Part shown: one piece after another, positions 1-64,000 of the stretch | Position numbering within the stretch: the first letter of the stretch is position 1 | Layout: each line of letters starts with the position of its first letter | Program-made: the position numbers and the translations under genes | Notes under the pieces: generated by a model | Database searches by the model: none | What the model saw: only the letters and a program-made list of their open reading frames with translations | Told to the model about the DNA's origin: nothing | Virus record (IMG/VR): IMGVR_UViG_3300028832_000101 | Span: 49,380 to 113,379 of that record | Direction: 5' to 3' (one strand) | Origin: a virus | Taxonomy: Duplodnaviria; Heunggongvirae; Uroviricota; Caudoviricetes | DNA: 64,000 nucleotides

Positions 1-56
1 TTTGTTAATTAAATTTTATAATATTTTTTTATAATAATCAATTACTATTCTTTAAA

Positions 57-85
57 TTGACATTATTAAAAATTTTTGTTATAAT
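57..85 (+). promoter_or_regulatory. sigma70-like promoter TTGACA-N17-TATAAT upstream of first early gene
   Basis: ttgaca at 57-62, 17 nt spacer, tataat at 80-85. Confidence 0.5.
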
Positions 86-211
86 CGCGTGCGTTCCTTA
101 TTATATATATGTTTTTTATTAAAAAATATTATAATGTTGACAAAAGAAAATATTTATTTTAATTTATATATAAGATGATATTCATAAATATTTCTAAAAT
201 ATTATCTTTAT

Positions 212-240
212 TTGATAAAAAATTAAAAATATTATATAAT
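212..240 (+). promoter_or_regulatory. sigma70-like promoter TTGATA-N17-TATAAT
   Basis: ttgata 212-217, 17 nt spacer, tataat 235-240; a third weaker candidate (ttgaca 137-142) lies between. Confidence 0.5.
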
Positions 241-297
241 ATAAATATAAAATTATATATTGCAAAAAACTTTTGCTAGAGAGGAGAAGGGACAAGA

Positions 298-654
298 GTG
301 AATATACAACAAAGTAGATTTTTCTGTACAGAATGCGGGAGAGAAGGCGTCCCAATAATGAGACCTAAAGGGGCTCAAAGAGAATCTGGACATTTGAAAA
401 AATTGTATTGCATATATTGCCAAAAAGAAGTTAACCATGCGGAGATCCGAGAGAATGGAAATTATACCCTGGAAGATTTTCAACAAGAATTTAATCTAGG
501 AAGATTCAAAAATGGAGATAGAGAGGCAATTAGCGAATTGAGTGAATGCTCATGTGTACATTGTCCATTTAATGTTAATGGTCGTTGCTGGAATAGTAAT
601 AGAACAAATAACTGTGGACATAGAATAATAGAAAGAGATGATAATAATGAATAA
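298..654 (+). CDS. hypothetical Cys-rich zinc-ribbon protein (GTG start)
   Basis: ORF track; RBS gagaggagaaggg upstream; several CxxC pairs. Confidence 0.5.
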   Translation: MNIQQSRFFCTECGREGVPIMRPKGAQRESGHLKKLYCIYCQKEVNHAEIRENGNYTLEDFQQEFNLGRFKNGDREAISELSECSCVHCPFNVNGRCWNSNRTNNCGHRIIERDDNNE

Positions 655-1207
655 AATTTGGTTTACAAGCGATTTACACTTTGGACACGATAAAGAATTT
701 TTATATGGGCCTAGGGGTTTTAAGACAATAGGTGAACATGATAGAATGATTATCGCAAATTGGAATGAAATAGTTGCGCCAGATGATGAAGTATATATTT
801 TAGGAGATTTAATGCTTGGTAGCGATGAATATGGAATTAATTGTTTAAGTCATTTAAATGGAAAACTTCATATTATTTTTGGTAATCACGATGAATCTCA
901 TAGAAGAAGGTTATATTTTTTAGAATTAGAAAATGCTTCTTATCCAATTGCATTTGCAGAAAAACTAAAATATCAAAAATATGAATTTTTCTTATCACAT
1001 TATCCAACCTTAGTTCATCCTAAGTTAGATAATAAAAAGATATGGAACCTACATGGACATACACATTCTAAAGATAAATTCAGTGAATACCCTCATTGTT
1101 ATAATGTAGCCCTAGATGCTCATGACAATAGGCCAGTATCAATAGATGAAATCATTGAAGACATTAGAAATTTCAATAATAATAATATAAACAAGGAGGA
1201 AAACTAG
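638..1207 (+). CDS. calcineurin-like metallophosphoesterase
   Basis: motifs DLHFGH, GDL, GNHD. Confidence 0.7.
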   Translation: MIIMNKIWFTSDLHFGHDKEFLYGPRGFKTIGEHDRMIIANWNEIVAPDDEVYILGDLMLGSDEYGINCLSHLNGKLHIIFGNHDESHRRRLYFLELENASYPIAFAEKLKYQKYEFFLSHYPTLVHPKLDNKKIWNLHGHTHSKDKFSEYPHCYNVALDAHDNRPVSIDEIIEDIRNFNNNNINKEEN

Positions 1208-1208
1208 T

Positions 1209-1655
1209 ATGATAAAATGGACTTTAAAATATAGTTTTTATGACTCTATTTCTGGAGTATCAGAAGCACATATAAATACTAATTTAGGAACTTTTAAAGG
1301 TAAAGCATTTTTACATGAAGAAGATGAAGATATTGAATCAAAATTTCAAGGTTGTAAATATGCAGAAATGCGTGCTGTATCTAAATATGTTAGTGCATTA
1401 ATAAAAAATGCTCAAATAAAATATGATACTTTATTAAGTTTAACTAATGATTTTCAAAACATAAATATATATAGAGAAAATAAATATACTAAAATTTTAA
1501 AAAATAAATTAGATAATGCTTATAATAATCTTAAAAATTTAAAAGAATATAAACAAAATTTAGATAAGAATATTTATAAGATAATGTCTGGATACAGAGA
1601 AGAAGTTAATAGCTTTAGAAAAGAAATAAAAGAAAGACAAGAGCCAACTAATTAG
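1209..1655 (+). CDS. hypothetical protein
   Basis: ORF track, tight coupling to neighbours. Confidence 0.45.
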   Translation: MIKWTLKYSFYDSISGVSEAHINTNLGTFKGKAFLHEEDEDIESKFQGCKYAEMRAVSKYVSALIKNAQIKYDTLLSLTNDFQNINIYRENKYTKILKNKLDNAYNNLKNLKEYKQNLDKNIYKIMSGYREEVNSFRKEIKERQEPTN

Positions 1656-1684
1656 TAGTTGACTCTCTTTCTAGTTAGGAGCTG

Positions 1685-2218
1685 ATGAAAATGAATAGAA
1701 AAATAATTAAACTATATACTGATGGGGCATGTAGCGGAAATCCTGGCATAGGTGGTTGGAGTTGTGTTAACTATGATGCTAAGAATAATACTATATGGGA
1801 TGCATATACAGGTCAAGATGATTGGGATAAACCTGAAACCACTAATAATAGAATGGAATTAAAAGGATTAATACAAGCATTAAAACTAGCCACTACAAAA
1901 TATAAAGATTGTGATGTTCTTATATATTGTGATAGTTCATATGTAGTTAATACTTTTAATGAATGGATTAGAACCTGGGCCCGCAATAACTGGATTAATA
2001 GTTCAAAAGAACAAGTTAAAAATTTAGATTTAATGAAACAAATATATGATTATGCTATTGTTGAATTTCCAAATTATGGAGTATATAAAGTAGCAGGTCA
2101 TAATAATGAAATAGGAAATGAATTAGCAGATGCTTATGCTGTTGCGGCAAAAAATAGTGATGCAACAAAATTAGCCAAAATTTTAAAAGAAAATAATATT
2201 ACTCTAGCCATAGAGTAA
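1685..2218 (+). CDS. ribonuclease H
   Basis: YTDGACSGNPGIGGW, NNRMELKGLIQAL and DSSYVVN motifs typical of RNase HI. Confidence 0.75.
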   Translation: MKMNRKIIKLYTDGACSGNPGIGGWSCVNYDAKNNTIWDAYTGQDDWDKPETTNNRMELKGLIQALKLATTKYKDCDVLIYCDSSYVVNTFNEWIRTWARNNWINSSKEQVKNLDLMKQIYDYAIVEFPNYGVYKVAGHNNEIGNELADAYAVAAKNSDATKLAKILKENNITLAIE

Positions 2219-2222
2219 TTTT

Positions 2223-2251
2223 TTGATTTTAGAGGAAAATTTTGATATAAT
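2223..2251 (+). promoter_or_regulatory. promoter TTGATT-N17-TATAAT with extended -10 TG
   Basis: ttgatt 2223-2228, tataat 2246-2251. Confidence 0.5.
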
Positions 2252-2284
2252 ATATATGATAAAACTTTAGGAAGGAGAAAAGAA

Positions 2285-4204
2285 ATGACTGATAAAAACA
2301 CTTATACAGAAACATCGATTGAATCATTGTCACCTCTTGAATTTACTCGTCTTAAACCAGGAGTATATGCTGGTGATACAACTTATTCAACTCAATTATT
2401 AGTTGAAATTGTATCTAATGCTGTTGATGAATTCAGATTAGGACATGGTTCTACGATTGATGTAACTATTATCAATAAAGATAAAGATACATTAATAAAA
2501 GTTAGAGATTATGGTCAAGGATTTATTCCTAATTCTTTTAGGGATGATGGTAAGACTATACTTGAAGCTGCATTTAGTGTACTTAATACATCTGGTAAAT
2601 ATCGTGAAGATGGTACTTATCAAGGAACATCATTAGGTTCTTTTGGTATTGGTTCAAAAATTACAACATTCTTATCACATTATCTAGAAGTAACAACTTA
2701 TAGAGATGGTAAGTATGAATACATTAAATTTGATGAAGGTGAATTTAAAGAAAGAAAAGAAGGAACATATACTGATAAAACTCTAACAGGTACAGAAGTT
2801 ATATGGACTCCAAGTGAACAATTCTTTACTCACACATCAGTAGAAGAATCTAAGATAAAAGATTTATTTAATACTATTACTTGTCTATGTCCTGGATTAA
2901 CTATCAATTTAGATATAGATGGACAAAAAATTAAATATATATCTGAAAATGGTATTAATGATTTAGTTGATGAAGCAGTAAGAGGAAAAGAAATTATCAC
3001 TAATAGATTTAACTTAAAATATGAAGAAGGAAAAGAAAAATTAGATATGGTATTAACATATACATCTAATTATTCTTTAAATTTAATTCCTTATGTTAAC
3101 ACAGGTTTAACAGAAAAAGGACCTCATATTACACAAGTTAAAACAGTTATCACAAGAGAATTTAATAAATTCTTTAAAGATAAGAAATGGCTAAAAGATA
3201 AAGAAGAAAATTTAACAGGTGATGATATCCAAGAAGGTATGTATATAGTATTTAACTTAACAGCCTCTAATGTGGCATATGATGCACAAGTTAAATCAAC
3301 AGTAACAAAATTAGATATGAGTAATTTTGCTAATGTTATTGCTACAAATCTTCAATATTGGTTAGCTAATAATGAAAAAGAAATTAAAGTAATCTTTGAT
3401 AAAGCGGCAGCAGCTCGTAAAGCAAGAGAAGCCGCAAAATCTGCAAGAGAAAGAGTTAGAGAAAATAATAAGAAAAAAGAAAAGGCTCTTAAATTTGATA
3501 GTAAATTAGCAGATTGTTATTCAAAAGATAGAAGTAAATGTGAAATATATATTACAGAGGGTGATTCAGCTTCTGGAAACTTAAAGTCAGCTAGAAATAA
3601 TGAGTTCCAAGCGGTAATGCCTATTCGTGGTAAAATATTAAACACACAAAAAGCAAGTTTAGATAAAATACAAAAGAATGCAGAAATTATGACAATGATT
3701 GATGCTTTTGGATTATATATTGATACTAAAACTATGCAAGTTACTTATAATAAAGATAGTTTAAGATATGGTAAAATTATAATTGAATCAGATGCCGATG
3801 TTGATGGCGCCCATATTAAGAACTTATTCTATACTTTTATATGGAACTTCTGTCCTCAATTAATTGAAGATGGATATGTATATGCAGGTGTTCCACCATT
3901 ATATAAAGTTACAATAGGAAAAGAATATAAATATATTAAAAATGATGAAGAACTAGAAGCATTTAAAAAGACAATAGGCGATAAAAAAATAACTGTTAAT
4001 CGTATGAAAGGTTTAGGCGAAATGTCTGTTGACGAAACAGAAGAAACATTAACCGATCCTGATAATAGAATTATCAAACAAATAACAGTTGAAGATGCGG
4101 AAGCCGCAGATAAATTATTTAATGATTTAATGGGTACTGGTGTTGTCGCAAGAAAAGATTTTATAAAAGAACATAGTAAGGAGGCTACATATAATGCAGA
4201 ATAA
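2285..4204 (+). CDS. type IIA topoisomerase ATPase subunit (GyrB/ParE/T4 gp39-like)
   Basis: GHKL ATPase N-terminus; EGDSASGNLKSARN...QAVMPIRGKILNTQKA toprim motif. Confidence 0.85.
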   Translation: MTDKNTYTETSIESLSPLEFTRLKPGVYAGDTTYSTQLLVEIVSNAVDEFRLGHGSTIDVTIINKDKDTLIKVRDYGQGFIPNSFRDDGKTILEAAFSVLNTSGKYREDGTYQGTSLGSFGIGSKITTFLSHYLEVTTYRDGKYEYIKFDEGEFKERKEGTYTDKTLTGTEVIWTPSEQFFTHTSVEESKIKDLFNTITCLCPGLTINLDIDGQKIKYISENGINDLVDEAVRGKEIITNRFNLKYEEGKEKLDMVLTYTSNYSLNLIPYVNTGLTEKGPHITQVKTVITREFNKFFKDKKWLKDKEENLTGDDIQEGMYIVFNLTASNVAYDAQVKSTVTKLDMSNFANVIATNLQYWLANNEKEIKVIFDKAAAARKAREAAKSARERVRENNKKKEKALKFDSKLADCYSKDRSKCEIYITEGDSASGNLKSARNNEFQAVMPIRGKILNTQKASLDKIQKNAEIMTMIDAFGLYIDTKTMQVTYNKDSLRYGKIIIESDADVDGAHIKNLFYTFIWNFCPQLIEDGYVYAGVPPLYKVTIGKEYKYIKNDEELEAFKKTIGDKKITVNRMKGLGEMSVDETEETLTDPDNRIIKQITVEDAEAADKLFNDLMGTGVVARKDFIKEHSKEATYNAE

Positions 4205-6515
4205 TGATATTTTAAATGAGTTAAGTACAAACTTTATTGAATATGCTGTTGCGGTTAACACAGATCGTGCTATTCCAGATGCAACTTCTGGGTTAAAACC
4301 AGTAGCCCGTAGATTACTATGGGGAGCTTTTGAAAGAGGCTATACATCAAGTAAACCTCATGTTAAGTCTGCAAAAATAGTTGGAGATGTAATGGGTACT
4401 TACCATCCACATGGTGATTCATCTATTTATGGAGCTCTTGTAAGATTATCTCAACCTTGGGTTATGAGATACCCACTTATAGATTGGCATGGTTCTAATG
4501 GTAATATTGATGGCGATGGTCCTGCAGCGATGCGTTATACAGAATCTAGACTATCAAAATTAGCAGAAGATGGTATGTTAAAAGGAATTAAGAAAAGAAA
4601 TGTAGATTTTATTCCTAACTACTCTGAAGACTGTGAAGAACCAGTTACATTACCTGCTATATTCCCTAACTTATTATGTAATCCAAACACTGGTATTGGT
4701 GTAGCTATGGCTTGTAATTTTGCTCCACATAATTTATGTGAAGTAGCTCAAGCTATATATGATTACATTGATGGTAAAGAACCTATGTTACCAGGTCCAG
4801 ATTTTCCAACAGGTGGATTAATTATTAATATGAATGATATTCCAAATATTATGAAAACAGGACATGGTAGTGTAAAAGTTAGAGCTAAATATAATGTAGA
4901 AAAACAAAATATAGTATATTATGAAATTCCATATGGAACTTCTACTGAAGCACTTATTGCGGAAATCGGTGAAGTAGCTGAAAATGATATTCCTGATATT
5001 ATAAATATTAGAAATGAAAGTAATAAAAAAGGTTTAAGAATTGTTGTTGAGTGCGCAAAAGGAGCTAATCCAGATGCAATAGCAGGTAAATTATTTGCAA
5101 AAACTAATTTACAAAGTAGTTTTTCATATAATCAAGTTGCTTTAATAAATAAAACTCCAACAGAAGTTAACTTAAAAGATTGTATTAAATTATATTTAGA
5201 CCATAATGTAAATTGTTTAATTAAGGAAACTGAATTTGATTTACATGCTGCGGAAGCCCGCCTTGAAATTGTTGAAGGTTTATTAAGAGCATTAGAAGAT
5301 ATTGATAATATTATTGCATTTATTAAAAAATCTGAATCTAGTGCTGCCGCAAAAGAAGGTTTAATTAAAGAATATAAATTTACTGAACCTCAAGCTAAGT
5401 CTATTGTAGCTATGAGATTAGGTTCTCTTGCTAAATTAGAAAAAGTAGAATTAAATGAAGAAAAAAATGGTTTAGTAAAAGATATAGAAGAATTTAATAA
5501 AATTTTATCTTCTAATGAATTACAAGTTAATATAATAAAAGAAAGATTAGAAGAATTAGTTAAAAAATATGGTGATAAAAGAAGAACTGAATTAGCTCAA
5601 ATTGAAATCCCAAAAGAAGATAAAGAAATTGTTGCAGTAATTCCTGAAGATGTTGTTGTAATGGTATCTCAAACAGGTGATGTTAAGCGTATTCCTAAAT
5701 CTAACTTCAGAGCGCAAAGAAGAGGCGGAAAAGGAATTAAGTCAGAGGAAGAAGCAATTTTAACTACAATTAAAACTAATACTATTGATAATTTATTAGT
5801 ATTTACTAATAAAGGAAAAATGTATAAAATATTAGTAGATAAACTTCCTGTTGGAACAAATGCTTCAAAAGGACAAAATGTTGCTAGTTTAGTTACTATG
5901 GATACAGATGAGAAAGTAATAGCCGCTGCAAGTTTAGATAGAGATACTGATGCTGAATATGTAGTATTTGTGACTAAACAAGGTCTATTTAAGAAAACAT
6001 TGCTAAGTGAATATAAGAGTATTAAAAAATCTACTGGAACTCAAGCGATTAAATTAAAAGATGGCGACAGTATATCTAATGTAGTGTTTATGAAAGATGA
6101 AGAATTTATGATATTTACTAAATTAGGTATGGCTATTAGATTTACTACTACTGATATTAATCCAATAGGTAGAGTAACTAGTGGAGTAAAAGGTATTAAC
6201 TTAATTGATGGAGACGAAGTTATAAGTAGTTTTGCTATTACTGATAAGAGTAAAAATATAGCAATTATAGGTAAAAATGGTTATGGAAAGAAAAGTAGTT
6301 TAGATGAGTTCTCTTCTCAAGGTCGAGGAGGTAAAGGACTTAAACTTGGATCTGAAATAGCTGGTGCCGCATTAATAAATGATGAAGATAATTTATTATT
6401 ATTAGGTAAACCTAATAGTATATGTATATCATGTGCGGAAATGCCTGTTCAAGGTAGAGCTACTCTAGGTGTTAAGCTAGCACAAAACGAAATTAAAAAT
6501 GTTGTTATTGTGTAA
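4194..6515 (+). CDS. type IIA topoisomerase DNA breakage-reunion subunit (GyrA/ParC-like)
   Basis: 773 aa; GyrA-like N-terminal region (VARRLLWGAFERG), immediately follows B subunit with 4-codon overlap. Confidence 0.85.
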   Translation: MQNNDILNELSTNFIEYAVAVNTDRAIPDATSGLKPVARRLLWGAFERGYTSSKPHVKSAKIVGDVMGTYHPHGDSSIYGALVRLSQPWVMRYPLIDWHGSNGNIDGDGPAAMRYTESRLSKLAEDGMLKGIKKRNVDFIPNYSEDCEEPVTLPAIFPNLLCNPNTGIGVAMACNFAPHNLCEVAQAIYDYIDGKEPMLPGPDFPTGGLIINMNDIPNIMKTGHGSVKVRAKYNVEKQNIVYYEIPYGTSTEALIAEIGEVAENDIPDIINIRNESNKKGLRIVVECAKGANPDAIAGKLFAKTNLQSSFSYNQVALINKTPTEVNLKDCIKLYLDHNVNCLIKETEFDLHAAEARLEIVEGLLRALEDIDNIIAFIKKSESSAAAKEGLIKEYKFTEPQAKSIVAMRLGSLAKLEKVELNEEKNGLVKDIEEFNKILSSNELQVNIIKERLEELVKKYGDKRRTELAQIEIPKEDKEIVAVIPEDVVVMVSQTGDVKRIPKSNFRAQRRGGKGIKSEEEAILTTIKTNTIDNLLVFTNKGKMYKILVDKLPVGTNASKGQNVASLVTMDTDEKVIAAASLDRDTDAEYVVFVTKQGLFKKTLLSEYKSIKKSTGTQAIKLKDGDSISNVVFMKDEEFMIFTKLGMAIRFTTTDINPIGRVTSGVKGINLIDGDEVISSFAITDKSKNIAIIGKNGYGKKSSLDEFSSQGRGGKGLKLGSEIAGAALINDEDNLLLLGKPNSICISCAEMPVQGRATLGVKLAQNEIKNVVIV

Positions 6516-6611
6516 CAACATTTTTTTATTGCGATTTTAAATTTGAAAATAAAAAAAAATTATTATATAATATATATAGAAAAAATAAAAGGAAAGGAGG
6601 AATTATGTATG

Positions 6612-8531
6612 ATAGATAATAATTTAAGTGAAATAAGACAATTAATAGATAAATTAAATTATTATACTAAATTATATGATGAAGGTCATCCTGAGATTTC
6701 TGATATAGAATGGGATAATTTATATTTTAAATTACAAAAATTAGAAAATCAATATCATACATATTGTGAAGATAGTCCTACTCAAAAAGTTAATTTTCAA
6801 GTAGTAAATAAACTAAATAAAGTAGAACATAATCACCCTATGCTTTCTTTGGATAAAACAAAAGATATGGATGTAATTAAATCTTTTATAGCAGGAAAAG
6901 AATTTATATGTATGGCAAAAATGGACGGGTTGACTTGTTCATTAACATATCAAAATGGACAACTAGTTGCCGCAGAAACTCGCGGAAATGGAATTGTCGG
7001 AGAAGATATTTTACATAATGCTTTACAAGTAAAAAACATTCCTAATAAAATTGATTTTAAAGATAAATTAGTTGTAGATGGAGAAATAATATGCACATAT
7101 AGTGATTTTGAACCATTTGCAGAAGAATATAAAAATCCTAGAAATTTTGCATCTGGTAGTATAAGATTATTAGATAGTAAAGAAAGTTCTAATAGAAGAT
7201 TATCTTTTGTTGCTTGGGATTGTATTGAAGGATATAATGATAAATATTACTTAAGCACAAAATTAGCGTGGTTAAATCTATTAGGATTTACTATCGTCCC
7301 TTGTTTTGCTTATGGTATTCCATATACCACAGTTCATTTTGATGAAGATATAGAAGAATTAAAAAATAGAAGTAAAAGATTAGGGTATCCAATAGATGGC
7401 TTAGTATTTAAATATGATAATTGTGATGAATATAATACCGCAGGTAGAACTGACCATCATTTTAAAGGCGGAATAGCATATAAATTTTATGATGAAGAAT
7501 ATGAAACAACTCTTCAAGATATAGAATGGAGTATTGGAAGAACAGGAATTCTTACTCCTGTTGCTATATTTGACCCTGTGGATATAGATGGAACTGAAGT
7601 TTCAAGAGCAAGTTTACATAATGTAAGTGTTATGACAGAAATATTAGGACAACCTTACAAAGGACAAAAGATAAAAGTATTTAAAGCAAATATGATTATT
7701 CCTCAAATCTCTTGGGCTGAAATTAAACCACTTACTATATCTACATTCAGATGTGAAAAATGTCCATTATGTGGAGAAAGAACCGTTCTTAAAAATAATG
7801 ATGGAGTTATGACATTATATTGTAGTAATCCAGATTGCGAAGGAAAGTTAATAAACCGTTTAGACCACTTTTGTGGTAAAAAAGGTTTAGATATAAAAGG
7901 GCTCTCAAAGGCAACTCTCGAGAAACTTATTGACTGGAGTTGGATTTCTAGTTATATGGATATATATAATTTAGAAAACTTCTCAAACGAATGGAAAAAC
8001 AAAACTGGCTTTGGTGAAAAATCAGTAGAGAGGATCTTGAGCGCCCTTGAACAAAGTAAAAATACAACATTAGATAAAGTAATTGCGGCAGCAGGTATTC
8101 CATTAATTGGAACGAGAGTCGCAAAAGATTTATCTCAATACTATTCTTCATGGGAAGACTTTAGAAAAGAAACAAATTTTGAGAAATATGATGGTATTGG
8201 ACCTGAAATGAATAACTCATTATTAAACTTTGATTATACTGAAATAGATAAAGTAATTCCTTATTTGAATATATCTGCAACAAATAATAATAAAGACAAT
8301 ACATTGCAAGATAAAGTTTTTTGTATAACAGGCAAATTACATATATGGAAGAATAGAGATGAATTAATTAAAAGTATTGAATCTATGGGCGGAAGAGTAG
8401 TAGGCTCTATGAGTAGTAAAGTTGACTATTTAGTTAATAATGATATTAATTCAACTTCTGCAAAAAATAATGCGGCTAAACAAGCAGGTATTCCAATTAT
8501 AACAGAAGAAGAATTGCAATCTATGATTTAA
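6612..8531 (+). CDS. ligA: NAD-dependent DNA ligase
   Basis: LigA adenylation region, four-Cys zinc finger (CEKCPLCG...CSNPDC), HhH and BRCT-like C-terminus; ATG at 6612 with RBS aaggaaaggagg (track start 6543 is an in-frame extension). Confidence 0.8.
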   Translation: MDNNLSEIRQLIDKLNYYTKLYDEGHPEISDIEWDNLYFKLQKLENQYHTYCEDSPTQKVNFQVVNKLNKVEHNHPMLSLDKTKDMDVIKSFIAGKEFICMAKMDGLTCSLTYQNGQLVAAETRGNGIVGEDILHNALQVKNIPNKIDFKDKLVVDGEIICTYSDFEPFAEEYKNPRNFASGSIRLLDSKESSNRRLSFVAWDCIEGYNDKYYLSTKLAWLNLLGFTIVPCFAYGIPYTTVHFDEDIEELKNRSKRLGYPIDGLVFKYDNCDEYNTAGRTDHHFKGGIAYKFYDEEYETTLQDIEWSIGRTGILTPVAIFDPVDIDGTEVSRASLHNVSVMTEILGQPYKGQKIKVFKANMIIPQISWAEIKPLTISTFRCEKCPLCGERTVLKNNDGVMTLYCSNPDCEGKLINRLDHFCGKKGLDIKGLSKATLEKLIDWSWISSYMDIYNLENFSNEWKNKTGFGEKSVERILSALEQSKNTTLDKVIAAAGIPLIGTRVAKDLSQYYSSWEDFRKETNFEKYDGIGPEMNNSLLNFDYTEIDKVIPYLNISATNNNKDNTLQDKVFCITGKLHIWKNRDELIKSIESMGGRVVGSMSSKVDYLVNNDINSTSAKNNAAKQAGIPIITEEELQSMI

Positions 8532-8570
8532 TACTTTGATGTTTTAAAAATTTTCGTATATAATATAAAT

Positions 8571-8768
8571 ATGAAAGATAAAGAAAAAAAGAAAAAAATT
8601 AAATCAATAGCTCAACAAATTTCACAATTGGAAAATAAGTGTCGTATAGATTCGGTTAACCAACTTAAGTATATGGCAGAAATGCAACAATTAATTGAAA
8701 ATCTTTCATTAGAAGAGTTATTGGAGATTGATGAATATATAATTGAAAGCAAATGTTTGAAAAAATAA
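8571..8768 (+). CDS. hypothetical small protein
   Basis: ORF track, own promoter-like TATAAT upstream. Confidence 0.4.
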   Translation: MKDKEKKKKIKSIAQQISQLENKCRIDSVNQLKYMAEMQQLIENLSLEELLEIDEYIIESKCLKK

Positions 8769-8830
8769 AAATTTTTAGTTATAATATTCATATAAAATAA
8801 AATAAGAAAAAAGAAGAGGAGAAAAAGATT

Positions 8831-9097
8831 ATGTTAAAACCAAATAGTAAATTAGTTTATGATTATGTAAAAGCAAATGGAGCAAATAATATTACTGCAG
8901 CTGATATCGCTGAAGGAACTGGACTTCCAGTAAGAAGCGTTAATGGTATCGTTACATCTGCATTCCAAAGAAAAGGTTTAATGGAAAGAATTGCTGCTGA
9001 AGTTGAATTAGAAGATGGAACTCACAAAACAGTTAAATTTATTAAATTAACTGCTGAAGGTGAAGCATTCGATCCTGAAGCTGAAGACGCTGAATAA
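8831..9097 (+). CDS. hypothetical acidic small protein, possible winged-helix DNA binder
   Basis: ORF track; strong RBS aagaggagaaaaag. Confidence 0.4.
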   Translation: MLKPNSKLVYDYVKANGANNITAADIAEGTGLPVRSVNGIVTSAFQRKGLMERIAAEVELEDGTHKTVKFIKLTAEGEAFDPEAEDAE

Positions 9098-9117
9098 TTT
9101 TAAATAAACAGGAGAAG

Positions 9118-9150
9118 GAGTTGGGCATAGCTCAACTTCTTTTTAATTAG
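9118..9150 (+). terminator. intrinsic terminator hairpin agttgggcatagctcaact + T-run
   Basis: inverted repeat followed by tctttttaatt. Confidence 0.5.
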
Positions 9151-9159
9151 GAGAATATT

Positions 9160-10086
9160 ATGAGAATTTTATTTTTATTAATAGGTATTATTGGTGTTAT
9201 TTTATGTATAATAGCATTTTTAAGAATAAAAGATACTAATGATAATAATAAAAAAATAGAAGAAGAAAATAAAAAATTATTAAAAGATAAAGAGATTATA
9301 GAAAAAGAAATAAAACTTTTAATTTTACAAAAAGAATATACACAAGAAGATTTGAATAAAATTAAAAATCTAACTTCTGATATGAATAAAGGCGCTTATG
9401 AAGCATTCTCTCAATACTGTGATACTTTAGATACAGAATATAATGTTATCGAACAAGAGTATGATAACACGACGAATGAATTAAAAACTGCATATGATAA
9501 CTTGCAAGATACATTAATGAGCAAGATAGAGATTGTGCAAAAAGAATTGGATAAAATTTCCGCAACCCGTGCCGCCGCATTAGAAGCTCAATTAAAAGAA
9601 CAAGAGGTAAAGAATAAACAATCTTTCTATTGTCCTCAAATTCCTGAAGATGAGTTAAGAGATGCTAAGACATTAAAAGATATAGAATATAAATTGAACA
9701 ATCCAAGAGTATTAAGAATGCTTATATGGCAAACTTATTATCAAAAGCCAATGAACCAAGTATGTGCAAATGTATTAGGTGCGGCAACCGCAGATATATG
9801 TGGTATATATAAAATTACCAACCAATTAAATGATTTAGTATATATAGGTCAAGCTGTTGATATGTCAACTCGTTGGAAAAATCATGCTAAAGCTGGATTA
9901 GGAATAGATACCCCGCAAGGAAATAAATTATATAAAGCAATGAAAGAAGATGGATTAGAGAATTTCTCTTTTGAATTATTAGAAAAATGTAAAAGAGAAG
10001 AATTAGATGAGAAAGAAAAATATTATATTTCTTTATATCAATCTGACCAATTTGGATATAATTCTAATTCAGGAATTAGTAAATAG
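9160..10086 (+). CDS. membrane-anchored coiled-coil protein with C-terminal GIY-YIG nuclease domain
   Basis: N-terminal hydrophobic helix ILFLLIGIIGVILCIIAFL; GIYKITNQLNDLVYIGQ...R..NH motif. Confidence 0.65.
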   Translation: MRILFLLIGIIGVILCIIAFLRIKDTNDNNKKIEEENKKLLKDKEIIEKEIKLLILQKEYTQEDLNKIKNLTSDMNKGAYEAFSQYCDTLDTEYNVIEQEYDNTTNELKTAYDNLQDTLMSKIEIVQKELDKISATRAAALEAQLKEQEVKNKQSFYCPQIPEDELRDAKTLKDIEYKLNNPRVLRMLIWQTYYQKPMNQVCANVLGAATADICGIYKITNQLNDLVYIGQAVDMSTRWKNHAKAGLGIDTPQGNKLYKAMKEDGLENFSFELLEKCKREELDEKEKYYISLYQSDQFGYNSNSGISK

Positions 10087-10240
10087 ATTATATACCCTCG
10101 ATAGCCAGGGTAGGTAATTTTGACAGTAAAAAAATTTTTTGCTATAATAATAATAGAAATAATTAAATCATAAAGATAAATTAAATGAATTAAATTATTT
10201 TAAAAAGAAAAGAAAATATTTAGTAAAGGAGAAAAAGATT

Positions 10241-11191
10241 ATGAGAAAACCACAAAACACAGAAAGAGTAGAAGGATATATTTATCAACATGATTTAACA
10301 GTTAAACAAGTTCAAAATCAATCTAGTGATAATTTTGGTAAAGATTTTATCGCAGGTAATATTGAAGTTGCAACTGATGATGAATGCTTAAATGTTATTA
10401 AAGTTCATTTTACTTATGTAACTCCAACAAATAAATCTGGAGCAGAAAATAGAACTTATAGCGTTTTAAAGAAAATAATTGATGAAAATAAAACTATAAC
10501 TGCTGTTGGTAAAGAAAATGCTACAAAAGTTAGAATTGATACAGCTTTAGCATTAAATGATTTTTATAATCAAAATGATGAATTAGTATCAGCAAAAACT
10601 AATGAAGGTGGATTTGTTACAATTATTAATGAATTAGGAGAACCTAAAGAAAGAAATAGATTCACAGTTGATATGGTTATAACTGGAGTAACTCATGTAG
10701 ATGCTGACGCAGAAAAGAAAATTGACGAACATGCTTTAGTTAGAGGAGCAATCTTTAACTTTAGAAATGATTTATTACCTGTTGAATTTAAAGTAAAAAA
10801 TGCAGAAGGTATTAAATATTTTGAAGGATTAGGCGCAACTAATGCAGAACCTATCTATACTAAAGTTTGGGGAGATATAGTATCTGAAACTACTACTACA
10901 ACTCAAGAAGTTGAAAGTGCTTTTGGAGAAGCTGCAGTAAGAACTTATAGAAACACTTCTAAAGAATGGGTTATTACTGGAACTGCAAAAGTACCATATG
11001 ACTTTGGTGATGAAAGTATTTTAACTGCTGATGAATTACAAAAGGCTAGTGCTGATAGACAAGTATATTTAGCTGATATAAAGAAAAGAGCAGACGAATA
11101 TAAAGCAAGTAGAGCCGCAGGAACTACTACTACAACAACTAGTGAAACTGCTGCAACTACAGCTACTAAAACAGCCGGATTTAGTTTCTAA
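10241..11191 (+). CDS. hypothetical protein, possibly phage ssDNA-binding protein
   Basis: position between nuclease and Sak4-like ATPase; poly-Thr C-terminal tail; no diagnostic motif. Confidence 0.45.
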   Translation: MRKPQNTERVEGYIYQHDLTVKQVQNQSSDNFGKDFIAGNIEVATDDECLNVIKVHFTYVTPTNKSGAENRTYSVLKKIIDENKTITAVGKENATKVRIDTALALNDFYNQNDELVSAKTNEGGFVTIINELGEPKERNRFTVDMVITGVTHVDADAEKKIDEHALVRGAIFNFRNDLLPVEFKVKNAEGIKYFEGLGATNAEPIYTKVWGDIVSETTTTTQEVESAFGEAAVRTYRNTSKEWVITGTAKVPYDFGDESILTADELQKASADRQVYLADIKKRADEYKASRAAGTTTTTTSETAATTATKTAGFSF

Positions 11192-11230
11192 TCCGCTGTT
11201 TTGGTTTATATGTAGGAAGGAGTTTTAACA

Positions 11231-12256
11231 ATGGCTATAGATTTATTAAATTTACAACCTCATAAAGTTAGCCGCGATTTACGTGGATATTCAGTATTCT
11301 TTTATGGAGAGCCAAAAAGTGGTAAAACAACTACTGCCGCACATTTCCCAGAAGCATTACTTTTAGCATTTGAAAAAGGTTATAATGCTATTCCAGGAAT
11401 TATGGCACAACCAATTAATAAATGGTCTGAATTTAAACAAACTTTAAGAGAATTAGAAAAACCTGAAATTAAAGAAAAATTTTCAACTATAATTATAGAT
11501 ACTGCCGACATTGCTTATGACTATTGTACTAAGTATATATGTGATAATGCTAAGCGTCCTGATGGCGGATTTGGTGTTGATTCAATAAGTGATATTGGAT
11601 ATGGTAAAGGTTATGGTATGGTTAGTCAAGAATTTGACGATAGTTTAAGAAAAATTGTTCAAATGGACTATGGTCTAGTATTAATTAGTCATGCTACTGA
11701 TAAAACATTTACTAATGAAAATGGAGCTGAATACAATCAAATCGTTCCAACATTAGATAAAAGAGCTACTAATATAGTTTCTCGTATGGCAGATATTATT
11801 GGATATTCAAGAGTAGTTACAACTGATGAAGGCGACAAAACAATGCTATTCATGAGAGGTACTAACAGATATATGGCTGGATCAAGATTTAAATATACTC
11901 CAGATTATATTGAATTTAATTATAAAAATCTTACTGATGCTATTGCAAACGCAATTGATGAACAAGCAAAAGAAGATGGTGGTCAATATTTCACAGAAGA
12001 AAGAAGCAATTTATATGTTTCAAAAGAAGAAGAATTAGATTTTGACCAATTAATGAATGAATTCCAAGACTGCGTAAATAGAATGATAAAAGACGCTGGT
12101 GAAAGTTTTGAAGAAAAGTATTCACCTAGAATTACTCAAATCACTGAAAAATATTTAGGTAGAGGAAATAAAGTAAGTCAATGTTCAAGAGAACAAGTTG
12201 AGGCTTTATCATTAATAGTAGCAGATTTAAAAGAATTAGAAAAACAAGCTATTTAA
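11231..12256 (+). CDS. RecA-family / Sak4-like (AAA_24) recombination ATPase
   Basis: Walker A FFYGEPKSGKTT. Confidence 0.7.
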   Translation: MAIDLLNLQPHKVSRDLRGYSVFFYGEPKSGKTTTAAHFPEALLLAFEKGYNAIPGIMAQPINKWSEFKQTLRELEKPEIKEKFSTIIIDTADIAYDYCTKYICDNAKRPDGGFGVDSISDIGYGKGYGMVSQEFDDSLRKIVQMDYGLVLISHATDKTFTNENGAEYNQIVPTLDKRATNIVSRMADIIGYSRVVTTDEGDKTMLFMRGTNRYMAGSRFKYTPDYIEFNYKNLTDAIANAIDEQAKEDGGQYFTEERSNLYVSKEEELDFDQLMNEFQDCVNRMIKDAGESFEEKYSPRITQITEKYLGRGNKVSQCSREQVEALSLIVADLKELEKQAI

Positions 12257-12261
12257 TATAT

Positions 12262-12287
12262 AGGACGCCTTTTAAGGCGTCTTTTTG
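12262..12287 (+). terminator. intrinsic terminator aggacgcc-ttttaa-ggcgtct + TTTTT
   Basis: perfect 7 bp GC stem then T-run. Confidence 0.6.
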
Positions 12288-12313
12288 ACTTTTCTTTAAT
12301 TAAATGGTATAAT
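12285..12313 (+). promoter_or_regulatory. promoter TTGACT-N17-TATAAT
   Basis: ttgact 12285-12290, tataat 12308-12313. Confidence 0.6.
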
Positions 12314-12350
12314 ATATATGAAGAAAAAAGTATAGTTTGGAGGTGCGGCA

Positions 12351-12863
12351 ATGGCTAAACTATTAGCAAAATGTTTTTATTGCGGAGAGCAATTTGACCG
12401 AAACCAAGAAGAATGGGTTGCAATTAATGCTCGTAGATATGCACATAAAAAATGTCATGAAGTTGCACAGTCAGAAAAGACTCAAGATGAAATTGATTAT
12501 GAGGCATTGACTAATTATATTAAACAAAAATTTAATATGCAAACTATATCTGCAAAAATAACAAGACAAATAACTGACTATAAAAAGCAATATAACTTTA
12601 CATATAGTGGTATGTTGAAATCTCTTATGTGGTGGTTTGATGTTAAACATAACTCTACAGAGGGAACAAATGGCGGAATAGGTATCTTACCTTATATTTA
12701 TCATAATGCAGAAACATATTATTATGGTTTATATATAGCACAACAAGCTAATAAAGGAAAGGTATTAAAGAAAAGGGTTGAGGAAATTGAAATAGCTCCT
12801 CCTCAAGTATATGTACCGCCACCAAAATTATTTAATATAGAGGAGGAAGAAAATGAAGAGTAA
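12351..12863 (+). CDS. hypothetical zinc-binding protein
   Basis: CFYCGEQFD...HKKCHE. Confidence 0.5.
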   Translation: MAKLLAKCFYCGEQFDRNQEEWVAINARRYAHKKCHEVAQSEKTQDEIDYEALTNYIKQKFNMQTISAKITRQITDYKKQYNFTYSGMLKSLMWWFDVKHNSTEGTNGGIGILPYIYHNAETYYYGLYIAQQANKGKVLKKRVEEIEIAPPQVYVPPPKLFNIEEEENEE

Positions 12864-14391
12864 GTTTATAGATATACCATCAATTGTGCAAGTTATAGGA
12901 AATATATATAATAATCCAAATTTATTAGATAATGAAAAATATACTTTTTATGAAGAAGATTTTCCAAATGAATTTCATAAAATAATATTTGGTTCTATAT
13001 ATAATCTTCATGTTATGGGAGCAAAAGAAATAACTATTAATGCTATTGAAGATTATTTATATAATAGACCAACTTCAAATGGAGTATATCAAACTAATAA
13101 AGGTAGAGAATATTTACAAAAAATTAGTGAAGAAGTTCAAATATCTACTTTTGATTATTATTATAATAGAATGAAAAAATTTACTTTATTAAGAGAATAT
13201 GATAAAGTAGGTTTAGATTTAAAGTGGTTATATGATCCAGATAATATATTAGACAGTAAGAAAAAACAAGCACAAGAGGATTGGTTAGATAATACATCAC
13301 TTGAAACTATTGCTGAAACAATAGATAAAAAAATAACTGAAATAAAATTAAAATATGTAGATGGTACAGATGAAGAATATGTACAAGCTGGAGATAATAT
13401 AGAGGAATTAATTGATAGATTACAAAAAAGTCCAGAAATAGGATATCCATTATATGGTCCTCTAGTAAACACAGTAACTCGTGGTGCAAGATTAAAAAAA
13501 CTATATCTTCGTAGTGCGGCAACTGGTGTTGGTAAAACTCGTGCTATGATTGCAGATGCTTGTAATATAGCTTGTGACCAAATATATAATTTAGAAACTA
13601 ATGAATGGGAATTAAATGGAACTAAAGAGCCTACATTATTTATCACAACAGAACAAGAAGTTGATGAAATTCAAACAATGATGTTAGCTTTCTTAAGTGG
13701 AGTTAATGAAGCTCATATTATATATAATCATTATGAAGAAGGAGAGTTAGACCGTGTTATTCAAGCGGCAAAACTTATTAAATCATCTCCGCTTCATATT
13801 AAAAGATTACCTGATTTTAGTTTACAAGATATTGAAAATGCAATTAAGTTTGGTATTCATGAGTGGGGAGTTAGATATGTATTCTTTGATTACTTACATA
13901 CCTCTTTAAAAATCTTAGGTGAAGTATCTTCTAAAGCTGGAATAAAAGGTTTAAGAGAAGATAATGTATTATTTATGATAGCAATAAGATTAAAAGATAT
14001 ATGTAATGAATATGGTGTATTTATAATGACAGCAACACAATTAAATGCAGAATATACAACAGCTCAACAATATGACCAAAACTTATTAAGAGGTGCTAAA
14101 TCTATTGCAGATAAAATTGACTATGGTGCAATTATGTTACAAACTTCGCAAGAAGATAAGGATGCACTTAAACCTATATTAGCACAACAAAATTTACCTG
14201 CTCCTGATATAAAAATGTCAGTATATAAGAATAGACGCGGGCAATATAAAGATATATTATTATGGTGTAAAGCAGATAGAGGAACTTGTAGAATTGAACC
14301 TATGTTTGCAACAGATTATCAATATCAAGTAATTGATTTACCAGATTTAAAAATTAAAATTAATCCTAGCATATCAGCTAGTGCATTTTAG
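12853..14391 (+). CDS. DnaB-like replicative helicase
   Basis: RecA-like C-terminal domain with Walker A SAATGVGKTRAM. Confidence 0.8.
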   Translation: MKSKFIDIPSIVQVIGNIYNNPNLLDNEKYTFYEEDFPNEFHKIIFGSIYNLHVMGAKEITINAIEDYLYNRPTSNGVYQTNKGREYLQKISEEVQISTFDYYYNRMKKFTLLREYDKVGLDLKWLYDPDNILDSKKKQAQEDWLDNTSLETIAETIDKKITEIKLKYVDGTDEEYVQAGDNIEELIDRLQKSPEIGYPLYGPLVNTVTRGARLKKLYLRSAATGVGKTRAMIADACNIACDQIYNLETNEWELNGTKEPTLFITTEQEVDEIQTMMLAFLSGVNEAHIIYNHYEEGELDRVIQAAKLIKSSPLHIKRLPDFSLQDIENAIKFGIHEWGVRYVFFDYLHTSLKILGEVSSKAGIKGLREDNVLFMIAIRLKDICNEYGVFIMTATQLNAEYTTAQQYDQNLLRGAKSIADKIDYGAIMLQTSQEDKDALKPILAQQNLPAPDIKMSVYKNRRGQYKDILLWCKADRGTCRIEPMFATDYQYQVIDLPDLKIKINPSISASAF

Positions 14392-14408
14392 GAAAGGAGG
14401 ATGCGGCG

Positions 14409-15506
14409 ATGGATAGTAAAGAACAATTAGAACAAATAAAAAATGACTTGACAGTAGAACAAATTTTTGATTTACTAATGACATTAGGGGCAGATCCAGT
14501 TCAACATGGAGATATGATAATGGCAAGAACCATATGTCATGGCGGAAATAGTCATAAACTTTATTATTATGATAATACAAAACTATTTAGATGTTATACT
14601 GAATGTAGTGATACATTTGATATATTTCAACTTATAGTTAAAATTGAATCTACCAATGGCCGCAAGTTCTCCCTACCACAAGCATTAAAATATGTAATTA
14701 ATTATTTTAATTTAAGTATAGAAACTAAAAATTTTACAAATGATGATGACCAACTTCAAGATTGGCAAATTTTAAATAGATATGACAAAATTTTAAACAC
14801 TGAAAATAAAGAAGAGAAAAAGGTAGAAATGAAAATATATGATGACAAAATATTAACATATCTACCTCACCCTCGTATCTTACCTTGGGAAGAAGAAGGT
14901 ATAACTAAGGAGGTTATTAAATCTCATAATATATGTTATAATCCATCTTCTCAAGCAATAGTTATTCCTCATTATGATATTAATAATAATTTAATAGGAA
15001 TAAGAGAAAGAACATTAATAAAAGAAAATGAAATATATGGTAAATATAGACCAACATATTTAAATCATCAAATGTATAATCACCCATTAGGATTTGCACT
15101 TTATAATTTAAACAATAGCAAAGATAATATTAAAAGAACTAAAAAAGCAATTATATTTGAAGGAGAAAAATCTCCGTTATTATTTGCAAGTTATTTTGGT
15201 GAAGAAAATGATATAACAGTTGCAGTGTGCGGAAGTTCATTCTCAAGTTATCAAATGAAATTATTATTAGATTTAGGTGTTGAAGAAGTGATTATAGCTT
15301 TTGATAAACAATTTCAAGAATTAGGAGATAAAGAACATATAGGTTGGGTTAAAAAATTAAAAGATATAAATAAGAAATATAGTCCTTATGTTAAAATTAG
15401 TTATATGTTTGACAAATGGGGATTATTGGGCTATAAATCTAGTCCTATTGATGAAGGGAAAGAAAAATTTTTAGAATTATTTGAAAAAAGATTTAGTATA
15501 GAATAG
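14409..15506 (+). CDS. DNA primase (CHC2 zinc finger + TOPRIM)
   Basis: CHGGNSHKLYYY...FRCYTEC zinc finger; EGEKSPLLFAS TOPRIM. Confidence 0.75.
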   Translation: MDSKEQLEQIKNDLTVEQIFDLLMTLGADPVQHGDMIMARTICHGGNSHKLYYYDNTKLFRCYTECSDTFDIFQLIVKIESTNGRKFSLPQALKYVINYFNLSIETKNFTNDDDQLQDWQILNRYDKILNTENKEEKKVEMKIYDDKILTYLPHPRILPWEEEGITKEVIKSHNICYNPSSQAIVIPHYDINNNLIGIRERTLIKENEIYGKYRPTYLNHQMYNHPLGFALYNLNNSKDNIKRTKKAIIFEGEKSPLLFASYFGEENDITVAVCGSSFSSYQMKLLLDLGVEEVIIAFDKQFQELGDKEHIGWVKKLKDINKKYSPYVKISYMFDKWGLLGYKSSPIDEGKEKFLELFEKRFSIE

Positions 15507-15516
15507 AGGTTATAAT

Positions 15517-17313
15517 ATGAAATATAAATTAATAAAAGAAATAGATGAAAAATTATCTCCAATTCAACAAATACTTTTTAATCGTGGAATCCAATTGAGC
15601 GAAATACATCATTATCTAAATACAACAGATAATGATATTTGTAGTGCGGAAATGTTTGGTTCTGAGGTTATTAAGAGTGCTGCGACAGTATTAATAACTG
15701 CAGTTAAAGAAGAAAAAGACATGCTAGTTTTAGTTGATTGCGATTGTGATGGATATACATCTGCCGCAATATTTATAAATTATTTATATGATTTATTTCC
15801 TGCTTATGTAGATAATCATTTAAAATTTTTCTTACATGAAAATAAAACTCATGGATTAAGTGATTGTCTTGAATATATAGAAAATAATGATTTTAAATTA
15901 ATTGTTATTCCAGATGCAGCAAGCAATGATTATGAATATCATAAAAAATTAAAAGAAGAAGGTAGAGATATTATTATCTTAGACCACCATGAAGCCCCTC
16001 AAGTATCTGAGGATGCTATTGTTATAAATAATCAATTAAGTAATTATCCTAATAAACAATTATCAGGTGCTGGAGTGGTATGGCAATTCTGTAGATATTT
16101 AGATACTTTACTTGGTGGAAATAATGCAGACCAATATATTGATTTAGCTGCACTAGGTAATTGTGGAGACATGATGAGTTTAAAATCGATCGAGACTAAG
16201 CATATCATCACCAAAGGTTTCCGCAGTGAAAATATTAAAAATCCATTTATATATGGAATGGCTGAAAAAAATAGTTATTCATTAGGAAATAAAATAACTC
16301 CTATTGGAGCAGCATTTTATATAGTTCCTTTTGTTAATTCTATGGTTAGAAGTGGAACATTAGAAGAAAAAGAATTACTTTTTAAATCAATGTTAAAATC
16401 AGAAGCATTTAAAGAAATACCTTCTAATAAACGCGGACATGCTATAGGAGAAATGGAAAAATTAGTAGACCAAGCATTAAGATGCGCTACTAATGTTAAA
16501 AATAGACAAACAAGAGAACAAGATAAAGGAATGGAACTAGTTGTAAATAGAATTGAAGAAAACAATATGATGGAACATAAGGTTCTTATATTCTTATTAG
16601 AGCCAGGACAAGTAGATCCAAATATTGCAGGTTTAATAGCAAATAAAATAATGGCTAAATATCAAAGACCAACATTAATGTTAACTAAACATATAACACA
16701 AGTAGATGCTATTGACCCAGATGAAAATATTCATTATGATGTAGTATATAGCGGATCTGCTCGTGGATATGCTAGATCTGGAGTAGACAATTTTAAAGAT
16801 ATATGTGAAGAAACTGGTTTAGTAGAATATGCACAAGGACATCAAAATGCTTTTGGTATTGCAATTAAACAAGAAAATATTAAAGATTTTATTGCGGCAA
16901 CAGATGAAGCCTTAAAAGATATGCAATCTGAACCAGTATACTATGTTGATTATATATTTAAAGGTGTTGATGTAAAACCTGAAACTATTTTAGATATAGC
17001 TGGATTAGGAGATATATGGGGCCAAGATATAGATGAAAGTTTGATTTGTGTAGAAAATTTAAAAGTTACAAAAGAAAACTTAACACTTATGTCTCCTGAT
17101 AAAAAACCTACATTAAAAATTACATTACCAAATAAATTAAGTTTTATTAAATTTGGTAGTTCTCAAGAAGAATATGATAAATTGTGTACTGAAGGATATG
17201 TAGAAATTAATATCATTGGCAAATGTAATGCTAATGAATGGAATGGAAATGTTAATCCGCAAATATTAATTGAAGATTATGAAATTATAGGACAAAGTAA
17301 ATACAATTTTTAA
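15517..17313 (+). CDS. DHH-family phosphoesterase, RecJ-like ssDNA exonuclease
   Basis: DCDCDGYTSAAI and LDHHE motifs. Confidence 0.75.
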   Translation: MKYKLIKEIDEKLSPIQQILFNRGIQLSEIHHYLNTTDNDICSAEMFGSEVIKSAATVLITAVKEEKDMLVLVDCDCDGYTSAAIFINYLYDLFPAYVDNHLKFFLHENKTHGLSDCLEYIENNDFKLIVIPDAASNDYEYHKKLKEEGRDIIILDHHEAPQVSEDAIVINNQLSNYPNKQLSGAGVVWQFCRYLDTLLGGNNADQYIDLAALGNCGDMMSLKSIETKHIITKGFRSENIKNPFIYGMAEKNSYSLGNKITPIGAAFYIVPFVNSMVRSGTLEEKELLFKSMLKSEAFKEIPSNKRGHAIGEMEKLVDQALRCATNVKNRQTREQDKGMELVVNRIEENNMMEHKVLIFLLEPGQVDPNIAGLIANKIMAKYQRPTLMLTKHITQVDAIDPDENIHYDVVYSGSARGYARSGVDNFKDICEETGLVEYAQGHQNAFGIAIKQENIKDFIAATDEALKDMQSEPVYYVDYIFKGVDVKPETILDIAGLGDIWGQDIDESLICVENLKVTKENLTLMSPDKKPTLKITLPNKLSFIKFGSSQEEYDKLCTEGYVEINIIGKCNANEWNGNVNPQILIEDYEIIGQSKYNF

Positions 17314-17371
17314 TTGATAATATAATAAAAAAATGTTATAATATTTATATAAAGTAAAGGCGGTATGGATA

Positions 17372-17644
17372 ATGAAAGAAAAAGAAGAAAAAGTATATGA
17401 CAATTATTATTGTGTTATAGATGGATATATAGATACTATTGTCGGTCCATACCCTAAAATGGTCTTCATCCCTGGAAGAGTACTCGCAATTGAGTATTGT
17501 GCTTTAAGTTGTTTATTATATGATTTTGAAACTTATTTAGAAGAACATGGATATGATGAACTATTAGCAAGATTAAAAGATTATAAAATGGATGCAGACG
17601 AAATGATTAAAGAAAGTGAGGCATATAATGATTTCGCTCAATAA
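17372..17644 (+). CDS. hypothetical protein
   Basis: ORF track. Confidence 0.45.
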   Translation: MKEKEEKVYDNYYCVIDGYIDTIVGPYPKMVFIPGRVLAIEYCALSCLLYDFETYLEEHGYDELLARLKDYKMDADEMIKESEAYNDFAQ

Positions 17645-18830
17645 AAAGCAATTAGAAGGACTTGACCTTGCTGTAGCTAGATATAGAAGCGGAGAAAAGA
17701 CAACTATTATATCTGGGTATGCGGGAACTGGTAAGTCAACATTGGTTAAATTCATTATTGCCGCATTAGAAGAAGATGGAATAGATCCAGATAAAGATGT
17801 TGTATATACATCCTTTACTGGAAAAGCAACTCAAGTCTTACAAAAGAAAGGTAATAAAAATGTAAGTACATTACATAAATTATTATTTGAATTTTATCCT
17901 AGACCAGATGGAACATTCTTCCGTAGACCTGTTTCTATGATACCATATAAAATAGTTATAGTAGATGAATGTAGTATGGTGCCAAAAGATTTATTAAAAA
18001 GATTAGCAAGTTATAAAGTTCATATTATATGTTTAGGAGATCCAGGTCAGCTACCTCCGATAAATAAAGATGAAGATAATCACTTATTAGATATTCCTCA
18101 TATATTCTTAGATGAGATTATGAGACAAGAGGAACAAAGTGAAATTATAAAACTTACAATGGATATAAGAGAAGGTAAACCTCTTAATCATTTTATTGGA
18201 AATGAAGTTCAAATACTAGATAAAGAAGAACTTACAACAGGAATGTTACAATGGGCAGACCAGATAATTTGCTCTACTAATGCAACTAGAGTGGCACTTA
18301 ATAAGCAAATGAGAGATTTATTAGGACATGGAGATAGTCCAGAAGATGGAGATAAAGTAATTTGTTTAAGAAATTATTGGGATATTGGTAGTGAAGATGG
18401 GTCGCCCCTAGTTAATGGAACAATAGGATATTTAGAAAATAGTTTTAATAATTTTATAAAGATACCTGCTTATGTTACAGGCGGCAGGTTATCTCAAATA
18501 GATACTGTTATGGGAAATTTTAAAGTTGATGATGATATGACAGTATTTAATAATTTAACAATGGATAAAAAAATGATTCTTGAAGGTGAGCCTACATTAA
18601 ATTGGAAAGAAAGTTATAAATTAAGTAATAATAAAAAATTCTTAAATAGTTTACCTTTAAGTTTTACATATGGGTATGCGATAACTGCTCATAAGTCGCA
18701 AGGCTCAGAATGGGATAATGTACTCGTTATTGAGGAAGGCTTCCCTTTTGATAAAGAAGAGCACAAAAGATGGTTGTATACTGCGGCAACTAGAGCCGCT
18801 AAAAAACTAGTCATTATAAGAAAGGGTTAG
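17628..18830 (+). CDS. RecD-like ATP-dependent DNA helicase
   Basis: Walker A ISGYAGTGKST; ATG 17628 preceded by agtgagg RBS (track GTG start 17616). Confidence 0.75.
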   Translation: MISLNKKQLEGLDLAVARYRSGEKTTIISGYAGTGKSTLVKFIIAALEEDGIDPDKDVVYTSFTGKATQVLQKKGNKNVSTLHKLLFEFYPRPDGTFFRRPVSMIPYKIVIVDECSMVPKDLLKRLASYKVHIICLGDPGQLPPINKDEDNHLLDIPHIFLDEIMRQEEQSEIIKLTMDIREGKPLNHFIGNEVQILDKEELTTGMLQWADQIICSTNATRVALNKQMRDLLGHGDSPEDGDKVICLRNYWDIGSEDGSPLVNGTIGYLENSFNNFIKIPAYVTGGRLSQIDTVMGNFKVDDDMTVFNNLTMDKKMILEGEPTLNWKESYKLSNNKKFLNSLPLSFTYGYAITAHKSQGSEWDNVLVIEEGFPFDKEEHKRWLYTAATRAAKKLVIIRKG

Positions 18831-18841
18831 GTGAAATTGTA

Positions 18842-19090
18842 ATGAGTAGATATAAATTAAAAGAAGTAAAAGATGATAGATGGGCTATATGGTATTTAGA
18901 TTTTGGTACAACTAAAAGAAATAAATTAGGTTGTTATAAAATCTTTGATTTATATTCAAGTTGTAGAAAATATAAATTTGCATTTAGATATAAACCTAGA
19001 GAAGGACAAACACAAGTTCAAAGTGATAATGCAATAATTGATAGAACTATATTTAATTTTAATAAACCTAGAAATACTTTTTTTAGATAA
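18842..19090 (+). CDS. hypothetical protein
   Basis: ORF track. Confidence 0.4.
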   Translation: MSRYKLKEVKDDRWAIWYLDFGTTKRNKLGCYKIFDLYSSCRKYKFAFRYKPREGQTQVQSDNAIIDRTIFNFNKPRNTFFR

Positions 19091-19154
19091 GAGCGGAAAC
19101 CGCGGTTATGAATAATAGCCTCGGTTTTTAACCGTTATAGAGAGGAGATTGATT

Positions 19155-19655
19155 ATGAAAGTTAGAACTAGTTATTTTTATCAAATAAGAAATTTTAAAC
19201 CTAATATGATACCTATGTCTACTGCATTATCAGATCCAGCTTGGTATCATAATAATCAAGATAAAAATTGTATCTTTAAAGATAAAAGAGGAATATTAAA
19301 TGGTCTCCGCCTTAATCCAATCATAGTTCAAGGCAATTGTGGACATGTATGTCCTTGTGAAAACAGAGACCCAGAACATTGTCCTCTTACAAAAGATTAT
19401 GAATTTGAATTAGACTTAATTGATTTTGATAAAATGTATAAAGCTATGGAAGTTTTTTGTAATGACTATTGCCGCCAAGAAGGCATAAAAGAAGAACCTA
19501 TAGCTGTTTTAATAGTGTATGAAACTCCAGATAATCTATGTAGTGAAAGAAAAAGTATTCAAAAATTATTTAATAAGCATGGAATAGAATGTAAAGAGCT
19601 AGATTATCCAATACAAACTCTAGCCACGATTAAACATGAACCATTTGAATTTTAA
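19155..19655 (+). CDS. hypothetical Cys-rich protein
   Basis: NCGHVCPCENRDPEHCPL; RBS agaggag. Confidence 0.5.
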   Translation: MKVRTSYFYQIRNFKPNMIPMSTALSDPAWYHNNQDKNCIFKDKRGILNGLRLNPIIVQGNCGHVCPCENRDPEHCPLTKDYEFELDLIDFDKMYKAMEVFCNDYCRQEGIKEEPIAVLIVYETPDNLCSERKSIQKLFNKHGIECKELDYPIQTLATIKHEPFEF

Positions 19656-19698
19656 ATAATTTTGTTGTATAATATATATAAAGAAAGAAGGTTTTATT

Positions 19699-22600
19699 AT
19701 GGGAAATAGATTTGAAGTGCACTCACATACATATTATAGCAACATCAGATTGTTAGACTCAATTAATCGTCCTAAAGATTTAATTAATAGAGCGATTGAG
19801 TTAGGTTTATCAGGTATTGCAATCACAGATCACGAGGCAATATGTTCTCACCCTGAGATAAACTTCTATCAAGATGAAATTAAAGAAGCACATCCTGATT
19901 TTAAAATAGCATTAGGAAATGAAATATATTTAACTGATAATAGAGAAAAAGGACAAAGATATTATCACTTTATTTTGATAGCAAAAAATAAAGAGGGACA
20001 TAGAGCATTAAGAGAATTATCCTCAAGAGCTTGGATGAATAGTTATTGGGATAGAGGTCTTGAAAGAGTTCCAACATTAAAAAGTGATTTAGAAGAAATA
20101 TTAAAAAAATATCCTAATTCATTAATAGGAACAACAGCATGTCTTGGTGGAGAATTATCAGTTAACACATTAGAGTTAATTAGATGTGAAACAACAGGAG
20201 ATGAAAATGGTGCGGCGATCGCCCATAATAATATAGTTAACTTCTTACTTTGGTGTAAGGAAGTGTTTGGTGATGGTAATTTTTATATTGAATGTGCACC
20301 AGGTGCCAGCCGCGATCAAATATTAGTTAACAAGAGATTTCCTGCTATTGCAAAAGCATTTGGTTTAAAAATGGTTGTTGGTTCAGATGCGCATTATCTT
20401 AAAAAAGAAGATAGATATGTTCACAAAGCATATTTAAACTCTAAAGGGGGAGAACGTGAAGTAGACGAGTTCTATGAATATGCATACCTACAAGATAATG
20501 ATGAAATTAAAACTAACTTATATGCATCTGAATTTAGTGATGATTTTATAGAACAAATGTTTAATAATAGTTATGAAATATATGAAAAGATAGAAAATTA
20601 TAGTTTAGCTCATGCACAAACTATTCCTAAGGTAGAAGTAGCTAATTATGAAAGAAAATTAGATACATCAATGAATAATTATCCTATCTTACAAGGAATG
20701 TTGAATGATGAAGATAAAGTAAATAGATATTGGGTAAATAAATGTTTAGAAAAATTAAAAGAAAAAGATATTTATAATGAAACATATTTAAGTAGACTTG
20801 AAGAAGAAGCAGATATAAAGCAAACAATTAGTGAAAAGTTAGGAACTAATATGTTTAGTTATCCTATAACTTTACAACATTATGTAGATTTATTCTGGGA
20901 ATGCGGCAGTATCGTAGGTGCTGGTCGTGGTTCAAGTTGTTCAGGTCTTAACCATTATTTATTAGGTATAACTCAACTAGACCCAATCCAATGGAATCTT
21001 CCATTCTGGAGATATTTAAATAAAGAGAGAGTTGAGTTAGGTGATATAGATTTGGATTTATGTCCAAGTAAACGTCCTAAAATTTTAAATGAAATTAAAA
21101 AAGAAAGAGGACAAAACTTTAATAAAGATATAGATGATTTAAGTAGAAAGAATTTAGGTTGTACTTTAATAGCAACATTTGGTACAGAGGGAACTCGTTC
21201 AACAATCTTAACCGCTTGCCGCGGATATAGAAGTGAAGATTTCCCAGATGGTATTGATGTTGATACTGCACAATATTTATCATCATTAATCCCAAGTGAA
21301 CGTGGTTTCTTATGGAGCTTAAGTGATGTTGTAAATGGAAATGAAGATAAAGATAGAAAGCCAATTAAATCATTTATAAATGAAGTTAATCAGTTCCCAG
21401 GATTATTAGATATAATGATGGGTATTGAAGGATTAGTTAATAAAAGAAGTTCACATGCATCAGGAGTAATCTTATTTGATGAAGATCCATATGAATTTGG
21501 TTCTTTTATGAGAACTCCAAAAGGTGAGGTTATCACAGCATATGATCTACATATGTGTGAAGCATGTGGAATGACAAAATATGACTTCTTAGTAACAGAA
21601 GTTCAAGATAAATTAGCAGAAGCAATTAGAATGTTGCAAGACTATGGAGAAATTGAAGACGATTTAACTCTAAGAGAGGTTTATGATAAATATTTTCATC
21701 CAAGTGTACTACCTATTGAAGAGGATAAATATTGGAAAGTTATTCAAGAAAATAGTATTTTAAATTTGTTTCAATTTGATAGTGATGTAGGTAGTCAAGC
21801 CGCAAAAAAGATTAAACCATCTAATATGATGGAGTTGGCAGATGCAAATGGTTTAATGAGATTAATGACCGCAGAAAAAGGTCAAGAGTCTCCAATGGAT
21901 AAATATATTAGATTTAAAAATAATATAGATTTATGGTATAAAGAAATGGACGGATATGGTCTTACAAAAGAAGAACAAAAAACTTTAGAGCCATATTTTA
22001 AAAGTTCACATGGTGTACCACCATCACAAGAGCAATTAATGAAAATGTTAATGGATGAAAATGTTTGTAACTTTAGTTTAAAAGATGCAAATGCCGCCCG
22101 TAAAATTGTTGGTAAAAAGCAAATGAGTAAAATCCCTGGATTAAAGGCGCAAGTATTAGAACAAGCTAAATCTCCAAACTTAGGTAGATATGTATGGACT
22201 TGCGGTATTGGTCCACAAATGGGTTATTCATTTAGTATTATTCATGCTCTTGCATATAGTTTCATTGGTTTTCAAACTGCATATATAGCAACTAGATGGA
22301 ATCCTATATATTGGAACACAGCATGTTTAGTTGTTAATAGCGGAAGTCTTGAAGAAGAAAGTGATTTTGAAGAAGATGAAGATGGATTTGTTGTTGAAAA
22401 GAAAGAAAAGACAACAGATTATAGTAAAATAGCAAAAGCATTAAGTGATATTATAAACAAAGGAATTAAAGTTAGTTTAGTTGATATAAATAAGTCTGAT
22501 TATAGTTTTGAACCTGATGTTGATAATAATGAAATATTATTTGGTATGAAAGCATTAAGTAATGTTGGAGGCCCTATAATAGAACAAATTAAAGCTGGTC

Positions 22601-23649
22601 GTCCATATGCGGGAATAGCTGACTTTATGGCAAAATGTCCATTAAATAAAAGTGCGATGATTAGTTTAATTAAAGGTGGTGCTTTTGATAAAGTAGATGA
22701 AAAATATGCGGTTGCCGCAGGTGTAGAAACAAGAATTTGGACTATGACATATTATTTATCTAAAGTATGTGATGCTAAGAAAAGATTAACTCTACAAAAC
22801 TTTAATGGTTTATTGCAACATGATTTAATCCCAGAAGAATTAGATTTTCAAAAAAGAACATTTAATTTTAATAAATATTTAAAAGCATCTCAAAAAGTTG
22901 GTAAATATTATGTATTTAATCAACCTTGTGAAGAATTTTATAATAAATATTTTGATATGGACCAACTAGAAGTAATAAATGGTTATACATGTATTCTTCA
23001 AACTAGATGGGATAAAATGTATCAAGATACAATGGGAGTCGCTAGAGACTACCTTCAAGAACATCAAGAAGAAATGTTAAAGAAATTTAACACAATGTTA
23101 TTTAAAGAATGTTGGGATAAATATGCTCAAGGAAATATCTCCGCATGGGAGATGGAAGCATTATGTTTCTACTATCATGAACATGAACTAGCACATGTAA
23201 ATAATTTAAAATATGGTTTAATAGATTTCTTTGAACTTCCACCTAATCCAGAAGTGGATACAATGTTCAAAAGAAATGGAAAAGAAATTCCTATATTTAA
23301 AACTTATAAAATAGTTGGAACAGTAATAAATAAAAATGATAATAAAAATAGTATAACATTATTAACTACAAATGGAGTAGTTCCTATTAAGTTCACAAAA
23401 GAATATTTTGCAATGTTCAATAGACAATTAAGTGAACTTGGAGAAGATGGAGTGAAACATGTTGTTGAAAAAGGTTGGTTTACAAGAGGAACGAAAGTAT
23501 TAGTAACTGGATTTAGAAGAGATGATACTTTCGTATCAAAAACTTATACAAAAACTTCAACACATCAATTATATAAAATTGAAGAAGTATATAATAATGG
23601 TGATATAAAATTAACTCATGAAAGAGGGAATGCGGCAGACCTTGGTTAG
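19699..23649 (+). CDS. DNA polymerase III alpha subunit (PHP domain + polymerase core), 1316 aa
   Basis: N-terminal PHP motif HSHTYYS...ITDHE; length and order typical of DnaE/PolC-family replicase. Confidence 0.85.
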   Translation: MGNRFEVHSHTYYSNIRLLDSINRPKDLINRAIELGLSGIAITDHEAICSHPEINFYQDEIKEAHPDFKIALGNEIYLTDNREKGQRYYHFILIAKNKEGHRALRELSSRAWMNSYWDRGLERVPTLKSDLEEILKKYPNSLIGTTACLGGELSVNTLELIRCETTGDENGAAIAHNNIVNFLLWCKEVFGDGNFYIECAPGASRDQILVNKRFPAIAKAFGLKMVVGSDAHYLKKEDRYVHKAYLNSKGGEREVDEFYEYAYLQDNDEIKTNLYASEFSDDFIEQMFNNSYEIYEKIENYSLAHAQTIPKVEVANYERKLDTSMNNYPILQGMLNDEDKVNRYWVNKCLEKLKEKDIYNETYLSRLEEEADIKQTISEKLGTNMFSYPITLQHYVDLFWECGSIVGAGRGSSCSGLNHYLLGITQLDPIQWNLPFWRYLNKERVELGDIDLDLCPSKRPKILNEIKKERGQNFNKDIDDLSRKNLGCTLIATFGTEGTRSTILTACRGYRSEDFPDGIDVDTAQYLSSLIPSERGFLWSLSDVVNGNEDKDRKPIKSFINEVNQFPGLLDIMMGIEGLVNKRSSHASGVILFDEDPYEFGSFMRTPKGEVITAYDLHMCEACGMTKYDFLVTEVQDKLAEAIRMLQDYGEIEDDLTLREVYDKYFHPSVLPIEEDKYWKVIQENSILNLFQFDSDVGSQAAKKIKPSNMMELADANGLMRLMTAEKGQESPMDKYIRFKNNIDLWYKEMDGYGLTKEEQKTLEPYFKSSHGVPPSQEQLMKMLMDENVCNFSLKDANAARKIVGKKQMSKIPGLKAQVLEQAKSPNLGRYVWTCGIGPQMGYSFSIIHALAYSFIGFQTAYIATRWNPIYWNTACLVVNSGSLEEESDFEEDEDGFVVEKKEKTTDYSKIAKALSDIINKGIKVSLVDINKSDYSFEPDVDNNEILFGMKALSNVGGPIIEQIKAGRPYAGIADFMAKCPLNKSAMISLIKGGAFDKVDEKYAVAAGVETRIWTMTYYLSKVCDAKKRLTLQNFNGLLQHDLIPEELDFQKRTFNFNKYLKASQKVGKYYVFNQPCEEFYNKYFDMDQLEVINGYTCILQTRWDKMYQDTMGVARDYLQEHQEEMLKKFNTMLFKECWDKYAQGNISAWEMEALCFYYHEHELAHVNNLKYGLIDFFELPPNPEVDTMFKRNGKEIPIFKTYKIVGTVINKNDNKNSITLLTTNGVVPIKFTKEYFAMFNRQLSELGEDGVKHVVEKGWFTRGTKVLVTGFRRDDTFVSKTYTKTSTHQLYKIEEVYNNGDIKLTHERGNAADLG

Positions 23650-23685
23650 AGAATTTTAAGCTGAGGTCTCCGCAAGGAGGTTTAT

Positions 23686-23916
23686 ATGAAAACAGTAATT
23701 AAACATGGCTATCAAATCAGAATGCATACAATATGTCCCTATTGCGGATGTGAGTTTACATACGAAAGTCAAGATATAATTGCAACACCTATAATTTCTA
23801 ATCATTCATCAACTAATTATGTATATTCGCCAGGTGCTTATGTTACCTGTCCAGATTGTGGAGCAATGCTTTACATATCAATTTATTTCCCTTATAAATA
23901 CCCACAAATAACTTGA
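23686..23916 (+). CDS. hypothetical zinc-ribbon protein; ends at TGA in standard code, would read through to TAA near 23949 under table 4
   Basis: CPYCGCEF...CPDCGAML; only early-region ORF terminated by TGA. Confidence 0.45.
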   Translation: MKTVIKHGYQIRMHTICPYCGCEFTYESQDIIATPIISNHSSTNYVYSPGAYVTCPDCGAMLYISIYFPYKYPQIT

Positions 23917-23932
23917 ACTACGAGGGCAATAT

Positions 23933-24496
23933 ATGACCAATCATTATAAGATTATAGCATTATTTGGACCAAGTGGAAGTGGCAAAGATACACTTGCAAA
24001 AATATTGGCAGAACGAAAAGATATAAATGAAATAGTTAGTTGTACTACTCGCCCTATGCGAGATTATGAAAAAGATGGAGTTGACTATCATTTTTTAACT
24101 AATGAAGATTTTGCAAAAAAAGTTTTAGACGGTAGTATGTTAGAAGCTACTAGCTTCCGTGACTGGTTTTATGGAACGCCTATTGATTCTCTAAAAGAAG
24201 ATAAAATAAATGTAGGAGTATTTAATATACAAGGTATTGATTGTTTATTAAAAGATAATAGATTAAAAATATACCCTATATATGTTGCTTGTGAAGATAA
24301 ACTTCGTTTGCAACGTGCTCTTGATAGAGAAGTAAATCCAGATTGTGAAGAAATTTGTCGCCGCTTTTTAACAGATTTACAAGATTTTGAAGATATACCT
24401 TTTGAGTATTATACTCATTATAATGGCGCAAAGGTCGATCCAAACTGGATTATTCCAGACCTTATAGAGCAAGATATCTTAAGCAAAGTAGATTAA
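23933..24496 (+). CDS. deoxynucleoside monophosphate kinase / guanylate-kinase-like P-loop kinase
   Basis: P-loop FGPSGSGKDTL. Confidence 0.6.
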   Translation: MTNHYKIIALFGPSGSGKDTLAKILAERKDINEIVSCTTRPMRDYEKDGVDYHFLTNEDFAKKVLDGSMLEATSFRDWFYGTPIDSLKEDKINVGVFNIQGIDCLLKDNRLKIYPIYVACEDKLRLQRALDREVNPDCEEICRRFLTDLQDFEDIPFEYYTHYNGAKVDPNWIIPDLIEQDILSKVD

Positions 24497-24577
24497 TCTA
24501 TATGAACTGGAATTTATAATAAGATAGAGGGTATTTTTAAACCACTCGAAATAATTTATATACTGAGGAGGTTGACT

Positions 24578-26908
24578 ATGAATGTCATTAAAAGAGATGG
24601 AAGAATTGTAGAATTCGATCCAACAAAAATTCATAACGCAATTTTAGCAGCTTTTAAGAGCGTTGATGGAGAAATTACTGATTATGCAATAGATAAAGCT
24701 GAAAATATTGCAAGCTATATTGAAGGATATTATTTAGATGTTGACGAAACACCTAGTATTGAAGATATCCAAGATTTAGTTGAAAAAGGATTAATGGCAA
24801 CAAAAAGAAAAGATGTTGCTAAAGAATATATCCTTTATAGAGAAGAAAGAAATAAAAAAAGACAATTTAATTCTTCTCTAATGAAAAATGTAAAAGAAAA
24901 AATTGAAGCATCAGATGTTCAAAATCAAAATGCAAATGTTGACGAGCATTCATTTGGTGGCCGCATGGGTGAAGCTAGAAGTGAAGTTATGAAAAACTAT
25001 GCATTAAATTATATTGTATCTGATATGGCAAGAGAAAATCATTTAAATAATGAAATATATATTCATGATTTAGATAGTTATGCAGTTGGTATGCACAATT
25101 GTTTAACTGTACCTTTTGACCATTTATTAGCAAATGGTTTTAACACTAGACAAACTGATGTTAGACCTGCGCGTTCTATTAATACTGCATTTCAATTAGT
25201 AGCAGTTATATTTCAATTACAATCATTACAACAATTTGGCGGCGTTAGTGCAAGTCATTTAGACTGGACTATGGTACCTTATGTTAGATTAAGTTTCATT
25301 AAACATTGGAAAGATGGTTTAAAATATTGTGAAGATGATGGTTGAGGTGGATTTGCTAAAGAGGATATGCCAGAAGGAGTTTGGGATAGATTATGCTCAT
25401 ACTATAAAAATAATGCTGATAGACAGGTTGTAATAGATAAAAATAATTGGTCTGATAAATATTTACAATCTTTAGGTATTGAAAATCCTTTCTTTAAAGA
25501 AAATCCGAGAGCCTATCGATATGCTATGGATATGACTGAAAAAGAACTAATGCAAGCTGTACAAGGAATGTACCACAATTTAAATACATTACAATCTAGA
25601 AGTGGAAATCAATTACCTTTTACTTCAATTAACTATGGTACTTGTACTTTACCTGAAGGTAGAATGGTTACAAAAGCATTATTAGAGGGTAGTATTGAAG
25701 GTGTTGGTAAAGTTAGAAAAACTCCAATATTCCCATGTGGTATATTCCAATGCATGAAAGGCGTTAATCGTGAACCTGGAGATCCTAACTATGATTTATT
25801 TCAATTAGCCTTAGAGTCAACAGCTCAAAGATTATACCCTAATTATGTTAATGTAGACTGGTCAGTAAATGCGGGTTATGATAGAAATGATCCTAAAACA
25901 TATGTATCTACAATGGGATGTAGAACTTATAATGGTGCAGATATAAATGCAGATGAAGGCGTTAATCCTCAAACTAAGGATGGCCGCGGAAATATATGCC
26001 CTGTTACAATTATTATGCCTACTATTGCAATGTTAGCAAAAGGTGATGATGAAATCGGTCAAGTAGATATTGAAAAATTTATGATGATGCTTGATGATAA
26101 AATTCATGAGGCTAAAGATATGCTAATTGAAAGATATAAATATATTATTAGCCAAAATCCTAACTCAGCTAAGTTTATGTATGAAAACAATTGTATGTTA
26201 GGTTATGACGGCAAGACAGTAGAAAGTGCTATGAAACATGGTACATTGGCTCTTGGTCAAATTGGTCTTGCAGAAACATTACAAATATTAATTGGTAAAG
26301 ACCATACAACACCTGAAGGTATGGAACTTGCTAAAAGAATTGAACAATTATTTAAAGATAGATGTGCTGAATTTAAAAAAGAATATAAATTAAATATAGG
26401 TGTATATTATACTCCTGCAGAAAATTTATGTTATACATCTATGAAGAAATTTAAAAATAGATATGGAGAAATTCCTAATGTAAGTGATAGAGATTACTTT
26501 ACTAATAGTATTCATGTTCCAGTATGGAAACAAATGAGCCCTTTTGAAAAAATTGATATTGAAAGTCAATTAACTGGATACAGCAATGCTGGATGTATTA
26601 CTTACATTGAATTAGATGGTGGAGTTAAACATAATCTAAAAGCATTAGAACAAATTGTTGATTATGCTATGGATAAAGATATTCCTTATTTTGCAGTTAA
26701 TATTCCAAATGATACTTGTTTAGATTGCGGATATACAGATGAATTTAATGATAAATGTCCTATATGTGGCAGCAGCCATATACAACAACTTAGACGCGTA
26801 ACAGGATACTTAACAGGAGATTATAAAACTGCATTTAATAAAGGTAAACAACAAGAAACAGAACAAAGAGTAAAACATTCTGACTCTTTAGAGGGATGGA
26901 ATGATTAG
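24578..26908 (+). CDS. nrdD: anaerobic ribonucleoside-triphosphate reductase (one in-frame TGA=Trp at 25346-25348)
   Basis: ATP-cone N-terminus; C-terminal CLDCGY...CPICGS zinc site and glycyl-radical RRVTGYLTG; the two track ORFs 24572-25345 and 25367-26908 are in one frame joined by TGA. Confidence 0.85.
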
Positions 26909-27392
26909 AATAGCAGGGATTAATGATAATGATGTTGTTAATGGAGAAGGCATCTGCGTAAGTGTATTCTTACAAGGATGTCCTTTCCATTGCCCTGGTT
27001 GTCATAATCCTGAAACTTGAAATTCAGAAGGCGGAAAAGCCTGGTATGAAGACGAATTAATTGAACATATTATAAAATTAATTGGTGCTAATAATATACA
27101 AAGAGGCTTAAGTATCTTAGGTGGAGAAACATTAGATACTGATGATAAAAGAGAATTTATAAAACAATTAATCTATAAAGTAAGAGATAAATATCCTACA
27201 ATAGTAATTGCATTATGAACAGGATATACTTTTGAAGAATTACAAAAAGATTTAGGAGTAAATTATATATTACATAATATAGATTATTTAATAGATGGTC
27301 CTTTCATATTGGCAGAACGAGATATAACTTTGAAATGGCGCGGCAGCCGCAATCAAAGAATTATAAATATGAAAGAATTAAGGAGGAAATAA
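26901..27392 (+). CDS. nrdG: anaerobic RNR activating enzyme (radical SAM), two in-frame TGA=Trp
   Basis: GCPFHCPGCHNPETW with W encoded by TGA at the universally conserved T-W position. Confidence 0.85.
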
Positions 27393-27394
27393 AT

Positions 27395-28345
27395 ATGAAT
27401 GAACCTATTGATATAGTGCTAACATATGTAGATAGTACAGATAAACAATGGCAAAAATCATTTAAACAAATGCAAAATAAAGAAGTAAGAAAAGGAATCT
27501 TAGATAAAAGTGATTGTCAAGCTTTTGGAGAAGATAGATTTAGAGATTGGAATACTTTAAAATATTGGTTCCGTGGAGTAGAACAAAATTGTCCATGAGT
27601 AAATAAAATATTTTTTATAGTTCAATCTGAAAGTCAAATTCCAGAATGGTTAGATACAACAAATCCAAAATTAAGAATCGTATATCATAAAGAATATATC
27701 CCTAGTAGACTATTACCTGTATTTAATAGTAGACCTATTGAATTATATACTTGTAAAATAAAAGATTTATCTAAAAATTATATTAGATGTAATGATGATT
27801 GTTATTTTATTAACCCTGTTGAAGAAGAAAGATTCTTTAGAAATAACAAACCTGTTTTACCAGACAATAAAAGAGAATTTAAATTTTTCAATGCTGAAGG
27901 TAAAGGAGCTCCATTCTGGGGTGCATTAAATAATAATATGACAATAGAACAAGAATATTTAAAAGGTAGAGATTATAATTATGGTATTGCTCATTTACAA
28001 ACTCCTTGTGATAAAGAGTTTGAATTAGAAATACTAAATAAATATTATGGAGATATATTAAAAAGAAATAGTTATAGTCATTTTAAAAATGAAAAACAAT
28101 ATAATGTATTTTTATATGATAATTTAGAAAGATTATGTGATAATGCTATAATTGATGAAAATGTATATGAAAATTGTAGTTATTTATTCTTAAATCCAGA
28201 GCTTGATTATAACGAAGTAGGTAAAAAAATATTTGTTTGTCTTAATGATACTGATAAAGCAAATGAAAATTTTGATTTAGTATATGAACAATTACATACT
28301 TTCTTTGAAGATAAATTCCCTAATAAATCTTCATATGAAAAATAA
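27395..28345 (+). CDS. putative sugar-phosphate/glycosyl transferase with Stealth CR1/CR2-like motifs (one in-frame TGA)
   Basis: LTYVDSTDKQWQ and CNDDCYFINPV resemble Stealth conserved regions. Confidence 0.45.
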
Positions 28346-28378
28346 GACTTATTTAATTTTAAATAAGTCTTTTTTATT
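28346..28378 (+). terminator. intrinsic terminator aagacttatttaa-ttttaaataagtctt + T-run
   Basis: 13 bp inverted repeat then tttttattt. Confidence 0.6.
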
Positions 28379-28399
28379 TTAAATGAAAAGAGATGAATA

Positions 28400-28639
28400 T
28401 ATGTATTCTTGGGAGATAGCTCAATTTTTAGCTGAGCATAATTATTGTATTGGCGGAGATGATTTACTTTTTATCACTGATGTAAAACAACATCCGCAAC
28501 TATGTCGTATTAAATATGACCCTTTTAACAATAAATATGAAATGTGAGATTATGAAGGTAATTACTTTTGTTTTTATGTTATTCCTTATGAAGAAGCATT
28601 AGAACAGGGTTTGGTTAAAAAGAAAACTTTGAAAAAATA
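28400..28639 (+). CDS. hypothetical 79 aa protein (one in-frame TGA)
   Basis: open only under table 4. Confidence 0.4.
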
Positions 28640-28690
28640 AAAAATATATGATATAATATTTATATATAAAAGGAAAGAAGGATAAAATAG

Positions 28691-29155
28691 ATGATAAGAC
28701 CAATTTTTAAATATCCAAAGGATAAAGATATATTAACTACACCAAGTGTAGAAGTAACAGAATTTACTGAAGAAATTAAACAAACTATTAAAGATTTAAT
28801 AGATACAGTCCAAGCAAATAATGGAGCTGGCATTTCCGCAATTCAAATAGGAAAGCCATATCGTATTTGTGTAATTAACTGGGGTGGAATTCATGTTTTA
28901 GTTAACCCAGTAATTACAAGATCGAGAGGTGTCCATGTATTGAAAGAAGGATGTTTATCTGTACCTGGACTATATATTGAAACTCCAAGAGCACAAAAGG
29001 TATGGGTCACTGCTCTAGATGAAAATGGACAAGAGTATGAATTAGCAGAAGGCGGAAATACTAGTTATATTATTCAACATGAGTTAGACCACTTTGAAGG
29101 AAAATGTAGTTTATTTGTTGCATATGATGCAATGATGTCACAAAAGGAGAATTAA
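28691..29155 (+). CDS. def: peptide deformylase
   Basis: GAGISAIQIG, EGCLSVPG, HELDHFEG motifs. Confidence 0.8.
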   Translation: MIRPIFKYPKDKDILTTPSVEVTEFTEEIKQTIKDLIDTVQANNGAGISAIQIGKPYRICVINWGGIHVLVNPVITRSRGVHVLKEGCLSVPGLYIETPRAQKVWVTALDENGQEYELAEGGNTSYIIQHELDHFEGKCSLFVAYDAMMSQKEN

Positions 29156-29156
29156 T

Positions 29157-29735
29157 ATGAATATAATATCTAAATTTTTTAAAACTAGACAACAAAGAAA
29201 AGCATTTAGAAAATTTCTTGATAAACATAAAAAGAATATTTTAAAAGCATATTATGAAATGCTTAATTGTCAAGACCTTGAGTGGATAATGCAAGATCCA
29301 GTTATGTTAGATATTTTATGGGAGAGAGTTCTTACTCATGATGACAGTAAATATGAAGAAGATGAATTTGAATGTTATAGAAAACATTATTTCCCAATAG
29401 ATAAAAAAGAATATATAGAAAATGAAAAAGAGTTTGAAGAAGTATGGTTTAGACATATTCATAATAATGACCATCATTGGCAAGCTAGAACTGATTGGGA
29501 AGACGAATATTTTGATATAAATACTGAGGCGGCATGTCTTGAAAATATAATTGACTGGCTTGCAGTTGGTTATGAATTAAATGACCGCCCAATTGATTAC
29601 TATGAAGCTCATAAAGATGAGATTGATTTACCACCTAAACAAATCCAATTTATAGAAAGATGTATTTATCAAGGAATTGATAAAGATTATATAGAAATGA
29701 GAGATAGTATATATGATGTCTGGAATCGTATATAA
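29157..29735 (+). CDS. hypothetical protein, possible HD-domain phosphohydrolase
   Basis: LTHDDSKYE and HIHNNDHHW His/Asp clusters. Confidence 0.4.
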   Translation: MNIISKFFKTRQQRKAFRKFLDKHKKNILKAYYEMLNCQDLEWIMQDPVMLDILWERVLTHDDSKYEEDEFECYRKHYFPIDKKEYIENEKEFEEVWFRHIHNNDHHWQARTDWEDEYFDINTEAACLENIIDWLAVGYELNDRPIDYYEAHKDEIDLPPKQIQFIERCIYQGIDKDYIEMRDSIYDVWNRI

Positions 29736-29810
29736 TTTATTAATGTTTCTATTTGGATTAATATTAGGATGGTTTCTCGGAGCTTTATCTGATGAATAGA
29801 GGTGAAATAA

Positions 29811-30215
29811 ATGAAGTTCTTTAAAAACAAAAAGAAAAAAGAAACAAAACAAATTGCAATGGGAACTTTATATGATTTAAATAAAAGTATTGTAGAAAAA
29901 AATATAGATGCTTTATCTGAAGAAGATATGCAAAATAAAAAGAATTTAATTATTAAATTTTTAGAAGATACTGATAATATTTATTATATGTTATTATGTA
30001 ATGATAGAAAAGATTATACAGTATTTCATCATTTAGATACTAATATAGAATGTTTACAAGATGTTTTAATTGATGAATGTTTACCTAACCGCGGTTATAC
30101 TAAATCAATTGAACTAACTAAAAATAATGATGCTATTGAAATATGGATCTCAATTGATGGAGATAGTTATTGTTACTATTTCTTCCCATATGATGAAGCT
30201 ATAATAGAATGTTAG
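29811..30215 (+). CDS. hypothetical protein
   Basis: ORF track. Confidence 0.45.
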   Translation: MKFFKNKKKKETKQIAMGTLYDLNKSIVEKNIDALSEEDMQNKKNLIIKFLEDTDNIYYMLLCNDRKDYTVFHHLDTNIECLQDVLIDECLPNRGYTKSIELTKNNDAIEIWISIDGDSYCYYFFPYDEAIIEC

Positions 30216-30225
30216 GAGGATTTAT

Positions 30226-30489
30226 ATGAATAGTTATATTATTATTAATTTAAAAAACTTTACTTTTGCTCATGAAATCTATGTATTTAATGAAGAAAAT
30301 GAAGTTCTTACTAAAACACAATGTTCTATGGGAAATCTTGCGGAAACAGTTGCTGAATATAGTAATTTATATAGAGCAAATAAAGTTAAAATTATGGGAA
30401 AGAATGCTTTCTCTAAAAAACTAGGTCAAGAGATAACTCAAACAAGTTTAGCTAAATATGAATTAAAAATAGATGTAGAATATATTTAG
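30226..30489 (+). CDS. hypothetical protein
   Basis: ORF track. Confidence 0.4.
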   Translation: MNSYIIINLKNFTFAHEIYVFNEENEVLTKTQCSMGNLAETVAEYSNLYRANKVKIMGKNAFSKKLGQEITQTSLAKYELKIDVEYI

Positions 30490-30499
30490 GAGGGATAAA

Positions 30500-30751
30500 A
30501 TGAAATATTTATTAGAAACTACTGAAAATTATAGAGTTGATAATGAAGCAGAAGCAAAAGAATTAATTGAAAAGGCTAAAAAAGGTGATAGTTATATTTT
30601 AAAAAAATATACTTCACAATATAAAGAAAGAAAACAAAAAGGCGAAGTAATAGATGCTTGGTATAGAGTTACATTAGTAAAAGTATTTACTGATGAAAAA
30701 GAACCTGATACACAAGTTGAAATTACTTATGATAATGGGAGTGCATTCTAA
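30500..30751 (+). CDS. hypothetical protein
   Basis: ORF track. Confidence 0.4.
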   Translation: MKYLLETTENYRVDNEAEAKELIEKAKKGDSYILKKYTSQYKERKQKGEVIDAWYRVTLVKVFTDEKEPDTQVEITYDNGSAF

Positions 30752-31239
30752 TGTTTGGGGAAATGTTTGTGAATGGCGTTAAAGTCAATCAGGGGCCTAC
30801 CATTCAAGGAATTAATTATACTAAACTAAGAGACGATGCACATGAACCAACTCAAGGTAGCGCGTTTGCCGCGGGTTATGATTTATATGCTGCTATTGAT
30901 GAAGAGGTTGCAATTCCTCCTCATCAAACAGTAAAAATTGGTACAGGTTTATCTTTTGAATTACCTGAATATACCTTTGGAGCAATCTTCGCTAGATCTG
31001 GGTTAGCCACAAAACAAGGCTTACGTCCTGCAAATTGTGTAGGAGTTTGTGATAGCGATTATCGTGGAGAATACATAGTTGCTATACATAATGATGGAGA
31101 TGTTGGACAATTTATCCAACCAGGAGATAGAATTGCTCAATTAGTCATTATGCCTTATATTCCTGTTACTTTTGTAGAAACTAAAAATTTAAGTGAAACA
31201 GAACGCGGCGATGGTGGTTTTGGTTCAACAGGAAAATAA
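30751..31239 (+). CDS. dut: dUTP diphosphatase
   Basis: AAGYDLYA, ARSGLATKQGL, RGDGGFGSTG motifs. Confidence 0.8.
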   Translation: MFGEMFVNGVKVNQGPTIQGINYTKLRDDAHEPTQGSAFAAGYDLYAAIDEEVAIPPHQTVKIGTGLSFELPEYTFGAIFARSGLATKQGLRPANCVGVCDSDYRGEYIVAIHNDGDVGQFIQPGDRIAQLVIMPYIPVTFVETKNLSETERGDGGFGSTGK

Positions 31240-31271
31240 TAAAAATTAGACGGAAAGGAAGGAATTAGGAG

Positions 31272-32735
31272 ATGGATTTAATTTTTATTGGAATTGGACT
31301 TGCAGTTATTGCAATATTACTTATTATACTTATTGGAGGATATGTTAAATGTCCACCTGATATGGTTTACATTATATCTGGTTTAAGAAAGAAACCTAGA
31401 GTTATTATTGGAAAAGCGACTATTAGAATACCTTTTTTAGAAAGAGTAGATAAATTAACATTAGAGTTAATTCAAATTGATGTTAAAACTCATAATGTTC
31501 CAACATCTGATTTCATTAATGTAGATGTTGACGCAGTTGCGAATGTTAGAATTCCAAATGACCCTGAGTTAATTCAAGTTGCCGCAAGACACTTCTTAAA
31601 TCAAAAATCAGACTATATCGCAAAAAATGTAAAAGAAGTACTTGAAGGAAATATGCGTGAAATCATTGGACAAATGAACTTAGTTGCTCTTGTTAATGAT
31701 AAACAATTATTCTCACAAAAGATACAAGAAAATGCAAAAGATGATATTAAAAATATCGGTCTTGAAATTGTTAACTTAAATGTACAAAACTGTACTGATG
31801 ACAATGATGCTATTGTTAATTTAGGTATTGACAATTTAGTTAAAATACAAAAGGCGGCTAAAATTGCAAAGGCTCAAGCTGAAAAAGAAATTAAAGTTGC
31901 GGAAGCCGCTGCTGATGAAGAAGGAGCTCGTGCTCGTGCAGAAGCAGATGCTAAAATAGCAGAACAACAAAAAGATTTACAAATTAAAAAAGCTGAATAT
32001 AAAATTGAGCAAGATAAAAAACAAGCGGATGCGGATGCTGCTTATGAAATTCAAAAGGCAGTTCAACAAAGAACTATTAATGAAAATGAAGTAGCCGCAG
32101 AAGTTGCTAAAACTGAAAAAACAACTGAATTAAAAGAAAAACAAGTTTCTTTAAGAGAAAAAGAACTTGAAGCTGAAATTAAGAAACAAGCTGATGCTGA
32201 AAGATATGCTGCGGAAATCCAAGCTGAAGTAGATAAAGTTCGTGCTGTAAAGGCAGCTGAAGCAGAAGCTCAAGCTAGAATCGCTCGTGCTGATGCAGAG
32301 AAAGAAGCTAACATTAAAGAAGCTGAAGGTATCCGTGCTAAATTACAAGCAGAAGCTGATGGTAAAAAAGCAATCTTACTAGCTGAAGCAGAGGGTGTTC
32401 GTGCTAAAGCACTTGCTGAAGCTGAAGGTATTGAAAAGAAAGCAGAAGCTCAAAAGAAAATGGGTGAAGCATCTATCGTTGAAATGATTATGACTGCTTT
32501 ACCACAAGTTGCAAAAGAAGTATCTGCTCCATTAGCTAATGTAGATAATATCACTATGTATGGTGATCAATCTACTGAGTTTATTGAAAACAATACACAA
32601 AAAATAGATAAAGTATTAAAAGTTGCTCAAGATAGTTTAGGACTAGATTTAAAGAGTCTTGTAGCAGGTTTTGCCGCAAATAAAGTTATACAAACAAATA
32701 AAGAAAAGAAAAATGAAAAAGACTTAGAAAATTAA
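31272..32735 (+). CDS. SPFH/band-7 (flotillin-like) membrane protein with long Ala/Glu/Lys-rich coiled coil
   Basis: N-terminal TM, SPFH core, EA-rich repeats. Confidence 0.7.
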   Translation: MDLIFIGIGLAVIAILLIILIGGYVKCPPDMVYIISGLRKKPRVIIGKATIRIPFLERVDKLTLELIQIDVKTHNVPTSDFINVDVDAVANVRIPNDPELIQVAARHFLNQKSDYIAKNVKEVLEGNMREIIGQMNLVALVNDKQLFSQKIQENAKDDIKNIGLEIVNLNVQNCTDDNDAIVNLGIDNLVKIQKAAKIAKAQAEKEIKVAEAAADEEGARARAEADAKIAEQQKDLQIKKAEYKIEQDKKQADADAAYEIQKAVQQRTINENEVAAEVAKTEKTTELKEKQVSLREKELEAEIKKQADAERYAAEIQAEVDKVRAVKAAEAEAQARIARADAEKEANIKEAEGIRAKLQAEADGKKAILLAEAEGVRAKALAEAEGIEKKAEAQKKMGEASIVEMIMTALPQVAKEVSAPLANVDNITMYGDQSTEFIENNTQKIDKVLKVAQDSLGLDLKSLVAGFAANKVIQTNKEKKNEKDLEN

Positions 32736-32750
32736 TCTAAGTCTTTTTTG
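32719..32750 (+). terminator. intrinsic terminator gacttag...ctaagtc + TTTTTT overlapping stop of SPFH gene
   Basis: inverted repeat and T-run. Confidence 0.55.
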
Positions 32751-32776
32751 ATGAAATAAAAAATTCAGAGTATAAT
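32748..32776 (+). promoter_or_regulatory. promoter TTGATG-N17-TATAAT
   Basis: ttgatg 32748-53, tataat 32771-76. Confidence 0.45.
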
Positions 32777-32812
32777 ATAGAAAAGAAGGATTATGGGTTA
32801 GGAGGTTTAAAT

Positions 32813-33472
32813 ATGAAAATATTAGTTTTAAGTTGTGATAAAAATGATGATACTTTTGAAGCATTTCATCATTGTATGGAAAAATATTATCCAGAACATC
32901 CAGAAATAATATATGCAACTGAAACAATAATTAACCCCTATTACAAAACAATTACTAAAAAATATCCTTTAAATTTATGAACTAAAAGAATAAGAGAAAC
33001 AGTTCAAGAAATTGAAGATGATAAAATATTATTAATGATAGATGATTGTTTTATTAGAGAACCTGTTGACACTCAAAGAATTGAATATTTAAATGGAGTT
33101 TTAAAAGGAAATATAGCAATGTTTAATTTTGAAAAATCATTTGATGCAAGTGATGAAGAAACAGATATTATAGGGATAAAGAAAAGAAAACACCCTTCTA
33201 TCTATGAAGTTAGTTTATTATGTGGTTTATGACAAAAACAAGCATTAATAGACATACTTCAAGATGATAGCGATCCATGGACGGTAGAAGGAAATCAAAA
33301 AACTCACGGCTATGATTTTTATATTAATAGCGGAGATTATATTATAAACTGGGGATATGAAACATGAAGACCTGCAGGTTTATTTAAAGGTTTATGGTGT
33401 AAAGAGGTTGTTGACTTTTTTAAAAAAGAAGGAGTTGAAATAGATTATGGAAAAAGAGGATTTGCTGATTAG
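32813..33472 (+). CDS. hypothetical protein related to C-terminal half of the Stealth-like gene (three in-frame TGA)
   Basis: MIDDCFIREPV echoes CNDDCYFINPV of 27395-28345; three standard-code fragments in one frame. Confidence 0.45.
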
Positions 33473-34043
33473 TATAATAACTCCTTATTATAATACTTTA
33501 AAACAAACAAAATCTTTGGCTAAAGTATTAGAACCACAATTAACAGAAGATATAGAATGAATTATAATAGATGATGGATGTCATGAAACTGAATTAGATA
33601 CTATAAAAGCAACAGTTATTCATTTAGAGAATAATAGTGGCGGAGGAAGCGTTCCAAGAAATGTAGGCCTAGATACCGCAAAAGGTAAATATATTTTATT
33701 TATAGATAGTGATGATATGATAAAAAGAGATTATATTGAAACAATAGTTAAGAAAATAAAAACTGAAGATTTTGACTATTGTTATTTTGGTTGAGAATCT
33801 CATGCTTTTCATATAATCATAACAGACCAACCGCCTGCATGAAATTGTAGTATTTGAAATTGTATATATAAGAGAGAATTAATAGGTGATATTAGATTTA
33901 ATCCCGATTTAAGAATTGGAGAAGACCATGAATTTAATAATAAAGTAAGACATGGTAAGTGCGCACATATCCCTAAAATTCTATATTATTATAGTGATAC
34001 TCCTAATTCTTTAATAAAGCGAGGTAGTAAAGATGTTTTATAA
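33447..34043 (+). CDS. family 2 glycosyltransferase (four in-frame TGA)
   Basis: LISIITPYYN...IIIDDGC...FIDSDD GT-A fold motifs. Confidence 0.7.
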
Positions 34044-35148
34044 TAATATTTATTATTTTTATTATCTTTCAGATATAGGTGGAACTGAAACCTTTTTATA
34101 TGAATTATCAAAAAAATATTGTAATTATGATTTAACCATTATATATAGATATGCAGACCCTAGACAATTGGAAAGATTAAGAAAATATGTAAGATGTGTA
34201 GAATTTGTAGATGGTATGGTTATTAGATGTAAAAATGCTTTCTTTAATTATGGAATAGATATTATTGATAATGTAGAAGCAACAGATTTTTATACTTTCG
34301 TTATCCATGCTGACTATGAAGATATGAAAAATAGAGGACAATTATCAAGTAAGATACCTGACCATCCTAAATTGAATAGATGGATCGCGGTAAGTAAGCG
34401 TGCAGCTCAAGGCTTCCATGCAGTAACAGGAAAAAAAGTAGAAGTATGTTATAATCCTTATGAAATTAGAAAGCCTAATAAAGTTTTAAATTTAATTTCC
34501 GCAACTAGATTATCAAAAGAAAAAGGTAAAGATAGAATGATTCAATTTGCAAAACTATTAGATAAAGCTGGTATTAAATATATATGAACCATCTTTACGA
34601 ATGATAAGAATGAAATTAAAGATAATCCAAATATTATATATATGAAACCTAGATTAGATATTTTAGATTATATTGCTAATGCAGATTTTCTAGTTCAGCT
34701 ATCTGATAATGAAGGTTTTTGTTATAGTGTAGTTGAATCATTATGCGCGGGAGTCCCTGTTATAGTTACTCCATGCCCTGTATTTGATGAAATAGGTTTA
34801 ATTGATGGAGAAAATTGTTGGAAAGTTCCTTTTGATGTTACAGGATTTGATCCACGTAAATTGATAGATAAACCATTAAAATTTAAATACACTCCACCTG
34901 CAGATTCTTGGGATAAATATTTAAATAATGCACCTAGCACATGGCAAGAAGAATTACATACTAAATATAAAGTAATGGCTACTAGTGCTTATAAAGATAA
35001 TCATATTTCAGATAGCCAGTTACGTAAAACTCCAGAGCCTGGAGACACATGGTGGGTTACTCCAGAAAGATTAAGAATCTTGCTAGGAGAAAATTCTAAA
35101 AGAATAAAATTTGTAAAAGTAGTTGAGAAAGTCGTTTCAGAAGAATAA
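34033..35148 (+). CDS. GT-B fold glycosyltransferase (GT4/GT1-like), one in-frame TGA joins track ORFs 34033-34587 and 34642-35148
   Basis: SDNEGFCYSVVESLCAGVPVI motif. Confidence 0.7.
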
Positions 35149-35220
35149 TCAACTACTTTTTTCTTTTGCGCGTCTTGAAAATTTTTGTTATAATGTAAGT
35201 AAGAGAAGGAGATGACTCAA

Positions 35221-35718
35221 ATGATATTACTATCTTTAGATTTATCAACAAAGAGCTCTGGATGAGCAATCTTTGAAGATGGTTTTTTAAAAGATTCAGG
35301 ATGTATAGCATCTTCATCTACTGATTTACTAAAAAGAATTAATATAATGATAGATGGGATTAAAACAATAGTAGAAAAATATAATCCTAATAAAGTAATT
35401 GCAGAAGAAGTTAGACCTGAAAATGGTATGCAAAATTTAAAAACACATAGAGCGTTAATGTGGTTACAAGGCGGAATTGCTTTAATGCTATATGATTATA
35501 ATAAAAAATTAGAAATGGAATTAATATATCCTAGTTCATGGCGTGCGGCAATTGGTATTAAAACTGGTCGCGGCATTAAAAGAACTACTTTAAAAGAAAA
35601 AGATATTCAATTTGTAAAAGAAAATTATAATTTAGATGTTAATGATGATGAGGCGGATGCTATTTGTATTGGTTATTCACAATGTCATGATATAGAAACA
35701 GAAATAAATTGGGACTAA
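35221..35718 (+). CDS. RuvC-like Holliday junction resolvase (one in-frame TGA)
   Basis: LSLDLSTKSSGWAIF and DEADAICIGY catalytic motifs. Confidence 0.6.
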
Positions 35719-35742
35719 AATTAAAAATTTTTAAAAGATATG

Positions 35743-35772
35743 AACACTTTATCATAAAAAGTGTTTTTTTAA
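35743..35772 (+). terminator. intrinsic terminator aacacttt-loop-aaagtgtt + T-run
   Basis: 8 bp stem, tttttt follows. Confidence 0.5.
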
Positions 35773-35801
35773 TTTTCCTGCCAAATTTTAAGCAAATAAA
35801 A

Positions 35802-35838
35802 AAAGCACACTATTAAAAGTGTGCTTTATTTTTTTTTA
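35802..35838. terminator. bidirectional intrinsic terminator agcacact-attaaa-agtgtgct flanked by A-run and 12 nt T-run, at the convergence point of the two modules
   Basis: perfect inverted repeat; stop of minus-strand gene 35836-38 abuts it. Confidence 0.65.
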
Positions 35839-38682
35839 TAATTTTGTTTCTACTTGCGTTGCCGCAATAGTCATATTTCCACTAATTGAAAGTGGAATTG
35901 AGAATGTAGACATCATAAAGTCTCCATGAATATCATCTTGTTCAGATGTAACTGATATTCTTGTATTTGGTTCTAAATGATAAATAGGAATAGTAGTTAT
36001 ATTAATATTACTATTATAATTTGTATGTGCCCATAATAAATTTTTAATTTCATTAAAACAACTATTATGAAGTCCACCTATTACTATCATTTCATATATA
36101 GTAGGTTCTACAATACAATAATCTTGATTACGTTCTTCACACCATTGTGCTTGTTCTTCTGCTGTTTCATCATTTTTTATAATAACAATATCTGGAACTT
36201 CAGATTCAAAAACGCAATTATAATCATCACTATTTTTAGTAATACTTCTTCTTCCTATATTTTTTACACTAAATTGATCGATTACTGTATCGCTATCAAT
36301 AAAATCTAATCAATAATTAACATCCCAAGGATTATCTTTAACTTCTTTATAAAAATCTCCTACAAAAATTAAATCTCCACTTACATCATCAATATAATAG
36401 TCTGCCATTAAATTATATAATTTAGGTCATTCTGCAGCTAACTCTGCATAATAATAATTACTTTCTAAACCCAAAGCTTCTGCAGCGACCCCTTCAAGGT
36501 ATAACTCAGAGCGCCAATCAGTCGCTTGAACTTTAACTACAGGAGTATTAGTATAAGGAAGATATTCATATTGTTGAGCTAATAAATCATTTTTATCTTC
36601 TTCATATGTAATAGTTAAATTATCTATCTCTTCTTGAATAATATTTATTTCATTTTGAATTACAGCGATTTCAGCCCCATCTTGTTCAATTTCTGCATCA
36701 ATTGGAGCTAATTCTTCTTCTACCGGAATTAATTCTTCTTCTAAAAGTTCAATATCTTCTTCAAGTTCATTAACCCTTTCTTCTAGTAAATCTATATCTT
36801 CTTGATAATTATTGGCCCTTTGTTGAGCTGCATTCTTAATAAGTGTTGCATCTTCAATTTCTTGTTCTAATTCTGCTTTTCTTACTGGATCAGTTTCAAC
36901 TTCCCATTCTGCAGTTAATGTTGCTATTAGTTCCTCTTGAGTTGTTACAATTTCTAATTGTTCATTTTTTAATCCAGTAACTCTTGTAATTTCATTATTA
37001 ATAATAACTTTAGTTTCTTCTAAATCATTTATTTGTTTTTCAAGTAATTGTTTTTTATTTCTTAACAATATACTTCCTGATATTAATCCATTAATATCAC
37101 TTTGGATTGTATTGATTGTATTTTGTTTAGTTTGAATTTGTGTATTATAAGGCCTAATATTATCTTCATAATCAGCTTGTAAAGCAATTAATTCAGCCTG
37201 GATATGTCTATAATGCGTTGAATTTGTATCCAATCCTCAAATTCATTGAGTTCCATTACTTGTACTTCAATATACATAATTGAATTCACCGATTGAAGGG
37301 AAATCGCTTACAGAATTATATTGAAGATAAGGTCCGTTATCAAGAGATACATAAGCATTTAACTCACTATCTCATTTATATATAATTCCAGTATTTTCAT
37401 CTAGATAGAATATTCCATCTACTCCAGTTGAAGGAAAATGTGCAAAATTCATATATTTAATAGGACATTTTGCTTTTGTTAATCCATCTGCGGGGTCTTG
37501 ATAAAAAAATACTTCATATATATTTCCTGTTTGAGGTTTATTATCAATAGCTAAATGATAACGAATAGGCACTTTATAACCATCTGCATTTTCTTTTATT
37601 CCTCATACGACAAAATCATTTTTAATTCTATTGTATTGAGGACTATGTGAAAAACTAATAACTAATTGACTATCATCAAAACTATACATTGCTTTTCCTT
37701 TTGAGATATCAATTACATAATCATTATTTGTAATATTTTTTATATCTACTGTTGCTTGAGTAGTATTTAAATAATTTTTAATTTCTTGGAAAATAAAATT
37801 TCCATCTTTATCATAATAATATTCATAATTACCTAATGTATTTTTTATTTTGTCAAGAATAGTACAAACATTATCTCCCGCATTCGCATTTAGTTCTCCT
37901 GGATAAGTAAAATCAGTATAAATAAAACCAACATCTTGTCCATAAGCAAATTCTTGAACTATTCCAAATTCTAATGCTTCTGCTTTTGAAGTTGTAAATT
38001 TATGTTCTGTCCCATTTGTAGCTAAATAAAGTGGATTTGATCCAGTCCACTTCATTACTTGTTTTACTTTTTCATCTATATCATTTATAATAATTTTTCC
38101 TAATTGTTCATTTCCAAAATGATTAACCAATTCTCTAATAATCATTGATATTGTTGGTCTTGAAGTATATATTTCTCCTGTTGCAGTATTTACTGTATCA
38201 TATTTATCTAATGTTACTGCGGAAGTAATTACTCCTCCGCATTCTCCATTTAATAAACACATTTTGTCTTTAAATTGTGCAGATAATGTAGTTCCTTGGC
38301 CTAAAGAACTACTGATACTACAAGAGGTAATTACATATGTTCCTTGCGGATACCATAAAATAGGATAATCTGTATATTTATCTGTTGTATTTTCAATTCC
38401 AATTTCTATAAAAACTTTTTTATTTATAGAGATTAAATTATTCGCATCAGTTATTTTTCCTGTTGATACGTCCTTTACATTCATTGTTAAATTACAAGTT
38501 CTACGAACGGAAGAATTCCCATTAACTGAGATACTTCCGCTTGTAGCAATACCTTGAATTTCTTGTAAAGGTTTTTCATTTCAATCTAACAAAATAATTT
38601 TAATATATTGTTTTTGTAAATGTTGTAAATCAACTTCATATAGGAAATTGTCATCTTTTAAATAAGGATATATCTTTTTCAT
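35836..38682 (-). CDS. large tail-associated structural protein (about 948 aa) with central coiled coil; possibly tail tip/lysin-like; about 10 in-frame TGA
   Basis: track ORFs 35836-36090, 36427-37233, 37372-37572, 37603-38484 share one frame and are bridged only by TGA codons (codon-by-codon checked); ATG 38680-82 with RBS gaaggagaataat. Confidence 0.55.
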
Positions 38683-38683
38683 A

Positions 38684-41053
38684 TTATTCTCCTTCAACAG
38701 GATCTATTAAAGGTGTATTATTTTCACTAACTGAAATTTTATTAAATACTCTATTTTGATTATCCCATAAATATAAATCTTCATTATCTGCATAAATTTC
38801 TCTGTTACTATGTGACTGAGCAATAAGCTCATTAGGTCTATCATTCCATAAAGGAACTGAAATAAGATTATAATTTGAGCGTTCAGAATTTCATAAATAA
38901 CATTGATTTTCAAAGATATATAATACATGGTCTTTTCCTTCAGCAGGGAATTCTTCAATACTATCAATAAACACAACTCTTTGAATTGCGGAAATAGTAG
39001 GTTCACTGCTTCCACCACCTGAAATAGCAGGACCTTTATTAGTGGTGCTTATAATATTATATTTTCCATAATTTTCTCAATTGCACTCATCAACTTCATA
39101 TGCAGTAGATTGAAAATTTCATAATCTACGTCCTAAAGTTTGATTAGGTTGGAATGAGATATTCATTAATCTAACTAAGAAATTTCCTTCAGATGGACTA
39201 CGGAATAATTTTACCCCATCATCATATAAGAAATTTGAAACCTTTTCTCTAAAGAATCTTTCTCAAATAAAATCATTATAATATTTAATATCTTTCTTTT
39301 CATTATATTCTTCATAAATATTTAAATTATCTTGATAAACTTCTTTTTTTGTAATAAATAAGCCATCTTCATCCATTGCAGAAGCAATTAAACCATTTAA
39401 AGGAAATTGAACATAATCTACAAAACCATTTCTTTTAATAAAAGGATATTTACTTCCTATTGTATCTACTTTTGATTCTTGTATTGTTCTTTGGAATGAA
39501 GTAATTGAAGGATTAAATTTAATTTTTAATTGTTTATCTCCACTTGTTAAGAATATATCTTCAAAATAACAACAAATAGGTTCTTGGAAAAAGTACATCT
39601 CTGTTCGATTACCTTCTGGAGTAATTCCTTGAACTCCATATAAATAAAATATTCCATTTTCAACAGTATAATCAAACCAAGTAAAATCTATATTTCTAGC
39701 TTCTTTATATGAAGCAGTATATATATCATCTCATATATTATAATTGTCTTTACTACTAGCTCTTCTTATTACAATCTTTCCTGTATATGGATTTGTTAAA
39801 GTTTTAGATCTAGTTATACGCATACCAATTCTACCATTTTCTTCATCCATATAAGGTTTAACTCTTAATCCTAAATCAGTTTGAATTGCAGGTAAAACTG
39901 AAATATAATATGTTTTAGTATCAGTAAATAAATTACTAGTAACGTAAGTAAAAGTAAAACGATATGTATGTTCAGCTTTAAACCAATATTTAATAGTATA
40001 ATTAAAATTATTTATATCAGTAAAATCATTTGAATAAATATCTCCGCTATCTAATAGTAAAGTATCTTCACTATTATATACTTTAATACGATAAAATTTC
40101 AATGTTTCAGTTTCATTAGGATTTGCAAAACTTATTTTACCGATAACTTGAGTATTTATAATACTATCATAAATATCAATAATACCGCCTTCATCATAAT
40201 CTTTCATTTCAACAGTAGGTTCTGAAATACCTCTAATTAAACATACAGTAGACCATTCACTAAAATTATCTAAATTTATAGATAACCATTCATTTATGGA
40301 TTGTACTGCATCCTCATCAGATAAATTAATACCTGGGTCAGTAGCATTAACAGAAGTAAATCTAATTTGAACTTTATAATAAGTATCAATATCAAAATTA
40401 TTTCCATTTAAATCTTCAGGTTTAATTTCAATATAATATTTATCATTAGTTTCTCTTTCTTCATCTATTTGAATTTGTTTTAACATTATTCCAGATGGAT
40501 ATTTTATAGAATGTAAAACATTTTTATTTGTATTTTGATTTCTTACAGTTATTTGTGCGTTTTGTATTTCTTCTAAATCATTATACATTGATAATGAAAA
40601 ATAAACTCTACATATATATTTATCATCAGTAGTTGTTACTGTCTGAAAAGTTGCTCTTTTAGAAATTTCAGTTGGCTCTGGTTTTGTGGCAAAGAAAATT
40701 GCTTCAGTTAATGTTTCAGTAGAAGAGCCTTCTAATAAAGCATCTAATAAATTTTTATATTGAATATGAAGTAATCTTTCTTCTTCTATACGTTCAGGAT
40801 CTGCAGGATCTGGATAACGTTCTGCAATTTCTGCTAAAGCAGCTTCATATTCATCTCATAATTCTTCTACTCCAGAGATATCCGAATTTGTAATAAATTG
40901 GTCAACAGCAGCTTCATATCTAATTACATCTGAATAAGAAGTAACTATATATGTTTTTGTAACTGTATGAATTCCACTTGAATTATCTCCAACTAAAAAA
41001 GCTGGCATATATGTATCCACAATAGGTGGATATAAATTATTTGTTACTGCCAT
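38684..41053 (-). CDS. large structural (baseplate/tail) protein, about 789 aa, many in-frame TGA
   Basis: track ORFs 39263-39598, 39731-40588, 40856-41053 in one frame; gaps checked free of TAA/TAG; ATG 41051-53 with RBS aaaaggagag; stop TAA 38684-86 one nt before next ATG. Confidence 0.55.
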
Positions 41054-41079
41054 ATCTATCTCTCCTTTTATCTCAATCT

Positions 41080-41144
41080 TTTTTATCTTACTAAATAATA
41101 TTAAAAAACTAGTAAATAAATTATTTATATTAGGCCAAAATAAA
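41080..41144 (-). promoter_or_regulatory. conserved bipartite late-promoter-like motif, copy 1
   Basis: box B ATATTATTTAGTAAGATAAAAAA and box A TTTATTT(T)GGCCTAATAT with fixed spacing. Confidence 0.5.
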
Positions 41145-41145
41145 A

Positions 41146-41166
41146 AAGGAGCTATATAGCTCCTTC
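41146..41166 (-). terminator. intrinsic terminator aaggagctatatagctcctt + T-run on minus strand
   Basis: palindrome; contains stop codon of upstream gene. Confidence 0.6.
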
Positions 41167-42819
41167 TGGTTCATTTTTATTTACATGCCAAGCATTATCT
41201 TTTTTATAATATATTTTTTTTGCTTTAACTCATTGTCCATCTATTTTATACCAAGTTTTACCTTTTACTCATTGGCCATCTATTTTTATATATGCGGCCG
41301 CCTGATCTGCAGGTGTATTAACAATAATATTAGATGAAATAATTTCAGTATCTTCTCCTGAAGTTCCTTCATGTAATGCTTTTACTTTAACTTTTAAAGT
41401 ATATTCAGTTTCTTCAGTAAGTCCATCAAAATCATAAGAATTGCTTGTTTGATATGTTGTTCATGTTTCTCCTGCGTCTAAACTAAAACTATAATTTAAA
41501 GTTCTAGAAGGAGTAATAACAGCATCAATAGTAGTAGTAAAACTAAAAGGCAATAAATTAGAAATTTCAACTGAATTAATAATAGGAACTGGTAAAGTAG
41601 TTGAAAAAGTTACTGGACTATTTACTGTAGTAGTTGTACCTCCAGGATTAGTTACACTTAAGTAAATATTATAATTTGAATCAGCATCTAATCCTGTAAT
41701 TGTTCCTATTGTAGAAGTTCCTAAATTTAAACTAGAATAATTAGTTTCATTTGTTTTTTTATAGTATAGAGTATAGTTATTTATATTTAAACCATCTGCG
41801 GCAACCGCAACAGTAATACTATTATTAGTACTAGATTGATAAGTTATAGATAAATTACTTGGTTCAATTGTACTAAAACTTAAAATAACTGTTTTACCAT
41901 ATTCTATTGTTCCTGAGGTTGCTGCAGAACCGCTTGCAATTCCATTATATCTATATCCGGGTTTTGCGGTAATTTCTTCTACAGAGTATGATAAATTATA
42001 TGGTTGAGAAGTACAACAATCATTTGAATTACGAGTAATTCAAGAATTATTAACCTTAACACTAGCAGTCCCATAATCTCCTAAATTTCCACTTACTACG
42101 CCGCCATCCAATTGACCATTTAAATCTAAAGTATAATTTTTATATCTTGTTCAAACTTTTGTAACTCCGCCATCAAAATATTTTCTATATCTTCCGCTGC
42201 CAATATCAGTAGCATTTTCAACTCGATCAAATTCTAGATTATCACGTTTAATATCTATATTATAAATCTCGAAATATGATGTTTCATAATATGTAAATGT
42301 TCCAGGTTGATCTCATAAGTTATCATATGAGGCATCAATTTCAGATACATATACTGACATTGTTCCTACATCTTGCGTTTCTCTATCATCAGGAGTAACG
42401 ATATTAATATTATTTCAATTTCTTCTACGAGAATCAAAAACAACTCCACAACGATAGTTATTAATATTTGACACTCCTGAACCTTCAACAGTTAAAATAT
42501 AAGTAGCTCCATTTACAATACCTGAAATTTGTCAATTACTAAGTCCTGTTCAGTCTCCTTCTGAGTAATTTTTCCCCCAGTAAACGGATTTATTTCCATA
42601 AGTTAATGAATATGAAAAATCTTGAACGACAGTATCTCCGTCATACCTTCTTAAATGAACAGTTCCACCTGTACTTTGAGTATCTTGGTTTCCCCCACTT
42701 TTATAACCACTAATTTTTTCAATAGTAATAGAACCATTATAATTATTATTATATTGAACTCTAGTATATCCAGTATAACTTCCTAAACTCCCAGAGCCCA
42801 AATATTGTAAATTTGCCAT
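41152..42819 (-). CDS. receptor-binding/tail fibre-like protein, about 555 aa, FN3/Ig-like middle and C-terminal cell-wall-binding-like repeats
   Basis: ATG 42817-19 with RBS taggaggtg; C-terminus ...AAAYIKIDGQWVKGKTWYKIDGQWVKAKKIYYKKDNAWHV; middle not fully verified. Confidence 0.5.
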
Positions 42820-42832
42820 AAATTAGCACCTC

Positions 42833-43783
42833 CTAAATTGATGGAGGTAAATCTTCTATTAAGATATATATATCCCCATTCTTTCCTAAGCTTCCTGAAG
42901 GAGTTGTTGAGCCATAATATGCTTTTGTTGTTTCTGAAAGTATTTTATCAGATGTTCATATACTATTAATATTTGCAGTATTATCAACAGGATATCCACT
43001 AACAGCTTGAGAATTTAATACTACACCAGCTCCACCTGCATCAACATAATCTGCTTTATTCATATCTCCAGTCCCATCTTCAATAGAAGCTGTAGTTGTT
43101 CCTTCTAAGTCTGTAAGAGTAATGGTTGCTGTTCTTCCGCTTTTTGAAACTGACGCGGATGGACAATATCCTCTATCCCCAGTATCACCTTTTGGCCCTT
43201 TTATATTTACTGCAGTTGGATTTACTAATCCTTTATCATTAGTCCAATGAATTACTCCTTCATTGTCTATATAAGGAATAAAAGTTGCTCCATTATCTCC
43301 CATATATGTTGGAATATATTGATATTCAGTATTTCCATTTGTAAAAGTATAAGTTATCTTAGTCCATAAAAATTTTCCTGGATCAACAGTAATAAAAGTA
43401 TTACTTCAAGTACCAGTAGGTATGGTTGTACTATTATTACCTTGTTGATATTGCATAGTAATTGAATTAACAAAATCTCCATCTTTAGCTTTATAAACAT
43501 TAAGATATGTTATGTATTCAGAACCATCTGAATATGTATAAGTAATTTTTTGCCATAAATATTGTCCTTGTTCAACTTCTACAATAGTATCAGACCAATC
43601 TCCAACAGGGATTTGTGTTGGACTTGTTCCTGCCAAATATTGAATTTTAGTAGAAACAATTCCCCTTCCATCATCTCCCTTTACACATATATCAAAATCT
43701 AAATCATTATCTTTATTATAAATTTCTATATCAAAAGCAGTATCTACTTCAAGAGGTTCATACATTACAGTATCAGTTGCCAT
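42833..43783 (-). CDS. tail fibre-like protein with short collagen-like GPKGDTGDRG segment, about 316 aa
   Basis: track ORFs 42956-43303 and 43406-43783 same frame joined through TGA; stop TAG 42833-35 checked. Confidence 0.5.
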
Positions 43784-43785
43784 AA

Positions 43786-44139
43786 TTATACCTCCACTTC
43801 TCCAGCTTCAGGCCAAAGAGTAAAGATTTTTGGCCCATTTTTATCATAGCCGATTAAAGTAGTATCTCCATTTAATTCAATTTCATACCAATAATCAACA
43901 GAGTTATTTTTTAAAGGCTCTCCAATTTGAGTGTCTTGAGATGTTAATTCAAGATCAATAGCATCAGTATTTTCAGTTATATCAAATCTTTTTTGAAAAA
44001 TAACATTACTATAATCTCCATTTTGACAAATTGAAAATAAAATATAATCTCCAAATCTAAAAACATCTGAATTATTAATTAAATGAATACTTCCCTTATC
44101 TCCCCTATTGATATAAATATGTTTATTTTTAATTTCCAT
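43786..44139 (-). CDS. hypothetical 117 aa protein
   Basis: intact in standard code; RBS aaaggagaga. Confidence 0.55.
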   Translation of the reverse strand: MEIKNKHIYINRGDKGSIHLINNSDVFRFGDYILFSICQNGDYSNVIFQKRFDITENTDAIDLELTSQDTQIGEPLKNNSVDYWYEIELNGDTTLIGYDKNGPKIFTLWPEAGEVEV

Positions 44140-44171
44140 ATTATCTCTCCTTTTATATCTTGCGGCGGCCG

Positions 44172-44765
44172 CTATTTATTTTCTTTATGATTTTCGTCTA
44201 TTGCTTGGTAAATATGTGGTGGAACTATAATATCATGTGCTTTAGCCCATTTATTAAATTCACTAGTCATATACCAATCTCCATGCAAACTTACAAAATA
44301 TGTTTCAGCAAGTTTTAAAATTGTATCTATATTTTCAGGTTGTTGTTCTAAAATCATTAATAATTGAATTCTTAAAGTGTCTTTTCTAGTCTCTTGTGCA
44401 TTTTCAATTAAAAATTTTACATCATCTTTAAACATATCAATACGTTTATCAGAATCTTCTTTGTTTTGTTTTACGATTTCTCTTGTCTCTTGAAGAGCTT
44501 TAGTGAAATCTTCTCTTGCTTTATGTTCATATTTAATTATTTCTGCATGAGTATATTTAGCTTGTTTATCAACATAAAAAGAAACAAGTAATAAAACTAT
44601 TCCTAGAAATGCAAAAATACTATATGTTAATTCTGGAGAAGTATTTAAAACTTTGACTACAAAAGTCGCAGAAACTCCAACAGCGGCAAGTACTCCTGCA
44701 ACTCTTGCCCATATTGTTTTTATATCATTTCAAGGAGTTTTTATTTTTTCATCTTCGTTGTTCAT
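44172..44765 (-). CDS. putative holin-like membrane protein, 197 aa, two TM helices
   Basis: N-terminal hydrophobic segments VAGVLAAVGVSATFVV and IFAFLGIVLLLVSFYV; RBS ggaggagg; one in-frame TGA. Confidence 0.45.
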
Positions 44766-44792
44766 TTATATTTTTCCTCCTCCAAAATATAT

Positions 44793-44856
44793 TTTTTATC
44801 TTACTAAATAATATAAAAGTTTGTTTATATTAATTATACATATTAGGCCAAATAAA
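44793..44856 (-). promoter_or_regulatory. conserved bipartite late-promoter-like motif, copy 2
   Basis: identical box B; box A TTTATTTGGCCTAATAT; same 46 nt register. Confidence 0.5.
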
Positions 44857-44858
44857 AA

Positions 44859-44887
44859 AAGATAGATAGTTAAAATCTATCTATCTT
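44859..44887 (-). terminator. intrinsic terminator aagatagatag-ttaaaat-ctatctatctt + T-run (minus strand)
   Basis: 11 bp stem; contains stop of gene 44886-46643. Confidence 0.6.
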
Positions 44888-46643
44888 AACTTCAACCATT
44901 TTCAGCTAAAGTTGTTCATTCAGAATAAGTTTTACATTTATTTTGTTGTGTAGAACTTAATCCAATATAAGTTAGTGTCTTAGTTCCAGTATAGTCGCTT
45001 GTTAAAGTTGCTAAAGAAGCTAAAATATTATGCAAACTTGTATCACTAAGTTTAGTACAACTACTAAACATATATTGACATGTTTTTGCTTTTGGCATAT
45101 TTATTACTGGAACACTATCTAATTTACTACAACTTTTAAACATAGAATTAAAATTAGTACAAATTGGAGTTAAAATTGTACTTGGAATATCTGTTATTTC
45201 GGAACAAGAATTAAACATATAACTACAATTTGTGCATTTAGATAAATCTAAACTACTAGGTATTGATATTAATTTACTACAATAATTAAACATATAACTA
45301 CAATTTGTAGCTTTAGATAAATCTAAATTACTATAAATATTAGTTAACGCCCTACAATAATAGAACATATTTGATAATGAACCAGTACAATTAGATGTAT
45401 TTATTCCACTTGGAATAGTAGTTAATAATTGACAGCTATAAAACATATAAGAAGCTTGTGTTAAACTAGGTAAGTTTATTGTAGAAAGAGTCGTTAATTT
45501 TGGGCAATAATTAAATAAACTGTTAGCATTAGTACAATTTGGAAGATTTAAAGGGATAGACATTTGTTCTAAATTTGAACAACTTGAAAACATCCCACTA
45601 ACAGATGTAGTTGTACTTGGAATAGTTAATGAATTACTATCTATTTGTTTTAATGCTGAACAACCTAAAAACATATTACTAAAATCAGTACCAGAAGATG
45701 TATTTATATTTTTAACTTGTTGTAATTTAGTACAATTATAAAACATTTGAGAAACAATTGTTGCAGATGAACAATCAATATTTTCAACTTTTATAAGATT
45801 ATTACAATTATAAAACATTTGAGAAACATTTGTGGCGGTAGAAAGATTAATATTATTTACTTCTTCTAAAGCAGTACATCCATAACAAAATTGTCTTCCT
45901 GATGTACTTTGACATAAAGGCATATTTATATTAGATAATTTTTTTAAATTAGTATAATTTTTAAATCATGTTGAAATAGTTGAAGTAACACTTGCAAGAT
46001 TATATCCATCTATTTCTTCTACTGTTGTTGGGAAAAATTTAATTCCTGAAGTTAAACCTGATAAATTTATATTATATACTTTTTTTATATTAGAACAATT
46101 ATAAAACATAGAACTCACATCATTATAATTAGTTATCTGAGACAAATTAATATCTTTAATAATTTCTAAGTTTGTACAATTTTGATACATATAAGAACAT
46201 CTAACTGCTTGAGAAAAATCAAGAGCAGGAGTTTCTTTTAAACCAGTACATCCACTAAACATGCCATAAAAATCTCTTCCTTTTGAAGTATCTAACGTTC
46301 CTGCAGGAATTTTTTCCAAGCTTTGACATTTATTAAACATATAATTAAAAGTTATTCCATTTGAAGTATTTATAACTGGAATATATTTTAAATTTTTACA
46401 ATTAGTAAATAAATAAGAAAAGTCATCAAGAGTGCTATAATTACAATTTTTTATAAAAGATGCATCTTCAAATAAAGAATTTCCAAATTTTATTTTATTA
46501 GAAATAGCAGAAGGAGTAGATGAAGTATTGATAATAGTATCTGCCATATCTCTAGGTTTATATACAGCATTCAAATTGTTAGTTTTAATTCTTAATGCAT
46601 CAGCAATATCTGTTAAACTATTTTCATCTATTAAAACATTCAT
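44886..46643 (-). CDS. BspA-type leucine-rich repeat (LRR_5-like) Cys-rich protein, about 585 aa
   Basis: repeated NMFxxCxxLxxI units; track ORFs 44916-45923 and 45966-46643 bridged by TGA; RBS aaggaggt. Confidence 0.6.
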
Positions 46644-46658
46644 ATTTTAAACCTCCTT

Positions 46659-47786
46659 CTAATATCCTGTAGTCCAGCCCATGGCTTCTAATGCCGCCCA
46701 ATTTGATAAAGATGTACATGTAGTAGCTTGACTTTGAGAAAGTCCTATATGAGCTAAAGTTTTAGTTCCTGTGTAATTAGTTGCTGTTGAAAGTGTTTGT
46801 AAAATATTATTTAGACTAGTGCTTGTAAGATTTGGACATCCAGAAAATATGTCCATTAAAGAATATTGATTTACAACATTTGGAATACTAAAAGCAGGAA
46901 TATCTCTAAGCGCATCGCAATAAGCAAACATATCTTCTATATCTTCTGCAGCGGGAATCGTAATAGAGCTAACTGACACAAGATTATAACAATCTAGAAA
47001 TGAACAATTAAATCCAGTTGCTTTTGGAGCATTTAAAGATGGAATTGAAGTTAAACCATGGCAAGATACACAAATATTATCCAAATTAATCGCCTCTGGT
47101 AAACTTCAATTAGGGAAAGTAATTAAACCGCATCCTTGAAAAGTGCCATCAAAATCTTGTCCTTTAGAAACATTGTAAACAGGAATAGTTGTTAAATTAC
47201 TACATCCTGCAAACATTCATCGAAAGCTTGTTCCGTTAGAAAGATCAAAATTACTTGGAGAAGGAAGAGTAGTTAATTGAGAACAGTTTGCAAACATATT
47301 TGCAAAAATAGTTCCTTTTCCAACTCTCATTCCTTCAAAAGTTGTTAAATTATTACAAGCCTGAAACATGGTTCCAAAATTAGTACCATTTCCTGTTGGT
47401 AAAGAATTTCCTTGTGCTAAAGTTATTGTTTCTAGATTACTGCAACCTGAAAACATACCACTAAAATTTAAACCTGCATCAGCAGGAGTTGTACTTAAAT
47501 AAGGGAAAAAATTTGTTCCTACTCCAGTATTGGAAAACATGCCACTAAAGTCAGTTCTATTTCCAATAGGATTATTTGAAACCATATTAAACATATAAGC
47601 CATTGCAGAAAGGTCGCTTCCTGAATTCCCAAAACTTATAGTATTAATATCTGCTTGGGAAGAAGTTGAACTAATTGCATCTGCCATTTCTGCAGGTTTT
47701 AATTTTAAATATGGATTTCCTTTTACTGTTCTAATTGCATTTGCAATATTTTTTAAAGCAATTTCATTTACTCAAACATTTGCCAT
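46659..47786 (-). CDS. second BspA-type LRR protein, about 375 aa
   Basis: track ORFs 46659-47084 and 47217-47687 merge via TGA; ATG 47784-86 overlaps stop of upstream collar gene. Confidence 0.55.
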
Positions 47787-48430
47787 TAATATTCAACCTC
47801 ATTCCCATTTATATTGCTATTAAATAAATTATTTATATACGCGCAACTATAAGCATCTGTTGTACTTGTAGAAAAATCATCTACTACATTTGAGAATGTT
47901 GCAACAGTATTTTTCGCTTTAATTAAATAATTTACTACAATATATGGTTGTAAGTTTGTATGAGCTTCATCTCCTCCAGTATTATTTGATGTTACTGTTG
48001 CTGATACATGATCTGGACCATCTGCAGGTGGATATTGTCCTGGGTTAGATGTAAAATTTTGATCATCAACAGTTCCTAAATAAGTACTATGAGAATGACT
48101 AGGTATTTGAGAAACAGTTAAAGTAACTTCTTTTACTCCTCCTATTTCTCCAAGCGTATCAAATTCTGTCTGAGTTAAATCTAATCCAACTCCAACTCTA
48201 CCTTTTTTATTAGGTATATTAAATGTAGTACTTCCATCTCCAGCTCCATAAGTTGTTCCTATTACATCAAATAATTCATTATATTCAGTTCTACTTATTG
48301 CACTACCATCACATATTAATCAACCAGTAGGAATAGAAGAACCATAAAATTCAATCCCAGTTCCAATAGCCATACTATCAAGAGCTTTTATTGCAAGATC
48401 TACTCATTGTCCATTGTATTTAAATTTCAT
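47786..48430 (-). CDS. phage tail collar domain protein, 214 aa
   Basis: IPTGWLICDGSAISRTEYNELFDVIGTTYGAGDGSTTFNIPNKKGR...SHSHS...NLQPYIVVNYLIKA; both in-frame TGA fall on conserved Trp. Confidence 0.7.
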
Positions 48431-48444
48431 AATCTGTCCTCCTC

Positions 48445-51400
48445 CTATAATGATGATGATGCTTTTGTATATTCTAATACTATAAATATTTTATCAAAGG
48501 TGTCTGTAAAAGTAGTTACAGAAGTTCCTAGATTAATATATATTTTAAGATTATCTATATCAAAAGAACATTTATCTCTTGTAGAATTATAATATCCTAA
48601 TTTAGCATATCCAACAGGAAGGTCTTCTTCAGCTGGATATCTTAAATATGAATGAGTATAATCTATAAAAATCATATCTGCCCCAAGATTTGATATATCA
48701 ACCTCATTATTTGAAGATGTAATAATATCGTTTGGATCATATTCAACACATATTCTATAAATAGGTTTTCCATCAATTCATATTTTATTAGTTAAAGTTT
48801 CAGTAGTAGAGAATACATCTGGTTCACTACCTCCACCACCACTTGCAGAAGATACTTCATTTGGATTAATCCATAAAATTGCGTTTCCAGTTGGTTGAGT
48901 AGTAGATATTGAAATTTCATTATTGTCAGATGCAGCAATATGTAAAGAATTTGCTGTTCTTGTTATATAATACATTTCATTGCGTTTTGTTGTATTATTA
49001 AATATATATGCAAGAGCAGGTTTATTTAAAATCATATTATCTCAATCCCCTATAATCAAAGAGTTTGCAGGGAATGTAAAAGTTGTAGATTGAGAAGTTT
49101 GTGTATCTGTATAAGTAATTGTTATTGGAGATTTTACTATTGTAGCAGAAGAATTAAATAATTGTTCATTATTAGTTACAGAATCAACTACATTTATTCT
49201 AAGATTTAAATCTATGGCGTCTACAGGGGATTCATCTGTAAATATAGTAGTATTTGTAACATTTGAACCATTATATGTGAACATTTTATATCCATAATCA
49301 CTAACTACAATAAATGTTATATAAGGTTCATCTGGATCTGCAGTAAAATTATAACAACAAATTGCAGATTTTGCTCCAAAATCTATATATCTAGAATCTC
49401 CAACTCTTATGCGGAAGCTTGCGCCTCCACCTCCGACAACATAATAATGAATTCCTCTAGGAAAATCTACAGGTCCATAAGCACCATTAATAGTTTCAAA
49501 AAGAATTCCATCTGTATTAGAAATAACATTATTTGCATCTATATTGATTCCAGTACCAGCAGTATAACTAATATCTCCAAGTTCAATTTTGTTTTTAGTT
49601 ATAGTTCCAGTTACCCAAGTTGTAGGATCATTTCCTGATAAAATAAATTCATAATAATAAGTATCTCCAGCAGTCTCATTTAAAATTCCTAAATTTCCAA
49701 TAATAGTAAATACCATTTTGTCTGTCGTATCTCCTGAAGCCTCTCCATGAGAATAAGGTACATAATAATTTTCTGACTTTTGTAAAGTAGTATTTATATT
49801 CGAATATTGTAAATATAATTGTTCATTCATACTAGCAGATTGTAACGAAGCTAAATTAGAATAAACTGTTCCTTTATTATCAGTTGCATTTATAGTAAAA
49901 GTTCCATTAACAGCATCTATAGATAAAATTGGCATAAAAATTGCTTCATCTTTATGTGTACTAGTTGTCTTTGTATAAGTTTTTGTACTACTTGCCACAG
50001 TTAAATTTACAGAAGTAAAGACATCTTGCCCTACACTTGGAGCCTGATATGGTAAAGTAGTTGAAAATATTGCAGTGTTATTTGTACTTATATTTAATAA
50101 AGGAATATATAAAAATACATTTGTACTTTTTTGTCATTTACCAATAACTTGGTATCCTTGAGAAACTAATGTAGCAATTTCTGTTCCAGTATAATTAGTT
50201 GCATTATTACTATCTAAAGTAACAATAGCAGTAGGTTTAATATCATAATCAGTTCCGAAATCAGCTTGAGTCATTGCGGAAGCCGCAGTTACATGACCTT
50301 CTGCATTAGTAGTTATTTTATATAAATCACTTGTAAATGCACTACCTTTTGCAGTTGCATGGTCATATGCAATTTTACCTCTATCTCCACGATATGCAGT
50401 TGATTCAGTTTCTCCTAAAGCCAAATCTGAAGCTACTACAACATATATAGAACCTGACCATCTATAAGATTTATTAGTAGATAAATCTACATATATTTTA
50501 CCTGATTCTGGAGTAATCTCTGTTGTATAAGTAGATTCTTTATAGAATTTACCATCTGTTAAATTATAATAACCTTCAATAATATCATCTACATAAGCAG
50601 GTAATTGCGAGCTAGGAACCTTTCCAGAACTATCAAGAGTAGCAATTCCATTAGCTTGACCTAATTTTGCATTGTCTGCAGGAGTAAAACCTAATGCAGC
50701 AATTATTGAATTTGAGCTTACTTCATTCCAATATTCATATTCTAAACTATCTTTTGATAAATAATAAATTTTATTATAGTCGCCAACGGAAAATAATAAA
50801 TTTGCTATTCCCATATTACCATAATCTGTATTTAAAAAATTATAAGTCATATAACCTAATTTATCAGTTTTTAAGAAAGCTCCATTTTTTAATATACAAG
50901 TTGCCTCTCCATCAAAACCATCAAATTCAGGTAAAGCAATTCTATCTTTCCATTCTTGGAAAATATAATTACTATTATTTTCAATATAACTCTTTATAGG
51001 TAAAGTATTATCTTTATAGAAAGTGAATTTATTTATTGTTCCAAAAATAGTTGTACCTGGACAATATTCTCCCCAAGAGTCTTCATACTCTAAAAAATTA
51101 ATACCTCTTACATCAATATTTACATTACAAACATCTGGATAAACATAATATGTTTTAATTTTATCTGGGTCAAAAATAATAATTTCATTATCTTCATTAT
51201 CACCATCTTTATAAGTTTCAGAATTTCCATTACTATCAATGACAGTCCATCCACTATTTGATAAATTTAAAATTGCATAACTATTAGCAGGGATTGCATA
51301 AATAGGAACAACTACATCAGTTCCATAGCTTGTCTTTCCTTTAAATAACCAAAAACGAGTAATATTTTGTCTACCTTCATAAACAAAAGTAATTCCTCAT

Positions 51401-52020
51401 CTAATAGAAGAATCCACATCATTATCAACATATGCAGAAGTAGTCCATTCAATAGAGGTTGGATTTCCTATCTCATTAAATTCTCCAGCATTAATTCTTA
51501 CATTCATTATTTCTTTTCAATTAGATATATATTTTCCTCTAATATTGGCATTAGAACTATTTCCTTGTAAACTATGTAATTCATTTATGTTTTGTTTTAA
51601 ATTTGAAATTGTATATAGACCAGTTGCAGTTGTATCTTCTGAACGTCTATTAGGATTTATAATCTCAGGTAGATCTGCTAAACTAGATACATGACCGCCA
51701 TATATAATTGAATCATATAAATTATATATATCTTCAAAACTAATTTTTTCTTGAATTGCATTAGTTAAAAAATATATCATATAATTTATTTCGCCTTTGT
51801 CATAATAATTAGCTAAATTACTTACCATTCTAGTAATATAATTACTACCATTATCTAACTCTGCAACATCAGTAGGCATAATTTGAATTCGTTGCTCTGA
51901 ATCTAAATCAAGATAAATTAATTTTTTGTCTGTTATAAAAAATATATTTCCTTTTTCCTTATCATAAGTTGCTAATTCATTATAAGCAATTCTATAAGGT
52001 TTAAAAATATCTTGTGCCAT
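48445..52020 (-). CDS. very large structural protein, about 1191 aa (tail fibre/host-specificity-like)
   Basis: track ORFs 48445-48675, 48778-49035, 49042-49998, 50134-50850, 51517-52074 all one frame with TGA at every junction checked; ATG 52018-20 with RBS aaaggagg. Confidence 0.5.
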
Positions 52021-52094
52021 TTTTAATCCTCCTTTTATATCTATGCGGTGGCCGGTTAAAAGATTCTTAGACAAGGCTCCCGCAATATTTTTTA

Positions 52095-52159
52095 TTTTTT
52101 ATCTTACTAAATAATATTAAAAATTAATTAAATTCATTAGTTATTTTAGGCCAAATAAA
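52095..52159 (-). promoter_or_regulatory. conserved bipartite late-promoter-like motif, copy 3
   Basis: identical box B; box A TTTATTTGGCCTAAAAT. Confidence 0.5.
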
Positions 52160-52161
52160 AA

Positions 52162-52181
52162 AGATAGTATCTCTACTATCT
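52162..52181 (-). terminator. intrinsic terminator agatagtatctctactatct + T-run (minus strand)
   Basis: contains stop of GT2 gene. Confidence 0.55.
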
Positions 52182-53255
52182 ATAATCATCTTTTGTGCAC
52201 AAGTTTATTCTAATATTATTTTGTTTATATTTTTTTGGTATTTTCTTTTGTATCTTTTTTAAATCTTCTTCTTCATATATTGATGCATTTAAATCTTTAA
52301 CATATTGATCTATTGTATATTCTTCAGCTTCACCATCATATTGAATTTCATTTAAGAAAGCTTTAAAATCCTCTACTGGAATTATTCTTTTTATTTTAGG
52401 TAAATAGCATAAATGATAAAATTTATAACAATAGTATTTAGCTTGGTCTATAAAGAATTGTTTTTTAGATTTTACTATCTCTTTTAATACATCATAAAAA
52501 TCTAATAATCTATAACAAAAGAAATAGATTTCATCTTCTTCTTTAATATTATCTAATCCACCTTGTTCTAAAACATAAATTGAACTATCTACCATTCCGC
52601 AAATACTTCTATCTATTAAGAATTGTTTATCATTACCACGTACTAATGAATCTTTATGGTATGCTCAAAAATAAGTTGGAGTATTTATTACACCAAGAGA
52701 CTCTCCTTTATAAAAACTTTTCATTTCAAATAACATATTAAATCCAACATCTTCATTAGCTCTAAAAGGCGGAAACCATATATTATTATCTTCAATAAAA
52801 TTTCTTCTATATAATCTTGCAAATACATGAGAGTCAACTTCACCATTGATAGCGCCAAATTCACAATTCTCATTTTCTTCTAATATATCAGACCTTAAAA
52901 CAATTAATTGTTTATTATCTTCCATTATTCCTAACATTTGCTCTAATGATTTAGGTAATATTAAATAATCATCAGCATCAACAAACATTATATAATCATT
53001 TTTAGTATTTTTCATACCCTGATTTCTAGCTTCACCAGGCCCGCAATTCTTATCTAATTTAATTTCTTTTATATCCATAAAATTAGAAAATAATTTAATA
53101 GTATCTTGATAATCTCCTTCAGGACAACAATCATTAACAATAGTAACATCTACTTTATCAATAATAGATTGTATTGCTATTGAATGTAAAGTTTTTTCTA
53201 TTGTCTTATGTGCTTTATAGGCGGGAATTATTATATCTATTTTTTTATCTTTCAT
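52176..53255 (-). CDS. family 2 glycosyltransferase embedded in tail module, about 359 aa
   Basis: IIIPAYKAHKTIEKTLHSIAIQS, VNDCCPEG, FVDADDYL; track ORFs 52176-52595 and 52665-53255 joined by TGA. Confidence 0.65.
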
Positions 53256-53295
53256 ATAAAGCCTTCTTTCCTTATCTTTATTATATCATAAAATT

Positions 53296-53340
53296 CATAA
53301 AAGGTCAAAAAAAAAGACTACTGACTAACAGTCAATAGCT
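53296..53340 (-). terminator. intrinsic terminator gactgttagtc + T9 (minus strand)
   Basis: hairpin then ttttttttt. Confidence 0.5.
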
Positions 53341-53669
53341 CCTTTAAATTCAGGTAATGTTTTTAAATAATTATACCCATCTGTTACAGTAAAATCTTCA
53401 ACATATTCTGGTAACATATACCATTTTAATTCTTTAAAAGTATTACTTCCTTTTAGCCATAATTGTTCTTCTGCTGGAGTGATAGGTTCATCATTATCTA
53501 TTTTCTTTTGAATAACCTCAGCTTCAGCTTCTAATTCTCTTTTAGATTCATCTATATATGAGTATAATTGAATTCCTGTACTTTCATTTGTTTTATTTGT
53601 AATTTCATAAATTCTATGGTATGAAACCATAACTCCATTATATGCTTCTCTTTCTAATAATAAAGCCAT
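53325..53669 (-). CDS. hypothetical 114 aa protein
   Basis: intact ORF; RBS aaaggagg. Confidence 0.6.
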   Translation of the reverse strand: MALLLEREAYNGVMVSYHRIYEITNKTNESTGIQLYSYIDESKRELEAEAEVIQKKIDNDEPITPAEEQLWLKGSNTFKELKWYMLPEYVEDFTVTDGYNYLKTLPEFKGAIDC

Positions 53670-53683
53670 TTTAATTCCTCCTT

Positions 53684-54472
53684 TTATGCCGTTCTATTTC
53701 AAATATATACACAAACATAAGGTTCAATATTATCTGTATTACCTACATTTCCGCTAGGTGCTCCAGTAGTTCCAGCCGCAACAGTGTGAGTATGTGAACT
53801 TGTATGACTATGATTAAAACTATGATTATGAACCATTGTATGCGTATGATCTATTGAGTGTGTATGCCCATTTATACTATGAGTATGATTATATGTATGG
53901 CCATGTGAAAAATTCCACCATACATATCCCCAGAAGTCTGCATTTGTACCATCATGAGCATAACGTCTATTACCATCAGCCCAACCAATATAGATACCCG
54001 CAGCATCTGAATCACTTTGTCCATCTACGAACATTAATTGATCTGGTAATTCATCTCCTAGATTTCAAGATAAACCAGGGTCTGCAGCATCTAATCCTGG
54101 ATCTCTATCATCTGTATCAATAGATGCAGTTGATATTGTAGGACTTGTTGAACTTGAAGTTCCTGCAGCCGCTTGACTAACAGTAGGACTTGTACTACCT
54201 GATGTAATACTTATTGAGTGTGTATGCGCGGGAATGCTATAAGAACCATAACTAGTTCCTGCAGCATAAGTATGAGATGAATCTAATTGACCTGCGCCAA
54301 TTAATAGTCTACCTGCTCCATATGCAACCCATGTTCCACCAAATATAGAACCTGGATTTGTACTTGATGTAGAAATATATATACTTCCAATAGGATAAAA
54401 ATTATCTACATTTCAAATTTTTCCTGATATATGACTGTCTCCAGCCACAATTAAATCTTTTATAAATGCCAT
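53684..54472 (-). CDS. His-rich collar-domain tail protein paralog 1 (262 aa)
   Basis: N-terminus MAFIKDLIVAGD...YPIGSIYISTSSTNPGSIFGGTW, HTHSINGHTHSIDHTHT repeats, C-terminus EPYVCVYIWNRTA; RBS aggaggtg. Confidence 0.65.
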
Positions 54473-54484
54473 CTTCTACACCTC

Positions 54485-55276
54485 CTATGCTGTCCTTTTC
54501 CACATGTATACTCCGATACATGGTTGTAAGTTTCCTGAAGTTCCAGCTCCAGTAGATCCAGAAGTTCCTGTAAAAGTATGAGTGTGCGCAAAAGTATGAG
54601 TATGTGCTTCTATTGAATGTGTATGAGCACTTCCATGACTATGACTTGCGCTATGATGGTGACTGTATGAATGTCCATGATTTGCACTATGTGAGTGTCC
54701 CATCGCATATCTTATTTTTCTCCAAGAGTTACTTGATGTACCACTTGTTTTAAATTGATGGTAATCCGCAAAAGTAAACCAAATTCTTGAAGAACTATGT
54801 GAACCTTTTTGCGAACAGAAAAATCTTGTTGGAGAAGCAGCATCACCAGCTAATTCAGTACTACTTGTTGCTGAACTGTTTCCTGATGATGTACTTGAAT
54901 TTCCAGTATGTTCAGTCGTAGAACTTGAATTAAATGCATCTTTATTTGCTATTCCCATATCACCTGTGAGTGTCTCTGCAGCAGCCTCACTTGAAGTTGC
55001 AGAAATACTATGAGTATGGTCTTGTATATCTAAGGAACCGCCTTGTTCATTTGCGGCAATAGTTTTTGTTTTACTTTGCCCATCAGTTCCAGTCCCAACT
55101 CCCATTAATACTCTTCCAGTACTAAATACTTCTCAAGTACCACCAAAAATATCTCCTGGATTAGTTGAATTAGTTGATATATAAATAGAACCAATAGGAT
55201 AAATACTATCTACGAAATGCGCTTTTCCCGCAATTCTTAAATCTCCTTTTACTATTAAATCTTTAAAAAATGCCAT
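54485..55276 (-). CDS. His-rich collar-domain tail protein paralog 2 (263 aa)
   Basis: MAFFKDLIVKGD...YPIGSIYISTNSTNPGDIFGGT; GHSHSANHGHSYSHHHSASHSHGSAHTHSIEAHTHTFAHTHT; ends LQPCIGVYMWKRTA. Confidence 0.65.
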
Positions 55277-55292
55277 ATAAACCCCCTCTTTC

Positions 55293-56123
55293 CTAAGCCG
55301 TTCTCTTCCACATATATACACCTTGATAAGGTTGTAAATTATTTGCTGTGGTTTGGTATGTAATTGAAGGATGACCTGTAGAGCCTGAAATGGTATGACT
55401 ATGCGCGGCAATAGTATGGCTATGAGAGAATGTATGACTATGTGCAGCAACACTATGTGTATGTTCAGGAATTCTATGGTAATGACTAGGTACTGTATGA
55501 GAATGGGAAGGTAAACTATGATTATGAGACATATTAATATGCATATTTGCCCAACCATTTGTTGATGAACCACTGTCTTTAAATCTTCGATTACTACTCC
55601 ACTTAACAGCCGCTCTATCTCCACTGTTACTATAATAACACATATTATTACTTAAGTTATTTTGATGAGTCATGAAGATATTTCTTTGGTGGTCACCACT
55701 ATTACCACCTGCTCCAGACCAATTACCTGTTCCACCTGAAGTTCCGCCAGTATTCCCACTAGTTCCTCCACCAGTTAAGCCTTCAGTATTATCACCTGTA
55801 TTACCTGTCGTAGTTGAAGTAGTTGTATTATTTGCGGAAGTCATTGCCGCAAAACTATGAGTGTGTGTACCTATATTATAACTACCCCCTGTTGTTCCTC
55901 CAGTAAATGTTTTTGTAACACTATCTTTATCTGTATAACTACCTGCACCGATCAAAGAACGACCTTGTCCAAATGCTTCTCAAGTTCCTCCAAAAAGTTG
56001 ACTTGGATTTGTAGAGGCAGTAGACATATATATAGAACCTATTGGATACATACTTTCCAAAACGTTTATTTTTCCTATAAATCTGGCGTCTCCGCTGACA
56101 AATAAATCTTTTAAAATCGCCAT
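55293..56123 (-). CDS. His-rich collar-domain tail protein paralog 3 (276 aa)
   Basis: MAILKDLFVSGD...YPIGSIYMSTASTNP; HNHSLPSHSHTVPSHYHRIPEHTHSVAAHSHTFSHSHTIAAHSHT; ends LQPYQGVYMWKRTA. Confidence 0.65.
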
Positions 56124-56149
56124 ATCCTTCTACCTCCTTTTAATGAATT

Positions 56150-56212
56150 TCATATCCATTAAATATTATAAAAAATTGATTAAAATTGTTATTTATATTT
56201 GCCCAAATAAAA
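56150..56212 (-). promoter_or_regulatory. degenerate copy 4 of bipartite late-promoter-like motif
   Basis: box A TTTATTTGGGCAAATAT and diverged box B at the same 46 nt register. Confidence 0.4.
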
Positions 56213-56235
56213 AAAGATAGGCATAAGCCTATCTA
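56205..56235 (-). terminator. intrinsic terminator agataggcataagcctatct + T-run (minus strand)
   Basis: contains stop of gene 56229-56663. Confidence 0.55.
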
Positions 56236-56663
56236 GGAATCATACTAAAGTAATAATATACTTTATCTTCTTTTGCATCTTCATCACAAATAAAATCTTT
56301 ACTGAATTTAGCATAATATTCTACATTATCATTAAATAAATCATTGTAATCATTATAAGCACTATTCATTACGATTCAAAAGTCAACAGGTCTAATATTC
56401 TCATAATTATATTGTTTTCTTACTCCTTCAGTATCTTCAAGAGTTCATTTCATTCCATAAGGTTTCATATTTTCAATTAAACCTTTTGCTATTTCTTCGT
56501 TTAACACTTTGCCTTCAGACATTTCATATAATTTTCTTTCAATTTCTTCTTTATCAATAGCATTAGAATGCTCAATGATATGAGATATAAAATTAATTAA
56601 TTCATCTTTCTTATCATTATTATCTGAAGACATTATTTTACTGACATATTTTTTTATTTCCAC
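56229..56663 (-). CDS. hypothetical 144 aa protein (GTG start)
   Basis: track ORF 56445-56663 continues through TGA to TAG at 56229; RBS aggagg. Confidence 0.5.
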
Positions 56664-56675
56664 AATAGCCTCCTA

Positions 56676-57239
56676 TTATATTGATGTATAAGGACATTGA
56701 TAATAACAAGGAGGATTTAATACATATCTACCTTGTAAATTTAAAATTGAGTCAGTTGAGTTTTGAATAGCGGCAGTGATTGCTGCAGTTTGATTTGCGT
56801 TAGATAAAGCATCTCTAGTTGTTTGTAATTTATCACTTATTTCTCTAATATAGTTATCTTGGATCATTTGTCTAGTAGCATTTCCTTCTTGAGCAACTAG
56901 GTTGCCAATTGCGGCGATACTATTACTTAATTGTAATGACATATCTTTCATACTTACTAAATTATTATAAGCAGAGTTTAATACAGTATCAGTAATTCCA
57001 CATTGTCCTTGAGCTAATCCTCTGATTGCATTATCTTGAGATTGGAAATATAAGCTATTTTGTAAATCGCTTTGACCTAAAGCAGTTGCACTATTTCCCC
57101 AGAATCCTCCATTTCCACCAAATAATAAGATGAAAACGATAATTAATGCTAAAATACCATTTCCTCCAAATAATCCGTCTCCGCTACCTTTAGTTAATGC
57201 TAACACATCAGCAGCTGACATTCCTGTACTTTCATTCAT
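56676..57239 (-). CDS. Gly-rich membrane protein, 187 aa
   Basis: hydrophobic ILALIIVFILLFGG; RBS ggaagggga. Confidence 0.55.
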   Translation of the reverse strand: MNESTGMSAADVLALTKGSGDGLFGGNGILALIIVFILLFGGNGGFWGNSATALGQSDLQNSLYFQSQDNAIRGLAQGQCGITDTVLNSAYNNLVSMKDMSLQLSNSIAAIGNLVAQEGNATRQMIQDNYIREISDKLQTTRDALSNANQTAAITAAIQNSTDSILNLQGRYVLNPPCYYQCPYTSI

Positions 57240-57294
57240 TTTTCTTTCCCCTTCCTAAATATTATTTATTTATATATAATAAAAAGTTAGTTTC

Positions 57295-57519
57295 CTAACC
57301 TTTATTACCATTAATTAATCTAATCATTTGCGCAAGTTGTTCTTTACTTATTCCGCGTTCATTACACATCTTAGCGATAGCTTCCGCCTGTTCATTATTA
57401 GGTCTATTATTAATATTGTTAAAAAGTTGTAACTGTTGCGGATTTAGTAGACTTAACAACGCTTGTTGTGGTTGATTTGACATCATCACTTGCGACATTA
57501 GACTTTGTAGATTGACCAT
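57295..57519 (-). CDS. Gln-rich small protein, 74 aa
   Basis: RBS ggagggg; overlaps 3' end of next ORF. Confidence 0.45.
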   Translation of the reverse strand: MVNLQSLMSQVMMSNQPQQALLSLLNPQQLQLFNNINNRPNNEQAEAIAKMCNERGISKEQLAQMIRLINGNKG

Positions 57520-57877
57520 TTATAATCCCCTCCAACTCTTTCACTTTTGTTTCTAATTCTTCTATTTTTAAATCCTTTTCATCTTTAGGAATAATAATAT
57601 CATAACTTTTACTTATTGTTCCATCAACTTCTTTAATAGATATTTTCCCTTTATGTTCATCTATAAATAAAGTTTTTTTAGTAATAAGAATATTATTTAT
57701 ATCATCATCTTTTGTTAGATATTTTATTTCAATATCAGAAGAACTAGATGTATTAATGATATTTTGAACTGGAGCTTGTTGATTCATCAATCCTTGACTA
57801 TATTGATTTATCATATTTTCAATATTATCTTTTTGTCGATATAATTGATTAATCATTCCATTATAATTATAAGGCAT
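57419..57877 (-). CDS. hypothetical 152 aa protein with coiled-coil C-terminus
   Basis: RBS ggaagggga. Confidence 0.5.
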   Translation of the reverse strand: MPYNYNGMINQLYRQKDNIENMINQYSQGLMNQQAPVQNIINTSSSSDIEIKYLTKDDDINNILITKKTLFIDEHKGKISIKEVDGTISKSYDIIIPKDEKDLKIEELETKVKELEGIINGQSTKSNVASDDVKSTTTSVVKSTKSATVTTF

Positions 57878-57906
57878 ATAAATTCAATCCCCTTCCTAAA
57901 AACAAA

Positions 57907-57951
57907 AAACCGCACAGTAGAAGTTAACGAATTAATCTACTGTGCGGTTTA
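57907..57951 (-). terminator. strong intrinsic terminator accgcacagtaga...tctactgtgcggt + TTTTTTGTTTTT on minus strand
   Basis: 13 bp GC-containing stem; sits inside the leader of gene 57419-57877. Confidence 0.65.
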
Positions 57952-57955
57952 ATTT

Positions 57956-58020
57956 ATTTTCAATCCATTTCCAAGAGTAAAATCAATCCTTTTCCTTTGA
58001 AGTAAATTAATTCAATCCCT
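57956..58020. repeat. three direct repeats of TCAATCC(n)TT(T)CC spaced about 24-25 nt
   Basis: tcaatccatttcc, aatcaatccttttcc, attcaatccctctc. Confidence 0.5.
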
Positions 58021-58161
58021 CTCTAATTCGAGATTAAGAGAAAAAGATACATCAGAAATTCTTTCTTCTTTTCCCTTACATGTATATATGAATTTTAGCT
58101 TAGCCAAATTATAAAGATTGTCCCAAAGTTGTAAAAATTTTTGCTAAAATTTCATAGCTTA

Positions 58162-58809
58162 TTAAATTTCAATAAAATCATTAGCAACAATATCTTGATT
58201 TTGAAAAATTTTTGCTTTATCTGTAATAGATAAACTATCATTATCTATACGAAGATATACATCTAAATAACCTGTTGTAACAACAGCTTGGTTATATGCA
58301 GGAATCCCGCCATTATGTCTTGCAGAAGCCCCAAAAGCACCTCACCAATTTCCTTCAGTACCATTATTACAACAAATATAAGTATTTGCACTAGCTACTT
58401 TATATGCTCCTCCATAATTTGATGATGGTGTCGTATATCCTGTAGTTGTTATGAAAGTAATATTAGCTGGAGCAACATTACTATAAGTTGCTATATTAGG
58501 ATTATAATTTTGAACCCATCTAAATTTAGATTCATTTGCAGTATCAGTTGTTTTTTCTTTTACTAATATTTCTCATTTAGTAGCACTATCAAATAAATTA
58601 AATTGTGCCCATCTATTCGTATCTTTATATACTCCATTTGCAAAACTATCTGAATTAGAGAAAATATAAGATGCAGGATTATTATGATGCAATACTTGAA
58701 TTCATATAGAACCATCTGGTTCAGTAATAATTACTGGATTAATAGCAGTTTGAAAAGAATAATTATTCATATAATTATTATTCCATATTCCATTTTTATA
58801 TACACTCAT
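58162..58809 (-). CDS. hypothetical 215 aa structural protein, possibly lectin-like
   Basis: full manual translation; RBS aaggagg; CCNNGTEGNWWGAFG segment. Confidence 0.55.
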
Positions 58810-58811
58810 AA

Positions 58812-60590
58812 TTATTCCTCCTTAAATTCATATGCATACATATTATTTGCGTTATCTACAAAACCGGCAGTGTCATATAATTGTTTTACATCTGCGGCAG
58901 ATAATGCAGTTGCATATATACGGAAGTCAGATAAACTACCATAATTTTTTGTATTTCAGCCTGTTCCTGTATAAGTGTTTCCAATTGAATTATTTAATAA
59001 TGGAATAGTAGTATCTGTATAAGTATTTTTTGTTAAAGTTTGTTCAACTCCATTTAAATATCATTTTGCCGTTCCTTTATTAAATACATATACTGCATGA
59101 TATCAAGTTCCTGCTGTTAATAATGAACCTCCTGCAGTATATTTACTTCTATAAGCTCATAATCCACAACCTTCACAATTTGTTGCTATTCATAAACCAG
59201 CCCCGGCAGGATTGTTATAAGGAGACATTATGCAACAATAACCACCATTTGAAGCATTGGGTTTTACTCAAAAAGAAATAGTTAATTCAGCCATATCAGG
59301 TATAGATAAATCAGTTTTTAAACCATCAATTCCTGTTGCACAGCTACTTCCCCCATTATATCTTGGTGCGGTAGAGTCAAAATTCAACGTTCCAACTTTT
59401 GTAGCATTATATCCATTTCCGCTTACATCAGTAAGTATCATATTATCAAAACCTAATTTAGAATACATAACATCACTTGAATTTGGTATTCAATCTGTTG
59501 CAACCTCTCCAATTTCAATTTTAGGATGTCTATACTTTATTGTTCCAGTAGTATCTCTCATAAAGAAACTTACATTTAAACCAGCTATATCATAATTTGT
59601 AACAGTTACAGTACAACTATATTTTACTCATCCAGTTGTAACTGCTGTAGGGATAGTTTTTCCGCCATATCAATCTAATCACTGATTGCTTCCCCCTGTT
59701 GTAGTATTTCTTGTAACAGACAGTTCAAAACCAACTCAAGGATTTGTAGTACCAAAGGTAAGTGCTTCTGTAATTTTATATTCCATAGAAAAAGTCAATT
59801 TTTTATTTTTAAAATCAGTTAATCCTGCAGTATCCATTGTTTGTGAAAAACTTATTCCAGATGCTTGAAGAGTATCAGAATGAAAAGTTACTTCATCTCC
59901 ATCAAAAGTATAAATTCCTGCATTAGTTTTATTAGACCAATCACTATTTTTAATATAATTTTTACCAGCTCCCATCTCCTCCAATTTATAATGACAAACC
60001 AATCCCTTTGAAATTTCTTTTATTTGTTTACGAGATAGGCATTCATCATATACACGTAAATCATTCATTACTCCTGTAATGATATTATTATTTTCTCCTA
60101 TATGAAAATCGGTAATTAAATACCCGCCTAATCCAGTATCTGTGTATAATAGACTTCCATCTACATAGGTGTAGAGATTTGCACCATTATAACTTACACA
60201 ACAATGATGTCAAGTTCCTTTTTGGCTTTCTTCAATTAATACTCTTGTCGCCTGCGTAACCCCAAAAGGTGAATTATTATGAAAACTACATGCTCTTGTA
60301 GATTGTGTTGCTTCAAATCTAAATTGAGCAGCAGCAGTTCCATCTGCTTGTTTACAAGTAAATCCAAGAGAATCGGCTCAATCTGATGTACAGCTATCTA
60401 CTTTTAATCAAAAACATATTGTGAAATTATCTAACCTAGATAAATTAGTAAAAGTAATTCTAGGAGATAAACTTAAACCCTTTCCGATTTTTCCTCCATT
60501 AGAATATGTAGGAGTTCCTGATACTGATAAAAAATCTATACCTTGATTTTTTAAGTTACCATTAAGAGGCAACCATACTCGTAAAGCCAT
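58812..60590 (-). CDS. tandem LamG/concanavalin-A-like lectin domain protein, about 592 aa
   Basis: MALRVWLPLNGN..., MNDLRVYDECLSRKQIKEI and C-terminal LSDFRIYATALSAADVKQLY are LamG hallmark motifs; track ORFs 59736-60068 and 60408-60590 joined by TGA. Confidence 0.6.
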
Positions 60591-60601
60591 ATGATTACCT
60601 C

Positions 60602-63600
60602 CTAACTAAAGATAAATTCAATACATTTATCTGTTGAATTATATTGAACTGTTGCGGCAGATGTTAATCCAATCTTACCATTTCCAGTTGTTATTTTATT
60701 TGGGAAACTTGTATTTCCACTTGCGTCTAATAATGTAGCAGTTCTGGTTATTGTAGCAAAAACACCACTATATTGTCTAACATAAATAGGTTCATTACTA
60801 TCGTCTGCAGTAGCAATTTCTAACCAACCTGCATTAGCGGCAGTTGCTCCTGCGGCAATTCTACCATAATCATTATCCCCAGCTTTAAATTGAACTTGTC
60901 TAGTGCTTGTTCCACTATTGGCAAATAGTAAATCACCTGTCATAGTGTCTCCAGCTTTTAATACATAATCACTACCGCCACCTCCGCCAGTAGGAGCATA
61001 AATTTTTGTAGATGTGCCATTAATCTTAATAGTACCTATTTCAGTTCCTTCTGTTAAAGTTTGAGTAAATGAAGTAGTACCTGTATTTAAAATTGTTCCA
61101 CCTGTTGTTGGGAATGTATGAGTAGATTCAGCAGTGGCAGACGCTGTTGCTTTTACTGTCGCAAATCCAGCCTTTTCTGCATATATTCTAATTTCGCCAT
61201 ATTTATTTCCTGCAGTTTCTGTCGCAGTAGCATTTCCTAAAGAAAGAATTGATCTACCTGCAGCACTTGCAGTACCTTGTAAAGAATAATATCTTAAACC
61301 ATCATTAGCATTAACTCCATTGGTACCAGATGTAGCTGTATACCATGTAGGGTAATACCAAGTACCTGTTGTTGGATTAGTATTTGAAATAGTTACTTTA
61401 TTATTAGTATCTGTATAAACTCTTGTAGTCCAATTTCCCCAAGTTCCATTAGTACAATATCTTACATAAGAATTGTTTGGGTTATTTGCATTTGTAAAAA
61501 TTTGTCTTGTTATATAATCTGAAGTACTAGCTCATCTAATTACATCAACATCTAATAAGAAAGGTTTACCTGTAACCGGGATATTAGTTATATTATTAGA
61601 GCCCCCATCAGTTTTTTCAATATAATGCATACTATTAGGACTTCCCGCAGATAAGTTTAAAGTATTAATATCTAAAGTTTGACTTGAAATATCAATTCTA
61701 TCATAACCTTTTGCATAGAAAGCTCCTGTACTTGGATTTGCAGTAAAATTAACTGATTTATTTGAACCAGCAGTTTCAGTAGTATCATTAGCTGAATTAG
61801 ATAATAATAATCTATAAGCTGAAGCTGTTGTACTATTTGTTTGAGTTACTTTATTATTTGTATCAGTATAACAACTACTAGGAATTGTTCCACTTAACTT
61901 TGTAGCATCTAGTGTACTACTAGCAGTTAATGGAGTAATTGTATTACTTCCAAGAGTAATAACCCCACTAGCAATTTTCGCATCTGTAATTCCATAACCA
62001 CTTAAAGTTGTTGGATTAGTTCCCGCAGTAACGTGTCCTGTTGCATTAACAGTTACACTTCTATATGTTCCCGCGGTTACACCTGAATTGGCATGTGATA
62101 AAGTTCTAGTTCCACTAGTTGTAATTGCGGAAGTACTATCAATAGCAATAGGTGAAGTCGCTTTAATTGTGACACTCGTTACAGTTCCACTAGGTTCATC
62201 ACCTGAAGGAATTAATACCCAAGTATTAGCACTTGAAGTTTTTGAATCACATACAAATGTATCTCCAATTTTTGCAGCTTGGCTTGCATAAGTACCTGCA
62301 GTGATAACTTTATAAGTATCACCAACTGATGCACTACCATCAACAGGTAATGCAGTAATAGTACCATTTGTACCTAAACTACCTTTAAATACCATTGGAT
62401 CTGGTAAATTATCAATAGCAGTTTGAACAAAGGCAGTTGTTGCAATTTGTGTGGTATTTGTTCCTGCAGTAGCTGTTGGTGCAGTAGGAATACCATTAGA
62501 AATTCCAATTGCTTCTTTATATGTATTACTTACTGTATTACCTAAACTTAATTTAGCATTTGCATCATCAGTAGTACTGAATGTTGTAACACCAACATCT
62601 GCAGTAGTTGCCGAATAATCTACTTTAAATCCATCTGTAGAACCTGTTACTGTAAATAAATTTGTACTAGCTATTGTTCCACTTGAAGCAAGAGCACGAG
62701 TAATAGCACCTGTCATTGCTCCACCAGATTTTTTAAGATAAGTAGAATTAATTGCATTCCCATCACTATCATTAGTAGCTTTACCTGCACTAGTCGCATA
62801 AGGGACTGTAATTGATTGTGCATTTCCACTACTTGGCGTTAAAGTTATTTTATTATTAGTTGTATCTGCAGCTAAAGTATAAGTAGTATTATTATCTGTT
62901 CATGGAATATTAACTGATAATTTTCCATTTTTATCTAATCCTACTGCATATTGTTTATTTGCAGTAGAACCCATATCTACGGCTTCAAGAGTAGATTTAG
63001 TCTCACTCTTTAAATTTGCTTTAATTGTACCTGTTGTAGTAACATCTCCACCTGTTAAACCTGCTCCAGTAGAAACTTTAGTTACAGTACCTGTATTAGT
63101 TGTATAACCTTTACCTTCAACAAAAGAAGCAACCGCTTGAGATGTAGGTAAATTAGTACTTGTACTAGCTGCGGAAATTGAAGTATCTACAGCTTTAGCA
63201 CTTGCAGCCGCTAAAGTATATCCATTATAAGTTTTATTTGTTAATGCTTGTGTATCACTTAAATTAACAACTTGTTTACTATTACTATAAACATGTCCAT
63301 CAGTTCCAACATAAGCAGTATCTTGTGAATAAGTTTGTGGATTAGCTGCTTGAGATTTGGCTCCTACGATAAAAATTTTATCTGAAGTATCTGTTGAACC
63401 TGCAGTATTTTTTGTATCACTATTATTATCAGTAGAATGACTCATCCAAACCCAATATGTACCATCATACATATAATAAAGAATTCTGTTCGCATAACCA
63501 TAAGCAGTTGTATTAGTGCCTGTATTTCCAGCTCCACTATGAGTATTATTATACCAAATATTTTTAGCTCCTGTACTATTTACATTTAATGTTATAGGAC

Positions 63601-64000
63601 TATCAGTTGTAGAACTATAAGTGTTTGTATTTGTAAATTTAACTCCTACAATAGTACCTTTAGCTAATTCCCAACCTGTTGTATCTGCTAAAGTAACTTC
63701 TTTATTTCTTGTATCTGCAGCAGTACTACAAATACCATAGAATGCTCTACGATTGTTTGTATCGCTTCCAGGAATTCCTAAAGCAGTGATATCCGCTTTT
63801 GCAACAGCAGTAACTGACTTAATATGTCCTTCTGCAGTTGTTGCAATTTTATATAATCCGCTATCTGCGGCAGTTGTTAATCTATTACTATCAGTTGCAT
63901 GAGTATAGGCAGTATTTCCATAATCACCTCTATAAGCAGTTGTAGATGAAGTTCCTAAAGCTAAATTACTTGTTCCTGCACCTATATTAGTACGGGCATT
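60602..64000 (-). CDS. giant Thr/Ser/Gly/Asn-rich tail fibre protein, at least 1133 aa, 5' end beyond window
   Basis: track ORFs 60602-60943, 61532-62716, 62900-63472 one frame joined by TGA; C-terminal YVLKAGDTMTGDLLF tail-fibre repeat motif; stop TAG 60602-04 inside RBS of next gene. Confidence 0.5.

Follow-up and report, generated by a model that had tools for sequence, protein, structure and literature searches.

The late transcription unit of phage lambda opens with PR'-6S leader-tR', in which a late promoter is followed by an untranslated leader of about 190 nt and a strong intrinsic terminator before the late genes. Read-through in lambda depends on the DNA-binding protein Q, which modifies RNA polymerase, and no antiterminator RNA helix takes part. 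A unit of this type comprises a Q gene, a Q-binding element at the late promoter, and a sigma-dependent pause close to that promoter. The RAT element of BglG/SacY/LicT is an imperfect hairpin of ~29 nt (GGAUUGUUACUGC...GCAGGCAAAACC) that overlaps the 5' arm of the terminator. The RNAs bound by CsrA/RsmA carry multiple GGA motifs, which usually sit in the loops of hairpins, and one of these overlaps the SD.

In the infC-rpmI-rplT leader of Bacillus subtilis, read-through is the default and binding of L20 provokes termination (PMC1865079). This leader is about 200 nt long; its conserved 5' domain pairs over a long range with the terminator to form an antiterminator, and it was identified by the same kind of covariation that we used here (PMC1865079).

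Recoded phages of the gut and rumen are known only from metagenomes, and the control of their late genes has so far been discussed solely as a matter of translation, through stop-codon reassignment. In the "Agate" clade, TGA is read as Trp in the structural and lysis modules only; the paper on these phages mentions promoters or terminators 0 times. Here, we describe a leader with covarying alternative helices, which gives a testable handle on transcriptional control in recoded phages. It lies in a 64,000-nt stretch of a Caudoviricetes genome (IMG/VR record IMGVR_UViG_3300028832_000101, positions 49,380 to 113,379), which we call the window. We conclude with moderate confidence that this region serves as the leader of a late transcription unit, in a large phage whose late genes use TGA as a sense codon, and that it works as a cis-acting kinetic antiterminator/terminator attenuator that heads a conserved late-gene module.

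RESULTS

Layout of the locus

A first-pass annotation had read this region as laid out for attenuation or antitermination, with a promoter, repeats, and a terminator before a coding region. Rereading the sequence, we found all of these elements on the minus strand close to where they had been placed, in the order promoter-like box, GGATTGA repeats, terminator hairpin with T-run, ribosome-binding site (RBS), and ATG (Table 1).

TABLE 1 Features of the leader and its flanks in the window
Feature	Position	Strand	Details
Upstream gene, 215 aa	stop TAA 58164-58162	-	No family match
Promoter-like box	58108..58135	-	-35-like TTTACA 58135-58130; spacer element TTTGGGACAA 58127-58118; -10 TATAAT 58113-58108
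A/U-rich conserved 5' leader segment (..AAGCTAAAAT..CATATATACATG)	58079..58107	-	ATATATAyATG has invariant columns (alignment A1)
Hairpin P1	58035..58078	-	Predicted fold; sequence variable, position conserved, dispensable
Repeat copy A with flanks (AGAGG...TGAATTAATTTAC)	58002..58022 (GGATTGA 58018-58012)	-	5' strand of the antiterminator here
Repeat copy B	57983..57989	-	GGATTGA within GGAAAAGGATTGATTTT; heptamer search
Repeat copy C, GGAAATGGATTGA	57960..57972 (GGATTGA 57966-57960)	-	Exact match to family consensus motif
Intrinsic terminator hairpin	57907..57950	-	15 bp, AAACCGCACAGTAGA / TCTACTGTGCGGTTT; arms 57950-57936 and 57921-57907
3' strand of antiterminator helix	57940-57919	-	Terminator apex and adjoining stem tops
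T-run TTTTTTGTTTTT	57898..57909	-	Read directly; kept in all leaders
RBS and start codon	57875..57896	-	RBS AGGAAGGGG 57896-57888; ATG 57877-57875
Repeat copy D	57890-57884	-	Inside RBS region
Repeat copy E	57787..57793	-	Inside coding sequence
Downstream module	56229..57877	-	152-aa gene, overlapping 74-aa ORF, 187-aa single-TM protein, 134-aa DUF7841 protein

The genes upstream are open reading frames only when TGA is taken as a sense codon. The gene ending at 58162 had been called lectin-like, but the Laminin_G_3 domain sits in the gene before the last (58812-60590), and the 215-aa gene itself has no homologue at any of 15 related loci. Downstream, the gene order of the module is kept in 14/15 relatives (the L256 locus is too short to reach), the overlapping 74-aa ORF is present in 15/15, and the module ends at a terminator at about 56234-56207. 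Searches of PHROGs and Pfam with the 152-aa protein returned nothing useful, its AlphaFold model reached a mediocre pLDDT of 66, and no informative fold came out of Foldseek searches of BFVD and PDB (TM-scores of 0.2 to 0.3). Thus, these results offer nothing for or against the 152-aa protein as an RNA-binding autoregulator.

Conservation of the leader in related phages

The leader is known so far from 29 loci, the window and 28 relatives, all from gut or rumen phages that use TGA as an amino acid. It was present in 28/28 related loci with enough upstream sequence, always directly before the homologue of the 152-aa gene, while the proteins are 62 to 95% identical and the upstream genes differ. 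A covariance model built from the relatives only found a single element in the 64-kb window (57899-58003, minus strand; 59.7 bits, E of about 2e-7) and one element per related locus, including loci outside the seed. Among the matches listed, scans of viral contigs with the 14-nt motif and the 19-nt box gave mostly chance matches and, after filtering, added L176/L208 and L164. GenBank phages gave no match in a distant blastn search that took the surrounding 2.4 kb as the query. Rfam, whose families include L20_leader and the T-box, gave 0 matches at the gathering threshold in the window and six relatives; the best subthreshold scores (26 to 28 bits, against thresholds of 59 to 65, for the PyrG leader and the trpB motif) were terminator driven.

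The TTTACA-N16-TATAAT-like element reported near 58110-58140 is the promoter-like box of Table 1. It agrees with sigma-70 at 11/12 positions and is the best such match within 56500-59500; TTGGGACAANNTTNATAAT occurs once in the window at zero mismatches. The box is kept in all relatives, in whose alignment the spacer element is better conserved than the -35-like hexamer. The G+C content of the window is 29%, and sigma-70-like matches are common in such DNA (28 found, 21 expected). We regard the box as a putative promoter. Kindred TTTGGxCxAA...TATAAT boxes stand after terminators and before other minus-arm genes; those other intergenic regions have the reverse order, with the terminator first and then a promoter-like cassette. 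The long cassette box (TATTATTTAGTAAGATAAAAAA; nearest relative only, short flanks) was no more frequent there than in control loci and was dropped as evidence. In the relatives, the place of hairpin P1 is occupied by a hairpin of other sequence, and P1 is missing in the L248/L254/L267 and L256/L258 lineages. Therefore, P1 is no essential aptamer.

The terminator had been described as a 13-bp stem with a 12-nt T-run (57907-57951), followed only then by the RBS. This order stood, but the stem has 15 bp. Its loop is nominally 14 nt, and this length above 8 nt is the sole reason why the built-in terminator scan passed over it. The hairpin, at -23.6 kcal/mol, outranks every other terminator-like structure in the 64-kb window and consists of a stable stem followed by a U-tract on the transcribed strand. 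Across the family, 14/14 stem pairs have changed on both sides, and 96.8% of stem cells are paired, compared with 30 to 50% in slid controls; 0/500 shuffles equaled the observed values. In every leader, just 27 to 43 nt, taken up by the T-run and the RBS, separate the terminator from the ATG, so that a promoter could not fit between the terminator and the gene. Some transcripts from upstream must surely end at the hairpin, the only terminator that the upstream gene has. The first-pass annotation had set this against its own reading, as the case in which the hairpin is just the terminator of the upstream operon. That is probably also true, and because no other terminator follows the upstream gene, it is compatible with attenuation.

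The GGATTGA repeats

Three GGATTGA repeats spaced about 24 nt apart had been noted. The repeats are there, but we counted five copies on the same minus strand, of which copies D and E had been overlooked, and the spacings in the leader are 29 and 23 nt. Across the window, the heptamer is not overrepresented (7 found, 8.0 expected), and 5/7 copies lie within 232 nt on one strand; thus, the cluster is not chance. Copy E may be fortuitous. Each of the relatives inspected, including one whose protein is 95% identical, has one motif copy, and so the triple repeat as a feature is not conserved. Judging from these genomes, copies B and C and the RBS copy D appear to be additions specific to the window genome.

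The copies also differ in what they pair with. By RNAduplex, copy A pairs with the terminator apex at -18.5 kcal/mol (13 + 5 bp), compared with -8 to -10.5 kcal/mol for the other copies; copy C pairs weakly with the diverged apex of the window (-8.1 kcal/mol). The pairing of copy A with the apex is that of the minimum free energy (MFE) fold of the window's nascent RNA, and in a double-mutant-cycle comparison the copy A strand prefers its own apex to every other apex. The covariance model from the relatives places copy B on the family motif. Copy B forms a weak local hairpin with the antiterminator strand (-6.8 kcal/mol) and may be an anti-antiterminator that weakly masks this strand; the extra copies more generally may be either further binding sites or an anti-antiterminator. 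The repeats had been proposed as possible binding sites for a regulatory protein or RNA, but the partner demonstrated here is RNA in cis, namely the terminator apex.

A long-range helix between the motif and the terminator apex

The purine-rich family motif (consensus GGAAAUGGAUU; in full, AAAGGGAAAUGGAUUGA) is a single-stranded segment 1 to 47 nt 5' of the terminator, and it pairs with the terminator loop and the top of the 3' arm (AAUUCAUUUCC). In 21/21 leaders, no part of the 75 nt upstream formed a better duplex with the terminator apex than the motif did (-11 to -16 kcal/mol); with shuffled targets, the value was -6.7 kcal/mol (sd 2.1). Compensatory variants, which come from a few lineages without phylogenetic independence from one another, were found in L245 (GGAAAAGG/CCUUUUCC), in L249/L257 (an extra A matched by an extra U), in L256/L258 (GGAAUGAAAAAUG/CAUUUUUAAUUCC), in L263, and in the window itself. 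In double-mutant cycles, L245, L263, L257, and the window each did better with their own motif and apex together than in either cross, and 0/20,000 label permutations matched the cognate mean.

We gave up counting pairs by column on a plain MAFFT alignment because the loop and the 3' arm were out of register, and we replaced it with register-free duplex tests and covariance-model alignments. On an alignment that had been fitted to the structure, the long-range helix has 89% of its cells paired, compared with 42 to 62% in slid controls, and 7/11 of its pairs have changed on both sides (2.5 in shuffles, sd 1.1). Its covariation score is 0.263 versus 0.153, and 0/500 shuffles equal it. The sequence of the motif and apex is far more conserved than the terminator stem, and as a result variation in the helix is mostly one-sided (G-C to G-U).

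The helix was stronger on the sense strand in 20/20 genomes (-13.7 versus -7.9 kcal/mol), which argues that it acts at the RNA level. The MFE fold of the nascent RNA contains it in 22/24 leaders, whereas in the complete RNA the terminator is favored by 9 to 19 kcal/mol. The overlap between the two structures is limited to the apex and the top base pairs. From topology, we argue that the helix excludes the lower terminator stem as well, since the helix surrounds the 5' arm and the 3' side has no linker. The leader thus has a covarying alternative helix, and this helix and the terminator are mutually exclusive. Together with the layout kept in 28 loci and the absence of promoter room between terminator and gene, this covariation strongly supports the attenuation reading of the first-pass annotation; the promoter activity and the regulated read-through that belong to it are predictions from sequence.

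A model for read-through

Transcripts would begin at the promoter-like box or come from the upstream fiber genes, which have no terminator of their own. The nascent RNA would first expose the purine-rich motif, the working strand in the window being copy A with its flank. Once the upper part of the terminator is made, the motif would pair with the loop and the top of the 3' arm over 12 to 18 bp, and in the window genome with the top of the 5' arm too. The 5' arm of the terminator would then be trapped in the long-range helix, and the stem could form only by displacing it. If the helix is not displaced before the polymerase leaves the T-run, transcription would continue into the 152-aa/74-aa/TM-protein/DUF7841 module, whose expression we expect to depend on this read-through. 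Because the terminator is more stable at equilibrium, the decision would be kinetic.

Most likely, read-through is the default and an occupant of the motif lets the terminator form, a logic that would be analogous to that of the Bacillus L20/infC leader. The leading candidate for the occupant is a phage or host RNA-binding protein. Among the proteins of the window, which is about half of the genome, none belongs to a recognizable family of RNA-binding proteins, sigma factors, or antiterminators. A leaky terminator with a purely structural or stabilizing pseudoknot-like contact would look similar.

Alternative explanations

The same elements could instead make up a small RNA (sRNA) of ~100 to 200 nt, stand-alone or derived from the leader, with the conserved motif as a seed for trans targets among host or phage mRNAs and downstream expression as incidental leakage past its terminator. 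A promoter-like box, a 5' hairpin, a best-conserved segment that is single stranded, and a Rho-independent terminator with a U-tail are typical of sRNA architecture, and the motif is more conserved in sequence than pairing alone demands. However, the motif covaries with its own terminator apex, which points to an intramolecular role, and the element occurs once per genome, never apart from the 152-aa gene, which has no promoter of its own. Nor are complementary sites enriched in the window (36 found, 28.8 expected, sd 5), where the best ones are the motif itself on the opposite strand. We consider an sRNA unlikely as the main function. Since known attenuators have terminated leaders that can also work in trans, such a role would be compatible with an attenuator.

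Factor-dependent processive antitermination, of the lambda PR'-tR'/Q, ops/RfaH-LoaP, or put RNA type, is more doubtful still; here, TTTGGGACAA or the motif would load a phage factor onto RNA polymerase, which would then resist this terminator and those that follow. As in lambda, there is a short leader with a strong terminator at its end and late genes beyond, and the element between the -35-like hexamer and the -10 outdoes the -35 in conservation, like a Q-binding element; more terminators also follow along the minus arm. Yet each of these later terminators has its own promoter-like cassette after it, so that processivity is unneeded, and the TTTGGxCxAA boxes also stand before late genes that have no leader terminator, which makes the box look like something common to late promoters and unlike a Q site. 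No Q, NusG-like, PRD-type, or other antiterminator protein was found among the window proteins (about half of the genome), and this mechanism leaves the covariation of motif and apex unexplained.

We find it very improbable that the locus is an ordinary junction at which the hairpin ends the fiber operon and the promoter-like site and the repeats are AT-rich chance or remnants of duplication. The missing second terminator after the upstream gene, the abundance of sigma-70-like matches, and the confinement of the triplication to the window genome among those inspected would all fit. The arrangement, the box, the motif, and its complementarity to the apex are nevertheless kept over 28 loci whose proteins are 62 to 95% identical, the clustering of the repeats is not chance, and elsewhere in the genome the terminator precedes the promoter. 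Conservation and covariation thus already contradict such a junction, and the divergent stems oppose recent horizontal copies of one sequence.

Leader-peptide attenuation that senses the TGA code switch, with the motif read as ATG GAT TGA and the phage suppressor tRNA letting the ribosome reach the terminator region and change termination, would suit the ATGGATTGA kept in most leaders, the recoding of TGA in the late genes of the phage, and the extended frame that stops at the terminator in some relatives, but it is largely refuted by sequence variants and hardly credible: L245 and L263 have AAG for ATG and an apex altered to compensate, the TGA is missing from the L248/L254/L267 and L256/L258 types, the downstream frames are not conserved and some continue past the terminator to enter the next gene in another frame, and an SD-like GGG lies just 3 nt from the ATG.

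DISCUSSION

The attenuator proposed here shares with the trp, pyr/PyrR, and T-box attenuators and with riboswitch platforms the use of exclusive helices, an intrinsic terminator immediately upstream of the ORF, and a choice made during transcription. Unlike those systems, it lacks any conserved aptamer, specifier, or leader peptide and any known repeat for protein binding. The geometry is also unusual for attenuators: the antiterminator captures the loop of the terminator, whereas classical attenuators capture one full arm. It thereby offers a compact model, of about 70 nt in minimal forms, for kinetic control of termination. In the L20 leader, the conserved domain takes the 5' side of the terminator hairpin, but the phage leader takes the loop at the apex with the top of the 3' arm. 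The two have no sequence similarity, and the phage leader has no Rfam match at the gathering threshold. The L20 leader heads a ribosomal-protein operon with L20 as the regulator, whereas the phage leader heads a late-gene module.

The likeness to lambda PR'-tR' lies in the spacer element within the promoter-like box and in a short leader that ends at a terminator before the late genes. It differs in that the phage leader has a covarying helix that competes with the terminator and in that its box is also found at other putative late promoters without a leader terminator. We rejected the RAT element as a match: only GGAUUG (6 nt) is common to both, the phage motif is single stranded and pairs with the apex, and the window encodes no PRD-type protein. 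Compared with CsrA/RsmA targets, the window has five GGAUUGA copies, one of them at the RBS, but each relative inspected has just one, and no hairpin loop presents the GGA.

It is possible, if rather doubtful, that we are looking at the first recognized example of a phage-specific riboregulator family in which a conserved purine-rich strand captures the apical loop of an intrinsic terminator during transcription and a phage-encoded factor, by binding this strand, times a membrane-protein module. Such a family would probably occur in hundreds of uncultivated genomes. We did not find it in the sources checked, and it may stand anonymously in a catalogue of structured phage RNAs (PMC10690425). 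If this is true, phages that already gate their late genes by TGA recoding would have a second, transcriptional timing lock. The membrane-protein module is possibly associated with lysis, although no endolysin was found among the window proteins; if the module is lysis related, the leader bears on how the timing of lysis is secured.

The covariance models built here provide a defined RNA element for Rfam-type annotation, and the leader marks the start of a conserved late module beside hypervariable fiber genes. The recoding pattern of the phages that carry it and the sizes of the related contigs (104 to 138 kb) would fit the TGA-recoded "Agate" phages (~127 kb). As in that clade, the structural arm uses TGA as a sense codon but the replication arm does not, two replichores are indicated by GC skew, and a module with a transmembrane protein comes directly after a heavily recoded tail protein.

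A conserved leader precedes the 152-aa gene

The leader lies on the minus strand of the window, between the stop codon of a 215-aa gene and the start of a gene for a 152-aa protein. We found the promoter-like element, repeats, terminator, and RBS described in the first-pass annotation all present on this strand, close to where they had been placed. Its upstream stop codon was also right, although the lectin-like label given to that gene had to be corrected. The promoter-like element is the top sigma-70-like match within the 3 kb scanned, and the hairpin is the strongest terminator-like structure of the 64-kb window. The repeats had been described as three copies about 24 nt apart; there are three leader copies of GGATTGA, but the spacing differs and two further copies had been overlooked. 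A motif search had also been proposed: across the whole window GGATTGA occurs at chance frequency (7 found versus 8.0 expected), but five of these seven copies cluster within 232 nt on one strand.

Coordinates of the leader elements and of the minus-arm intergenic cassette
Feature	Position	Strand	Basis or detail
Stop codon of upstream 215-aa gene	58164-58162	-	read from sequence
Promoter-like TTTACA-16-TATAAT	58135-58108	-	11/12 sigma-70 positions
GGATTGA copies A, B, C	58018-12, 57989-83, 57966-60	-	read from sequence
Terminator hairpin	57950-57907	-	15-bp stem, -23.6 kcal/mol, then TTTTTTGTTTTT
GGATTGA copy D	57890-84	-	within RBS region
RBS and ATG (57877)	29 nt beyond hairpin	-	read from sequence
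GGATTGA copy E	57793-87	-	within 152-aa gene
~70-nt intergenic cassette, 4 copies	41077-41146, 44790-44859, 52093-52162, 56145-56214	-	sequence repeat

The 152-aa protein has no family or fold match, and none of its 275 homologues is annotated. Enough upstream sequence was available for 28 related loci from IMG/VR, JGI, ENA, and Logan assemblies, and the same leader stands immediately 5' of the homologous gene in all 28. It begins with a conserved box, TTTGGGACAAaGTTTATAAT, followed by an A/U-rich segment ending in ATATATAyATG and usually by a small hairpin, P1, whose sequence depends on lineage and which two lineages lack. Next come a conserved purine-rich motif around GGATTGA, AAAGGGAAAUGGAUUGA, a variable spacer of 1 to 47 nt, and the terminator hairpin with its T-run and the RBS. 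The gene 5' of the leader varies from relative to relative; downstream, the order is conserved as the 152-aa gene, an overlapping 74-aa ORF, a ~190-aa TM protein, and a DUF7841 protein. Two more distant homologues of the 152-aa gene (L265 and L266) lack the element.

A covariance model built on 22 relatives, with the window excluded, found exactly one element in the window (57899-58003, minus strand; 59.7 bits; E ~2e-7, E-values of such home-made models being rough). It likewise found one element per related locus, including non-seed lineages and four test loci fetched later. The motif is single copy in the relatives inspected, even in one with a 95 % identical protein. Thus, among these relatives, the three-fold repeat looks like a recent peculiarity of the window genome.

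The motif pairs with the apex of the terminator

We found compensatory change at 14 of 14 pairs of the terminator stem. Paired cells made up 96.8 %, compared with 30-50 % when the partner column was slid, and none of 500 shuffles reached the observed value. Folding of alternative structures had been suggested earlier as a check, and a predicted long-range helix would compete with this terminator. The complement of the motif lies in the apical loop and the beginning of the 3' arm, with GGAAAUGGAUU pairing with AAUUCAUUUCC. This is the best predicted duplex between the upstream 75 nt and the apex (the loop and adjoining stem tops) in 21/21 leaders, an uninterrupted run of 12-14 pairs with energies of -11 to -16 kcal/mol; shuffled apices gave -6.7 (SD 2.1). 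In the window, 57940-57919 is the partner of copy A and its flank (58022-58002), with a duplex energy of -18.5 kcal/mol, compared with just -8 to -10.5 kcal/mol for the other copies.

The two strands also change together. Related locus L245 has GGAAAAGG with CCUUUUCC, L256 and L258 have GGAAUGAAAAAUG with CAUUUUUAAUUCC, the motif gains one A and the apex one U in L249 and L257, and the changes in L263 likewise match. For each of L245, L263, L257, and the window, a double-mutant-cycle comparison placed the own-by-own pairing ahead of either cross, and 0 of 20,000 permutations of the apex labels reached the cognate mean. In a second-model alignment, which was fitted to the structure and whose sequences are mutually related, paired cells of the long-range helix made up 89 % versus 42-62 % in slid controls. 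Both-sided change occurred in 7 of 11 pairs (2.5, SD 1.1, in shuffles), and no shuffle of 500 reached the covariation score; the compensatory support comes from about five lineages. The sense strand gives the stronger helix in 20/20 genomes (-13.7 versus -7.9 kcal/mol), and G-U pairs are needed. Therefore, the helix is a feature of the minus-strand RNA rather than a DNA inverted repeat.

The terminator loop of the window (57922-57935, minus strand) is nominally 14 nt, TTAATTCGTTAACT. TTAA/TTAA pairs are possible around a UUCG tetraloop, a fold that would lengthen the hairpin and is seen in this genome only.

Minus-arm intergenic regions carry a related promoter-like box

In the four copies of the ~70-nt cassette, a terminator T-run is followed by TTTGGCCTAA...TATAAT, about 20 nt, TATTATTTAGTAAGATAAAAAA, and an RBS. 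Three exact copies of a 22-mer from it were found, with 0.06 expected. The cassette resembles a late promoter unit specific to the phage. Because a related box recurs there, the leader box is probably a member of the phage's late-promoter class. Terminator precedes promoter-like box in the cassette, the reverse of the leader on the same arm.

The leader as a candidate transcription attenuator

Along the RNA, the motif comes first, followed by the 5' arm, the apex, and the 3' arm. Therefore, the long-range helix encloses the 5' arm and has no 3' linker. From this topology, the terminator and the helix should be mutually exclusive in their complete forms, a geometry clearest in minimal leaders, which have the motif directly against the 5' arm. 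For 22 of 24 leaders, the nascent transcript (taken up to the apex) has this helix in its minimum-energy fold, and in the complete transcript the terminator is favored by 9-19 kcal/mol, as is characteristic of a kinetic antiterminator/terminator switch. The distance from terminator to ATG, RBS included, is 27-43 nt across leaders, too short for a promoter, so transcription of the downstream module would require read-through. The first-pass reading of promoter, terminator, and coding region as attenuation thus gains from the shared leader and the covarying, competing helices. Judging from sequence, we lean toward the region being a transcription attenuator, with promoter activity and termination efficiency as predictions.

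Read-through would be the default state, as the motif is free in nascent RNA. The motif and apex are probably recognized by some factor, since their sequence is far more conserved than that of the terminator stem. Our preferred trigger, proposed tentatively, would be a protein that binds over the motif, freeing the terminator to form. In the Bacillus subtilis infC leader, bound L20 lets the terminator form, and the antiterminator is a covarying long-range pairing of a conserved 5' domain with the terminator (PMC1865079). The phage leader resembles it in its covarying pairing between a conserved strand and the terminator. In the window, before the apex is transcribed, copy B could pair with the antiterminator strand in a weak hairpin (-6.8 kcal/mol). 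Speculatively, the extra copies may serve as an anti-antiterminator or as more binding sites, one at the RBS.

A trans-acting sRNA would be compatible with attenuation, but we think it unlikely: the motif covaries with the terminator of the same RNA, the element always accompanies the downstream gene, and complementary sites are not enriched in the window. Q-like or other processive antitermination would account for the conserved promoter-spacer element, yet it leaves the covarying helix unexplained, other promoters that lack a leader terminator carry the box too, and the search among the window's proteins detected no such factor, making this still less probable. An ordinary operon terminator accompanied by chance repeats is at odds with the conservation and very improbable.

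We also considered a leader peptide sensing TGA recoding (ATG GAT TGA in the motif). Variants lose the ATG or the TGA and keep complementarity, leaving this idea scarcely credible.

No Rfam family matched the window or six relatives at threshold, and sub-threshold matches to the trpB motif and PyrG leader were driven by the terminator. A survey of recoded phages makes no mention of promoters or terminators; the element may be present in a catalogue of >8,000 anonymous IMG/VR candidate RNAs. It would act like a classical protein-dependent attenuator, yet it falls outside any described family, and its geometry is unusual in that the terminator loop is captured by the antiterminator.

Downstream module and genome context

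The 74-aa ORF (57295-57519, minus strand) lies in another frame and shares 101 nt with the 3' end of the 152-aa gene. The relatives tested (15/15) retain it over all or nearly all of its length, at 53-97 % identity, and gene callers left this stretch empty on related contigs. This leaves two possibilities, a genuine overlapping gene or a product of programmed frameshifting. The only lysis-enzyme hint near the element is a weak CHAP (peptidoglycan hydrolase) domain match two genes upstream of the leader in a related locus (L274:1-356, contig ERZ841272 NODE_35). This gene, the TM protein, and the described lysis cassette of Agate, a TGA-recoded phage clade, at most hint at a lysis-related module.

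The G+C content of the window is 29 %, and its genes lie on two convergent arms. GC skew flips sign at ~36 kb, at their junction, which suggests a replication terminus; the arms converge at ~35700-35900, with a bidirectional terminator hairpin at 35774-35859. No tRNA genes, suppressor tRNA included, were found in the 64-kb window. The plus arm (1-35718) is readable in the standard code, with in-frame TGA almost absent from replication genes. Its genes serve replication and nucleotide metabolism: topoisomerase II-like subunits, an NAD-ligase-like protein, helicase, primase, Pol III alpha, and NrdD. Amid the replication genes, 9160-10086 (plus strand) encodes a protein that combines a GIY-YIG nuclease domain with a TM/coiled-coil region at the N terminus and may be a homing endonuclease; Rfam gave no group I intron.

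The minus arm (35836-64000) has long ORFs only when TGA is a sense codon, with many in-frame TGAs (14 TGA versus 2 TGG in 58812-60605), and encodes tail, baseplate, and fiber proteins. Two adjacent genes at 44886-47786 (minus strand; 585 and 375 aa) contain many degenerate ~24-25-residue repeats rich in N/S/C/F, with several DNA repeat families of periods 72-81 nt; their PHROGs matches are all of unknown function. Three fiber genes at 53684-56129 (minus strand) are tandem paralogues in which a Gp10_C-like N-terminal domain is combined with His-rich HxH repeats; at the DNA level, both these repeats and the N-terminal parts make up repeat families.
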